Shown here: piece after piece, positions 1-64,000 of the stretch
How the letters are laid out: each line of letters begins with the position of its first letter
Numbering within the stretch: the stretch's first letter is position 1
Source: Squalus acanthias
Taxonomy: Eukaryota
Direction of reading: 5' to 3'
Assembly (NCBI GenBank): GCA_030390025.1
Contig: CM059436.1
Coordinates: 39,556,001-39,620,000, forward strand
DNA length: 64,000 bases
Position numbers and translations under genes: made by a program
Notes under the pieces: generated by a model
What the model saw: the letters and a program-made list of their open reading frames with translations, nothing else
Told to the model about the DNA's origin: nothing
Database searches by the model: none

Positions 1-29
1 TTGGGTCAGACATCCGTTTTACACCCCAC

Positions 30-540
30 TTCTTTCGTATGGTAGTAGCAAAGCAAATCAAATGTCAATATCTAAGTCAGATATCCAGACCAAAGCTTCC
101 AGTGTAACAGCGTGGATATCTTGTAGGCTGCCTGCGAATTTCCTCTGAGGGCAGTGCTCAGTGACGTGCTCCACGGTCTGATTAGGAGCTCCACAGTCGC
201 ATGATGGGGATGCTTTAATCTTCCGTCTATGGAGAAGCTGGCAGTATCTACCATGACTGGTTCTGAGGTGGTTGATGGTTGTCCACTGCTTGCGAGGAAG
301 GTTTGATCCTTCAGGTTGTACTGTGGGATCCTCTATAAGCAATCCATTCCATATGTCATAGTTCTTCCAAGCATTTCACAATCGGTCATCAAGACTGAGG
401 GGAGATCGCTGAAGGGCTTTGGCGACAGTCTAAAATGGCCTTCTAGATTTGAGACGGGTTGGTGGTACGTTGTTCAAGTCGGCCTGGATCAGCATGTCTT
501 TGTTGGTGTAGTGGTTGTATTCTCTGGAGACTGCATACTT
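30..540 (-). mobile_element. 3' fragment of a Vingi/Ingi-like (I-group) non-LTR retrotransposon
   Basis: ORF 58..342 has the C-terminal pattern LPRKQWTTINHLRTSHGR...SPSCDCG..QTVEHV.EHCP (CCHC-type). A short 3' UTR ends ...ccatacgaaagaag. The 5' boundary is approximate. Confidence 0.6.
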
Positions 541-638
541 CATTGACTTCAATATAGATTAAAATTGGGCGGGGTATAAAATGGCTGTCCAACCCGTCCC
601 TGCCCCATTCTTACCAGGCAGATTCATTTAAAATTATT

Positions 639-2381
639 GGGGGGAATTTTGCGGGGGATCAGCGGGCATGATTGGTAGCGGGTTGGCTGGGAAAATGTTT
701 TTTTTTGACAGCGGGCCAGGACCCCGCTATCAACCTGCCGCCACACGCCTTTCCCAAATGTCGGGTCTGTCATCGGTGAGAAGACCCGACATGCAACGGC
801 GGGGGAGGCAATTCAGGTCATTATGGCCTGGTTAACAGAGGATTAAGAACTATTTTCAGCTCACCTTCAGAGTTTACCAGGTCACCCACCGGGTCCACGC
901 TGCTTGGGGATCACGTCAGGTAAGCAGGTCAGGAGTTGAATGGCCATGGAATCATCTCACTGCAAATGTGCTATAAAAGCTCCCATCTCACAGCTGTTCA
1001 CTTTCCAAGCTCAGGAGCTGTTGCTTACTGCATTTGGAAGACAGCTTTATGCAGGTTGCAAGTGTTTGGAGCAAACTCTGTATCCAGTATCACCTCATTG
1101 GAACAACCTCTTTCACCATTGACAGATTGCTTCTGTCATCTCAAGTTCAACTGCCATCTATTACATCAGAATGGGAACGGTTTATACTGTCTCACCTTGG
1201 TCCTCAGAATCCCACCACGATCAGCCCCAACACCAGCAGCACCAGGCACACTAGCAGCACCAACAACAACACCAACCTTCTCTGCAATCAACTGATGCTG
1301 CACAGGACACAGGGCATCAGTACCCGACCACATTGCTGCCCGGGGATGCCAGGGATGACGTCACCATGGCCAGATTTACTTCACTTGACGCTGCACACCC
1401 TCGCTACCACATGATGCGCCAGGTTGGCACCACCCCACACCAACACCATAAAGCATCCCTACAATGCCCAAGCCATTTGCTTCGCACTCATCAGCATTGC
1501 GGGGGGTACCATTCACTGCAACTCACTAAGCCACTTCCAAAGATTCACACAAATCTGTCCAAGAACACAAAGTGTTGAAAATAAAGATTTCAATGTTTGA
1601 CAGCACATTACCAGAAACTTCACATGAACATTGGCTAAAACACCCATGTGCCTACCCTTGTGTGCTGTTAGTTTGTATGATTGGACAAGGATGAGGGTGA
1701 GTGTGAGTGGTGGCTCGTGAGATGGGGAAGTGATAATGTAGATAGAGAGGGATGGGTGGAGATGCAAGGTAAGTTGGTGTGAGTAAGGATGTGCAGGAGT
1801 AGGGTAGGGAAGGCAGAGTGATGGGAATGTGATGAATGGCACAGCAGGATGAGGTTGAGTGCGGCTTGGCAGTAACTTTTCGTGATCTACTGAGATTATT
1901 GAAAGGTTTGCGCCACTGCAGCCAGGTACTCCTGACGACATCCCTGCTTGTGTCCTCCTGTGCAATGTGCAACCAGGTTGCATTGATCTCCTGGGGAGGT
2001 CTCTTCCTCCCATGGGAAGGGGAAAGAACCTCCTGCATGCTGTGACTATGGAGGGAGTCATGGCAGAGCCTGGGTGCAGCCCTGCACCTTTGTGCAGTGC
2101 TTGTCAGTGTTTGCAACACCTCAAAGCTGTAGAACCCTGACAGCATAAATGTCAAAATTAATTTGCGCATGGTCCCTTTAAGGAAACCGGCTGATGACAC
2201 ATCATCGAATGATGTCATCTAATCTGCTTCCTTTAATTGGCCGGCAAACGCGGTGGGTGGGCTTAACAAGCCCAATCAGGGGAAAATCATTTTGGACAGC
2301 GGGCTGGAGCCGGCAGCGAGACCGGGACCCGCCACCGACATCGCCCACCATGGACCTGCCGAGGTTGGTAAAATCCAGCCC
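639..2381 (+). mobile_element. Internally deleted non-autonomous Harbinger element (transposase 5' remnant on +, Myb/SANT exon 1 on -)
   Basis: Imperfect TIRs GGGGGGAATTTT / AAAATCCAGCCC and a 3-bp TSD ATT (636-638, 2382-2384). The minus-strand peptide resembles Harbinger Myb/SANT exon 1 (EVLSPSHGRKRPPQEINATWLHIAQE). Colinear with 41084-42790. Confidence 0.85.
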
Positions 2382-2930
2382 ATTGTATCCTATTGATATA
2401 AGATCAAAATTTGGGTGGGGATTTTGATTACCTGACATTATCCATGTTGGGAGGAGTGGTAAGTGGAGGTTTTAGTGGAATTTTTTCTTGCTGTTTGATT
2501 AATATTAACATGTTTTAAATAACCATTTTCTCTGTCCTTTTAACATTGGGGAATATTCAGTGGCCATGCCTTCGTTTACAGTCGGGCGGTGGGGGAGGCA
2601 GAGAAGAAGGTACTAAGGGAATGTTGTTTGATCCCCAAAAGTGCATTGTTTTGACTTCAGCACATGTTTCACCAACAGCTCCACCTCGCTTTCAGTAAAT
2701 TGCTGAAAGTGAGTTGGAGCTGTTGGTAAAATAAGACCTAAATCCCACTTTCACTTGTGTCTTCCCACCACTAGTTTATTTCCTATATCTCTTAAATAAA
2801 TCCTTTAACATGGAAATGCATTGCTTATGTTTCTGTAGCTTGATTTGGCAGTAGCATTTCTACTAGCTGTATTTTCATCAAATTGAAAGTGAAAGTTGTT
2901 AAATTTAGAACTGGTGATTTAACCACTGTT

Positions 2931-3670
2931 ATGAATGGTAGGACCCTAGGAAGGACAGAGGATCAGAGGGACCTTGGTGTGCATGTACATAGATGCCCGA
3001 AGGCAGCAGGACAGGTAGATAAGGTGGTTAAGAAGGCATATGGGATACTTGCCTTCATTAGCCGAGGCATAGAATATAAGAGCAGGGAGGTTATGATGGA
3101 GCTGTACAAAACGCTAGTTAGGCCACAGCTGGAATACTGTGTGCAGTTCTGGTCGCCACACTATAGGAAGGATGTGATTGCATTGGAGAGGGTGCAGAGG
3201 AGATTCACCAGGATGTTACCTGGGCTGGAGCGTTTCAGCTATGAAGAGAGACTGGACAGGCTGGGGTTGTTTTCCTTAGAGCAGAGAAGGCTGAGGGGGG
3301 ACCTGATTGAGGTGTACAAAATTATGAGGGGCATAGATAGGGTAGATAGAAAGGAACTTTTTCCCTTAGTAGAGGGGTCAATAATCAGGGGGCATAGTTT
3401 CAAGATAAGGGGCAGGAGGTTCAGAGGGAATTTGAGGAAAAACCTTTTCACCCAGAGGGTGGTTGGAATCTGGAACTCACTACCTGAAAGAGTGGTAGAG
3501 GCAGGAGCCCTCACAACATTCAAGAAGCATTTAGATGAGCACTTGAAACGCCATAGCATACAAGGTTACGGACCAAGTGCTGGAAAATGGGATTAGAATA
3601 GACAGGGCTTGATGGCCGGTGCAGGCACGATGGGCCGAAGGGCCTCTTTCTGTGCTATATACTCTATGAC
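2931..3670 (+). mobile_element. 5'-truncated CR1 LINE (ORF2 C-terminus and 3' UTR)
   Basis: ORF 2883..3596 has the CR1 motifs RDLGV, LYKTLVRPQLEYCVQFWSP, LERVQRRFTRM, RRLRGDLIEVYKI and FTQRVV..WN.LP. The tail ends ctctatgact. Confidence 0.95.
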
Positions 3671-3839
3671 TATTAGCAGAATGGAAAATTATGGTCAATA
3701 TTGGGGCAGTATAGAAGGAGCTTGCAAAAGGTTTCAAGCAAGGATTGGTATACTATCTACCTATCATCGAATGAGCAAGAAAAGGCAGACATTTTTAACA
3801 TAGTGTACAGAGTAAGCATGTTGTAATCAGACACTTAAA

Positions 3840-4610
3840 GGCCACGATATTTACGGGGAGGGAGCGGGGGTTGAGGGAGAAGTTTTGCAGTTGGGAAACC
3901 GAGAAGAGCAGGTTTCCCTCAGATCCTGCCAAATTTAACGGCAGGACCTGATTACCATTTTGGAAAACTGTTGCCCGGCCGCAGCCAGCTGGATTGAAAG
4001 GCTAGCTGTCGGGTGGGTAGGCCTGCGGCTCCAGGCAGCACTTGGGGAGCGGAGAGGCAAGCCGCAGAGATCGGGGGGAGGAGGGGAGAAGATCGTGGAA
4101 GGGGCCGGAGAGATCGGGGGAGAAGGTTGCGGATGGCCTGTGGAGAATATGGGGGTCAGGAGGAGATTGTGGGCCACGGAGGACATAGAGATGGCATCGG
4201 ATCATGGAGGATGGGGATCCGATCGTTGGGGAGGGTAACGGGTTTGCTTGGTGGGCCAGGAAGAAGCACTCCTGCTCCACCCGGCACACCAAGCAGTGCT
4301 TTAAAAGGCTGTTCCATCCAGCAGTCCTCGCCTCCCTTTAGCTGCCGGGTTTTTCGAGGCCCGGGAAACCCAGCCAGCCAGCATTGAAGCTGGAACAGAG
4401 AAAAAAATCTGAGGCACGCAGCCTCATTAAAATATTTCAGTCAGAGATCCACCTCTTGGGAGTGGGTTGGTCGCCTGCTCCATCGTCCCACCACTGTTAA
4501 AACCGGAAGTGGGCGGGTTCGAGGCGGGTTAGGGTCGGGTTGAAATTTTTTATATTTTTACTTCCCACCCGACCCAAACCCACCTGTTTTTGGGGGTTAA
4601 AATTTCCCCC
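3840..4610. mobile_element. GC-rich Harbinger-type MITE-like element
   Basis: Ends resemble the Harbinger TIRs seen elsewhere in the window (GGCCACGATATTTAC ... TAAAATTTCCCCC). GC-rich non-coding interior. No clean TSD. Confidence 0.45.
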
Positions 4611-6394
4611 TTTGTCGCCTTTTCTCCTTCATAATCTAAATCTTCTCCCTGTAAAGAGCTCTTCATAATTTTAGGAAAAGTATTAATAATAAAAATAGGT
4701 TACAAAATGTACTGTAGCAACGTGGATTAGCAACCATTAACCATTTGGTACCGAGGGAAATAAAAAAAAATTAAAGAGGTGAAGCTAAAACCTTTTAGAA
4801 AAATTATACATTTCAATAGTTTAGTGATCGTAGAACCCTCGACACACTCTGCTGAACGGTTGAGTGTGGAGAAATTCAGTTGCCTTTTCTTCCACAAATC
4901 GACAGTGACACTTGTCTTTTTTTCTGCTTGTTACCATATTACTTTGGACAGGATTCCTAGTAAAATTGGTCCCAGCTGGGACACATTATTCAAAGTGCTT
5001 GATTGCAACAGTATTTTACAACACTGTAACCTGGATAATGTATTTGTAACATTTTTTTGGTGAGAAATCTAGGTGTAATAAAGTCAGCAGCCAAGAAGAA
5101 AGGAGGCAAGATTGCAGAGCTTATACAATCAAGAAAAACGTATCACAATATGGCTTCTAAGTTTAATTTTTACACTTCTGGGGAGGGTACAAAAATGCTT
5201 GTCATCTGTTAGCTGATCCTTTTTCATCTCTACAACCTCTCTCTCCCATGACCTTTCTTGTCTGGTTCTATTTTATCAAGAACGCTATGGGCCCTGCTCC
5301 TCTGAACTTTCCTCTCTTGTTCCTTCAAAGGGTTCAAATATGCTGCCTGCTCTCTCTTTTGTCTTACTTGCATTCTACTGCACGTACAGGTTATATTTTC
5401 TGATCCATTTCCTGCATTCTCATATATTTCCCAGTCCCTATGCTAAGGTATATAGTCCTTCCTACATTCTCCCAAGAGTATACTTTCTTTGTCCAGAGAA
5501 TGACAAATGTAACACATGTTGACTTCCCTATGGACTAAACATTCCTGGGAGTGGCCTAATAAATTATTCATAGTGAGTCCTGGCACATATTGGGCCTGGC
5601 AGTAGGAGCTCAGCAACTGGAAGCTGGGTCAGGGAAATTATCGTTATAGTGGTGCAGCAAAATTTAAAGACATGCAGCAGCAATTATAAGTAAGTGGCTG
5701 CATAGGATGGTAAAAATTGTTGCAGCCTTTACAAAGGCTGAAAATATTCGAAAAGCTTATCCAAAGGCTGCATGGACTGAAAAAGTAGCTGCCAAAAGCT
5801 GCGGCTGGCAAAATAAATATGAAGGCTGGAAACGGAATCTATAGGTAACTGATTGAGCTGTGCAGCCCCTGAACCTCATGTTTAATGATTGGTGAAGTCA
5901 AGGTGTGATGAGGGTTGTTCTGTTTGGCATTTCCAAACAACTTTTTCCAGAAGGTGGCAGTACAATAAGCCAGGGTCAGTGCTGTGTATGGTAATCACAA
6001 GACCTGGGAACAGATGCAGAAAAAGATGGTACACCTTAAGGAAACTGTCATGGTTAGACTACCCAACAGTACCATTTACCAGGTAGTCATCCAGGTATTC
6101 CTGCCACAAAGTGTTGCCTGTTCCATGTTTACTGCTGTCTCAAGCCAAGCCCTCACACAATCATGTAGCGGTTTCAGTAATTCTCATGCACATGCATTCT
6201 CCAGCAGGGCACTATACACAAACTGCAACTTACAACTGACATTGTTAGCACAAAGGGATTCTTACATAAAATGATTGTAACAAACCTACCTGCCTACTTG
6301 ATGCATGGTCATGAAGCATAGGACCGTGCTGCAATCCGTGAACCCTGTGCTTTGGGAAATGAAGCAATGTGGTGAGATTGATCAACCATGTTAT

Positions 6395-7221
6395 GCAACA
6401 CCTGCCCTTATACCTCCCCCCTTCCCACTGTCCAGGGCCCCAAACACCCCTTCCAGGTGAAACAGCGATTTACTTGTACTTCTTGCAATTTAGTATACTG
6501 TATTCGCTGCTCACGATGTGGTCTCCTCTACATTGGGGAGACCAAACGCAGATTGGGTGACCGCTTTGCGGAACACCTCCGTTCAGTCCATAAGGGGGAC
6601 TCCGAGCTTCCGGTCGCCTGTCACTTTAATTCTCCGCTCCACTCCCACTCAGACCTCACTGTCCTCGGCCTCTTGCATTGTTCCACTGAAGCTCAGCGTA
6701 AGCTCGAGGAACAGCACCTCATCTTTCGATCAGGCACTTTACAGCCTTCTGGACTCAACATAGAGTTCAACAATTTCAGATCATAACCTCGGCCCCTATC
6801 CTATATATATTTTTTATCCACACCTTTTGTTTGTGTCTTTTCTTCTCTCCCACATGGCAGCTGTCTTTCATTCTGCCAGCGCAATTTAGACTTCATCTAG
6901 AGCCATCCTTTGTTTCCTAACCTGTCCCATTACCATCTCCTTTTGCCTTGAATATCTCTTAATGTCTCTTAATCTCTCCTGCCTTCTATCCTATCACAGG
7001 CCTTCCCTTTTGTTCTTTCATCCCCTCCCCCCTTTCCCAGCCCCTACACTTGCTTAAAAATCTGTTCCATTTCCTGCTTTTTTCCAGTTCTGACGAAAGG
7101 TCATCGAGCTGAAACGTTAACTCTGTTTCTCTCTTCACAGATGCTGCCTGACCTGCTGAGTATCTCCAGCATTTTCTGTTTTTATTTCAGATTTCCAGCA
7201 TCTGCAGTATTTTCTTTTTGT
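6395..7221 (+). mobile_element. 5'-truncated Penelope-like element (GIY-YIG endonuclease C-terminus plus 3' pLTR)
   Basis: ORF 6388..6786 contains NLVYCIRCSRCGLLYIGETKRRLGDRFAEH...VACHFN...PSGLN, the PLE GIY-YIG domain. An 11-bp TSD AACCATGTTAT lies at 6384-6394 and 7222-7232. Confidence 0.9.
7086..7122 (+). ncRNA. Minimal type-I hammerhead ribozyme motif in the Penelope pLTR
   Basis: AGTT-CTGACGA-A-AGGTC-ATC-GAGCT-GAAAC-GTT-AACT shows the CUGANGA and GAAA cores, stem I AGTT/AACT, stem II with one mismatch, and a palindromic ACGT helix III. PLE minimal hammerheads are an established class. Confidence 0.75.
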
Positions 7222-7259
7222 AACCATGTTATTACATAGTGTTACAGTATATAGTACAT

Positions 7260-7982
7260 GGTAGGAAAATTGGCTCGTGCCCCCTTTGGGGTGATAACTT
7301 CGCCGGGGTGCTACTTTTAGCGCCCCAAAAAAGTTAGTGCCCCCACGCCTGAAATTCAATGGTAGCTCCCAAGCAGGAGGCAGGGCACTACTGGAAGCGC
7401 TCCCCCTCCCTCTTGGGACGCTCCCATTGAATATCACGGCGCTACGTGCAGCAGCGCCATGCGCGTCGGCACATAGCGCCACGGTACTGCAGGCCTCCCC
7501 TGATTAAAGGGGAGGGGCCTAGCGCTTAGCGACCCTGCTGGACCACCGGGGAGCGGGGTGCTGGCAAAAAAGCCCAGCACTCAATAGAAGTGCCGGCCAA
7601 CACCCCGCAGCAGGAAGCGAGAGGGGGCAGGTGCTGGCAGGTGGCCAAAAAAAAAGGGGCACCTGGCACCTGCCCTTTAATTATCGCTGCCCCGGCCGCA
7701 AAAACGCCCCCCTGACCCTGTCAGACATAGCGTCCGGTGGTAGGTCAGGGGGCGTGAGCCAAGTTTGCGGCCGGGGCGCGAGTGAGGCACTGTACATGGC
7801 GATGACGTCATCGCCGGAGGTGCAGCGCCGCAGGGTGCTACCGGCTACCGCTGCGCTAACCAACCGCTGAATTTCGTGGGAGGCATTAGCGGCGATGTGT
7901 CCGGGCGCGAGTTGCTTTGCGCCCCGGTAGCGCCCGAAAAGGGGCGCTACCGGAAGGCACAGAACAACTGAATTTTCCCCCC
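7260..7982 (-). mobile_element. Harbinger MITE related to the 22266-26344 element
   Basis: The reverse complement of the right end (GGGGGGAAAATTCAGTTG...GCAAAGCAACT.GCGCC) matches the left subterminal region of 22266-26344. Homologous to 9123-9855. Confidence 0.75.
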
Positions 7983-7985
7983 ACA

Positions 7986-8385
7986 GTATTTACAGCACAG
8001 AAACAGGCCATTCAGCCCAACGAGTCCATGTCGGTGTTTATGCTCCACACGAGCCTCTTCCCATTCTTCTTCATCTAACCCTATCAACATATCCTTCTAT
8101 TCCATTCTCCCTCATGTATTTAATAAGCTTCCCCTTAAATGCATCTATGCTATTCGCCTCAACCACTTCATGTGGTAGCGAGTTCCACATACTAACCACT
8201 CTCTGGTAAAGAAGTTTCTCTTGAATTCCCTATTGGATTTATTAGTGAGTATCTTATATTTATGGCCCCTAGTTCTGGTCTTGCCTGGAAGTGGAAACAT
8301 CTTTTCTACCCTATGAAACCCTTTCATAATCTTAAAGATCTCTATCAAGTCACCCCTCAGTCTTTTTTCTAGAAAAAAGAGCCCT
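7986..8385 (-). mobile_element. CR1 LINE 3' fragment
   Basis: Minus-strand peptide MIEIFKIMKGF...KTRTRGHKYKI...KRNFFT followed by a CR1-type 3' UTR. Confidence 0.85.
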
Positions 8386-9122
8386 ATTGGTAATCAGTGG
8401 GAAAGGAGATGATTGGGTGATACTGCAGACAACTCCTGTGCTAGCCTGAAGCTTTGGAAAGGTAGCAATTACAGTCGGCTTTCGGTGAATTAGCAGATAG
8501 TATTTGGCTATTTTACGTTCCACATAAACATTGCATACTGTTGGGAAAATAAAACATTTTCAAAAATTGAGATAGATGAACATATTTTTAAAATTTGCAA
8601 AACATTGTAAAAAGGTTTTCATTAAAATGGCAACAAAAATTAATAACAAAAGTCAGTACTCAAGAATTCCTTTGAAAGCTCCTTGGTTCATAGTGGTTCA
8701 TGGTGCATTGGCACTGGGATCACTGTTCTTTGCAGCAAGCACCTGTGGTTCACTGAGCTGACCTTGCACCATAATACAACATTGTCTCATGTACATATTG
8801 TCATGGTGCTCCCAGCGAACAGTGCATGACACACTGAGATTGCACCGAGGAAGTTATAGGGGTTAGGTTATCTGGTGCCAGCAGCTCTTAAAGAAGCTGG
8901 ATTTCTTAAAGCTGTACTGGTGTAGATGGTGGGGTGGGGGGGCCGGTGGGGAGAATGTCTGCAGCAAGGTCAAGTGGTAAAACAGTATCATTTCACGATA
9001 CTGCGCTGGATGCCATACTCCAGGAGGTGTTGGTCAGAAGCATCATTCTTTTTGGTGTGGAGGGGCATCTTGCTGTGAAGAATGGTGCAAGATTGACATA
9101 AATTGGGGCAGCAGAATGATGA

Positions 9123-9855
9123 GGGGCTAATAATTGAGGGCGCTAACTTCGCTGGGGCGCTACTTTTAGCCCCGGAAAAATTAGCGCCCCCGCACCGGAA
9201 ATTGAGTGGTTGCACCCCAAGATGGAAGCGGGGCGCTACTGGAAGCACCCCGCATCCCTCTTGGGGCGCTGCGAGTCAATATCGCGGCGCTATGTGCCAC
9301 AGCACCACGCGCTGCGGCACGTCGCGCCGCGGTATTGCAGGCCTTCCTCCCCTTCTTAAAGGGGAGGGGCCTTGCACAGTGTGACCCGGGGCCCAGCTGG
9401 ACCCCCAGGGATCGGGAGTGCTGGCAAAAGAGCCCGGCGCTCAAGAGAAGTGCTGGGCTCTTGGAGTGCAGCCGACATCCGTGGGCGGGGGGGAGAGGGG
9501 GGGGCGTTTCAAGAAGCCTGGGACAGGAGCACAGGCAGGTGCTGGCAGGCGGCCAGCAACAAAAATGGCCACCCCACACCTCACCTTTAAATTGCACCTC
9601 CCCAGCCGCAGGTAGGCCCCAATGACCCCGTCGCACATAGCGTCTGGCGGTAAGTCAGGGGGCGCTCCCGAAGCTCGTGGCTGGGGCGCGAGTGGGGCGC
9701 TGCGCACGGCGATGACATCATCACTGGCGGCGCAGCGCTGCGGGGCGCTCCTGGTTAGCGCCGCCGCTCACCTCCCGCTGAATTTCGCGGGAGGTGTGGG
9801 CAGCGCTGCGCCCGGGCGCTAGTTGCTTTGCACAAAGCAACCGAATTTTTACCCT
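9123..9855 (-). mobile_element. Harbinger MITE, second copy of the 7260-7982 family
   Basis: Colinear with 7260-7982 throughout (for example GCTACTTTTAG, GCGATGAC.TCATC, GCTGAATTTCG.GGGAGG). TIR-like ends. Confidence 0.75.
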
Positions 9856-10458
9856 AGATGCTGTTTCACTTGTCCACAGAATGTGGCAGTAGATGCAATA
9901 GAAATTATGGACCGGAATTTTCTGGGGTCTGTACGGGTGAGATCGGCGATGGGTCGGGTGGGAAATTTGAAATAAGTTGCAGCTGGTTGGGAACCTGCCA
10001 TCATCACGCCCCCACGCGCTTTTCCTTCAGGCGCATTTGCTGGTGCAGCACCAACCTGACCAGTAGAGGCGGGCGACCTAATTCAAATCATTAACAGGTA
10101 GTTGCCAGACCCTGAAGAGCGTTTTTCAGCCTACCTTTCAAATTTCCCTGGCTGCCCACGGGATTCACGCAGCTCGGGAACCACATCTGTCAGCATAAGG
10201 CGGGAGTTGAGTGGCCATTGCTCCAGCTGATTAGATGACAGCATGAAATGTACTATAAAAGCTCCCACCTCACAGCTGATCACTTTCCTCAGGCAGAAGC
10301 TGTTGCTGACTGCATTCCCAGCACACATTTAGATTTCTACAGGCTGCAAGTGTTTCCAGCAAAGTCGCCATCCAGTCTCACCTCATTGGTTCAACCTCTC
10401 TCACCATTGACAGATTGCTTCTCTCATCTCTACTTGACCTGAGATCTATTCCACCAGC

Positions 10459-11495
10459 ATGGGTGCCATTTATACTGTCTCACCTTGGTCCCCAGAATCG
10501 GACCACAATGACCCCAGCACACCAGCAACACCAACAACACCACCAACCTTCTCCTCAACCACCTGATGCTGCACAGGACAGAGGGCATCGGCGCAGGGCT
10601 GCGCCGCGCCGGAGGCAATACCCCCAACACAGGGTGTACAGGCAGAGGATGAGCTTCTTCAACATGACTGAGCAGCAGTGCTAAAGGAGGCTCAGGCTAT
10701 CGCGGCAGGTCGTCGCAGACATTTGCACATTGCTCGAGCAAGATCTGCAGCCCAGAGGAGTGGGTGGATACTCCTTACCAGTGGCTGTCAAAGTCATCAG
10801 CGCCCTCAACTTCTTCGCCTCAGACTCCTTCCAGGGATCTGCAGCAGACATTTGTGGTATCTTGCAGTTGGCCGCCCACAGATGCATCACACAGGTCACC
10901 GATGCCCTCTTTGACAAGTCAGCCAATTATATCAACTTTGCCACTGATGAAGCCAGTGTTACTGAGTGGGCGCTCGACATTGCCACTCTGGCTGGCTTCC
11001 GACGGGTGCAGGGCGTCATCAACTGCACACATGTAGCCATCAGGGCCCCCCATCATAAACCAGGAGTTTTTGTCAACCGCAAGTGCTTCCACTCCCTCAA
11101 TGTGCAGCTGGTCTGCAACCATAGGAAGATCATCATGCATGTGTGTGCCAAATTCCCTCAGCTCTTTGCTCCTCCAAACAGACTTTCCAGCTGGTTGCTT
11201 GGAGACAAGGGCTATCCACTGAAGATGTGGCTCATGACACCCTTGAGGAGACCAAGTACTGAGGCCCAGGAGAGATACAATGAAAGCCACATTTCCACCA
11301 GATGTGTCATAGAGCAGACAATAGGCATGCTTAAAATGCGCTTCAGATGCCTTGACAGATCTGCAGGAGCCCTTCAGTACGCACCAACCAGGATCTCCAG
11401 AATCGTCATGGTCTGCTGCGCCTGCACAAAATAGCACAGCGGCGAGGATTAGCGCTGCATGAAGAGCAAGGCTCTGAGCGCACAGCCTCTTCAGC
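10459..11495 (+). pseudogene. Harbinger (HARBI1-like) DDE transposase, disrupted
   Basis: Motifs [40 protein letters not shown] and [16 protein letters not shown]. There is an in-frame stop at 10682-10684, the first catalytic D is changed to N, and the GSCHDSFIL segment is deleted. Confidence 0.9.
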
Positions 11496-11921
11496 TTATG
11501 TCTGGTGTTGCTGCGCCCTCAGAGGCTGGAGGCTCCTCTGAGGAATCGTCTTCCTCTTCCTCCTGGACAGTGGGGGAGGGGGGTGGGGGGGCTCTTGATG
11601 GACCTGTGGGAGAGTAATGAGATGAGTTAGATACGCCATATGAAGAATGGATACAGATACCATTATGCACATGATGACCATTCAGTGGCTGCTGACATCA
11701 ATCCCTATATGAGTGACTGATGTATACCATGTAGCTGTATGATATGTAACTCTGTCACCAAGTTGCTGAGATGTCCCCCTCTCTCCATCTCCCAACTCCA
11801 GCTGCTCGGCCATTCCCAGTACTTCCAACGCAGCCTCCTCTGCTGTTGTGAGGGTGGAACATGATGGAGACCCACCTCCAGTTCTCTCCCTCTCCCTCTT
11901 ATTGTGCGCTCTCTTTTCCTG

Positions 11922-12402
11922 TGTAAGATTTTGGATCACAGGTCACACACAGATTATTCAAAGGTCTTAGGAGTTGTAAGACATTTTATTAAGGAGTAGC
12001 AGTTTAAGTTAAGTACAACACGCAATCAAGATAGACATAGTAGACATACGACTGTGACAAGCAGCTGGTATCGGTCCCAATCAGACAGACGGCTGGTGTG
12101 CGCGGACAGCTCTTCCCTTCCCTTCACCGTCTGTGCTAAAAGCTCTTTTGATATCTCTTTTACTCTCTTTTTAGGGGTGGGCCTAGGGTAGATTATCAAA
12201 GATACAGTCAACAACCTTTCTAGCACACAAACAGCAGACAGCTAGTCTGGAAACAAGGTCACAGCCACGGTGCAGAATGTTATAACATCCGCAGGGAACC
12301 AAGAACATAAGCAAATTCTAAGCATCTATCCAATTATTCTAATAACAGCCTGAAGAGACTTTTTTGTCTCAAGTTATTTCTTCCAATTCATGATTTCTTA
12401 CA
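11922..12402 (-). repeat. 3' LTR (481 bp)
   Basis: Direct repeat of 17924-19152 once the MITE is removed. AATAAA on - near 11985-11990. Purine-rich PPT AAGGTGGGGAG lies just inside at 12404-12414. Confidence 0.92.
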
Positions 12403-12859
12403 ACTCCCCACCTTGAGAAGGAAATATCCTTATTGACTTCTCACAATCCTCTTTTGACTAATCTAGCTAGCTCTAAGTTATCGGCCCGCTGATACCATTC
12501 ATGCCCAGGGATGTTGGCTGGCATTATAAGCTACTTCCCACCACTTGAAGTCCCCTAATTTGCTTATTGCTTTCTCAGTTAGTAGGGAGACTCAGAAATG
12601 AAGATTTCCCCCTTCCTTACAGTCCATTCTTTTGAGGGGGAGGAGCAACCTCCGACCCTTCACACAGGTTCAGTTCACTGTTCCAGTGTTCCAATTCTGC
12701 CCCACCTGGGGTATCCTCTGTTTCTTCTATCTTTCCTGATATTACCCCACCTGGGGTCTCCTCTACGTTGCTTCGGATTTTCTCTTTCGGTGTGCTCAAT
12801 TAATTTTTTCATGCTGGTTAGTCATAGACATGAGTACACAATTGGCTTATGCATCAAAG

Positions 12860-13750
12860 TCTTACTACATGGGTTATATATATCAAATACACTATCATTA
12901 CAAGTTGGAGATCTACCAGAGCATGTGAAATAATACGAACCTAAGGGTGTGCTGATATATTAAGCCTAATATCCCACCAGTGTGAATCGTCCCCTATGCT
13001 GTCAATTTCAATATCTATTCTTGAGTTGTCTTGCTACAAAACATAAAAGTGCTTTAGGAAAGAGTTCAATCGCATCACGAGCTCACTGAAGCCCTCAGAT
13101 AACAGGGGAATGTATTACCCGAATTGTGCCACATAATTGTGCAGCTCATACTTAAGTATCTCATTTACTGTCAGTTTCACTTGAGCATCGGTTTTGATAT
13201 TGATTAAAACGTGTTGGTTGATGGGACAGGTCCTGTTAGACTAGTTGCGGTAGTAGTGACACAGGAGGCACCACCAAAACCACCTCATACTGGATTCGTA
13301 CTGGTTTTTCCCAATGCTCTGTTATCTACAAAACACAATTATTACAGTCACAGTTAAATTTAGTCTTACAATCATTTTAAGCGACATTACAGTTTAACAT
13401 CTAATCAACAAGTCATGGATTTAAAAGATTCTCCAAATCTCTTTTACTCGTATCCATCTTGTGGATAATTCTTGCTAAACCTGATTTCTCCTTAGCCCTC
13501 AATTGTCCCAATCCAAATTCCATGTAACTCTCTGCTTCAACTTCAATTTCAATCCCTCTAACAGGTACCAGTGTGTTTAACTCTATTCTGATTGTTTCAT
13601 TAATTAGATAGTTTCTTGATGGAGTATGTGTCAATGCTTTAACAGTTGTCTCACTCTCCTGAGCCACATTAACCATTTCATGTCTTGCTGTTGTCAAGTA
13701 ACTGAGCATGTCTGAGACCCGTTCTTCAGTGCAGAGTCACCATGCATTTC
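12860..13750 (-). pseudogene. Decayed env-like glycoprotein remnant
   Basis: Manual translation gives a helical stretch, then IEIDSIGDDSHWWDIRLNISAHP*VRIISHALVDLQLVMIVYLIYITHVVR (aromatic motif plus TM-like segment), placed just before the PPT and 3' LTR. Stops and frameshifts are present and the boundaries are approximate. Confidence 0.55.
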
Positions 13751-14523
13751 CGGATGGTAATTGCTTCATATGTAACAAATCACATTTGCACACTCATACC
13801 AGTATCCCAATATCATGCCACACATGCCATCAGATATAAGCCATTCTCGGGCTTTCAGGTGATCTTATCAAAAGATTGTCTGGAGATCTTTGCTCATCTT
13901 CCACCGCATGGCCCCGGTGTCTCGGGTATTGGCCAGACTACCAAATTCAGTTTTCTTAAAAAGTTCATTATAGGCAGGGACACAAATGTCTCCAAGAGAA
14001 AGCTATCAATTTCTCATTCTTAACTACACTTTCCTGACTTTCAATAGAAAGTTAGGAAAATTCCCATTTGGTAGTATAATTTTCCTGTTTCAATCTTACA
14101 TCTTAAGTGGGGCATCCCATTAATTATTATTCATATCTCATTCATGAGCCCTGGAGGAACTTCACTGTCCAATACAATATTAAAGATAGAAAACATAGAT
14201 TAAAGTTGTTTGGTGAACCAATTAAAAAAAAAACAGCTGCCAGCGGAAATGGTTAAATCATTTGCAGGTTGATAAGGCGGCGGAGCAAATATTCTTATTA
14301 ACTAAACACGATACAGAACAGATAAAATAAAACAAAAAAAAACACTAAGTTACATAATATTTCTCTTTGTTCTTTCTTCAGATGCCTTTTCAAATGACTG
14401 TAAAAATACTGAATACAACTGGAGAAAAATTAGTTTTCACACTTAAACTAAACAAATCAAACTGCTTTGGAAAATTCACGATAGCAACTGCAACTCCAAG
14501 GTTGAATCTTAGACTGAAACTTA

Positions 14524-15213
14524 GGGCTGGATTTTGTCTTGGGGTCGAGTTGGAGTCGTGTCATCCGCATTTCGTGTTATCCGCCCGCCTGAAATTGGAT
14601 GTGGGAGATTGATGCAATTTTCACTTAATTGGGCAATTGAGTTCCAGCATGTGGGAACCCATGAACCAATTAGTGGTTTCAGTCTGAAAGTCGCCTCTGA
14701 TGATGTCATCATTGCAGGTCAGAGACTGCCTGGTCTCAGAGATTGCCTGGCCTTTGCTGTGAGAGGACCTGGATGCAAAATGAGCAGCATCTCAGAGAGA
14801 GAGAGAGAGAGAGAGAGAATTTTTTTTCCATCCAGGTCCTCCAAAGGCCCCAGCAGTCTCTGAAGACATTCAATGCAGCAGCATCAGAGTCGACTTTCAG
14901 ACCGAATACTACTACTACCTTCATCACATCTCCGTTGTAATAGTGGACCTGCAGCTGATAGTCAGCTATCCACTTGTGCTCCCGCCAGGTTTCACTGGCG
15001 TGTTTCACATCAGGCGTGCTTCACGTCAGAAAAGGGTTAAACTAGCTAAAAATTTTCAAAATGGCATTACAGAGCCAATTTAGGGCTTGTTATGGGCTTT
15101 AATGGCCTCTCCCGCCTCTTGGAGGCGGGACGGAGTCGGGAACACCGAATCTGCAACTTTAACCCCTCACAAGCCTCCAAATCCGACTCCACAGGTCATT
15201 GAAAATCCAGCCC
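14524..15213. mobile_element. Harbinger MITE inserted in the ERV interior
   Basis: TIRs GGGCTGGATTTT / AAAATCCAGCCC with a perfect TSD TTA (14521-14523, 15214-15216). Contains a (GA)n tract at about 14795-14818. Confidence 0.9.
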
Positions 15214-15679
15214 TTAATCTTTTGTTAAACAAACTTTTTGTTTTTCTCAGGTTTTCCACACCTGCCTAACTTAAATTGTAGTTCAAAGTTTTCTTTCCCA
15301 ATTCTGGGTGCACAATCTTATTCGCACATTCTTAAAACTTCCAAAATCCAAGACAAGACTACAAAAGGGTTAAATGGCTTTTAGCGCTATGCACAGAAAA
15401 GTGGGTGGAGCTAAAACAAACATAACAGACACTTTCTTTTAACGACAGACTTTCAGACAAAAGGAACACTGTAACTTCCCAAACACTCACAGATGGTTTG
15501 CAAAAAGACATCAAAATTCACACTGAAAACAAATACAAATCTGTAGAACAGCAGAAAAGAGACATGATCTTCCCTTTTCTCCTTTATTCCATCATAATTA
15601 TTTTATCCTTTCTCCCATAAACCAATTTTCAATTTTTGATGTTTTCTACTGAATCTCATTCTGTACTGATTACTGCCAC

Positions 15680-16010
15680 TGGGAATCTGGGAGAGTAGGG
15701 TGGGTGTCTCCCGAACCACCGGGCCACACACGGGGGTGACTGAATTGAATTTGCGATAGTCAATAGTCATCCAATAGTCACCCGGTTTTCTAACCGACCA
15801 AACTGTGGAGCTGGTCGTGAACATGCCTTTGCGAACAACACTCTGCTTTAGCTCCAAGGGAAGGGATCCTTGTATAGTTGTCTGGATTGAATTGTCAAAG
15901 CCCAATAAAACTTGGGGCATGCCCTTTGTAGGATCGGGGTGGGGATCGTGAATGATGGTGGCGGAGGAGCCGGAGTCGACTAACATTAATTGTTGACGGG
16001 CTCCAGAATT
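15680..16010 (-). pseudogene. Retroviral aspartic protease and N-terminal RT fragment (pol truncated)
   Basis: LVDSGSSATII is the protease DSG motif. SSTVWSVRKPGDYWMTIDYRKFNSVTP is the RT N-terminal motif. No YxDD, RNase H or integrase was seen. Confidence 0.85.
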
Positions 16011-17757
16011 AACAGTGTGGACTACTGGTCTCCCACCACCATCGTATCGGAGAGGGGAAGTCAGCTCTCCCTGAGAGGCCTGCAGGAGTCATAGGGGAGG
16101 TGGAAGGACTGCTGTTTGTTCGGGTTGTTGATGCACCGCGGCAACCGGTAGGGCTCCCTGGCCGATGGTCAAAGCCCCTAATGCTGCCTCCATCCTTTCT
16201 AGTCGTTGTTTGAGTGAGTCGGGGCCTGCCTGTCTGGGGGGGTTGTGACCGTTGTTGCATTGACGGGCATAGTGGCCGAGACGGTGGCAGAGATAGCAGC
16301 GCACCGAAGCATTTTTCCCTGGAGTTCTAGATGGCCCTAACTTTTGGTTAGGCAGCGGGCCCTCAACGGCCAATACAGCAACCTTGGCAGGTGTCCTAGG
16401 GATATTGGCACGGGTCTGATCCCAAGCAATCCTGGCATGGACGCGTATTTGATCCCACTTGGTGTCTTTAGAGACATAAACGCCCAGTGCGTTACGGACC
16501 AGCGGTTGGAGGCCATTCAAAAAGAGGGTTTTGAAGATGGGTAGTTGAAGTAATTTCCTCCACCGCTCCTGGTGCGCTGGAAGATGCCATGGAGTTTATG
16601 CGCAAAGGCATTCGGGCTTTCGGTAGGGCCCTGTTTGGTGTTAGCTAGGAGCTGGTGAAAATCAATGCCCTCCTCCCCTAGTGTTTGACATAGTTCTAAC
16701 TCAATCTCATCTATTGTGGCCCCCGCTCAGGATGTCCAGGTCCATTTCTTGTTTTAATCCTGAGGAACATGCATCCAGGAGGACCTGTTTGAGGTCGTCC
16801 CCTTCTAGTTCTGGGTGGGTGATTATAAAAATCCTCCACCGCTGCCTGAAGTCGAGGGGGCTGGTGTCCATATCCACCGCCCCCAGGTTAGCTTTTAGCG
16901 CCCCCACTTCAACCGCGGTAAGGGACCGATGCGTGGTTGTGGTAGTGGTTTCTGCCTCGCTACTAGTGGTGGTCGAGGAGGCTGCCCCGCCTTCCAGGTC
17001 TCGGTCAGCCTGGCGCTTGGGCTTGCGTGCTGCCTTAGCTCGGGTGACCACACATACTGGTATCGTCTCCCCTGCCTGACCATCCTTGTATGGTGGGGCG
17101 GAGCAGAGGGAACAGAGGGAGCCAAGGGAGTAGGGTCCCCAACTATATTGTCCTAGCAAAGGCCGGGATCTTTCGGTTTGATTTTGCAGACAGCAGCCAC
17201 CACTGCCCGTTGTTGGCCGATTTGTGCCTGCAGCTGTTGGATTTTTTCTAAGCACAGGCCATGGTCTGCTTCGGGGAAGGCAGTGGTTTGGCGCTGATTT
17301 AATTCCCTTAACGCTCCCCTTGCATCCTCTAACTCCTCACACAATCTGGTGTTTTCTGCCTGTAGTTCAATATTCTGCTTGAGTATTTGATCTAGTTTCT
17401 TTTGTGTACACTGCATTTTGTCATGAATCTTTTGCTCCCAGCACAACTGGTTGCGGAGGGCAGAAAGGTTCTCTCGCCATTCACTTCTTTCTTCCCGCAT
17501 CTGGCTTACTAAATCTTTTAACTCTTTAATGTCCCTATTTAACTGGGCAGCGCACAAGTGTGCCCCGTAAGCTCACCTATCTCAGCCTCTCTTTATTTTA
17601 AGTTTGTTTTTCTGAACATCCTCGAGTGTTTCTCAAGGATGTAGTCATAGTCCCCGTTACCGTCTTCTAGGATTTTTAGGAGGTCCGCTGCTGCCGACGT
17701 GCTGACTTTTTCTGTCAGGCTGTCTGCTGGCTGTTCTCGATGGTATGCCAATGCCAT
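16010..17757 (-). pseudogene. gag (frameshifted): N-terminal coiled coil, capsid-like region, CCHC zinc knuckle
   Basis: Heptad-rich ORF 17153..17557, MHR-like TKQGPTESPNAFAHKL near 16600-16650, and CYLCHRLGHYARQC in ORF 16089..16520. Putative ATG at 17757. Confidence 0.85.
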
Positions 17758-17904
17758 TGTATCTCTGGTATTACCTTTACCTCACTCTCTCTCTCTCTCC
17801 CCTCTTTCAGGGAGCTCCCTACTTAGTCTTAAGCGACGATCACGCGCAGTCGACCAAGTCCCTCCGGTCCCCACAACTGGAACCTTACAACTCCCAACCC
17901 TGTG

Positions 17905-17922
17905 ATCCCACTTCTGACACCA
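17905..17922 (-). promoter_or_regulatory. Primer-binding site complementary to tRNA-Leu
   Basis: TGGTGTCAGAAGTGGGAT starts 1 nt after the 5' LTR and is complementary to the vertebrate tRNA-Leu 3' end ATCCCACTTCTGACACCA. Confidence 0.9.
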
Positions 17923-17923
17923 C

Positions 17924-19152
17924 TGTAAGATTTTGGATCACAGTCACACACAGATTACCCAAAGGGTCTTAGGAGTTGTAAGGCATTTTATTAAAGAGCG
18001 ACAGTTTAAGTTAAGTACAACACGCAATCAAGATAGACATAGTCGACATACGACCGTGACAAGCAGCTGGTATCGGTCCCGATTGGACAGACGGCTGGGT
18101 CTTCCCTTCACCGTCTGTGCTAAAAGCTCTTTTGATGGCCCAGAAATTCGTCCGAATACGGGAGAGTACACACTGTGTACTCACCCATATTCGGTCCCGA
18201 AGTGCCGGTTTCCTGCATGCACTGCGCATGTGCGGGAAACCGGCACTTCCGATATTGCGAAGGGGGCAGTTCCTAAGTGAACCGCGTGCGCACTACAGGC
18301 TGTGCGCACGCAGCACACTTAGTTTTTTTTCAGGTTTGAACGCGAAGGTGAGTGTTGAAGATTTTACACATGAAAAAAGCAGGCGTAAGACCCCCTTTTA
18401 ACAAGGTAAGTAGTTAATTAAGTATTATTTTAAATTTTTTTCAACAGATTTATCTTTTTTAGAGACTTTAAAGAAAGGTAAGTTTATTTTTATAACTTTT
18501 AAACAGAATTTAAATTTTTTCAAAAATTTAAATTTTTGTTTAAAGTGGTTAATTTATTTAACTATAGTTATTTTATTAATGTGATGGTTTTTAAAAAAAA
18601 ATTAATTGAGGTTTAGCTGTTCTTTTGGGGGCAATTTGTATTCATAGCTTTGACAGCTCTTCCTGTCAAAACTATGAATGAAAGATGGTGTGCTGCCATT
18701 GGCTCTAACTGGCTCACGTGATCCCAGATGTCGCATCGAACTAACTGCGCCTCTGGGACACGCACACACTGCGCGCCGGCACCAGGGAGAGGCCCAGGAA
18801 CTGAAGTTCGTGTGGGCCAAAACCATAAAGGCAGGCGCGGAGTGCGATATCGCGGGGGATCCTTACCCCCGCGGCAACCATCGAAATCCAATTTCTGGGC
18901 CAATATCTCTTTTACTCTCTTTTTAGGGGTGGGCCATGGGTAGATTATCAAAGATACAGTCAACAACCTTTCTAGCACACAAACAGCAGACAGCTAGTCT
19001 GGAAACAAGTTCACCACCACGGTGCAGAATGTTATAACATCCACAGGGAACCAAGGACATAAGCAAATTCTAAGCATCTATCCAGTTATTCGGACACCAG
19101 TCTGAAGAGACATTTGTCTCAAGTTATTTCTTCCAATTCATGATTTCTTACA
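17924..19152 (-). repeat. 5' LTR, interrupted by a MITE
   Basis: Matches 11922-12402 apart from the 18137-18901 insertion, an ~18-bp indel and scattered substitutions. Confidence 0.92.
18137..18901. mobile_element. Harbinger-type MITE in the 5' LTR
   Basis: TIRs GGCCCAGAAATT / AATTTCTGGGCC, flanked by GAT / AAT where the other LTR has a single GAT. Same family as 56235-56884, in the opposite orientation. Confidence 0.9.
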
Positions 19153-19492
19153 ACTGCAAGGAGAGAAAGAAGCGAAAGTTGAGTGAGAGTAATGGAATGA
19201 GTATAAGGAATGGATGGGTTGCATCTTTAGAGGGTGTAATTGATGGATTGGGGTGGCAATGCCAAGTGGCCTCCTTGCGTGTTGTTAGTTGGTATGATTG
19301 CATTAGGATGAAGTTGAGTGTGAGGGGTGGCTAGTAAGATGGGGATGTGATAATGTAGATAGAGAGGGATGGGTGGACATGCAAGGTATGTTGTTGTGAG
19401 TAATGATGTGCAGGAGTAGGGTTGGGAAGGCAGAGTGATGGGATGTGATGAGAGGCACAGCAGGATGAAGTTGAGTGTGGCTTTGTACTCAC

Positions 19493-19731
19493 CTTTCCTG
19501 ATCTAATGAGATAATTGAAACATTTCCAGTACTGCACCCAGGTCCTCCTGAACACAGCCCTGCTGTTGACCTCCTCTGCAATTGGAGCCAGGCTCTTTTT
19601 GCCTCCTGGGGAGGTCTCCTCCACCCATTCGAAGGGAAGAGGACCTCCCTGCGTGCTCTGACTCCCTCCACAAGCATATGGAGGGAGTCATTGGAGAACT
19701 TGGCTACAGCCCTCTGCCTCTGTGCAGTCAT
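19493..19731 (-). pseudogene. Harbinger Myb/SANT-like protein, exon 1 (frameshifted); downstream exons at about 11495-11920
   Basis: MTAQRQRAVAKFSNDSLHMLVEGVRARREVLFPSNGWRRPPQEAKRAWLQ followed by a GTGAGT donor. Exon 2 (EKRAHNKRERERTGGG) lies beyond the ERV. Confidence 0.8.
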
Positions 19732-22731
19732 GTCTCCAAGTGTTTGGAGCAATCAAAGCCTCCAATGCAGGGACTGCACACTCCTAGATGAACCTTCAAA
19801 TGTAATGTGGGCATGGCTCCTTTAAATATCCCGGCTGAAAATGCATCATCGCTGACGTCATCAGACCCGCACCATTTAATAGGGCCGGGTAATGCGCAGG
19901 ATGGGCTTAATAGGCCCCATTAGCACAAAATTGATTTCTGCAGCGGGATAGAAGCAACAACGGGGTCACGACCTGCCACGCCGACCGCCCGCACCCGACC
20001 CGCCAAAGTAAAGAAAATTCCAGCCACAGTCTCTAAAAGGCTGTCAAGGTGATTGTCATCATGCTATGCCAGACTTTACTATGTTGCCTTACATTGCATG
20101 CTCAGGGAAGTTCACTGAAAGCTTGGTACAGCATCACGGAGGTAGAATGCCTAACACTTTAGTTCAGTTAATTCCAAATGCACAGGCATGCCCATGTTTT
20201 TGCTGAATGATCTGCACTGCTGCCATGCCAGTGCTTTTGTCTTGTCGTCCACGATATGAGACAAGTTGCAAATAGCAAGGGCATTGCCAACATAAGCTAT
20301 CTGCATGTTACATATTAAGAAATTCACATAAGGTATGCTATGCATTTGTGTAGACAGATCCGGTGACTGCACTTAACCAATGCTAAACTCAGACAAGAGT
20401 AAGCCTCTTGATCCTTGTTACATTGATGGGTTTAAACATTTAAACATTCTTATCTATAATATTATTTTATATCTTAGATTACTTTTGAATATGAGTCCCA
20501 AATCCCCAAAACTTTTGAAAGTATCAATCCTCACCTTACGGTACGTTTTTGTTAATGCACCTGGTTAAACATAGATCAGACCTTATTTGCTTTTCGCACC
20601 GTGATGTGTAAATGAGCTGACCTTGCATTATGGCCCAGGATCAGCTCTGTGCACAATGTAAAAATAAGAGAATTATCTTATGCTTCTACAAGATCTATTT
20701 CAGTCTTTGCAAATGGTAGAGAATCACAGCAGAATTTGTTTAAATAATAAATAAGCAAAAAAAACTAACATATATATTTATATTAAAACATCTTTTATCG
20801 ATTTCCTTGAGCTGATAAAAATAATAAAAGATCGTAACTCTGAGAATGAAGCTAAGCTTTTCTAGCTAACTTTTAAGTACAGTATTTCTCATTTGTTTCT
20901 GGAATATCAAGCTGAGCATCTGGGTTGCTGATCAGGCATTCCACCGAATTATAGAGCTGTAGCCTCATTAACATATTTTTGGACCCTTAATGAACACGCG
21001 CACAGGCTGTCAAAGCCACAAACGCTTTGCACTGAATTATGGTGTGCCCTGTGCACTCGGTGCTGAGCAGGCTTTAGCACTCCATAATAAGGGAAACGAG
21101 TGCCCAATGCACAGCAGCACCAGGAGACAACATTAGGCTGGTTAAAAGGCTTGCTGGAAACTCATGCTCAGAATTAAAGTGGTATAAATATGGCTTTATG
21201 GAACAAAGCCAGATTTTGCACTCCACCAGCACCTGTTCCACTCCTGCACCACCAACCTCACTGATTAGAAAATAGGTCCTCCCGTTGAACTAACAAGTTT
21301 TTTATACCATCTTCTACTCTTAACTCATTGTTTCCAAGGACCTCAAAACTGAAACTTCTTAACTTCAATCTTCTTTCTATAACCTTCAGGCTTTTAAATC
21401 ACAAGTTAGACATCACCTAACTAGTACTTCTTGATTTACTTCATCTTCTCTCCTATTTTTTCCTTCCTTGGTCAATTGCATGGGCAATACAAAACAAAAA
21501 ATTACTAAATAATCTTTCCTCTTTTTGGCCAGCAGAGAGACTGCTAGCCGTGATATGCAGCAGCAGACCTCTAATATGTCACAGCCAAATTAGTCCTCCC
21601 CCAGGTGGACTTCCCAATGGATACCTGGGAGCTAGGCTAAAAATGCAAATGATCCTAATCCCAGGAAATGGTCTGAGGCCAAGGGTGCATCTTTTTGCTG
21701 GATGAAACTCCCACTTCAGGGAAGTTGTGCTGGGATTCTACAACAGTGGAACTTAAATATTTTAATTTTTCATTGAGCATTTGATAAGATTCCCTCACAG
21801 GAAACTTCTGGCTAAAGTGAAGCTCATGGGATGCAAGATGAATTTGTAAGTTCATTATTAATTGCCTAAAAAATAGGAAACAGAAGATAGTTATTAATGG
21901 TAATACAGTATTTCCAATTGACCATCTGTGACTCTTGAAGTCCCCCAGAGCTTGGTCAAAGGTATTATAAGTAGGATGTTTAAGTTTGTGGGTAATACAA
22001 AGTTGTGTTGGAAAGCAGAATGTTTTACGAAGACAAAAATCATTCCTAGAGCTCGACACTGGATGGATAAGTCAATTAATATGGAGAATAGCATGTAATT
22101 ATTGGTAGTAAATATCACAAGTATGAGTATCCAGTGAAAGCTACATTAATAAATAAGATATTGCAGGAAAAATGACTACATTTGCCAGTTGATCAAATGT
22201 TGTAAGGTGTGTCACTACAATGTAGTCGACACTCCATTAATATTGAATACAGTCATAAAATCATAGGGGGAAAAATTCAGTTGCTTTGCACCTCCCGTTA
22301 GTGCCCTAAGAGGGCGCTAATGGGGTGCAAAGCAACTAGCGCCTGGGCATGGTGATGTTTGCGCCGCTCGTGAAATTGACCAGGGTTTTTGTGGCGGCGC
22401 TAAACTCTACCGCCACGATCTCCTTCGCCCGCAGATCGTGACGTCAGTCGAGCGTGCAACGCCCCGGTGGCGCCCCGGACCAGATATTGAGTGGCGCCCC
22501 CTTCCTTTCAGCCTGCCACAAGCAACGACAGGGAGAGTGGAACGTTTTGCAGTCGGGAAGGGGCTGGGAGAGCGCTATTTAAAGGCGCCCTCTTCCTGCC
22601 TTTTTTTGTGGGAGACATTTTTGCACCACTCATTCTGAGAGAGAGAGAGAGAGAGACTTCTGGACAGATTCAATACTGTGTGAAGTAGTTTTGGCTACTG
22701 AGCAGCACTTTGCAGGTTCATTTGGATTTCA

Positions 22732-23916
22732 TTGCTTCGATTGTCAAGAGACTGTGGGGGCTGCACTGATTCGGGGCGTCGTCCTGCACCTGCAGAATTG
22801 GAGGCATCAGAGACGCAGAGAGAGAGTGGCAATCATGGCCAGAGGGAGGAGGGCCAACAGGCCTCTGCACAGGGGACCTTACCTACCAGGGTATTCCGGG
22901 AACAATTCTCCTACATTCATTTGTCTGAGGAGCAGTGTTTGCGCAGGCTGCGCTTCAGCAAGGAGGTGGTCACTGAGCTCTGCCACCTGCTGCAACCAGA
23001 TCTGCAGCCTCAACTGAGGACCAGGACGTCTCTGTCGGTGGCAGTGAAGATCACAGTGGCTCTGAATTTTTATGCCACCGGCTCCTTTCAAGCAGCTACT
23101 GGGGACATTGCCAATATCTCCCAGTTCGCGGTCCATTGCTGTATCAGGGAGGTGACAAATGCCCTCTATAAAAGGAGATGCCAGTACATCTCTTTCCCGA
23201 TGACCCGGGCCAAACAGCATGAACGTGCATTGGGCTTTGCGAGGATAGCGGGCTTCCCCATGGTGCAGGGCACCATTGACTGCACGCATGTGGCATTGCA
23301 GGCACAGCATGAGAATGCAGAGGTTTTCCGAAACCGCAAGGGGTTCCACTCCTTAAATGTCCAATTGGTCAGTGACCACAGACAGCTGATACTCGCCGTC
23401 AATGCCCGCTATCCTGGCAGCAGCCACGATGCTTTCATCCTGCACCAGATTGGTGTGCCAGACCTTTTCCAGGCATCGCATCAGCCAAGTGGTTGGCTCC
23501 TCGGGAACAAGGGGTATCCACTCTGCACCTGGCTGATGACACCGCTCCGTAACCCCGACACCCCTGCCGAGCTGCGGTACAATGAGAGCCATCAAGCTAC
23601 CAGGAACATAATTGAGCAGACGATCGGCATGCTCAAGCAATGGTTCCGCTGTCTGGGCTACTCAGGAGGAGCCCTGCAGTACTCTCCTGAGCGAGTCTCC
23701 CTCTTCATAGTTGTTTGCTGCATTCTTCATAACCTTGCAATCCTCAGGACCAAGCCAATGCCACCAGGCATTGGTGCACCACCGGAGGAGGAGGAGGAGG
23801 AAGAGGAGGAGAAAGAGGAGGAGGATGATCAGCAGCAGCACCAAGGCGGGAGGGAGGCCCACAATGTTGAAACTGCAAGGGCCGTCCATCAACGGCTGAT
23901 AACAAGCCGCTTCTAG
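22732..23916 (+). CDS. Harbinger (HARBI1-like) DDE transposase, open frame but probably inactive
   Basis: 394-codon ORF with GTIDCTH, NRKGFHSLNVQ, YPGSSHDAFIL, LLGNKGY (second catalytic D changed to N), IEQTIGMLK and an acidic tail. The native start appears mutated. Confidence 0.85.
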   Translation: MLRLSRDCGGCTDSGRRPAPAELEASETQRESGNHGQREEGQQASAQGTLPTRVFREQFSYIHLSEEQCLRRLRFSKEVVTELCHLLQPDLQPQLRTRTSLSVAVKITVALNFYATGSFQAATGDIANISQFAVHCCIREVTNALYKRRCQYISFPMTRAKQHERALGFARIAGFPMVQGTIDCTHVALQAQHENAEVFRNRKGFHSLNVQLVSDHRQLILAVNARYPGSSHDAFILHQIGVPDLFQASHQPSGWLLGNKGYPLCTWLMTPLRNPDTPAELRYNESHQATRNIIEQTIGMLKQWFRCLGYSGGALQYSPERVSLFIVVCCILHNLAILRTKPMPPGIGAPPEEEEEEEEEKEEEDDQQQHQGGREAHNVETARAVHQRLITSRF

Positions 23917-24228
23917 GCCCCTACTCAGAAGATGGCTTCTGGCATGGAGAACAACATGATGGAAAGCAACCCGCAACCCCTATAGCCAGCCAAGGCAGCA
24001 ATGATTCCAAAGGCCAAACATGTACATTTTGAAAACAACAACTTTTTAAATTTACAAACTCTGTGTGTGTCATTTATTCATGACAAACTAATAGAAACAA
24101 ACACAACAAATCATTAATTAACATAACTGGTTCTCACAAGCTGGAGATAATGGCCAAAACACTAAACAAAAGTTATCAGACGAACCTCGGCCTTTAATAA
24201 AAACATTCCCAACATTTCTTGAGACCTC

Positions 24229-25983
24229 CTACTTTTTGCCCTTCCAGGGTGATCTCCATCCCTTACGCACTTCCCCCCTTCCCACCCTACTGCTCCTCCA
24301 TAATGGGGCCCCAGTGGCTGCAGCAAGGTTGCTGGAAGGCTGCTGAATGTCAGATCCTGAGACTACAGATGCCCTTGAAGGACGCCCTCGACCAGCTCTG
24401 GGCCTAGAGGCCCCGGCTGCAGACTGCACCAACTCTGCATGGGCGGCAGCAGTCTGGGCTGGCTGTGTTACAGGCGGTGGCAAGTGCAATGGGGAAGTGA
24501 CAGTGGTGGGAGCAGGAATGCTGTCATCCTGAGAGAGGACAGCACCTGCCTGCTCGACTTACACACTGGCACTCCCACGGGGCAGCACCTCAGCATCCGG
24601 AGCAATCTGCTGGAGCACAGATTGCCGGCCTGCTGCGGCACCGTGAGAGCCCCGGGGCAATGTGTCCCAACCAGCGACGATGGCAGCAGTCAGTGCTTGC
24701 GTTGAGAGCAGTCTGAGATTGGATCACAGCAGCCAGTGACTGAATTGCAGCACTAAGCAGTTGCGTTGCTTCCGCCTGTGCTGCAGCATATTGCTCCACA
24801 CTCCTTGCCAGTCCATCAATGCTTTCGGGCACCCTTCCCATTGCATCCATGAGCTGAGTGTGCATGTCCACCGCCTGGGTGTTCATTTCCGCGATGAGCC
24901 GCTCTTCCTCTGCGTCCAGTGCAGCAGGACTCACTGGCCTGCTCTCCCTCCGGGGAGAAAGCCCTCGAGCTTCCCTACCCCCATCGCGTTGCTGCAGCCC
25001 GCTGGGTCCCGGAGCTTCACCCTCATCAGACCCTTCCCCCCTGCTCCCCTTCAGGGAAGACGTGGTCCCAGTGTGGGCATGGGCTCCCTCGGGAGACGCT
25101 GGCACTGAGGCTCTGGCTTCCTCTTCCTCCTCGCCTGCGGCATCGCTCCCACTGGCTGCTTGAGGGCCCGTCTCCTCAGCTGCTGATTCACCATCTGAAA
25201 GCAGGGAGGTACAAGAGTGGCTTTAGCGTCAGGACAGGGGGGCAGTAAGGGAGCAAGGACTGGAGCGATTTAGTAAGTTGAATTGAAAGTGTAAGAGCCC
25301 GGTGTTGTGAGGGACAAGTGGAATGAGAGAGGAGAGAACTCTGATAACCTTACCATTGCTGTCCCGAATGGGGTTGACCTCTCCAGCGGCGACGGGACCG
25401 ATCACCTGGCTTGCGACGATCCTGTGGACACGCGCCTCCAGGTCGCTGAGGGTTTGCAGCTGAGGCGGCCCTCCACCCGTCCATTGCTGCTGTCGCCTGT
25501 TGTGAGATAGCTTGGCCTGCAAGAAAAAGGACGGCGTCTGAGTAAATATGCAGCCATGTGCTTGCCTGATGTGCCTCCCATAGTTGAACAGCCCTTAATG
25601 TATGCAAGGTATGGAATGTGCATGTGTGTTTTATGAGATGGCCATAGGTCTTGGATGAGTGTTGGACATTGGGGTTTTTACACCCTCTGACCATAGAGTG
25701 AGGTTGAGATGGAGGGATGGAGAGGTATTGAAAAACAGCCACTCACCCTGACGACCCGAGTGAAGTCGTTGAACTTTTTCCGACATTGTGTATGGGTCTT
25801 GGGCACCATGCTCCTGGAGGAGACGTGATAAGCCACCTCCCTCTACACTCTTCTGTAGTCGCGTGGCAATGGCCTCCTACCACTCTCTGGGTACAGTATT
25901 GCTCTTTGGCGCTCCACTGCGCCAACCAGAGCCACCAAGGCCCGGTTGCTGAAGCGCTGAGCTCGTTCCCTGCCCCTCTCCAT
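24229..25983 (-). pseudogene. Harbinger Myb/SANT-like DNA-binding protein gene (multi-exon, disrupted)
   Basis: Exon 1 at about 25747-25983 (MERGRERAQRFSNRALVALVGAVE..., internal stop) with a GTGAGT donor. Exon 2 at about 25351-25517 (AKLSHNRRQQQWTGGGPP). The last exon is low-complexity coiled coil. Confidence 0.8.
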
Positions 25984-26749
25984 AGTCCTTTGCTGCAGAT
26001 TTGATGCACAGGTCTGTCCAGGCCGAGATTCAAGGCTGTAATGAGCAGGGTGTGGCTGGAGAGCAAGCTCGACCCTCCCCTTTAAGAACTGGCCGGCACA
26101 AGTGTGTCTGTGTTCCATAGCAAACTGACATCACCTGAGCTTCACCCACGCTCTGAGTTAGCGCCTCGCTCCTCGGCCTTTGCGCCTTAAGAGAGGTGTG
26201 TAGCGCCTGATTTAGTGCTCCAATCACCTCCAGGGGCAGTAGAAGCCAAGTTTGCAGGCGGAGGCGATAATTTGCACCAGGCGCTAAACTTTGCGCCCGG
26301 CCGATAATTGCGCCCCAAACGGGGCGATACCGAATTTCTCCCCCATAGAATCTTACAGCACAGAGGGAGGCCATTTGGCCTGTCACGCTTGTGCCGGCTC
26401 TTTGAAAGAGCTGTCCAATTTAGTCCCACACCCCAGCTTTTTCCCCATAACCCTGCAAGTTGGTCCTCTTCAAGTACATGCCCAATTGCCTTTCAAAAGT
26501 TCCGATGGAATTTGATTCCAACTCCCTTTCAGGTAGTGCGTTCCAGATCTTAACAAACCTCTGTGGAAGAAATTTCTTCTCATTTCCCCTCCTCTAGTTC
26601 TTTTGCCAATTATTTGAAATCTATGACCTCTGGTTACCCACCCACTTGCCAGAGGAAATAGTTTCTCTCTACTTGCTCTATCAAAACCCCTCATTATTTT
26701 GAATACCTCGATTAGCTCTCCCCTTAACCTTCTTTGCTCTAAGGAGAAC

Positions 26750-29700
26750 ATAGAAAACATAGAACATAGAAAATAGGTGCAGGAGTAGACCATTCGGTCC
26801 TTCGAGCCTGCACCGCCATTCAATGCGTTCATGGCTGAACATGCTACCTCAGTACCCCATTCCTGCTTTCTCGCCATACCCCTTGATCCCCCTAGTTGTG
26901 AGTATTATATCTAACTCCCTTTTGAATATATTTAGCGAACTGGCCTCAACAACCTTCTGTGGTAGAGAATTCCACAGATTCACCACTCTCTGGGTGAAGA
27001 AGTTCCTCCTCATCTCAGTCTTAAATGGCTTCCCCTTTATCCTTAGACTGTGACCCCTGGTTTTAGTTTTCCCTAACATTGGAAACATTCTGCCCGCATC
27101 TAATTTGTCTAAACCAGTCAGGATTTTAAACATCTCTATAAGATCCCCCCTCATTCTTCTGAACTCCAGAGGATACAAGTTCAGTTGATCCAGTCTTTCT
27201 TGATATGTCAGTCTGGCCATCCCAGGAATCAATCTAGTGAACCTTCGTTGCACTCCCTCAATAGCAAGAATGTCCTTCCTCAAGTTAGGAGACCAAAACT
27301 GCACACAATACTCCAGGTGTGGCCTCACCAAGGCCCTGTGCAACTGTAGCATCACCTCCCTACTCCTGTACTCAAATCCCCTTGCTATGAAGGCCATCAT
27401 GCCATTTGCTTTCTTGACTGCCTGCTGCACTTGCCTTCCCACCTTCAGTGACTGATGTACCATGACGCCCAGGTCTCGTTGCACCTCCCCTTTCCCTAAT
27501 CTGCCACCATTCAGGTAATAGTCTGCCTCCCTATTTTTACCACCAAAGTGGATAACCTCACATTTATCCACATTGTACTTCATCTGCCATACATTTGCCC
27601 ATTCACGCAACCTGTCCAAGTCACTCTGTAGCCTCCTAGCATCCTCCTCATTGTTCACACTGCCTCCCAATTTAGTGTCATCCGCAAATTTGGAGATATT
27701 ACAATTAATCCCTTCGTCCAAATCATTAATATACAATGTAAACAGCTGGGGCCCCAGCACCGAACCCTGCGGTACCCCGCTGGTCACTGCCTGCCATTCT
27801 GAAAAGTACCCATTTACTCCTCTTTGTTTCCTGTGTGCCAACCAGTTCCCAATCCACGTCAACACATTACCCCCAATCCCATGTGCTTTAACTTTGCACA
27901 CCAATCTCTTGTGTGGGACCTTGTCGAAGGCCTTCTGAAAGTCCAAATACACCACATCTACTGGTTCCCCCCCGTCCACCCTATTGGAAACATCCTCAAA
28001 AAATTCCAGAAGATTTGTCAAGCATGATTTCCCTATCACAAATCCATGCTGACTTGGACCTATCATGTCGCCACTTTCCAAATGGTCTGTTATGACATCT
28101 TTAATAATTGATTCCATCATTTTACCCACCACCGATGTCAGGCTGACTGGTCTATAATTCCCTGCTTTCTCCCTCCCTCCTTTTTTAAAAAGAGGGGTTA
28201 CATTAGCCACCCTCCACTCCTTCGGAACTGATCCAGAGTCGAAGGAATGTTGGAAAATGATCGTCAATGCATCCACTATTTCCAAGGCCACCTCCTTAAG
28301 TACTCTGGGATGCAGACCATCAGGCCCTGGGGATTTATCAGCCTTCAGTCCCATCAATTTCCCCAACACCTTTTCCCGACTGATAAGGATTTCCCTCAGC
28401 TCCTCCCTCTTACCAGATCCTTTGATCTCTTTTATTTCCGGAAGGTTGTTTGTGTCCTCCACAGTAAACACCGAACCAAAGTACTTGTTCAATTGATCTG
28501 CCATTTCTTTGTTCCCCATTATGACTTCCCCTGTTTCTGACTGCAGGGGACCTACGTTTGTTTTTACTAACCTCTTTTTACATATTTATAGAAGCTTTTG
28601 CAGTCCGTTTTAATGTTCTCCGCAAGCTTCCTTTCATATTTTATTTTCCCTGCCCTAATCAAACCCTTCGTCCTCCTCTGCTGAGTTTTAAAGTTCTCCC
28701 AGTCCCCGGGTTTGCTGCTACTTCTGGCCAATTTGTATGCCACTTCCTTGCTTTTAATACTATCCCTGATTTCCCTTGTTAGCCATGGTTGAGCCACCTT
28801 CCCTTTTTTATTTTTACGCCAGACAGGGATGTACAATTGCTGTAGTTCATCCATGCGATCTCTAAATGTCTGCCATTGCCCTTCCACTGATAACCCCTTA
28901 AATATCGCTTGCCAATCTAACCTCGCCAATTCACGCCTCATACCCTCAAAGTTGCCCTTATTTAAGTTCTGGACCATGGTCTCTGAATGAACTGTTTCCT
29001 TCTCCATCCTAATGTAGAACTCCACCATACTATGATCACTCTTCCCCAAGGGGCCTCGTACCACAAGATTGCTGATTAGTCCTTCCTCATTACACAACAC
29101 CCAGTCCAGGATGGCCTCCCCTCTGGTTGGTTCCTCAACATATTGGTTTAGGAAACCATCCCTTAAACACTCCAGGAAATCCTCCTCCACCATATTGCTT
29201 CCAGTTTGAGTAGCCCAATCTATATGCATATTAAAGTCACCCATGATAACTGCTGCGCCTTTTTTGCATGCACCTCTGATTTCCTGTTTCATACCCTCCC
29301 CCACCTCACTACTACAGTTTGGAGGTCTGTACACAACCCCCACTAACGTTTTCTGCCCTTTGGTGTTCTGCAGCTCAACCCATATTGATTCCACATCCTC
29401 CAAGCTAATGTCCTTCCTAGCTATTGCACTAATTTCCTTTTAACCAGCAATGCTACCCCACCCCCTTTTCCTTTTATTCTATCCTTCCTGAATGTTGAAT
29501 ACCACTGGATATTCAGTGCCCAGCCTTGATTGTTCTGGAGCCACGTCTCTGTAATCCCAATCACATCATATCCGTTAACATCAATTTGCACAGTCAATTC
29601 ATCCACCTTATTACGGATACTCCTTGCATTAAGACACAGAGCCTTTAGGCTTGTTTTATTAACACCCTTTGTCCTTTTAGACTTATGATTTAGTATGGCC

Positions 29701-30350
29701 CTTTGTGTTTCTTGCCTTTGTTTACTCGGATTTCCCTTATTGTTTCTCACCCTTCTAACATTTGTTTCTGACTGCATATTACTTCTCCCTGTTTCGCTAC
29801 ATAGGTTCCCATTCCCCTGCCATATTAGTTTAAATCCTCCCGAACTGCCTTAGCAAATATTACCCCGAGGACATCGGTTCCAGTCCTGCCCAAGTGCAGA
29901 CCGTCCCTTTTGTACAGGTCCCACTTCCCCCAGAACTGGTTCCAATGCCTCAGGTATTTGAATCCCTCCCTCCTGCACCACTGCTCAAGCCACGTATTTA
30001 ATCTCGCTATCCTGTTCATGCTACTCTGATTAGCACGTGGCACTGGTAGCAACCCAGAGATTACTACCTTTGAGGTCCTACTTTTCAATTTAGCTCCTAG
30101 CTCCCTAAATTCTGCTTGTAGGACCTCTTCCCGCTTTTTACCTATATCGTTGGTACCTACATGCACCACGACAGCTGGCTCTTCACCCTCCCTTTCCAGA
30201 ATGTTCTGCAGCCGCTCCGAGACATCCTTGACCCTTGCACCAGGGAGGCAACATACCATCCTGGAATCTCGGTTGCGGCCACAGAAACTCCTGTCTATTC
30301 CCCTTACAATTGAGTCCCCTATCACTATAGCTCTACCACTCTTTTTCCTG
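26750..30350 (-). mobile_element. Long, relatively young CR1 LINE (partial ORF1 esterase plus ORF2 APE-RT)
   Basis: ORF1 fragment has SGNH motifs GDS, HVGTND and DGLH. ORF2 is in three frames (29421-29777, 28567-29403, 26849-28519) with ITETW, GDFN, SDH, GVPQGSVLGP and FADD. The tail is a (TTCTATGT)n-like repeat. Confidence 0.95.
26849..29777 (-). pseudogene. CR1 ORF2 (AP endonuclease and reverse transcriptase), two frameshifts
   Basis: Three consecutive ORFs of 118, 278 and 556 aa reconstruct an essentially complete ORF2. Confidence 0.9.
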
Positions 30351-30759
30351 CCCAACTTCTCCAATCTCTCTACATAACTGAACTCCCTCATCCCTGGTAT
30401 CATCCTGGCCAACCTCCTCTGTACCCTCTCCAGGGCCTTGACATCCTTCCTAAAGTGTGGTGCCCAGAATTGGACTGCAGCTGAGGCAACATTTTGTAAA
30501 TGTTTCGCATGACTTCCTTGTTTTTGTATTCAGTGCCCCCAATTACAAAGCTAAGTATCCCATACGCTTTCTTAGCCACCTTCTCAACTTACTCTGGAAC
30601 CTTCAAAGATTTGTGAATATGCACCCCAAAGTCCCTCTGTTCTTGAACCCCCCTCAAAATAGTACCATTTAGATCATACTGCCTCTGCTTCTAATGGGCA
30701 AGTCGGTACTAAAGCGATTTGCTCACTATACATGTTGGATAGTTTAAAGGGGTAGCGCT

Positions 30760-31000
30760 AATACTATTGAACATGACTGTAGCAAATCACTAATGAAGCT
30801 GTAACCCCACACCACTTAGAAGGGATTAAGTACACAAGCTAATTGGACCTTAACGAGGTGCTATTTACTTATTGAACATGTTTGTTATTGCAGTCGGTGC
30901 CGAATAGCGCAAGCTGTAACCCGACACCCATTAGAGGTGATTAAGTACACAAGGTAAGCGCACCTTAATAAGATGCGAACTACTGAATGAACACCTGTTT
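30760..31000. repeat. Diverged tandem repeat with ~115-bp period
   Basis: AAGCTGTAACCC.ACACC..TTAGA.G.GATTAAGTACACAAG occurs at about 30796 and 30911, with a partial unit near 30760. Confidence 0.65.
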
Positions 31001-34000
31001 CTGCCCGAAATACACGGAGTGCTTAGCACGCTGTAAGCAACAACTTTGTAATTGATTATCACGGAAATGAAAAATGGTTAGTGCTTTTTGGCCAATTTAA
31101 ATGATTGCCTGATTTAAACGTGGGTGGTTTAAGTGGTAGAGACAGCACTTGCAGAATCCCTGTGGTGTTGTAAGCAGCGAGTAGGATGATACAATCGGGG
31201 TGTTATCAACAGAGTGTGACTGGGAAAGTGTTACAGGAAATAAGTGTGATAATTATAGGAAAGACGTTTAGTATATTGTATAGGTTTCAATGGCATTCCG
31301 CTGCCGGTGAGTGAAGTGCTGCATATGTGTTTTAAGTGCAAGTATGAGTAAGTTCTATGATTCTGGAGAACAGAGTGATGTAAAGCCAGCAATAGAAATT
31401 GGTGCTGCCTGCTGCACTTCTCTAAAGCAGAAACGCGTTCAAAATCTACAACAATTAGGAAACATTTGGTACCCAGTCAAAACAAATAAAACAAATAACA
31501 GTTAAAAGGGAATGGTGGGGGAGTTCAGGTGAGTGGGGCAACCCAGACCTCGGAAGAACAGGTTAGTGTTTAGCTTTTTGGAAAAAAAATTGTATTGGCC
31601 TCCTAAACTGAGGGGAGCTGGATGAGGCCTCGAGGAAGTGGGATGTGTCCTGGTTACCCCTTCCCCCCCCGATTTTCTAGTCACATGGGGCAGGCAGTGG
31701 CTGTAGATGCATCTGTAGTGGCATGGGCACCCATCAACCCCATACAAGTGATATGCCTTGCTACTGACACTACAATCTCCGACGGGGTCAGTGTTGGAGG
31801 ACATTTAGCAACTACTTGTGTCAATTTGTGTCAACTACTAGTTGTCAATTTGTGAAATATACTGCCACCTAGCCCAGTGAATGCAGTTTTAGTTAAACTA
31901 TTCAGATTCCTGATTCAGTGGCAATTAGAGGGCTATGGTCTTGCTAACAGAGCAGAACCCGAATGTCCCATTCATGTACTGTATATAGACCTAAACAATG
32001 GGAGGAGTGTGGTATTTCCTTTGTGAACTATGTATAGGGATATCAGAAATGCATTTATAAAGAATGCACTTATTATTTTCCTACACATAGCACACTGAGT
32101 GTTGCTTCTTGCTACTCCAGTTTGGTGAAAAAATTAGCTTTTTCTTATTCGTATCTTCCTGTGTCCTAATGTGATTTAAGTTCTGCTTTAAACTCGCAGG
32201 TTGGTTAAAAAAAGATCAGCAATACATTAAGGGCTGCTTCAATTGTTGGACAATTCCCTCTTAACTAATTCAGCTGCTGGGTGTTTTACCTGGTGACAGG
32301 TTCTTGCATGCACTAAGCAAATTCCCAACTGGTGTCTGGCCATTTAAAGAAACAACGCACAGATTATATTTGGAATTTATAACTAAGCCTATTACAATAG
32401 AATATTTATTACAAGCCAATAATAGGATCACTGAGTAAGTGTCAGCAGTAACAGATCACTTGCTTGGATCGCTGGAACTGTGTAACAGAATGAAAATCCT
32501 CATTAGCATTTTAGTGGTGCAACATGAAAAGACTGAATTATACAAGGACCTAGACTGGAACAATAGGCATTAAATATTGTGGCTGCCAGTATGGAACAAA
32601 GGGTACTACTATATTTAGAAATGGAACTTCTTTCTATTCCTCACTGTCAGTTTTCTGATAGTCTGGGCAGCTTGGGATTGAATTTCTGCGGGGGTTCTCC
32701 CGATTACACACTGTAACTTTGGCAGAGAATTTGCAGAAATCCTGGAGAAATGGCATAAATGCTGTTTACCCTGTTTCTCTGGGGTTTCCGTGGACGTTTC
32801 TTACACCAGTAAAGTGAAGGGAAATATTTGCTCTCAGTATTTATCTTGGGGTGAAACACAGTGGTCTGGAGTTTCCTCCGTATTTGCACCTAAAGATACT
32901 CATAATATGGGCGCAAACCAATCACGTGGCTTAAAAGATCATGGAATTCTGCTCAGTATTTTCTGTTTTATTAAATGAATTTTTATGGCAAAGCATAAGT
33001 TACATTAAAAGCTTCACTGCCTGATGTGCCTGAATGAGTTGAAACTTAAATTTTCATACTTAAAAAAGAAATATATATCGTGGATTTGGCGCGTTCCTTG
33101 AGTCCTGAATGTTTCCACTGATTTACCCCTATTCTATGTTCAGCTGTATTCCAATAAGATTGGGAGGGTACATGGGCGTAACTTGACATCAGAAAAATGG
33201 GCATGACATTGGGTGTATTTTAGGTCTAACAGAGGAAACTCCCGGAGCAGCACACCTGCTCCTCCACAAGAAAAGTATAAAACTACCCTTCCTGAACACA
33301 AGATCCCCATGAGATGGCTCCCGAAGCTGATCCTACTGATGTCGGAAAGCGGCTTCCGGGTCGTGCGATTTTTCCATCGCTTCCCATTCTGGGCAGGAAG
33401 TCAGATTGCGGGATTTAAATGAGGCCTGGGAGTTAAAATAGCCTGACTTCATTTCTGGAGCAACGGGTGAGTTTCCAAAGGATGAATTCAAGAAATGTAT
33501 GCTGTTGGATGTGGGCCAGTATGCCTACCAGTTGTACAAAACTAAAACCAACATGAAACCCCCATGTAACTCTGTTATTCCTCTATATCATATTTTTTTT
33601 TATATCTTCAAACCATTTTTTAGTTGCTTCAATTTTGCTCAAAGCAGTGTTACCTCAGGGTAAGTTGATTTCACAGGTGTGCAGAAGGATTATAATGAGA
33701 AACAGTAGTAAAGACATCCAACATATGAGGTGGAAAATTGCAGGGAAATAATTTGCATAAAGTAATTTCATTTTTTTCCATAGATTTTATATTTAAACCT
33801 AACAAAGCGGAAATTATCAAATATATTTCTTGCTACAGAAATGTTTTAAGTTAACATTACCCGCCAGATAACCACCAGATAAAGATGATACTAGATGTTG
33901 GGGAATGTGCTTTCAATGTAAAGTGCTTACCTCCTGTATCTCACAGCCTTAAAAGTTACTCTATTTTTCCCTCTTATTGAGGTCTTCCTACACTTTGTGC

Positions 34001-35789
34001 ATTCCCCATTCATGAGTAAGGGCAAGAAATTTGTATGTAGAACTCTATCATTCTGTGTATGGTATGCGAAGAGGCCAAGGTAACTCAGTTTTCCCTTCCT
34101 GTGGGAAGTGACTGTCAGCTATTTCCTGTCTCCTCCTGTGACATAGCTGAGATTGGGAACCTACTGCATGGCTAATCATGGACAAAAATCCACATCCCAC
34201 CACTCTGCAGTACAGTGAACTGAGATTACCAACACGGTGTATTATTGTTCAACCCGAAAAAACTTTCGATCTACAAAGAATAATCCTATTCTAAAGGGCT
34301 TCTTCCTAGAGTACAGATCTCTAGAGATTCAAACAGATGCAAAGCGGATGTGCTCCACCGACATCTGGCAAGAGGTTCTCGGAACAGTGTGTTGGCTAGC
34401 TTCCACTGAGTCATGCATAGCCAGGGTACAAACTAATCGGGAGATGTATTTTTCTTTTTAAAGCACTCGGTTGAGTCATGCTGAGGTCTCAGCATATTAC
34501 CAGAAAAACAATGTAGCACACCTTGGTAGTCACTGTCAAAAGAAGAAAAAGACAACTCTTAGTCAGTCTGCACACAGATTAACTAGATAGTATGTAGTGT
34601 TAAGAGGTATGCCCATCAGGATCCTTGTGCCTGATCTTGGGGGAAGCCCATCTGCTTTACATCTACATTAGTGAAATGTCTGGCATCTAACACTTCACAG
34701 CAGGGTTTCTTAGTAGAGATATGATTTATTTGTAGACAGAAGTGTATTTTTAAGTTCGGAGAAGCAAAGTATATAAAGACCACTGCTGCGGGAGGAATTA
34801 GCTCATAAAATTGGATCAGCATGCCATTGCAGCAAAGGCGCAACTATGCCATCATTTACATGGAAAGAATTTCAAGTTGTGGAAGTGGCTACGTTATGAG
34901 CCAGGTGATGCCACATTAGAGGCTTGAAAATTATGTAAATAAATTCCCCACTCCATTTCACCAACATGGATTTCTTGAGTTGATCCCCTAGCCTGTCCAA
35001 TCCAGCCATGACAGAATCCTGTAACTTGGAGCCCAGGGTTTGAAAAGCCACAGTCACAATCACAGTTTTCACAAGAAAAACTTTGTACAAGGTCCCTCTA
35101 TCCTTGGGAATCTCCTGTCGATAGTCCTGAAGTTACTATGCACCCCATTGCATAATCCAGTTGTGCAAATCCATGGCGGTTTGCTGCAGAGAGATTGGAG
35201 ATGCACTCCTCCACATTTTTAGGCAACCCTTGTGTTTGTTGTAATCTCACAAGATGACATGAAGGCCTTTTGGTTATCAATCAGTTCCATTTTGAAGGAA
35301 AGCCCAGTAAGGTCCTATTCTCTGGCCCAAACAGCGGAGGAAAATCTTGGGCTGGAAGCTTGGGCAGTTGCTAGCTGTTCCTTGGCTGTCACCTCCTCAC
35401 TTTTAATGGGTGCTTCACAAAGTGCTCCCACCTCAAATTCTTTCTGTGCTGGTGCTTGTGACAGATGAAGTGTGTAATGCAATCTTCTATAATGTATCTG
35501 ACTGCTAGCTAGTGCCATTGCCTCATCTTGGGAAGAACCTATAGGAAGGGAAGAAGAAGATGCGTCACAATATGAAATGCCTTCCAATATATGTCTTTCT
35601 TCAATATATTGTACGTCATTCTACTTTTACCCAATGTATGCATGATTGTTACTTAGAACACCCTTGCAACACAGTTGGAGTAACAATGGAACTAAGAAAA
35701 GGAGAATGCTTGCTGAATGGGGGCAGTAAATCTCCCAAATCTCCCTCCCTAATTCTTCCACATCCTCCATTCTAAAGATGTCTATGGCC

Positions 35790-35837
35790 TTCTCTTCAAA
35801 ACAGGGAAGCTCCTTCTCTTCAAAACAGGGAAGCTCC
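35790..35837. repeat. Perfect 24-bp tandem duplication
   Basis: TTCTCTTCAAAACAGGGAAGCTCC appears twice in tandem. Confidence 0.85.
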
Positions 35838-36564
35838 TTCAATTCAGCTGACTTTTACTGGTGTGTATGTGTGCTCATCTAGATGTTTGGGTCATTTTCC
35901 TGAGTGTATGTTGATGGCAGAGAACCTGCTCTCCACAATTGCATTTTAGGAAAATTGCAGCCACCTTACCTGTGATTTTCCATCCATTGATTTTAATTGA
36001 AAAATTGCAGGCAGGGCACCCATGATTTTCCAATATGTATTGGTAGTGGGCGAGGTTCTCCACCACCAGTGCAAACTTGAAAAATTACCCCCTTTATAAT
36101 CTTATGCTAAAAGGCAATTAATGACAAATCAAAGGAAAGAAATGAAAAAATTGAAGAAAGATATAATTGATGATTGCATTGTTTACATATGTGTGACTGG
36201 TTTAATTGTTCTGAGATCTGGTGCAGTTGCATTAAGTCCTGATTTCAAAACAAGGACAGCATATTGCAGCTGCATTTTCTGCAATCTTTACAATTTATCA
36301 CCAGTATCATATTGTTGCATCGGACTGAAAAATAATGCAAGTATAGACTATGTGGAATCTCCCCCAGCTTAGACAATGGACGAAACAATACTGTATGGGA
36401 AAAAAGTAATAAACGGATGGAAACCATACCTACGCAAGTATGGCATACATAGCAAAGCAGGTATAAAATGCTGAGCAAAACATCCTTAATTAAAATGTGC
36501 ATTCTCTTTGTATACTTTTCTATATATAGATTTAATAGATTTGGATGAGGTCAACTAAGAAGTG

Positions 36565-36980
36565 TTGGTTTAGCTCAATTAATTGCACTCTCACTTTTGG
36601 GTTAGAGATTTGTGAGTTCAAACCCCACACCAGAATTTGTGTGCATAGTTTATACTGATACTCCAGCATTACTGGGAAATTGTTGCACTGTTGGAGATTT
36701 TGTTCTTTAGGTGAGGTGTTAAACTAAGGTCTTTTTTCTCTGTTTAGGTGGATATTAAAAATACCATAATGCTGAATGCTGAAGGAGTTATCCTGGTTGC
36801 CTGGCAAATATTTCTCTCTCAACTAATACTACCACCCAAAAAAAACAACTGATCATTCATCCTACTGCTGGTGCAGAGTGGTTGCTGTGTTTGCTTTACA
36901 TAACAACAGTTGCTGAACTCCAAAAGTAAAATATTGTGGAAGTGCTTTTAAATGTGAGAATGTGCTATATAAACACAAGT
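36565..36980 (+). mobile_element. Old tRNA-derived Deu-domain SINE (SacSINE1-like)
   Basis: Degenerate tRNA-like head (TTAGCTCAATT... GAGTTCAAACCCC), a Deu-like core (TTGCACTGTTGGAG...GGTGAGGTGTTAAAC...TATTTCTCTCTCAAC) and an L2-type tail GCTATATAAA..CAAGT. Family assigned from memory of the consensus. Confidence 0.65.
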
Positions 36981-37844
36981 AGTAATTATTTTAAGTAGAA
37001 CACAAAACACTGAACTTTTTCATTCCAATTTCTATCAGTTCTAAAGTTAATGAAGTACTGCTACAAATATTTCTTCGGTATAAATTCGTTATAAATGATC
37101 AACAAAAATAAGCGTAGTGGGTTTCAAAGCTGAGAGCCATGCAGAAAAAGTGGTGGAGTGACAACGCTGAGGAACAGATGTACACTGACACATATGTAGA
37201 GGGTGGTGGTTTGTGTCAGCTTCACCTCTGACTTCTGAGCGGTTCGAATCGCTCCCACTCCCTTGGTTCTAGACCTTGGACTTATTTGGGGTCAATTTGG
37301 GGTTGTGACAAAAAGTGCAGCAGACAATTGGTTTTGATGCAAGAACTTTGATCTTTATTCAAGAAAGTAAAACACCACACAAACACTCTTAACACTCTAA
37401 AAGTGGGGAAGACTTCGGTACAAGCGAGGGAAATAACATTAGAAGAATACTTCACCCCTCCCAATCCCACTTTACTAGCTAAGTTAGACTCCAGAGGACC
37501 AGGGATGATACTCACCAGAATCCTTGACAGTTAGGTTAGTTCACGGTTTTGGGGTTCACTCTATATGTCGGTTGGTGTCTGCCATACCCCGTACGCGGTA
37601 GAGGACTTCAACTGCGTATCTGGTCAGTCTTCGCGAGTCCGCTGATGCGGTAGGGTGCGTATTGGATTTATCAGGTGAGTACCCACTTTTCTTTGGTTTA
37701 GAAGTAGGGTTTAGAGTTTTTTAAGGGAAAATCTTACCCAGGGGTAAGTCAGGAGTGGATTGTAGAGTGGAAACTTTGCGGTTCTTCAGTTTTTCTTCAA
37801 GTTGGTTTTCTGTGGTCGTGGTGGCCCAAATATTGATACTTGGT

Positions 37845-38190
37845 ACAACAACAGAAAACGCTAGAAAAACTCAGCAGGCCAGGCAACATCCATGGAGAGA
37901 GAAACAGAGTTAACGTTTCAGGTCGAAGACCCTTCGTCGGAACTGAGAAAAAGGCAGGAAATGAAACAGATAAAAATGCAAGGGGGAGGCTGGGGGTAGG
38001 AATAACTATGGTAAGTAGAGACATTAAGAGATGCTCAAGGCAAGACGAGATGGTAATGGGACAGGTTAAGAAACAAAAGGTGAAGTGTGAAATGCTGGCA
38101 GAATGAGAGACAGCTGCCGTAGGGGGAAGAGAGAGGAAAAAAAAGGAAAAAGGCACGGACCAAAACGGTGGATAAAGACCAAACTAAAAA
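37845..38190 (-). mobile_element. Penelope pLTR fragment with a mutated hammerhead (37908-37944)
   Basis: Reverse complement AGTT-CCGACGA-A-GGGTC-TTC-GACCT-GAAAC-GTT-AACT is homologous to 7086-7122, with core U4 changed to C. Confidence 0.75.
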
Positions 38191-39455
38191 AAAATGGCAT
38201 CTCAACCAGCAACCTGTTAATTGGAGATTAATTAAAGGCTGTCTTCATCAACAATGATGGTCAAATCACCATTATCATCAACAAAGAATTGTTATTTATT
38301 CGAGTTTATTGTCTTAAAATAAGTTAAGGCTAACAGAATGGTGGTAGATAATTGCCAATTGCACCTGAAATATGAAGGGGCTTGTGTAGAAAAAAGCCAC
38401 TTTAAGTTAGTTTATATAATATTAAATAAATTATTGAATGACAAATTAATTTTGGAGATGGGTTTCTCAGTAGATAAGGTTATAGATATAAAGCTCCAGT
38501 TCCAGCATTAAATTGATGCAAATTAATGAATAATATATAAACAATTGTTGCATATTAATTAATTTTATTTTTGAAGTTCATGAACACTCAGATATTTCTA
38601 TGACATACTAATAGGAGTAAGAGTAAAAAGTCAGATGCCTGGGAGACAATCTAGAGAGCAGGAGAATTATATATAAAAGGTCCCTTATAACCTCTGTTTG
38701 AGACTGGAGGAAGAATTAACCAGTCTTTCCAAAGATTCACTTGCTGCCCATAACCATTCAAGTCTTTGACAATCATCCTACTACTGCACACAGCAATAAG
38801 ATCTTGTTAATAGCAATTCAAGTTGACCCATGTTTATGTAAACCTAAAGTTTATTATGCTTTTAATAAAGGGTTTGTTTGAAGTGTAATATTTGTTGGCT
38901 CACAATGATGACAATTGGTTTGAAATCCGACCACAAATTCAGAGGGGGAGAACTTTGTGCGCGCCATGAGAATTGCCGGTGTCACTGGCAACTCGAGTTA
39001 ATGGCCACCGAAAATGGCCACAGCGCTACCATTGAAAAATTGGCTCTGGGGGCTGGCGATGTGGAGCGCAGCGCTAATTTACCATGCAGCGCCCTCCTGA
39101 TGGCGTTAATGGAGGCTGCTGACCAGAAGTTCCCATCCACAGTCAGTGTTGTAGCTTCTTACAGCCTGTGGGAGTGAAGCTGTGGAGTTCGCAAGGCACT
39201 GTGGGCAATTAAAGGAGCTATGAATTAAAGGGGCAATGCATTCAAAACTAATAAAAATTAAAATCAAGTGAAAAAATGCATTTTTCAGCCCTTACTGCCT
39301 TTCAAAAAAAACATAAATATTAAAAATAATTCCCAAATGGCAGTCTTCAGCTCTTAAAGCTGAATTGTCTTCCACACCTAAAAAAATGGTAAAAGTGCTT
39401 CAGCACTAACACAAATGGCTCAGCAAGCCAGGGAAGGGGCACCCAGGGTCTCTCA

Positions 39456-39891
39456 CATAGAAACATAGAAACATAGAATCTAGGAGCAGGAGTAGGCCAT
39501 TCGGCCCGTCGAGCCTGCTCCGCCATTCAATACGATCATGGCTGATCATCCAAATCCAGTACCCTGTCCCTGCTTTAATCCCCACAGTACACATATCCCA
39601 CCCTACCCCCGTAACCCCACGTATTTAATTCCCCCTAACATATCCCATCCTATCCCCATAACCCCACATATTTAATCCCCCCTAACACTAAGGGTCAATT
39701 TATCATAGCCAAATCAACCTAACCCACACATTTTTGGACTGTGGGAGGAAACCGGAGCACCCGGAGGAAACCCACGCAGACACGGGGAGAATGTGCAAAC
39801 TCCACACAGACAGTCACCCGAGGTCAGATTCGAACCCGGGTCTCTGGCGCTGTGAGGCACCAGTGCTAACCACTATGCCACCGTGTTGCCC
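39456..39891 (-). mobile_element. HE1/V-SINE-type tRNA-derived SINE with a CR1-derived tail
   Basis: A box TGGCATAGTGG, B box GGTTCGAATC, V-domain core GTGTGGAGTTTGCACATTCTCCCCGTGTCTGCGTGGGTTTCCTCCGGGTGCTCCGGTTTCCTCCCAC, and a 3' end matching the CR1 UTR with (TTTCTATG)n. Confidence 0.9.
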
Positions 39892-41011
39892 ACGCAGCAC
39901 TCCAACTTTGTGCAGGGGGTCAACACTGCAAGAGAGGTCCTCTACCCACAGGGGCCAGGAAGCCCTCCAGCAAGAACGATGTGGGACCACATCACCGAGT
40001 CCAGCAGTGTTGCCCCCACCACCTGGCTCCAGTGCCCAAAGAAGCTTCATGATCTCAGACCACTGGTTAAGGTCAGTAAATGCATCTCCAAAAGCCGTCT
40101 CCTAACAACTGCAACACCAGCCTCACACACTGCTCAATGCACAACTCCCCTCCCCCTATCACTCACCTACCAACAATCTGTACCAATCACGAGGCACATC
40201 TCCCATTCCTAGCCTCACTTCACCCCTTGGAGGAGACGGTGCAGGCCATTCTAAGCAGGGGCATGGCTGAGCCCTTGGCCAGCGGCGGGGCTGTAAGGAT
40301 ACAAGAGGCTGGTATCCTCATACGTTATCCTCCTTCCCGCATGCACCTCTTGCTTTCTTGCCCTCCCCTCACCACAACTCCACCCTTGAGTCTTTTTCAT
40401 TTCACACACCCAAGAAATGCAACCTTCCCAGCCAGTGGGTGACCAAGAAATGGGGGGGGGGAGGGAGACTGAAGAAGAAGAAGAGGATTGATTTGACACT
40501 CCCAGCCACCAGCTCCTCAAGGTCAACCAGCAAGGCCATTTGCATTGTCCCCACTGAAAGTCAGCAGCCTTCCACCAGCCATGCTGCAGCCACTGGGGTA
40601 GCACTGTGTGACATCAGTAGGATAGGCAAAGGCACACACAAGACAGTCACTAAGAGAATGCATAAGGGTGATGAGTTGATTTTTTTATGTCATATTGGAT
40701 GGATAGATGTATAAAGTTGGATTGGAAAGTTTGCTTTGTGGTAGCTTTTATTTCAGCATCGTGGCCAAGAGGATACTGTGATGGTCAGTAACAGAGGGAA
40801 GGTAAGGTGTGGGACTAATGTTGAAAGGGGAATTGGGGTCCTGGTCATTGGTACCACAGGTGATGATTCCATCCCAGATATCCCGGCCATAAAGTGGCTG
40901 TCTGGGATGTATCCTTCCATCTGCTTGCTCCTCTTCTGCTTCCTCCTGTTTGGCTTCCTCCTCTTCTACTTCTTCCTCTTCTGTGTCTTCTTCCCTCTGC
41001 GAGTGGTTGCA

Positions 41012-42860
41012 GTAAATCTGAAATGCCAGCATAAAATGCTGGAAATACTCAGCAGCTCAGGCAGCATCTCGACCTGAGACGTAGGGGGAGGAATTTTTCA
41101 GGGGGTCAACGGGTCGGGACCCCGCTGTCAACCCGCCGCCACGCACTGAACAGAAACGATACGCAGCGGTGGGGGAGGTAAGTCAGGTCATTATGACCTT
41201 GTTAACAGCCCATTAAAAAGTATTTTGAGCACACCTTTACATTTTACGAGGTCACCCATGGGGTCCACGCTGCTCAGAGATCACGTCAGGTAAGCAGGTC
41301 GGGAGTTGTATGACCATGGAATCATCTCATTACTTGACAGCTGCAAATGTGCTATAAAAGCTCCCATCTCACAACTGTTCACTTTCCAACCTCAGAAGCT
41401 GTTGCTTACTACATTTGGAAGACAGATTGAGCTTTATACAGGTTGCAAGTGTTTGGAGTAAACTCTGTATCCAGTGTCACCTCATTGGAACAACCTCTCT
41501 CACCATTGACAGATTGCTTCTGTCATCTCAAGTTCACCTGCCATCTATTACATTAGCATTGGTGCCCTTGAAACTATCTTAGCTTAGTCCTCAGAATCCC
41601 AACAAAATCAGCCCCAACACCAGCAGCACCAGGCACACCAGCAGCACCAACAACAACACCAACCTTCTCCGCAATCAACTGATGCTGCACAGGACACAGT
41701 GCATCAGCACCCGACCACATTGCTGTCCGGGACGCCAGGGATGACCTCACCATGGCCAGATTTACTTCACTTGAGGCTGTACACCCCAGCTGCCACATGA
41801 TGCGCCAGGTTGGCACCACCCCACACCAACACCATAAAGCATCCCTACAATGCCCAAGCCATTCTTTTCACACTCATCAGCATTGTGGGGGGTACCATTA
41901 TGTCTCACCATTCACTGCAACTCACTAAGCCACTTCCAAAGGTTCACATAAATCTGGCCAAGAATGCAAAGTGTTGAAAATAAAGATTTCAATGTTTGAC
42001 AGCACATTACCAGAAACTTCACATGAACATTGGCTAAAACACACAAGTGCCTACCCTTGTGTGTTAGTTATTATGATTGGACTAGGATGAGGGTGAGTGT
42101 GAGGGGTGGCTAGTGAGATGGGGAAGTGACAATGTAGATAGAGAGGGATGGGTGGAGGTGCAAAGTAAGTTGGTGTGAGTAAGGATGTGCAGGAGTAAGG
42201 TAGGGAAGGCAGAGTGATGGGGATGTGATGTGTGGCACAGCAGGATGAGGTTGAGTGTGGCTTTGCAGTAACGTTTTGTGATCTACTGAGATCATTGAAA
42301 GGTTTGCATCACTGCAGCCTGGTCCCCCTGATGACATCCCTGTTTGTGTCCTCCTGTGCAATGTGCAACCAGACTGTGTTGGTCTCCTGGGGAGGTCTCT
42401 TCCGCCCATTGGAAGGGAAAAGAACCTCCCTGCGAGCTGTGACTCCCTCCATAAGCATATGGAGGGAGTCATGAGAGAGCCTAGGTGCAGCCGTGCACTT
42501 CTGTGCAGTGTTTGTCAGTGTTTGCAGCACCTCAATTCTGTAGAACACTGACAGCACAACTGTCAAAGTAAATTTGCACATGGTCCCTTTAAGGAAACCA
42601 GCTGATGATGCATCATCAAATGACGTCATCAGATCTGCTTCCTTCAATTGGCTGGCAAACATGCTGGGCGGACTTAACAAACCCAATCAGGGGAAAATCA
42701 TTTTGGACAGCGGGCTGGAGCCAGCAGCGGGGATGGGACCCGCCACCGACGTCGCCCACTACAGACCCGCTGATTGGTAAAATCCAGCCCGTGAACTCTG
42801 TTTCTCTCTCCAGGGATGTTGCCTGACCTGTTGATTATTTGCAGCATTTTCTGTTTCCTC
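41012..42860. mobile_element. Short inverted Penelope pLTR end, split by a Harbinger insertion
   Basis: 41030-41069 is the reverse complement of 42814-42853. The pLTR sequence GACCTGA.AC|GTN|AACTCTGTTTCTCTC is interrupted at 41084-42790. Confidence 0.7.
41084..42790 (+). mobile_element. Internally deleted Harbinger, second copy of the 639-2381 family
   Basis: Colinear with 639-2381. Right TIR AAAATCCAGCCC. Flanked by GTA / GTG. The left end is uncertain by about 2 bp within a G run. Confidence 0.85.
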
Positions 42861-44769
42861 AGAGGCTTTTCTTTACCACCTGAGGCTTTGAAAATGCCCA
42901 GCAGCACTCCCTACATGCTTAAAAAACTTTTAACATATATTGCAGCAAGCCACTACTTCAATAAAATCAAACAAACCCAGTCTAAAAGCTTAAATGCAAA
43001 CTTACCTGAAAAATGTGTGTGTCCCTTTAAGAGGTTCTGACAGCGCCTCTGTCTGTCTCTTTACACGCTGGTTTCCCTGGCGTGGTTACGACCCAGCGCT
43101 GAACTCAGCACTAGGGTTGAAGTTCACCGTGGTGACATTAAGTCGACGTTGCATGCTGACTGACATCACCAATCTGCCATTTCTTTTTGCAGGGCGCTAA
43201 TACTTACCGGCAACGCTACGGGGAGGACCAAAATGGAGAACGCCGCGGGACCCGCCACCAATTTGTGAAAGAGCGGCGGCGGCCACTCTTTTGCCATTTT
43301 TTTATGGTAACGTGTAGCGTAAAGTCCCCGAATTTTTAGCCCAGAGGGTCTAAAATTCGGATGCACTGAAATGAATGCCCAAACGCCCAAGTCAGCTTTC
43401 CCTCGTTTACTATACCGTCCAGACACATACTCAATAAGCATGTTTAAATGTTGATAATTCTTACCCACATGCTAAGGAAATGAACTCTCTACTAGACAAC
43501 CATGAGTAACACAAACAAAAAGGTACACACAATAGAGGATAAAATCAGTGGAATTAAATGGAACTTGTAATATGCAACATGTATACCATCACCTGCTTTA
43601 AAGGACAGACATATCCAAGTTTAACATCGGCTAAGTTTGAATTTTGTAGAAAGAGTCAGAATTTGGATTCAAATCAGAATCATACTCTATTCATCTTGAA
43701 TTCCTCACTAAATGAAGAAGATTGAGCTATTTTGTTTTGCAACCTCACCAAATTTCACAGAAGTTTTGCAAGTCATGCACATTTCATACACATACAGTTG
43801 GAAACAACATTATAATATCACAATCAAAAATTTCCAATTAGCTAATTTAGTAGTAAATTTGGCCCTTAAGGCTTCCATATAATAATACTTGAATGAACTA
43901 TTGTTTAAATCTAGGTACTTGTCCAATAATCTCCTCAGCAACATTTACTGCTATGTTGATAGAATAGTGTTACTAAGGTTATAATGTTATTCAACTATAT
44001 GGAAATAATTATGTTTATTGTGTCTTGTATCAGATGGTATTTTTAAAAACACATTCAATGTTATCTCTTGTATAGAATGTCACAACCTTGAAAAGAGCGA
44101 GCCTGGCAGAGTAAGAGGACATTTGATAGACATGTCTGTAGCAAACACCTGCATTTCAGCACTGGTTAAAATGGGTTACAGATAAAGCCCTGATAAAAAA
44201 AAAACGAGAATAAAATTTAGCATAAACTTCTTGGCCGTGATTTTGCCAGCGCTCAGAGGGCGGATTTGGAGGCGGGTCAGGAGTTAAAATCAAAATGATT
44301 GACGGCAGGTTGCGAACCCGCTGCCATCCCGCCTCCACGCAACTTTGCAAAGTGTCGAGTCTGCGAGGTCCAATCAGACCCGACACCAAGCGGCGAGAGA
44401 GCCACTTAAGGCAGTTAACAGCTTGTTAACTGCCTAGGTAATCCGATTTTAAGAGGCTGTTCCCATTTTACTACATTTTCAGCGTGTTCCACATCGTGCG
44501 ACAAACACGCCAGCTGATTCTGCTGGGTTCAGCAACTAGCTAAATTCTTGACAGCTGCACCTGCAACTTAAAAGCGGACCTGTAACATGGCTGACTTTCA
44601 GATGCCAGAACTTTTGTTTTGAGGTTTTGGAACACATTTTGCAGGTCTATTGAGTTGTAAGTGTTTAAGCTGAGATCTATATGCACTGTGACCTCCTTGG
44701 AAAACCCTCTCCCCACATTGACTGAGCACTTATAACATCTGTTCCTCAACTGAGATATATACCAGCGGA

Positions 44770-45978
44770 ATGGGTACCATTTATACCCTCACATCCTGGT
44801 CCTCAGAATCAGAGAAAGAGCAGCCATGGCTGCAGCAGAACCAGTCACAACAGCAGCAGCAACAATAGGAGCGCCAACCTTCTCCTCAGCCAGCTGATGC
44901 TGCACAGGGCAGAGGGCATCAGCGCAGGGCTGCACCGCGCTGCAGGAGATACCCCCAACACAGGGTTTACAGGCCGAGGAGGAGCTTCCTCAACATGAGT
45001 GAGTAGCAGTGCCAAAGGAGGCTGAGACTTCCGCAAGAGGTAGTCGCTGACATCTGCGCAATGCTGCATCAACACCTGGAGCCCAGAGGAGCGGGTGGAT
45101 ACTCCTTACCAGTGGCTGTCAAAGTCACCACCGCACTCAACTTTGCTTCAGGCTCCTTCCAGGGATCAGCAGCAGACATCAGCGGCATCTTCCAGTTGGC
45201 CGCACACACTTGCATCATGCAGGTTACTGATGCCCTCTTTGCAAAGTCGCACAAATACATCCACTTCTCCATGGATGAAGCAAGTGTAACCGCGCATGCG
45301 GTTGGCTTTGCAAATATGGCAGGCTTCCCAAGGGTGCAGGGCGTCATAGACTGCACACATGTGGCCATTAGGGCACCCCATCACAACCCAACTGTATTTG
45401 TGAACCGCAAGGGCTTCCACTCCTTTAACATCCAGCTGGTGTGTAACCACATGAAGAACATTATGCATGTTTGCGCCAAGTTCCCTGGCAGTTGCCATGA
45501 CTCGTTCATCCTGCGGCAGTCTACTGTGCCTCAGCTGGTCAATCCGCCAACCCAACTTTCCGGATGGCTACTTGGAGACAAGGGCTATCCCCTGAAGATG
45601 TGGCTAATGACACCGATGAGGAGGCCATCAAATGAAGTTGTGGAGTGCTACAATGTGAGCCACATTTCCACCAGAAGCATCATAAAGCAAACCATCGGCT
45701 TGCTCAAAATGCGATTCAGATGCCTTGACAGATCTGGTGGAGCCCTACGGTATGCACCAGCCAGGGTCTCCAGAATCATCGTGGTCTGCTGTGCCCTGCA
45801 CAACATTGCACACTAGCGTGGCTCACCTCTGCCTGAGGAACAAGTGGCTCAGCGCACAGCCTCCTCCTCAGAGGAGGAGGAGGAAGAGGAGAAGGCGGAT
45901 GTGCCAGTTCCACCAGCACGCGAGCACATTGCTGGCCGTGAGGCAAGGGCTGCACTAATCCATGCCAGATTCGCGTAA
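44770..45978 (+). pseudogene. Harbinger DDE transposase with premature stops
   Basis: [25 protein letters not shown] and IIKQTIG (catalytic E changed to K). Stops at about 45004 and 45814. Confidence 0.9.
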
Positions 45979-46264
45979 GTTTACGCAGCAAACACATGTG
46001 GCTGGCACACGGAAATGGGTGTCTGGCCGACCTTCTTAACACACCATACAGCATCTGTACAATAAACTGTGGGTTGTTATCACTCTCAACACCATCATTA
46101 CAGATGAAAGGCACCCTGACCCCTGACTGTGCAACTTTCATTTTTGAGCACACATAGGCCAACTCTTTGAATCTTTGCCATCGCATTTCTTTATTACAAT
46201 TGAAATAATGATGAGAAACTTCACTTTATATTAGATCAAAACACCCAAGTGACTACCCTTGTGA

Positions 46265-47819
46265 CTATTTGTGTGTTAACTTTCTCTTACGCATCCTTCT
46301 ACGTGGTGCTTCCACTGTGGCTTCAGCAGATGTTGAGGCACCTTGCTCATTTCCATGCTGCGCCTGCTTAGACGCCTTTGGCGGGCGTCCTCTGGGTTTG
46401 GGAGCCTGGGAGGGTTTGGCAACAGTCTGCTCCTCCTGCGGCTGTGCAGGGGCTGAGACAGCAATCTCAGTTGGATGAGGAATCTGGGGCTCTGACCGAG
46501 GGCTCCGTGGTGGCATGGGAGTGTGAGCGCTTGGAGAGGAGCCCACACTTCCTTGTTGTCGACCACCAGCATCCCTCTCATGGGTCACCCGCACTTCACT
46601 GCTAGCAAGCAGCTGGAGAGCACCTTGCTGCACATCAGTGGGGCCATGAGGACCTGTCTCTGTACTGACAGTCCTCATAACAGGGACGTCCATGTACCTC
46701 TGGTTCCTCTCCTCAATAGATGCCCATCTATCCTCCATAGCAGACCATCTATTTAGAAGTGTCACCATGTTCATTTGAGTCTGGCGATTTATGTCCTCCA
46801 TGGCGGTTGCCATCCTTTCCATGGCGACACCTACATTCGCCATTGCGTGCACCACAGCATTGTTCATGTTTGAGATGGATTCCACCATTCTCTGCACACT
46901 CACAGTTACAGTGGATGCAAACCCTGTCAGAGACTCCTGCACTTGTTCCTGAAGTTCCAGCACCGCTCTCTTTCTGGATGGCCCCAGAGGCACAGCGTCC
47001 ACATGCAGCTGAGCAGAGCTAGGAGCGTCCAGCGCCCTCTGACGAGGACTCTGCTCTGATGTCCCTGTCTCCACTCGTCTGCTGATGCTCACTTGTGAGC
47101 TGTGATACACCAGGTGACAACACTAATCTATCTCGCGAATGACCCACCGAGGTGTGCATCTCTGCGCTGGTGCTGGGTGCGCTCATTTCTGCTGACACTG
47201 CACCCTCAGAAGCTGCAGCTTCCTCTGAGGAGTCTTCCAGCTCTTCCTCCTGGACAGTGGAGTTTGAGCGAGAATGTTGGAGTGTGTAGAGAATCCATAG
47301 CATAGATGCTTAGAGGGAGACAAAGATGGAGTGAGGTGCCAATACCAAGGGCCCTCCCTGTGCGTTGTTAGTTGTTGCCATTGCATAACAGTGATAGTGA
47401 GTGTGAAGGGTGCATAGTAGAATGGTGAAGTGATTCTGTACATAGAGAGAGAGGGATGGTTAAGGGTGGAAGGGATGTAAGGGTAAGTTGGGATGTGCAG
47501 GAGTAGGTTGACAATGCAGAGTGCTGGTGATGAGAAGAGATGGGGAGCAGATTAAAGGTAAGTGTGATGTTATACTCACTTTTGCTGAGCGTAGTAAATC
47601 ATTGAACCTTGTCCTGCGCTGAACCCAGGTGCGTGAGTACAAAGACCTGGCACTAACCTCCTCAGCAATTTGCAGCCAGGCTGCCTTGGTTTGCTGAGGA
47701 GGCTTCCTACGTCCATTTGAGGGAAACAGAACCTCCTCGCGCCCTCTCACTCCCTCAACAAGAGCATGGAGGGAGTCATCATCGAATCTTGGGGAAGCCT
47801 TGGCTCTTGAAGCAGTCAT
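46265..47819 (-). pseudogene. Harbinger Myb/SANT-like protein gene
   Basis: Exon 1 at 47580-47819 (MTASRAKASPRFDDDSLHALVEGV...WLQIAEEVSARS...RTWVQRRTRFNDL) with a GTGAGT donor. The last exon has a coiled coil and a basic NLS-like end RRRMRKRK. The EKRAHN-type exon 2 was not found. Confidence 0.8.
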
Positions 47820-48967
47820 CTCGCTATCAGTAACACTGAGAAGCAGCAGAATGTGAATGAAACACCACAAGGCTGCATGGGCCCCTTAAATGCAGCTGAA
47901 TGGAAGACATCAGCAGAGGCGAGCAGCAGACCCGAACCCACTGATTGGGCCGGGTAATGCACACGGCGGGCTTAATAAGCCCAGTTAAAGCAAAATAGTT
48001 ATTTCAGAGTGGCTCAAACTGGCAGCAGGACCAGAAACCGCCGACCAGCCAACCCGACGCCAACCCGCCACCTATGGTAAAATTGCAGCCCTTGTGTTGA
48101 TTACCTGATGCTTAGGGTGGAATTTTAACACCGCTACGACAGGTGGGAGAGGATCGGTGGAGGGGGGGTGGTGGTGAGTGGGTTAAATTGGTAAATTTAC
48201 TCTCAATCTAGCTGGTTGCCAGGTGGGAAACGAAGTAAAAAAATTCTAATGTTGTCTTGCGGTTAAATTTGGCAGGACCTCTGTCTTCCCGGTATTTCCG
48301 GGTTTCGTGGCCGCACATGCGCCCCCGTTCCTTCCCCGCCTCCCCGTAAATATCAGGGTGTGAGTTTCTGGTATCATCCATGACATAACATCAATGTCAA
48401 AGTCCAGGATTTACCTACAGTCACTGTAGTTAAATTTGTACATTATATGATGTAACAAATACAGCAATCCGATATCTCAAAAAAATCACCCTGGTAGATA
48501 GTAGGAGTACAGAAAGAATTTAAGAAGTTGTATTCAGGCAAGTCACATTAAAACTGATGTTTTGACACTAGTGAATTCTGAAAATTGGTTAAGAGTCCCA
48601 AATTCCATCATCATCATAAGAAGGCCACACTCGTGACCAAGAGACAGACACAGATGCCCAATAGAGCTATAGAAACAAAATTGTACTTTAGTTTTGGTTA
48701 GTTTTTTTAAAATTGCACATTCTCAAAATCCAATTTTTGGGGAAATGAATCCTCAAACCCCATGTAACAAAGTTGGTCAATAACGAGTTAAACCCTTTAT
48801 CAAACGTTAGGGATATTTAAAATATAATTTGCTTTGAAAATGCTTTCTTAATTATTAAGGTGCGCCATTTATGGCTCGGATTAAGAATACAGGTAGGTTC
48901 CTGCTAAACACATACACAGCTGCTGTTGCACGGAGCAGGCTCGAAACCCAGCTCGCTCCACAGTCTG

Positions 48968-48980
48968 GTTGCCTAGCGAC
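48968..48980. promoter_or_regulatory. RFX X-box-like motif in the candidate USH2A promoter
   Basis: GTTGCCTAGCGAC sits in a small CpG-richer, apparently non-repeat patch (about 48870-49080) about 1 kb upstream of the USH2A ATG. Confidence 0.5.
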
Positions 48981-49942
48981 AGTTGCCGCGCGTGTCTCTG
49001 CTTTTGATAGCTTATTGCTGTGCAAGCGGGAGCAGCCGGAGTCTCCTCTGGCTAACTGCGCAGTTGGACGGATTGGCATTTAATTTATATATTTTTTTTA
49101 AGCATGGAGTAATCTGACCCGGACGTTGCATTCCAGTATCAAATTGATTTTCTTTTCTTTTTCAGTCGCAATATAATTTATGTTTAATGCTGTTTTCAAT
49201 GTTTTAGTTTTGTGTGAGTGCAGGCCATATGGCATTGTGGTGTAATCAGCTTACTGAGGGCTAAGGTCCTGCATGAATGGCAAGCTAGGGTAAGGGACAA
49301 ACTGTATATGGACTGCAGTGTACGGTTGATTAATTTATTGTTACAAAAATGATCTTTTAATATAAATCAGCATTATGTTTATATTAACTTGAATTTACTT
49401 GTGGGAAATCACGTTGAAAGTAAATGTATTAATGATAGAAGTTTTGTACACTTTGCAATTTAATTGCTGTTTGCAATTAAAATTGAAGTAATAGTTACAC
49501 TAGATTTTCAGCTTACCTTGTCGAAAGCCGTATTTTTAGACTAAAGGTCTGTTTGTACCCTAGAGTTTTCTGCAAATAGTGCTAAAATATTGTAGTGCAG
49601 AACTTAACTTTTCAACGGAATTATATTTTTATAAGACAATTGTAAAAAAAACCTGAACTTTATTTTATTACATAACTCAACTATTTTGTTCAAATCTTCC
49701 ACAGACTACAGACTCCTAACGACAACTTGATAAACTGAATTCACAAATGCCAATTGTTTTATGTCCAGAGGAGTATTGCATCCTAGTGGGAATGGTGTCT
49801 AATTCAGGGCACAACTCAATTGCTGAACTTTGAACTCTGCACTCACAGTCTTGGACTCTTGGTGGGTGAAGATGTCACCTTCAGTATGTCCACTGTCAAG
49901 CATTTAATTTCACTTTATCAAGAGGATTCTCTGCTATCAAGA

Positions 49943-50430
49943 ATGACCTGCCTTTTACTAAGAAAGGGTGTTGCAGTGTTTTATGTAACTGAAGTTCTTT
50001 TATTTATATGTTACATTTTGTCAAGATTTGTCAATTCGCAGGGATATTTTCCAAGGCTTGAAAACATAGGAGCATACAAAAATGTGTCTACTGTGCCATC
50101 TCAGGCAACCTGTGGATTGCCAGTGAAGAACACGTTCTGTCTTAGCACAACTGCTGTGGAAAGCATATTGTCCTGTACCCAGCAATTCTGCATTCAAGAC
50201 TGCCCTTATAGATCTTTCACTCCCTCCTTTGCCAATCTTTTCTCCAGAGGCTTAGGCACTTGTGTCACTGAGGACAAAAATTATTTGAGACCAGGGTCTT
50301 CAAGGAATACCACTAGCTTTATATTTTGGAATCAAACAGATTGTTACACTACGCCTCCTCTTCAAAACCTTGGGTTTGGAAGTTCATTTACCTTAGCAGT
50401 ATGGCTGAAACCTGACCACAAGGATGTAAT
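49943..50430 (+). CDS. USH2A: Usherin, first coding exon (signal peptide and N-terminal region); the exon may begin at the acceptor near 49705
   Basis: QGYFPRLENIGAYKNVSTVPSQATCGLP...CTQQFCIQDCPYRS...SFTLAVWLKP matches the usherin N-terminus as I recall it (human RGLFPRLENVGAFKKVSIVPTQAVCGLP...). Phase-2 donor AT|GTAAGT. Confidence 0.96.
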
Positions 50431-51449
50431 GTAAGTAATGCAACAGGTGTTGGGTAATATCATTTTCAAAATAATTGAAGGATGTGATGAAAATGTTATA
50501 TTGGGTCCACACAAAATACTTAATAATCCATGGCATTACTTTGGCTAGCAAGCTATTGCAATTACATTGCAGTTATACCTATAAAAGAATAACCCTTAAC
50601 TGTGTATACTTGTTACACTAGTTAGTATAATCAAATTGTGATATTCCTACCTATAATCTATATAAGGGCAATTTACTATAGTTCACACATGCAAGTTAGA
50701 AAATGTTCCAACACCCTTTCAATACAATTAAAGCTAAAATTGATGGAAAAGAATTAACAAATCATAAAAAGTGATAGGTTTGAAATTGCAGTAATGTACT
50801 TAAATGAATAATTATACTTTGCTCCATTTTTCAGTTTCATGCATTGCTGTATTACAAATCCTGGCATTCTGTACATTTTCAGCATAATTTTGTGATTGTT
50901 TTTGGCCAATTTTGATTTGTTTCCTTCTCTGACTTCCATCTGTGGCTGGGTCATTAGATAGGGGGTAACCACTTTCACAGGGCATTTTATCTGCTTCTGT
51001 GCATTTTCTCACAAATATCATTTTTTCAATTTCCTGAGATAGTAAGAGGCATTTTATCAGCTTTGTTAGTTAGTTCTTAGTCCTAACTAATAGTAAGGAG
51101 CTGAGAATTTATTTTCTTTGTAGAGGAGTTAGAAATTGCAGGCATGAATTAAATACCCATCCCTAGTCTCACAGTCTTATGATGTCTTTATACTGCAAGC
51201 ACTGGTTTGACACCATTATCTAGTTGAGAACAAATATCACTGAGTTATACTGCTGCAGACTTATAGATCTATTTGAAAAGATATATTCTAATGAAATGCT
51301 AGATGTTGGTGAAGGGCCGACCTGAAACTCAGCTCTTTACTAACAGTAAAATTATAAAGGTGGTTTCAATGGATCACTTGGGATCTTTTTAAATATTAAG
51401 AATAAAGATTAGAAAGGTGGTTTGCATCAATTGCAGGTATGCCACAGGT

Positions 51450-51752
51450 AGTATAGAGGACACAAATATAAGATAGTCACTAATAAATCAATAAGGAATT
51501 CAGGAGAAACTTCTTTATCTAGAAAGTAGTTAGAATGTGGAACTTGCTACCACTTGGAGTGGTTGAGGTGAATAACATAGATGCATTCAAGGGGCAGCTA
51601 GATATGTACATGAGGGAGAAGGGAATAGAAGGATATGCTGATAGGATTAGATGAGGTGGGATGGGAGGAGGCTCATGTGGAGCATAAGCACCAGCAAAGA
51701 CCAGTTGGGTCGAATGGCCTGTTTCTGTGCTGTCAATTCTATGTAATTCTAT
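51450..51752 (+). mobile_element. CR1 LINE 3' fragment
   Basis: AGAGGACACAAATATAAGATAG...TTCAGGAGAAACTTCTTTA...GAATGTGGAAC and a tail ATTCTATGTAATTCTATG. Same subfamily as 7986-8385. Confidence 0.85.
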
Positions 51753-51754
51753 GA

Positions 51755-52215
51755 ACCTTGGTACCTAGGGAATGTTCTGTGCTTCATTGAGCCAATGCCT
51801 CCTTTCCACAGGAAAATTGATAAACATATTGCCCCTGCAGACAAGGGCTCTGTCATTTGCTTGATGCACCTTTGGATGGTCAACTGACCGATTTTGCATA
51901 CATGACATTTGCCAGCAAGGATACAGTAGCACAACACTTTATTGCAAAACCAAATTAATACCATCCCTGTGGTGCAACTTGCCTGCAGTTCAGCCTTCAA
52001 GAGATGGAATAGCTGTGTGGCATCCCCTTTGTGAAGTGGATGTGCCAAAGACATGCCCATGTCTGAGTCAGTGGGCCCTGAAGTAAAGATAGGTATGTAC
52101 ATAATGTATGAGGTACAATCGCACCAGCCCTTCTGTCCACTTAGGAGCTGCTATTCTTTCTCCAAATCTAGGAGCAGCATTGGAACTCTCAAAAGAATTC
52201 CCATCCCGGCCATTT
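51755..52215 (-). pseudogene. Highly decayed Harbinger transposase N-terminal remnant
   Basis: ATQLFHLLKAELQ...IGQLTIQRCIKQMTEPL aligns by eye to VTELCHLLQPDLQ...ISQFAVHCCIREVTNAL of the 22732 transposase. Confidence 0.55.
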
Positions 52216-52410
52216 TGATTGTTGGATGTGAAGTAGTAGCTGGAAGGAAGACAGATGAAAGATATGCTTTGTACTGCAAGACTTTTATTTACAAATAATA
52301 AGACATAAACAGTATTAAATTGAATGTATCAATAAGGCAACATGAAATGCAAAAAAAATTAATTTTTAACAATTAAAGAGTGATGCTTACTTTTAAGAAG
52401 CCTATTTTCC

Positions 52411-53520
52411 ATAAGAACATCAGAAATAGGAGCAGGAGTAGGCCATACGTCCCCTCGAGCCTCAATAAGATCACGGCTGATCTTTTACCTGAACTCCACT
52501 TTTCCACACTATCCCCATATCCCTTGATTCCCTTAGTGTCCAAAACTCTGTCAATCTCAGTCTTTAATATACTCAACAACTGAGCATCTCCAGCCCTCTG
52601 GGGTAGAGATTTCCAAAGATTCACAACCCTCTGAGTGAAGAGATTTCTCCTCATCTCGGTCCTAGATGGTTGACCCCTTATCCTGAGACTCTGACCCCTA
52701 GTTCTAGACTCTCCAGCCAGAGGAAACAGCCTCTCAGCATCTACCCTGTCAAGCCCTCTAAGAATTTTATACGTTTCAATGAGATCACCTCTCATTCTTC
52801 TAAACTCCAGAGAATATAGGCCCATTCTACTCAATCTCTCCTCATAGGATAATCCTCTCGTCTCAGGAATCAATCCAGTGAACCTTTGTTGCACTGCCTC
52901 TAAGGCAAGTATATCCTTCCTTAGGTAAGGAGACCAAAACTGTGCACAGTGCTCCAGGTATGGTCTCACCAAAGTCCTATATAATTGCAGCAAGACTTCC
53001 TTACTCTTGTACTCCAACCCCCTTGCAATAAAGGCCAACATACCATTTGTCTTCCTAATTTCTTGCTGCATCTACTTGTTAACTTTCTGCAATTCATGTA
53101 GAAGGACATCCAAATCCCTCTGAACAACAACATTTCCCAATCTCTCACCTTTTAAAAAATACTCTGCTTTTCTATTCTTCCTACCAAAGTGGATAATTTC
53201 ACATTTCCCCACATTATACTCTATCTGCCAATTTCTTGCCCACCCACTTAACCTGTCTACATCACTTTGCAGCCTCTTTGTGTCCTCCTCACAACTTACT
53301 TTCCCACCTAGCTTTGTATCATCAGCAAACTTGGATACATTACACTCAGTCCCCTCATCCAAGTCATTGATATAGATTGTAACTAGCTAAGGCCCAAGCA
53401 CTGATCCTTGTGGCACCCCACTAGTTACAGCCTGCCAACCCAAAAATGATCCGTATTTCCCTACTCTCTATTTTCTGTCTGTTAACCAATCCTCAATCCA
53501 TGCTAATATATTACCCCCAA
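52411..53520 (-). mobile_element. CR1 LINE, 5'-truncated
   Basis: ORFs 53072..53362 (SKFADDTKLGG) and 52373..53071 (LVRPYLEHCAQFWSP, RRMRGDLIETYKI). Confidence 0.95.
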
Positions 53521-54096
53521 TCTCCAGACCATACCATCCATGCACTGCTGAGCCTGTGTAATATGGACAAACAGCATTGTCGTCTGGAAAGCAACAAAAA
53601 GCCCACAGATTCATTTACATCTTTTTGAAACCTGTAATGAAGCTTGCGTTCGCCATCAATGCCTTAAAAATGCCAGCATTTTTCTTCACTGCAAAAATCT
53701 GACCTGCTGTGAATCAGCTGCGCTTGGCTGCATGACCGATTTTGCAATCCCCACTTCTGATCGGCGAGGCTCTGTCGCCAGTGGAGCCTGAGAAAATTGG
53801 TCCCCATTTCCCAAGATTACTAAAGTTCTAACTAATTAAAAAAAAAATCCCAGGGTATGTCAGCTGTCAAACAGTTAATCTATGCAGAATTCACATTAGA
53901 ATTTTTTTTTACAGTTTAAATTGTACTCCTTGGAAAATACTGGGGTATATTGATGTAAACTGTTATGTAAGTGATTATGGAAGAGCTGCAGTGTTGAATC
54001 AGTAGGTTATTTAAATTTAACATCCATAGCCTACCTACTATAATTGGTAGAATTACTGTTATGCAAATTACTTGTAAGTGGAACAAGAAGTGATAC

Positions 54097-55238
54097 AACA
54101 ACAACAACAACTTGTATTTATATAGCACCTTTAACATAGTAAAACGTCCCAAGGCGCTGCACAGGAGTATTTTAAGACAAAATATTTGACACCGAGCCAC
54201 ATAAGGATAAATTAGGGCAGGTGACCAAAAGCTTGGTCAAAGAGGTAGGTTTTAAGGAGCATCTTAAAGGAGGAAAGAGAGGTAGCGAGGCGGACAGGTT
54301 TAGGCAGGGAATTCCAGAGCTTAAGGCCTAGGCAGCTGAAGGCACGGCCACCAAAGGTTGAGTGATTATAATCAGGGATGCTCAAGAGGGCAGAATTAGA
54401 GGAGCGCAGATATCTCGGGGGGTTGTGGGGCTGAAGGAGATTACAGAGATAGGAAGGGGTGAGGACATGGAGGGATTTGAAAACAAGGATGAGAATTTTG
54501 AAATCGAGGCGCTGCTTAACCGGGAGCCAATGTAGGTCAGTGAGCACAGGGCTGATGGGCGAACAGGACTTGGTGCGAGTTAGGACACGGGCAGCCGAGC
54601 TTTGGATGACCTCAAGTTTACGTAGGGTGGAATGTGGGAGTCCAGCCAGGAGTGCGTTGGAATAGTCAAGTCTAGAGGTAACAAAGGCATGGATGAGGGT
54701 TTTAGCAGCGGATCAGCTGAGGCAAGGGCGGAGACGGGTGATGTTACGGAGGTGGAAGTAGGCGGTCTTTGTTATGCTGTGGATATGTGGTCGGAAGCTC
54801 ATTTCAGGGTCAAATATGACACCAAGGTTGCGAACAGTGTGGTTCAGCCTCAGACAGATGTTAGGGAGAGGGATGGAGTCAGTGGCTAAGGAACGGAGTT
54901 TGTGGCGGGGACCGAAAACAATGGCTTCGGTTTTCCCAATATTTAATTGGAGAAAATTTTTGCTCATCCAGAACTGTATGTCGGATAAGCAGTCTGATAA
55001 TTTAGACACCATGGAGGGGTCGAGAGAAGAGGTAGTGAGGTAGAGCTGGGTGTCGTCAGCGTATATGTGGAAACTGACGCTGTGTTTTCGGATGCTGTCA
55101 CCAAGGGGCAACATGTAGATGAGAAATAGGAGGGGGCCAAGGATAGATCCTTGGAGGACACCAGAGGTAACGATGCGGGAGCGGGAAGAGAAGCCGTTGC
55201 AGGTGATTCTCTGGTCACGATTAGATAGATAAGAATGG
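54097..55238 (-). mobile_element. L2 LINE, 5'-truncated
   Basis: YADDTQLYL, NFLQLNIGKTE, VRNLGVIFD, LHWLPVKQRLDFKI and FK..LKTYLF, with the L2 tail GCTATATAAATACAAG(TTG)n. Confidence 0.92.
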
Positions 55239-56156
55239 ATACCTGAAATAATGTTCTAAAACTAGTTTATCTAAAGTTTGAAGTAATAAGAGAGTTCAAA
55301 TGTGTTATTTTAATGTACAGAAAGTGACATTTAAGCTTGTAAATTACTGTGAGCATTATTATTGTACAAACATTTAAGGGCTGATTCTGTGATTCGGTGC
55401 TCTTAGTGTGGGGAGCACCCTGAGAAATCCTGGGTGTGCATCTCTGGTTTTTAGTCCATTCATTTTAATTCAAATTTAAATTTAATTTTAATGGATGGAA
55501 AAACATGAGATTTGCTAAGATATGCTCCTGGTGAGTGGCACTCCCCACTGGAAACACCAAATCACAGAATCATCCCTTCACTGTGTTCACATCAAATTCT
55601 TCCTTCCTCTATTTTGATAGGAGCAGTAATCCTTTTGTTTTAAACGGGTTAATGCTTGTGTTAAAATAGCAGAGATGAAGTTGATATGAATGTATTAAAC
55701 ATTCACATAATAATATCACTCTCAAGGATTGATCCCGCTGGCATAAAAGGTGCATGCAATGGTCAGAACATGGAGCGGAGATCCCATTAAGTGGATTACC
55801 GATCCATTAGCAGAGTGTACAATCTTCCAGCTGACCCTTTAGGTTTTAATGACCCCAATGTGATTTCTAATCTGTTAGGACAGGATTGTGCTGTGCGCGT
55901 CGATCACCCATCCAGAGTAGGTAAACAGGAAAGCTAAAGGTGAGAAGGAGCTGTTACAGGAGCAGAAGCTTTTTTGTCTAATATCCTTTCATTATTTTTT
56001 CAGTTTCTTTTAGTGCTTATTTTTCTGAATTTTCTCTTGATTTCTTGGGAACTTCTTTATGCATATTGAAGAAAACATATCCATTTATTGATGCTGCGCT
56101 TTCTTGATATTTGAATAGCATTATATGTATGATCTTTACAGAAGTTATCATTACAG

Positions 56157-57122
56157 GATATAAAATAAAAACAGAAAATGCCAGAAATACTCAGCAGGTC
56201 AGGCAGCATCTGTGGAGGGAGAAACAGAGTTATTGGGCCAGAAATTCGGTTTTCCGGCTTCCTGCGGGTGCAAGCATCGCGCGCGTACTTACCTACCGCG
56301 CCTACCGTTGTGTTTTGGGCCCACGAGAACTTCGGGTCCTGGGCCTCTTGCAGCTGCCGGAAGACCTGTCAAATCTATGAATTGAAATCGGCCCCAAAAC
56401 AACACCTAAACTTCAAATAAATTTTTTAAAAAACATCAGATTTTTAAAATAACTATATGTTAAATAAATTAACTACTTTAAACAAAAATTTAAATTTTTG
56501 AAAAAATTAAAATACTTTTTAATGGTGCTAAAAATAAACTTACCTTTCTTTAAAGTATCTAAAAAAATAAACCTGTTGAAAAAATGTTTAAATTGTAATT
56601 AATTAACCACTTACCTTGTTAAAAACGGGTCTTGCGCCTCCTTTTTAAAAGCTCAGCTTCTTCCATACTTACCTTCCCGGAGAAACCTGAAAAAAAACTG
56701 AAGTTCGCTGCGTGCACGCAGCCTCTCCCGCGCACGCGGTTCACCTCTGAACCCCTCCCTTCACGAGACCAGAAGTTCTGGTTTCCCGTGCATGCGCAGT
56801 GCATGCAGGAAACCGGCACTTCAAGTGACCTTATGGGTGAGTACACAGCGCGTACTCACCCGACAAGCGCCGAATTTCTGGGCCAATGTTTCAGGTCGAT
56901 GACCTTTCGTCAGAACTGGAAAAAGTTAGAGATGTAACAGATTTTAAACAAGTGCAGGGACAGGGAAAGGGAGGAGGGAAGGAAAGAACAAAAGGGAAGG
57001 TCTGTGATAGGGTGGAAGGCAGGAGTGATTAAAGGACAGAAGTTCTGATTGTACAAAACAACAGGAGATGGTAATGGAACATTTTTTTTCAGATTTCCAG
57101 CATCCGCAGTATTTTGCTTTTG
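56157..57122 (-). mobile_element. Penelope pLTR insertion with partial inversion; its hammerhead (56228-56917) is split by a MITE
   Basis: 11-bp TSD TATCATTACAG (56146-56156, 57123-57133). Minus-strand pLTR followed by a plus-strand terminal piece. Core CTGACGA at 56907-56913 on - with a perfect stem II AGGTC/GACCT. Confidence 0.85.
56235..56884. mobile_element. Harbinger-type MITE (family of 18137-18901)
   Basis: TIRs GGGCCAGAAATTCG / CGAATTTCTGGGCC, flanked by ATT / AAT. AT-rich centre and subterminal hairpins shared with 18137-18901. Confidence 0.9.
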
Positions 57123-57866
57123 TATCATTACAGTATATACTTGTTTTAGATTTAAGTCTGAATGGCTAAGACATACACATCATCAAACCCATATATTATC
57201 TACGTAAAATGACTGGGCTTGATTACCGGTATTGTGCCTAATAAAATTATTGCATTTCCAGTCAATATTCTAACCAAGACAATTTTGCTAGTAAAGGTCA
57301 GAATTTCATGGTCTTCATATTTTTCATCATAACTATCAGATTTGGTTTAATTCTAATTGATTGTGGTCGTAGAAAATAATTTATTTTAATGATAGTGATA
57401 TTACCACTCGCACCAATACCCTGACAATGAAATTTGAAAATAATATACAGAAATTATTCAACATAATTCCTTAAGCCTCACACTTTCTTTCTTTAACAAT
57501 TTTCTTTCACACCTATTTCTGTTACATCTGCCTATAATGCCTGACTGTCACATTGGAACTTACTTGTATGTAATAATATATTTACCTTTGGTTGAGTCCT
57601 CCCAGCCCCAGTTTGTGGCCACAAGGTAGGTGGTGCATTCCACAGTGCCACACATCTGGGGCTTACTGAAATCCGAATTCTTGCCTCCCAGCTTCCTCCA
57701 GAATCTTTTCTGTCCGATATATTATTTTTATAGTTTAATGGTGCTTTTAATATATTAGTTACCTTTTTACATTTTTATACTTCTTTCAAATTAAAAAGTG
57801 GCTGTGGCCACTATGGAACATGCTCCCATGCTTGCCTGAGGTCGTTTGTTGGATCTCTCCCACTGC

Positions 57867-58030
57867 CTGAGAGTGAGAGAGGTGAGAGAGACAGACAGAT
57901 GGAGAGAAAGAGAGACGTGGCGAAAGAATCAGAGACATAAGAGTGAAAGATAGAAAAAAGAGAGATCATGAGAGAAACAGAGACTGTGACAGAGAGAGGG
58001 ATAGAAAAAGAAAGACAGAGTGAGAGAGTG
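57867..58030. repeat. Degenerate GA-rich low-complexity tract
   Basis: Imperfect (GA)n and (GACA)n runs. Confidence 0.7.
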
Positions 58031-60036
58031 TGGCTTGTTGCAAACTGCTCCCGGATGTCAGGCACTCCTGTGGCGTGTTGCCACCCATACTTCTCTGTCA
58101 TGTTTCCAGACATGTCTTTGGCCAATCCATCTCCAGTGATCAGACACCTGGCCCATCCTTGGCCTTTTTCCAGCCATCATATTCCCCACTCCACAACCCC
58201 CCATGAGATCCTGGTCTGCCAGATCTAGTCCCGCCTGAAGCTGGTTTTAAGCATGAAGACCATTTTAAATACTGTATTTGCTAGCATAGAAGTTAGCAAA
58301 TATAGTAATACCAGTTTTCATTCTTAAAAACTGATGGCGAGGAAAAGGCCGAGCAGATTGGACCACATTCTCCTGAGCTTCACCCCACCCTGCCACCTGC
58401 ATCCCTCTGCACCATTTCAATTATTCCAGACATTGAGACCTTCATCCTGGTGCTTCCAAATCCTGGAAACCCTCTCCTGTTACCCCCTCCCAAAGTTACC
58501 TTGCAAGACCCCCACACACCGATATTTCTGCCAGTGCTCACAGACACCAGTACTCCCCACCATGCTCCCAGACCATGGGATCCCAACCTCCAGTATTTCT
58601 GGACCCTGAGACTGCCGCACAGTGCACTAGAAATTCCTGCTTTCCACCAGTCCTCCAGACCCTTGTACCCTCCTGAACTCTACCACATCTGGGGACCTGT
58701 CCCACTTCTTGCTGACAGACCCTGGTACATTCTTTAATTATCTCAAAGTCTTGTTCCTCCCCTTACCTACAATGTTGCCATGCCTTGCCTTCACTGCTGT
58801 CAAACCATAGCTTTCCCATTACTGCCAGAGCCCAGAAATGATCAAATAACAAAAACCCACATTCCGCCACCAGTCTTCCACAGGACTGCCATGACCAACC
58901 ACCAAACCATAATACTGTACTACCAAATTAGATCAACTCTCACAACTGCTGCTGAGCTCCTCACTACTGCTAAACCCCTCATATTTACCTCAAATCTCTT
59001 ATATGATACCTACTATCTTCTTGTATCCTGGGCTTTAAACAGTGAGACAAAAATTAAGTACATTGATAAAAGAACAAATAGTAATTTACAGTTTTTATGG
59101 AAAAATAGCCAGAGTTTTGGAATTCAATCCCAAAAATATCAATGAAAATCCAGGAATTCCATATGCTAAAATTAGATTTTGTAATGCTGTGTAACACACA
59201 ATGTGGCCCCCAGCATTAGGAATGCCATGGGAGATACAAAATGTATAATATATCACAGACACCAGTACTCCCCACCATGCTCCCAGACCATGGGAGGTTA
59301 GTTTAGGCACTTTGCTGCACAAAATCTTAACTGGATTATATCCACAACAATGTGGCACTGATAGACACATATTTGTCCAGTTTAAAGTAGTCAGTCAGAT
59401 TTTCGAAAATGAATAATGTACATCTCTTGTTCACGGTGTACATCTGTCTGTTTGGTTCGGAATAAACACCTCCCTAATTTGACTCTTCTCACGTCCAAAC
59501 TAGCCCTAGGCATGTATTGTTCATTCAGAATGCACATCTCATTCAAATTTGCTGAATTAAAATATTCATGTTGGGGAGACTTTAATAGCCCGGATTTTGC
59601 GGTGGCAATGATGGCAAAACTATCACCGTACGCCATCATTACTCCTCTGAAATTGACAGCAACTTTTGGAATCAGTGCATGCGTAGATAAACGCGGAAAT
59701 CCAGAAGTTGCTGTCAGTTATTCCCTGCTCCTCCACAGGTTGCGCTGTGGAACTCCCCGGAGCCGGGAATCAATTCAAATCACACCGAATGATGAAAACT
59801 TCCCCATTACACTGGAATATCGCTGTTAAACTCCCCCCCGCCCTGAAACGTTAAGTCTTGTTGAGGTGTAACTGGGTTTTAACGGCGTATTGACTGCTCA
59901 ACAGCTGTTCTGGCCCTGAAAAACTTTTTTTTACATTTGTGGAATGTCAGATTTTTTCATTAATATGATAAGAATTACATGTGATTTTTAATATAATTTT
60001 TAATGATATTTCAGCATTTACCTTAATTCTATGTGT

Positions 60037-61272
60037 ATTTTTTTTATTCGCTTATGGGATCTGGGCGTCGCTGGCAAGGCCAGCATTTATTGCCCATCCC
60101 TAGTTGCCCTTGAGAAGATGGTGGTGAGCCACCTTCTTGAACCGCTGCAGTCCGTGTGGTGAAGGTACTCCCACAGTGCTGTTAGGTAGGGAGTTCCAGG
60201 ATTTTAACCCAGCGACGATGAAAGATCGGCGATATACTTCTAAGTCAGGATGGTGTGTGACTTGGAGGGGAACTTGGAGGTGGTGGTGTTCCCATGCGCC
60301 TGCTACCCTTGTCCTTCTAGGTGGAAGAGGTCGTGGGTTTGGGAGGTGCTGCCGAAGAACACTTGGCGAGTTGCTGCAGTGCATCTTGTAGATGGTACAC
60401 ACTGCAGCCACGGTACGCTGGTGGTGGAGGGAGTGAATGTTTAAGGTGGTGGATGGAGTGCCAATCAAGCGGGCTGCTTTGTCCTGGATGGTGTCGAGCT
60501 TCTTGAGTGTTGTTGGAGCTGCACTCATCCAGGCAAGTGGAGAGTATTACATCAAACTCCTTGTGCCTTGTAGATGGTGGAAAGGCTTTGGGGAGTCAGG
60601 AGGTGAGACACTCGCCACAGAATACCTAGCTTCTGACCTGCTCTTGTTGCCACAGTATTTATGTGGCTGGTCCAGTTAAGTTTCTGGTTAATGGTGACCC
60701 CCAGGATGTTGATAGTGGGGGATTCGGCGATGGTAATGTCATTGAATGTCAAGGGGAGGTGGTTAGACTCTCACTTGTTGGAGATAGTCATTGCCTGGCA
60801 CTTCTGTGGCACAAATGTTACCTGCCACTTATCAGCCCAAACCTTAGCGTCGTCCAGGTCTTATTGCATGCGGGCATGGACTGCTTCATTTTCTGAGGAG
60901 TTGTGAATGGCGCTGAACACTGTGCAGTCATCAGCGAACATCCCCATTTCTGACCTTATGTTGGAGGGAAGGTCATTGATGAAGCAGCTGAAGATGGTTG
61001 GGCCTAGGAAACTGCCCTGAGGAACTCCTGCAGCGATGTCCTGAGGCTGTGATGATTGACCTTCAACCACCACAACCATCTTCCTTTGTGCTAAGTATGA
61101 CTCCAGCCAGTGGAGTGTTTTCCCCCTGATTCCCATTGATTTCAATTTTACTAGGGCTCCTTGATGCCAGACTTGGTCAAATGCTGCCTTGATGTCAAGG
61201 GCAGTCACTCTCACCTCACCTCTGGAATTCAGCTCATTTGTCCATGTTTGGATCAAGGCTGTAATGAGGTCC
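60037..61272 (-). mobile_element. 5'-truncated CR1-group LINE distinct from the other CR1 copies (clade not resolved)
   Basis: RT motifs ALDIKAAFDQVWH, GVPQGSFLGP, FINDLP and MFADDC. The 3' end is GGGCAATAAATGCTGGCCTTGCCAGCGACGCCC...poly(A). Confidence 0.85.
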
Positions 61273-61481
61273 CAATGTCCCAGTATTTATTTAGCTCTCT
61301 GTAAAATTCATAAAAGGTAAATTATAATCTGTGCATTTTACTTCCTGGTTTGCTGTCTATTAGAATTCTTCAGTGTGATTGGCTGCTTAGCCTGCTTGAT
61401 GTCAGTTGCTGCGCCGTTGCTTTGCCGCTGACCGCAAATTCCAGGCCATTATATTTGCTGATGCTGTTTGTTTTTCTTTAG

Positions 61482-61647
61482 GACTGTTATCGAAAAAAGT
61501 ATCAATGAACACACAGTTTTCAAACTAACAATATCAGAAAGAGGATCCATATTTCATTACCGCACATCTATTGGTTTGCAACCACCAATAATGGTGAATA
61601 CACGTGGAAAAATCCATTCCAACAAATGGACTCACCTGGCCATTCAG
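61482..61647 (+). CDS. USH2A: Usherin, second coding exon (laminin G-like domain part)
   Basis: Acceptor TTTTTCTTTAG and donor CAG|GTA. 166 bp and phase-compatible with the previous exon (AT|G). TVIEKSINEHTVFKLTISE...YRTSIGLQPPIMV.T.G...KWTHLAIQ matches usherin. Confidence 0.96.
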
Positions 61648-64000
61648 GTAAAAAAAGTTGATTCTTATTTATGTGTAATTTGTGTAGTTCCCATAAAGTG
61701 TATAGCATGTAAAATAAGAAAAATTATCATAAAACTTAAAGGCTTTCATAGGTAAGAGGTGATTGTTGTCATATTGGCAGGGGAAAAGTTAAAATACGTT
61801 TGTACCTTTTATATCAGCAAAATGATTAATTTCAAATATTTATTGAATTCCTTGTAATTCAGGATGTTGCATAAATATGTATTATCATAAATCTACATTA
61901 TGAAATGATGATTTGGTACAGACATTAGAAAATTAATCTCAAGGCCACCAATTCATTTTATGACAGCAGATGAAACAAAATGTAAAAACTCAACCAAAGA
62001 CCTGTCTGTTGACTTAAATGTGAACATAACCAGATGTCAGGCTATTGCCAGCGAGGCAAACACCACCATATTCATTTCTTCAAATGGGGAGCTGCCTGCG
62101 GAGGCACCAGCAGTTTCCCTAAATTATTGAAATGAGGCCTAAGGCTAATTTTGGACTGGTCTTGGGCCTCCATTGGGGCGTGTGCTGCCTGCGCAGTGCT
62201 GATTCTGGGCCCGGCTAAATTTCTACACCATAGGCTGATTTCTGCACTGGATCTAATGACAACAGGGGATATTGTTAGTCAAGTGTGGCGTGGGTCAATC
62301 AACAGAAATATCAGGCACTCTAGTATTGGCTTGCAACAAAGTCCTTAACTCCAATGAGGAAAAGAAATGCCTTATTTCCTTTAACCCCAGAATTCTTAAA
62401 TTCAATCCCACTGAATGATGAGCAGTTTTGTGTTTCAGATGCTAATTCTTTAGGGACTAAGCTATGGCTGCCAAAAGAGCATGCCTCACTTGTGAAATGT
62501 AACTAGATATGACATTCAGATCTCATTTCTGGATCAGCAGTAAAGTCTTGTTACCTCAGGTGCAGCAAAGCTCCTTAAAACAACGAGAAAAATATTTCTA
62601 ACAGGATGGACGTGCTCACTGAGAATTTTTGAAAATTATATCACTTTTGTCACAGAACATAATGCCTTTTACTTTACATAAAGAAGAGTTATTAGATTCC
62701 TTCGTTAAATGAATGAGGTTGAGTTTGACCTTTTAGTCACATTTGTTTCTGTGGATGGTGAGGAATTTGAAACTGCTTGTGAATGCAGTTATATTAGGAG
62801 CCTTCCAATTACCAGGTTTATAAAAGTTTTATGCATCAGTTAATTGAAAAGGATACTCCATTACAGAGGGGGGGAAAAGAAAACAAAAATCCCTCTTCTC
62901 AGTATTGCACTGTTACTTATTGCACTTTTACGTTGTACTCGGCATTATTCTGTTGAAATAACTGTTTCTGTAATTATCTTTAGCAAGGCTCAGTCCCTTA
63001 AAGGGCATTGCCTCCACAATAGAGTATTTGCACACCTTTTTTAGATTTGAAACAAACACACTTTGGGATGGTGTAAATCATATTGAAGTGGATCATTGCA
63101 TCACTTGTGAATGGTGTCATTGTGACAATATAGCATAGAGCTCTTGGCTTTTCTTCCTTTCTAAACAAAAAGAGGTTTGCCAAATATTATTTCACGAAGA
63201 TAAGAAAGCAGAACCAGAGTACATTTTATGATTTAGCATTACTAGCGCAGAGGTTCATGCATTGAAGCACATATTAGGAATTAACGTATGGCGATTATTT
63301 TAATAGATGAAAAGTTGTATGGGCCACGAATTCCCGATATATGCTGTTGTTGCAAGAAGCAATGCATTGGGTGTGCTAAGTCATAACATTTACCATATTA
63401 AGCCCATTAAACTTGCTTTTTTCATAGACCATGGACTCTAGCATGCCTGTTTAATCTCCTGAGTTCTGCACAAATTCTCCCTGGTCCCCAAAGGTAATCA
63501 AGCAAAATTCTAGAATATCTCTGCATCCAGTCTCCATTGTTCAACCCTGGCTAGTTGTTTTCCTGATGACATTTCTTTGCGTACAGTAGCATAGGAACCA
63601 TTGTGTTTCATCAAATATTTGATTATCTGTGTTCATAATAATTGAAATTCCCATTCCTAACCGGATCATTTATCCAGTTCCTTTTTGAAGCGATCTATTT
63701 CACATGTCTACTACACTGAGGGGTAAAAAGCTTCCTCTCATCTTTGAATTTGCTTGATGCTTGTTAATTTTGTACTGTACAATGCTTTTTTAATTACTGA
63801 AACCGGAACAATTTCAATTCCAATTCAAAATATACTTTGGAAAGTCTGTGTCACTAAAAAGGTAAACAACTGGAGTGAAAAATAATTCTCCCTCCTCTGA
63901 TTAATTCCCTTTGTGCATTCTTGCAATAATGATAAGCAATTCTAGGTAATGCAATTCCAGTATGTAAAGCAGAACAGCTAGCGTATCAATTTCCTTGGAC

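Follow-up and report, generated by a model that had tools for sequence, protein, structure and literature searches.

Two Harbinger-type insertions at one triplet of a Penelope pLTR in shark DNA are best read as a DNA target preference

The window, a stretch of 64,000 nucleotides of Squalus acanthias DNA analysed here as a whole, contains four copies (p1 to p4) of a Penelope pLTR repeat, and in two of them, p3 and p4, the same homologous triplet is occupied. The two inserts are unrelated Harbinger-type elements. They probably share this position because, of the sites nearby, the DNA around the triplet comes closest to their preferred palindromic 15-bp target. The pairing is real and beyond chance locally, and is best read as an abundant repeat supplying sites for a target preference already known in Harbingers. 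The surroundings are repeat-rich vertebrate DNA with 45% GC, and an nhmmer search with an intact copy as query gives no fifth pLTR locus at E<0.5. A literature search, with Repbase and most subscription papers outside its scope, returned no account of Harbinger insertion into Penelope hammerheads. The features discussed below are collected in Table 1.

Table 1. Positions of the pLTR copies, their parts and the inserted elements in the window
Feature	Position	Strand	Basis or remarks
p1, intact pLTR with minimal hammerhead motif	6838..7222	+	3′ of GIY-YIG ORF end; constrained fold
p2, intact pLTR, core CCGACGA, triplet empty	37834..38140	-	sequence, nhmmer
p3, inverted 5′ arm, an inverted copy of the Penelope pLTR 3′ part	41006..41069	-	blastn and nhmmer
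p3, forward stub with helix II 3′ strand and GAAAC box	41070..41080	+	sequence, alignment, motif search
p3, duplicated triplet on the left side, GTA (intact copies: GTT)	41081..41083	+	sequence, alignment
p3, inserted 1,707-bp non-autonomous Harbinger deletion derivative, 12-bp imperfect TIRs	41084..42790	+	homology
p3, duplicated triplet on the right side, GTG	42791..42793	+	sequence
p3, remainder with helix I 3′ strand and tail	42794..42857	+	sequence comparison, alignment
p4, pLTR whose CUGACGA...GAAAC core is complete, interrupted at the p3 triplet (ATT / AAT)	56158..57124	-	sequence, alignment
p4, inserted 650-bp non-coding TIR element with GGCCCAGAAATT ends	56235..56884	-	TIR pattern, 3-bp duplication
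Sister of the 1.7-kb family, outside any pLTR	639..2381	+	TSD ATT/ATT; flanks fit motif
Sister of the 650-bp family, within an LTR	18137..18901	+	TSD GAT/AAT; other LTR shows empty site

The Penelope pLTR and its hammerhead motif

The repeat has the traits of a Penelope-like pLTR. It lies directly 3′ of the end of a GIY-YIG ORF (6382-6783 upstream of p1; Pfam E 5.8e-5, above cut-off), it is inverted in p3, and it forms opposite-strand joints. In p1 it comprises CUGACGA (core, 7090-7096), helix II, GAAAC (7111-7115), a palindromic ACGU and a helix I of 4 bp, with the triplet at 7116-7118. The intact copies p1 (7111-7124) and p2 (37.9 kb, minus strand) both read GAAAC-GTT-AACTCT. When the core is forced unpaired in the fold, all parts of a minimal type I hammerhead are present in both, with a helix II mismatch in p1 and CCGACGA as the core of p2. 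The unconstrained fold of p1 gives no hammerhead, and Rfam reports none at gathering score, the only match in 6950-7250 being unrelated (E 4.6). As judged from sequence and constrained folding, the architecture is that of the minimal hammerhead of Penelope pLTRs with a putative self-cleavage activity. Under standard hammerhead numbering GUU would be the cleavage triplet.

The motif resembles the minimal PLE hammerheads of Cervera and De la Pena 2014 (PMC4209133) in its CUGANGA and GAAA boxes, a short helix I (4 bp here), an unpaired base before helix II, a palindromic ACGU in place of helix III and a pLTR location adjoining the GIY-YIG ORF, with opposite-strand pairs in both. It differs in that sharks are not named in the accessible text of that account, and the shark hammerhead is a prediction that no Rfam model fits. 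According to the same text minimal hammerhead motifs show weak cleavage and act as dimers, and the available part of PMC11167929 describes a Penelope ribozyme of Anolis that cleaves only with protein and is dispensable for insertion in vitro. Elsewhere in the window, a word resembling the 3′ hammerhead core (CTGAAACGTTAA, 59839-59859) lies inside a TIR element at about 59587-61447 and carries no insert; the vicinity of 51310-51340 may hold a faint hammerhead-like relic, seen by eye and negative with nhmmer.

The two split copies

On its left side p3 reads CGACCTGAGAC (41070-41080) and then GTA (41081-41083). The insert (41084-42790) starts with GGGGGAGGAATTTT and ends with AAAATCCAGCCC, and is followed by GTG (42791-42793) and AACTCTG. 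Both flanks align gap-free to the intact pLTR copies, with the triplet position present twice. On the minus strand p4 reads GAAAC-ATT, the 650-bp element and AAT-AACTCTG. An initial annotation of this DNA had reported that another element splits p3 at the hammerhead triplet and that two of the four copies are filled there by different elements; both statements agree with the sequence and with the four loci found by nhmmer. Its further statement that the GTT position is duplicated holds for the position, which is doubled; the letters are GTA/GTG in p3 and ATT/AAT in p4 and never GTT.

In the simpler version of the history of p3 the target would have changed beforehand to GTA or GTG, with a single A/G transition afterwards. 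The left TIR is two bases longer here than in the sister copy at 639, and the left breakpoint would be exact only if these two bases are a small insertion within the G run. A reading shifted by one base, with a canonical TTA duplication, was compared by eye and rejected since it requires more changes than the GTN reading.

The p3 copy consists of an inverted 3′ arm joined to a stub that begins in helix II. The inverted arm matches pLTR positions 7139-7200 on the opposite strand (blastn, nhmmer) and differs from the forward arm at 7 of 40 bases. Because the stub begins in helix II behind the inverted 5′ junction, the CUGANGA half is missing, as had been noted earlier: a motif search finds neither CTGANGA nor CCGANGA within the 63 bases 5′ of the triplet. 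The GAAAC box is changed to GAGAC. Contigs of four sequencing runs (X1, X6, X17 and X18, of 21) were aligned to 6830-8000, and the inverted junction of p3 (7105/7139 in p1 coordinates) occurs in 2, 4, 0 and 3 of them, respectively. These contigs carry 30-47 letters on their shorter side, compared with 14 in p3 before its insertion, and so cross an empty triplet. The core of p3 was lost in a Penelope-type rearrangement that is found without a Harbinger and that probably preceded the insertion. Inverted pLTR junctions cluster in helix II: opposite-strand joints of 7087-7109 to 7138-7147 (p1 coordinates) recur in contigs of all four organisms.

Two open frames on the plus strand (50042-50431 and 61471-61659) are host-gene exon-like, with weak Laminin_N and Laminin_G_3 matches below cut-off, and presumably resemble the N-terminus of usherin/USH2A. 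The p4 copy would sit in the intron between them.

The inserted elements and their relatives

The 1,707-bp element keeps the start of a transposase region and a decayed Myb exon (E 0.066, below cut-off). It is 87.6% identical to its sister over 1,640 columns and matches both end regions of a 3.9-kb element (44233-48090) at 68-82%. The longer element encodes DDE_Tnp_4 (E 2.7e-36) and Myb_DNA-bind_5 (E 1.1e-8), both above the Pfam cut-off, and this homology identifies the 1.7-kb element as a Harbinger deletion derivative. The family has short TIRs starting with GG and 3-bp TSDs, ATT/ATT in the sister and GTA/GTG (two of three bases alike) in p3.

The 650-bp element is 82% identical to its own sister. 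It shows no alignment longer than 25 bp to the 1.7-kb element, no blastn match at E<1 to 44233-48090 and, apart from the sister copy, no match at E<1e-6 to the remaining elements of the window. The features that point to a Harbinger type are its GG-starting TIRs, the 3-bp duplication and the shared flank motif. The TSDs of this family, ATT/AAT and GAT/AAT, each agree at two of three bases, and the flank motif described below is matched at 4/4 positions in p4 and at 3/4 in the sister.

The elements are assigned to the superfamily only, because their TSDs fit neither TWA nor CWG. In the accessible text of Han et al. 2015 (PMC4482050) a TWA TSD defines the PIF/Harbinger group, and the NuwaI group has the TSD CWG, TIRs starting with GGG and a DDE plus Myb/SANT gene content. 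Among the 12 two-ended elements of the window TTA is found on both sides of one and on one side of another, and CWG in none; the GGG start of the TIRs and the gene content fit the NuwaI group. Neither Harbinger-type family is pLTR-specific, each having a sister elsewhere in the window, and the pLTR is not their main target there (one of two copies per family and 2/12 two-ended elements).

Several other arrangements of TIR elements are seen in the window. A 4.1-kb Harbinger at 22266-26344 has an open transposase frame of 404 codons (DDE_Tnp_4 E 1.2e-34) and a perfect ATA/ATA duplication, and sits at the start of a SINE-like repeat. The Harbinger element 9909-20025 is split by an LTR retroelement (11922-19155) that itself carries two TIR insertions (14524-15213 and 18137-18901). 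With its left end moved one base later, the outer TSD of 9909-20025 is ATG/ACA, a pair that fits ACG after CpG mutation on opposite strands. At 43342 / 43346 the right TIR of one element, three bases (AGA) and the left TIR of another follow each other, which suggests that one target triplet was reused by a second insertion. In the two copies of the 650-bp family (18137-18901 and 56235-56884) AAT adjoins the same end and the targets differ (GAT, ATT); each copy contains several splice-donor-like AGGTAAG words.

Target preference of the TIR elements

A flank motif fixed beforehand, A-N-N-Y-[3]-R-N-N-T, was tested on ten two-ended TIR elements outside the pLTRs. It is complete in six, matched at three of four positions in another three and at two of four in the last. 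The background is 1.9% of window positions, which gives p ~1e-8 for 6/10, and all four elements with identical TSDs carry the complete motif (p ~1e-7). The twelve two-ended elements stem from pairing by eye of about 24 ends among 161 TIR-like motif matches. In six of the ten the TSD pairs are mismatched or the ends uncertain. Ends with no partner were excluded, for example 2413, 9854, 43342/43346, 53805, 62229 and 63321, several of which misfit the motif by eye.

A symmetric matrix built from the same ten elements, without the two pLTR insertions, approximates A-R-A-N-W-Y-[NWN]-R-W-N-T-Y-T with a palindromic flank. The pLTR site TGAAAC-GTT-AACTCT agrees with 10/11 consensus positions. Four settings were compared. 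Of the 368 sites of p1 the triplet ranks first under three settings and second under the other, and of the 273 sites of p2 it ranks first under all four; between 0.06 and 0.23% of window sites outscore it. The filled sites reach 5.3-8.4 bits (p3) and 7.9-10.2 bits (p4) with this matrix. Because a matrix that leaves out the pLTR insertions ranks the triplet first or second, a DNA target preference probably accounts for its choice. With the four-position motif alone, p1 offers 14 matching sites, and the triplet is not singled out. The first TSD base of GTT, G, is disfavoured, being rare in the matrix, and the score climbs from 6.9 to 10.2 bits once CpG decay has turned GTT into ATT.

Under a uniform insertion model, with 12 insertions across 44,275 unmasked bases, the chance that two of four copies are filled at one shared site of about 300 is p ~1e-4. 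The matrix predicts an occupancy of 1.6-4.8% per copy, for which 2/4 filled has p 0.002-0.013, a value that holds for a window not picked after the fact. The excess over the matrix expectation could reflect the coarseness of a matrix derived from few insertions, or the choice of window after the fact, and it leaves room for a stronger preference.

Contigs of the four sequencing runs

Between 64,000 and 102,000 contigs per run align to 6830-8000, and the pLTR is very abundant in all four organisms. The triplet is not among the loose ends listed (the best six in each of the four runs, with 4,431 further rows), the smallest counts among those listed being 128, 242, 177 and 158; the counts for X1 and X18 exceeded the counting limit. 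The 15 joints listed include none between the triplet and the neighbouring TIR element. Filled copies thus seem not to form a dominant class of breakpoint; the contig data neither prove nor refute a hotspot. The coincidence of the two insertions is beyond chance within the window; a genome-wide transposon-on-retrotransposon hotspot, as proposed initially, is putative and does not appear among the contig loose ends listed. Scans with the pLTR pattern gave 0 hits in viral contigs, 0 in prokaryote genomes and 0 in metagenomes. Relaxing the pattern brought up 99 metagenome loci, with no pLTR or Harbinger copy among them (best blastn matches 21 bp, and 77 bp at 71%).

DNA sequence, catalytic constraint and other explanations

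In the favoured explanation a transposase/Myb complex would read the flanking bases, approximately A-R-A-N-W-Y on either side, and a 3-bp staggered cut would duplicate any triplet that lies between them. The very abundant pLTR would present many good sites of identical sequence, with only a minority filled. Insertion would not involve RNA catalysis, and the ribozyme would be relevant only since its GAAAC-N-U core spells about half of the target motif. The sister copies outside pLTRs and the lack of CUGANGA in p3 both count for this DNA preference. The earlier proposal that targeting depends on DNA sequence and not on ribozyme activity appears sound by the same token, p3 lacking CUGANGA and reading GAGAC.

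Five of the ten matched motif positions lie in the hammerhead core strand (G, A, A and C of GAAAC and the central T), the other five in or beyond the helix I strand. The helix I strand is constrained by pairing, not by sequence. The ribozyme plausibly explains why half of the landing site is kept in the source elements. A catalytic constraint would be a partial and indirect contributor at most, because G is disfavoured, CpG decay improves the score, p3 is incapable of forming a ribozyme and both families insert elsewhere. The suggestion that the hotspot is maintained by catalytic RNA constraint is not sustained, with five of ten positions outside the core in addition to the disfavoured G and the gain through CpG decay. 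A related scenario, in which selection for self-cleavage of GAAAC-N-U seeds landing pads at the cleavage triplet and Harbingers have sharpened their preference towards them, is unlikely; if it were true, each insertion would destroy the ribozyme of that copy and the catalytic constraint would be a weak spot exploited by another mobile element. Quite unlikely, too, is adapted homing, with Harbingers whose preference is tuned to a hammerhead core because the repeat that carries it, abundant and dispensable, is a safe harbour, and with the site renewed by ribozyme selection in source Penelopes. The five motif positions inside the core strand GAAAC-N-U and the filling of 2/4 copies against the matrix expectation of 1.6-4.8% speak for it. 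However, the pLTRs hold only 2/12 two-ended elements of the window, both families have sisters elsewhere, the CpG-decayed site outscores the ribozyme-type site, and the 15-bp palindromic preference in zebrafish is described with no Penelope link in the available text of PMC3016246.

The remaining explanations concern the history or the shape of the site. Each unit of pLTR and Harbinger could have arisen once or a few times and then been copied by segmental duplication or retrotransposition, in which case a genome-wide hotspot would be weaker than it appears. Such amplification is very unlikely here. The surroundings of the p3 and p4 composites have no mutual similarity and their pLTR architecture differs (an inverted stub in p3 versus a 230-bp forward arm in p4), and unrelated elements in unrelated flanks require at least two separate insertion events; the comparison of flanks that had been called for thus argues against one amplified composite. 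It is highly improbable that the triplet is exposed by a hairpin or cruciform in the DNA or by an RNA:DNA hybrid from ribozyme cleavage. The uninterrupted p3 formed an inverted repeat whose loop region held the triplet, and the triplet lies within the palindrome AACGTT, but p4 is filled at the same place without an inverted arm, p3 is unable to form the ribozyme, and the primary sequence score alone already puts the site first. Least probable of all is a coincidence spotted after the fact with no true site preference behind it: only four copies are available and the triplet is missing among the breakpoints listed, yet the uniform model gives p ~1e-4 and the other insertions show a strong flank motif.

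Comparison with known Harbinger elements

An extended target preference of Harbinger elements has been published, spanning 9 bp for plant elements and 15 bp for vertebrate ones (accessible text of PMC2836001 and PMC3016246). The nearest counterparts are Harbinger3_DR and Harbinger3N_DR of zebrafish (Sinzelle et al. 2008, as cited in the available parts of PMC3016246 and PMC2836001), which share with the shark elements a DDE transposase plus a Myb/SANT protein, short TIRs, a 3-bp duplication and a palindromic target preference that spans some 15 bp. The zebrafish consensus, given in these parts as AAACACCWGGTCTTT, fits the degenerate shark pattern at A -4, W -2, Y -1 and their mirror images. 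Compared with the literal consensus the pLTR triplet agrees at 7/15 positions; 12% of window sites score this high. The central triplet is varied in the shark (ATT, TTA, ATA, CTT, GTR), whereas the zebrafish elements are described with CWG. The accessible zebrafish Harbinger3_DR accounts mention no insertion into a Penelope hammerhead.

The shark families also resemble the Tourist-like MITEs of mPing/PIF in having non-autonomous derivatives and a target preference beyond the TSD (PMC2836001, available text). The same text reports that plant deletion derivatives and MITEs are mobilised by two-gene Harbinger elements. In contrast to plant mPing/PIF, with a 9-bp preference around TTA/TAA, the information in the shark sites lies mostly in the flanks. 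A survey of teleosts found the elephant shark to be without Harbingers and asked for a check of other cartilaginous fish (PMC9179366, accessible part).

Significance

The two split copies illustrate how a known target preference can nest one mobile element in another. Recognizing them aids repeat annotation, since a pLTR can be split in this way. The abundant repeat offers many identical target sites for measuring the Harbinger preference and for dating the order of the Penelope and Harbinger waves. If occupancy of the triplet exceeded that of score-matched sites, this would suggest a DNA transposon that has adapted to home on a ribozyme motif.

Follow-up and report, generated by a model that had tools for sequence, protein, structure and literature searches.

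Recurrent insertion of a Harbinger-type MITE at the hammerhead triplet of a Penelope-like repeat in Squalus acanthias probably follows, for the most part, target sequence

In a 64,000-nt stretch of Squalus acanthias DNA (hereafter the window), a Harbinger-type MITE sits at the predicted cleavage triplet of a hammerhead ribozyme motif in the pLTR of a Penelope-like repeat, and members of the same MITE family were found at this triplet throughout the genome. The recurrence is most likely no ribozyme-targeting system and mostly reflects the target sequence. Taking all lines of evidence together, we consider it probable that a match to the target ANAY-AWT-RTNT (central triplet set off by hyphens), aided by CpG decay and combined with carry-over of the donor triplet, underlies the insertions and their flanks.

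As had been read from the window letters, the focal MITE lies between GAGTT (56227-56231) and GTTTC (56888-56892), and the uninterrupted copies of the motif at 7086-7122 (plus strand) and 37908-37944 (minus strand) read GAAAC-GTT-AACT. The original prediction also placed the 3-bp flanks at the position of the triplet. They do lie there (on the plus strand, ATT at 56232-56234 and AAT at 56885-56887), but they are no genuine duplication, and both differ from the GTT of intact copies. On the minus strand, the 5' half of the hammerhead reaches as far as the MITE; beyond it, at 56231-56228, lies the 3' strand of helix I. The parts of the locus, and a second family member in the window, are as follows.

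56235..56884, no strand assigned: non-coding Harbinger-type MITE, 650 bp, TIRs at both ends; an internal-deletion form of 762-765-bp copies
56235..56249, plus strand: left TIR, 15 bp
56870..56884, minus strand: right TIR, 15 bp, complementary to the left TIR at 14 of 15 positions; 122 nt of this right end are 73-75% identical to autonomous elements
56885..56887, minus strand: triplet upstream of the MITE, read as ATT on the ribozyme strand; likely the original target, a CpG-decayed GTT
56232..56234, minus strand: triplet downstream of the MITE, read as AAT on the ribozyme strand; likely donor-derived
56888..56917, minus strand: 5' half of the hammerhead motif, with helix I strand (56917-56914), CUGACGA core (56913-56907), unpaired A and 5-bp helix II (56906-56893), and GAAAC (56892-56888)
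56228..56231, minus strand: helix I, 3' strand, separated from the 5' half by the MITE
56158..56231, minus strand: 3' part of the pLTR, 91-93% identical to the 7-kb copy
56888..57081, minus strand: upstream part of the pLTR, 5'-truncated and without ORF, 82% identical to the 7-kb copy
57082..57124, plus strand: inverted pLTR tail adjoining the truncated end in a fold-back arrangement
18137..18901, no strand assigned: second MITE of the same family, 765 bp, about 82% identical to the focal MITE, flanked by GAT and AAT, outside the pLTR

Contigs of four runs placed on 55700-57500 included none linking the unique flank across the MITE. Contig joints that skip the MITE likely derive from paralogous empty copies, the orthologous empty site of the focal locus not being among them. 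Fragments of the pLTR often occur as fold-back pairs, both in the window (57082-57124) and at many genomic loci. One pLTR 3' fragment (42790-42856) lies directly behind a copy of another dispersed repeat family, whose copies in the window (777-2346, 10201-11422, 41147-42757 and 44676-45795) are 60-96% identical.

The motif had been read as a Penelope hammerhead ribozyme, and the boxes, the helices and the position of the putative ribozyme behind a GIY-YIG frame all agree with the anatomy of a Penelope minimal hammerhead (min-HHR). Three features elsewhere in the window belong to the host repeat.

6406..6786, plus strand: C-terminal GIY-YIG fragment of a Penelope-like ORF, preceding an uninterrupted pLTR copy (Pfam E = 4.9e-5, over the cut-off)
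7086..7122, plus strand: uninterrupted hammerhead motif with one helix II mismatch
37908..37944, minus strand: uninterrupted hammerhead motif with core U4 changed to C

CUGANGA and GAAA boxes with an N-U-H triplet are present in the 7086-7122 copy and in the commonest genomic form; in the focal copy the boxes are accompanied by AUU upstream and AAU downstream. Both 'uninterrupted' copies in the window are themselves defective, one through the U4 to C change (37938-37940) and the other through the helix II mismatch (7090-7110), which was seen again elsewhere and may be characteristic of a subfamily. For the monomer motif, a competing hairpin is predicted to have the lowest energy, and no Rfam hammerhead model matched in a scan of the window. 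In seven of eight loci the core lies 274-306 nt past the stop of the Penelope GIY-YIG frame, which places it in the terminal-repeat position of an element with RT and GIY-YIG. A weak RVT_1 match (E = 4e-4, under the cut-off) was obtained in the same frame as GIY-YIG, in one of two partial frames of relatives. Open Penelope frames are up to 1,004 aa long and, over the query part, 98% identical to it; the family is therefore young. Genome-wide, 64,574 empty sites were counted, 54,361 of them with an exact GTT; an exact ATT was found in 6,077 of 60,438 (10%).

Within the sections of Cervera and De la Pena (2014; PMC4209133) drawn on here, min-HHRs share with this motif the core boxes, a 4-bp helix I, an unpaired base (A here) before helix II (5 bp here), a palindromic 15.2-16.2 segment (ACGU here) without loop 3, a place behind an RT/GIY-YIG frame, and the abundance of solo and inverted copies. 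They differ from it in the pair next to the core, typically G10.1-C11.1 (a feature outside the descriptor of that paper) and A-U or G-U here, and in copy number, 2,000-9,000 as against some 65,000 here; a transposon insertion in a hammerhead motif, as seen here, is not described in those sections.

The assignment of the MITE to a Harbinger-type family is supported by a parent with a DDE_Tnp_4 transposase, a Myb/SANT frame and common TIRs. A search of the 3.7-Gb genome with the focal MITE returned 5,459 candidates, the best copies being 90-96% identical, and exact 12-mer MITE ends numbered 42,619 genome-wide against 133 for the control. A search with DDE_Tnp_4 led to loci that have the TIR and 112-122 terminal nt in common with MITEs; identity of these terminal nucleotides of the parents is 73-75% with the focal copy and as high as 96% with another MITE subfamily. 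Five complete autonomous elements of 2.9-4.5 kb could be delimited, and the one that was scanned contains a 383-aa DDE_Tnp_4 ORF (E = 1.9e-43) and a second ORF with Myb_DNA-bind_5 (E = 3.8e-14). DDE_Tnp_4 candidates numbered 63,886 genome-wide; of the 150 that were scored, many had open frames of 384-392 aa. One end of a 4.5-kb autonomous element (L300:2055-6554) adjoins the hammerhead triplet, and its opposite end meets the TIR of a different family member, an arrangement equivalent to an element inserted at an element end. Another, of 3.7 kb with an intact-looking 383-aa transposase frame (L281:1819-5476), occupies a second pLTR site, site C, with mismatched ATT/AAT flanks, and at a further locus (L109) a MITE is nested at an AT-rich internal site of a same-family copy.

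Identical duplications were AAT or ATT in 35 of 47 cases and TAA or TTA in none of the 47, with the ANT pattern in 38 of 47. Because its duplications are AWT, with no TWA among them, we use 'Harbinger-type' for this family and do not regard it as a strict member of PIF/Harbinger. According to the portions of PMC4482050 used here, PIF/Harbinger elements and Tourist-like MITEs such as mPing have in common with it DDE_Tnp_4, Myb/SANT, short TIRs starting with GG and a 3-bp duplication, the latter being TWA in PIF/Harbinger whereas here it is AWT within ANAY-AWT-RTNT. The Pangu group of the PHIS superfamily shares the ANT-type 3-bp duplication, GG termini and two ORFs, but in the same portions its second ORF is without known motif, where Myb/SANT is present here, and no vertebrate host is given (PMC4482050). 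In the elephant shark no Harbinger was found, and the part of that report used here calls for other cartilaginous fish (PMC9179366).

Mapping of insertion points along the pLTR revealed the peak at the GTT triplet that the original prediction had anticipated. MITE ends located 0-45 nt upstream of a pLTR anchor numbered 246, with 0 for a reversed-pattern control, and among the first 100 of these listed 78 were at the triplet and two more at the triplet of an inverted copy (counted by eye). Downstream, 198 MITE ends were found within 60 nt of the core; the first 100 listed comprised 77 at the triplet, six at a position 6 nt further (+6 site), eight elsewhere in the repeat and nine outside it. 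Among the first 100 of 129 upstream matches listed, site B accounted for about 12 and site C for about 20, while about 19 fell on the triplet of a neighbouring inverted copy. The ratios of orientations (51:32 and 15:3) are biased by the exact-end pattern.

From the junction lists 120 loci were fetched, and after removal of those that were off-site, duplicated, with an unresolvable TIR pair or with non-matching flanks, 83 distinct filled loci remained (including L001, L030 and L091). They fall into 20 clusters at 92% identity. It is highly improbable that the peak was inherited through amplification of MITE-carrying pLTR composites by the Penelope machinery: 65 of the 83 loci do belong to three MITE clusters (25, 23 and 17 members) and a few tandem duplicates are present, but each large cluster includes both orientations and several triplet pairs, and on this ground we rejected the explanation. 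Moreover, the MITEs at the triplet represent many subfamilies, 68-98% alike, the same subfamilies dominate unbiased loci, and autonomous copies also occur at the triplet (L300), as they do at site C (L281). The triplet insertions are independent of one another.

The triplet nonetheless receives a small share of all insertions, approximately 1.2%. In a set of 110 loci collected without regard to the pLTR (focal locus excluded), 98 distinct elements were resolved, of which two (L030 and L091) were at the triplet as against four at one CR1-like site, and hence the family does not behave as a target-specific transposon with most insertions at one target. Recurrent landing positions, used two to four times, were also seen in other repeats among the unbiased loci: the CR1-like group (L062, L076, L086 and L102) and further groups L072/L075/L103, L112/L118, L083/L111 and L010/L115.

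Unbiased insertions (90 training sites) gave a symmetric target profile, ANAY-AWT-RTNT, of 5.4-5.9 bits. The hammerhead site fits this profile at most informative positions, and its centre fits fully only after the change from GTT to ATT; the ATT form ranks at the 99.98th percentile of position weight matrix (PWM) scores and the GTT form at the 99.1st-99.3rd. Two control sites were compared, a LINE site presumably in a CR1-like reverse-transcriptase region, as assigned from a motif, and the following.

6961..6963, plus strand: site C, second landing site in the pLTR, with the highest PWM score in the 7-kb copy

Per-copy occupancy by one exact end, derived from exact-match patterns and by-eye counts among the first 100 matches listed, was 0.39% at the triplet, 0.39-0.49% at site C and 0.41% at the CR1-like LINE site; divided by form, it was 2.5% for ATT and 0.15% for GTT. 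The further proposal that the conserved core doubles as a special landing site is thus not supported, since the triplet is occupied no more often per copy than the two controls and its GTT form is poorer than either. Recurrence at the hammerhead triplet is likely due to the DNA target match and not to ribozyme biology. As to why the triplet tops the raw counts within the pLTR, the hammerhead end is the part that most copies keep; among the cores considered, 5 of 35 copies reached upstream as far as site C and 10 of 35 as far as site B.

The target was ATT at 54 of the 83 filled loci and GTT at 29, as compared with 10% ATT among empty copies. This bias is 16.7-fold (p ~ 1e-33), against a predicted ATT:GTT preference of 18-28. 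Given the 54 CpG-decayed targets, most insertions, and the focal one too, likely entered motifs that were already damaged. The CpG in helix II was decayed in 8 of 45 ATT copies and 1 of 23 GTT copies (p = 0.15), which hints that ATT copies are older.

Active steering of the transposase, with the hammerhead core or the pLTR as its goal, whether by the DNA shape of the overlapping palindromes, by open chromatin or by a bound factor, is quite unlikely. The peak is sharp at the triplet, and the ratio of observed to PWM-predicted insertions is higher at both pLTR sites (triplet ~9-15, site C 5-7) than at the CR1 site (1.4-1.6). Relative to half-sites outside the pLTR, a residual of 2.7 is left for ATT and of 1.8 for GTT, the latter based on only two outside counts and both uncontrolled for family age and chromatin; relative to site C it is about 2. 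Against steering, however, stand the ~1.2% share of insertions, with fewer unbiased elements at the triplet than at the CR1-like site, the equal per-copy occupancy of site C, and the intact GTT form being the colder target. Target sequence remains the preferred reading, with a two- to three-fold excess at the triplet beyond what sequence preference accounts for.

Flanking triplets were unequal in 41 of the 98 unbiased elements, 34 of these having AAT or ATT on one side, whereas mismatch between TIR arms, taken for comparison, was 2.5% per site. The 83 filled loci comprised 34 ATT/ATT and 22 GTT/GTT pairs, 11 of AAT with ATT, three AAT/GTT, three of ATT with GTT and ten others; AAT/AAT was not among the 83. 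Triplets foreign to the target were found where empty copies show what the target was: AAT at 15 of 155 triplet junctions, ATT at 8 of 27 site-C junctions and ATT at 8 of 50 CR1-like LINE junctions, in each case against 0 of the first 100 empty sites listed. CR1 loci chosen mostly for non-AAT triplets were kept out of these rates. At site C, 24 pairs included ten AAT/AAT, eight of AAT with ATT, two ATT/ATT and four others, and the seven pairs at the +6 site included three TCT/TCT, two AAT/TCT and one AAT/AAT. Cases with both sides foreign were thus AAT/AAT in one of seven at the +6 site and ATT/ATT in two of 24 at site C, one of the latter position-shifted. Where the target was GTT or TCT, the foreign triplet was AAT and not the reverse complement of the target, and of the 31 pairs with at least two differing letters none consisted of reverse complements.

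Two other accounts of the flanks were rejected. They are not a longer TIR without duplication, given the 22 GTT/GTT and three TCT/TCT target duplications, and ATT/ATT pairs do not stem from donor replacement on both sides, given the lack of AAT/AAT among the 83 loci. It is also unlikely that all targets were intact GTT, so that each insertion broke an intact motif and ATT or AAT flanks are later products of CpG decay, of point mutation or of hairpin correction across the TIR stem. Both copies of the triplet do lie in a CpG context, ATT and AAT flanks can pair and so lengthen the TIR stem in the predicted fold, and AAT-ATT swaps make up 12 of the 41 mismatches; such swaps taken alone fit hairpin correction as well as carry-over, which counts against the latter. 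Independent decay, however, predicts mixed pairs far in excess of ATT/ATT, and the observed ratio of ATT/ATT to mixed to GTT/GTT, 34:3:22, led us to reject decay after insertion. Hairpin correction, for its part, predicts AAC at GTT targets and AGA at TCT targets, where AAT was seen (3 of 83 and 2 of 7, respectively).

On balance we lean towards carry-over of the donor triplet as the source of the mismatched flanks. Under such a scheme the transposase and the Myb/SANT protein would make a 3-nt staggered cut, and the excised element would bring its donor triplet along as a 3-nt overhang, to be ligated at one junction. Each junction would then briefly be a heteroduplex of target and donor letters, resolving most often to target/target and otherwise to donor/target. 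At the focal locus, GTT would have decayed to ATT before the insertion, and AAT would have been supplied by the donor.

For mPing, a duplication cut with 5' overhangs has been proposed (PMC4561436), and the element delivers donor TTA/TAA to Cas9 breaks (PMC11254759), as stated in the sections of those papers considered here. A staggered duplication cut is common to that proposal and ours, but with TCA donors in yeast TTA/TAA was read in 45 of 46 mPing insertions, in the data cited from PMC4561436, as opposed to mismatched triplets in ~40% of natural copies here; frequent carry-over would accordingly set the present MITE family apart from mPing. In the part of PMC7351741 relied on here, piggyBac carries a TTAA overhang and at non-canonical sites resembles our scheme in the donor-derived overhangs on the excised element, while differing from it in superfamily, in its 4-nt TTAA and in its hairpin intermediates. 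The loose 3-nt target of the MITE family may be why mismatches are common in it and rare in piggyBac.

Since the pre-insertion target of the focal copy was likely ATT, its C15.2-G16.2 pair had likely been lost before the MITE arrived. The insertion therefore likely completed the loss of a motif in which the short helix III had been weakened beforehand, and function is not expected; the downstream triplet is without U16.1, and the predicted fold pairs both flanks onto the TIR stem. Destruction of the ribozyme by a MITE would nevertheless not be automatic, because of 55 filled copies that retain the whole 5' half, 14 are predicted to be able to form all six modelled pairs of helices I and III with the MITE hairpin in between. 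The focal copy (AAU) does not belong to these 14. MITE-closed folds lie 4.8-13.7 kcal/mol above the ensemble (median ~7). In the 37.9-kb copy the natural dimer fold, which contains two cores, is ~15 kcal/mol less stable than the dimer minimum, so that in the same model MITE closure costs about as much as the natural dimer does per core. Nearest-neighbour folding is no means of ranking active hammerhead folds, dimer and MITE-closed monomer both being well above the ensemble. Min-HHRs are thought to act as dimers, their in vitro cleavage is weak, and an added helix III gives weak monomer cleavage, according to the passages of PMC4209133 consulted. We regard as improbable, on these models, that in filled copies with GTT downstream the MITE hairpin might serve as loop 3 and close helix III, which would yield a monomer-cleaving ribozyme and make the MITE an activator, not a destroyer.

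The hotspot is thus probably nothing out of the ordinary, given a DNA transposon that is choosy about its target and a repeat present in 65,000 copies; the 17-fold bias indicates that CpG decay can create transposon landing sites. Our literature search, with most subscription papers outside its reach, returned no report of a hammerhead hotspot or of natural donor carry-over in Harbinger elements. With tens of thousands of empty copies to show which letters preceded an insertion, the repeat also constitutes a natural experiment, one that exposes frequent foreign triplets at Harbinger-type junctions, and this mismatched-duplication signal is more worth pursuing than the hotspot. Should carry-over be true, such elements would mutate their own target sites. 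To judge by the title of Li et al. 2013, piggyBac reportedly can mutate noncanonical sites. Carry-over would, moreover, lend genomic support to the staggered-cut model, here for an element of a vertebrate, and dating or annotation by matched duplications would mislead.
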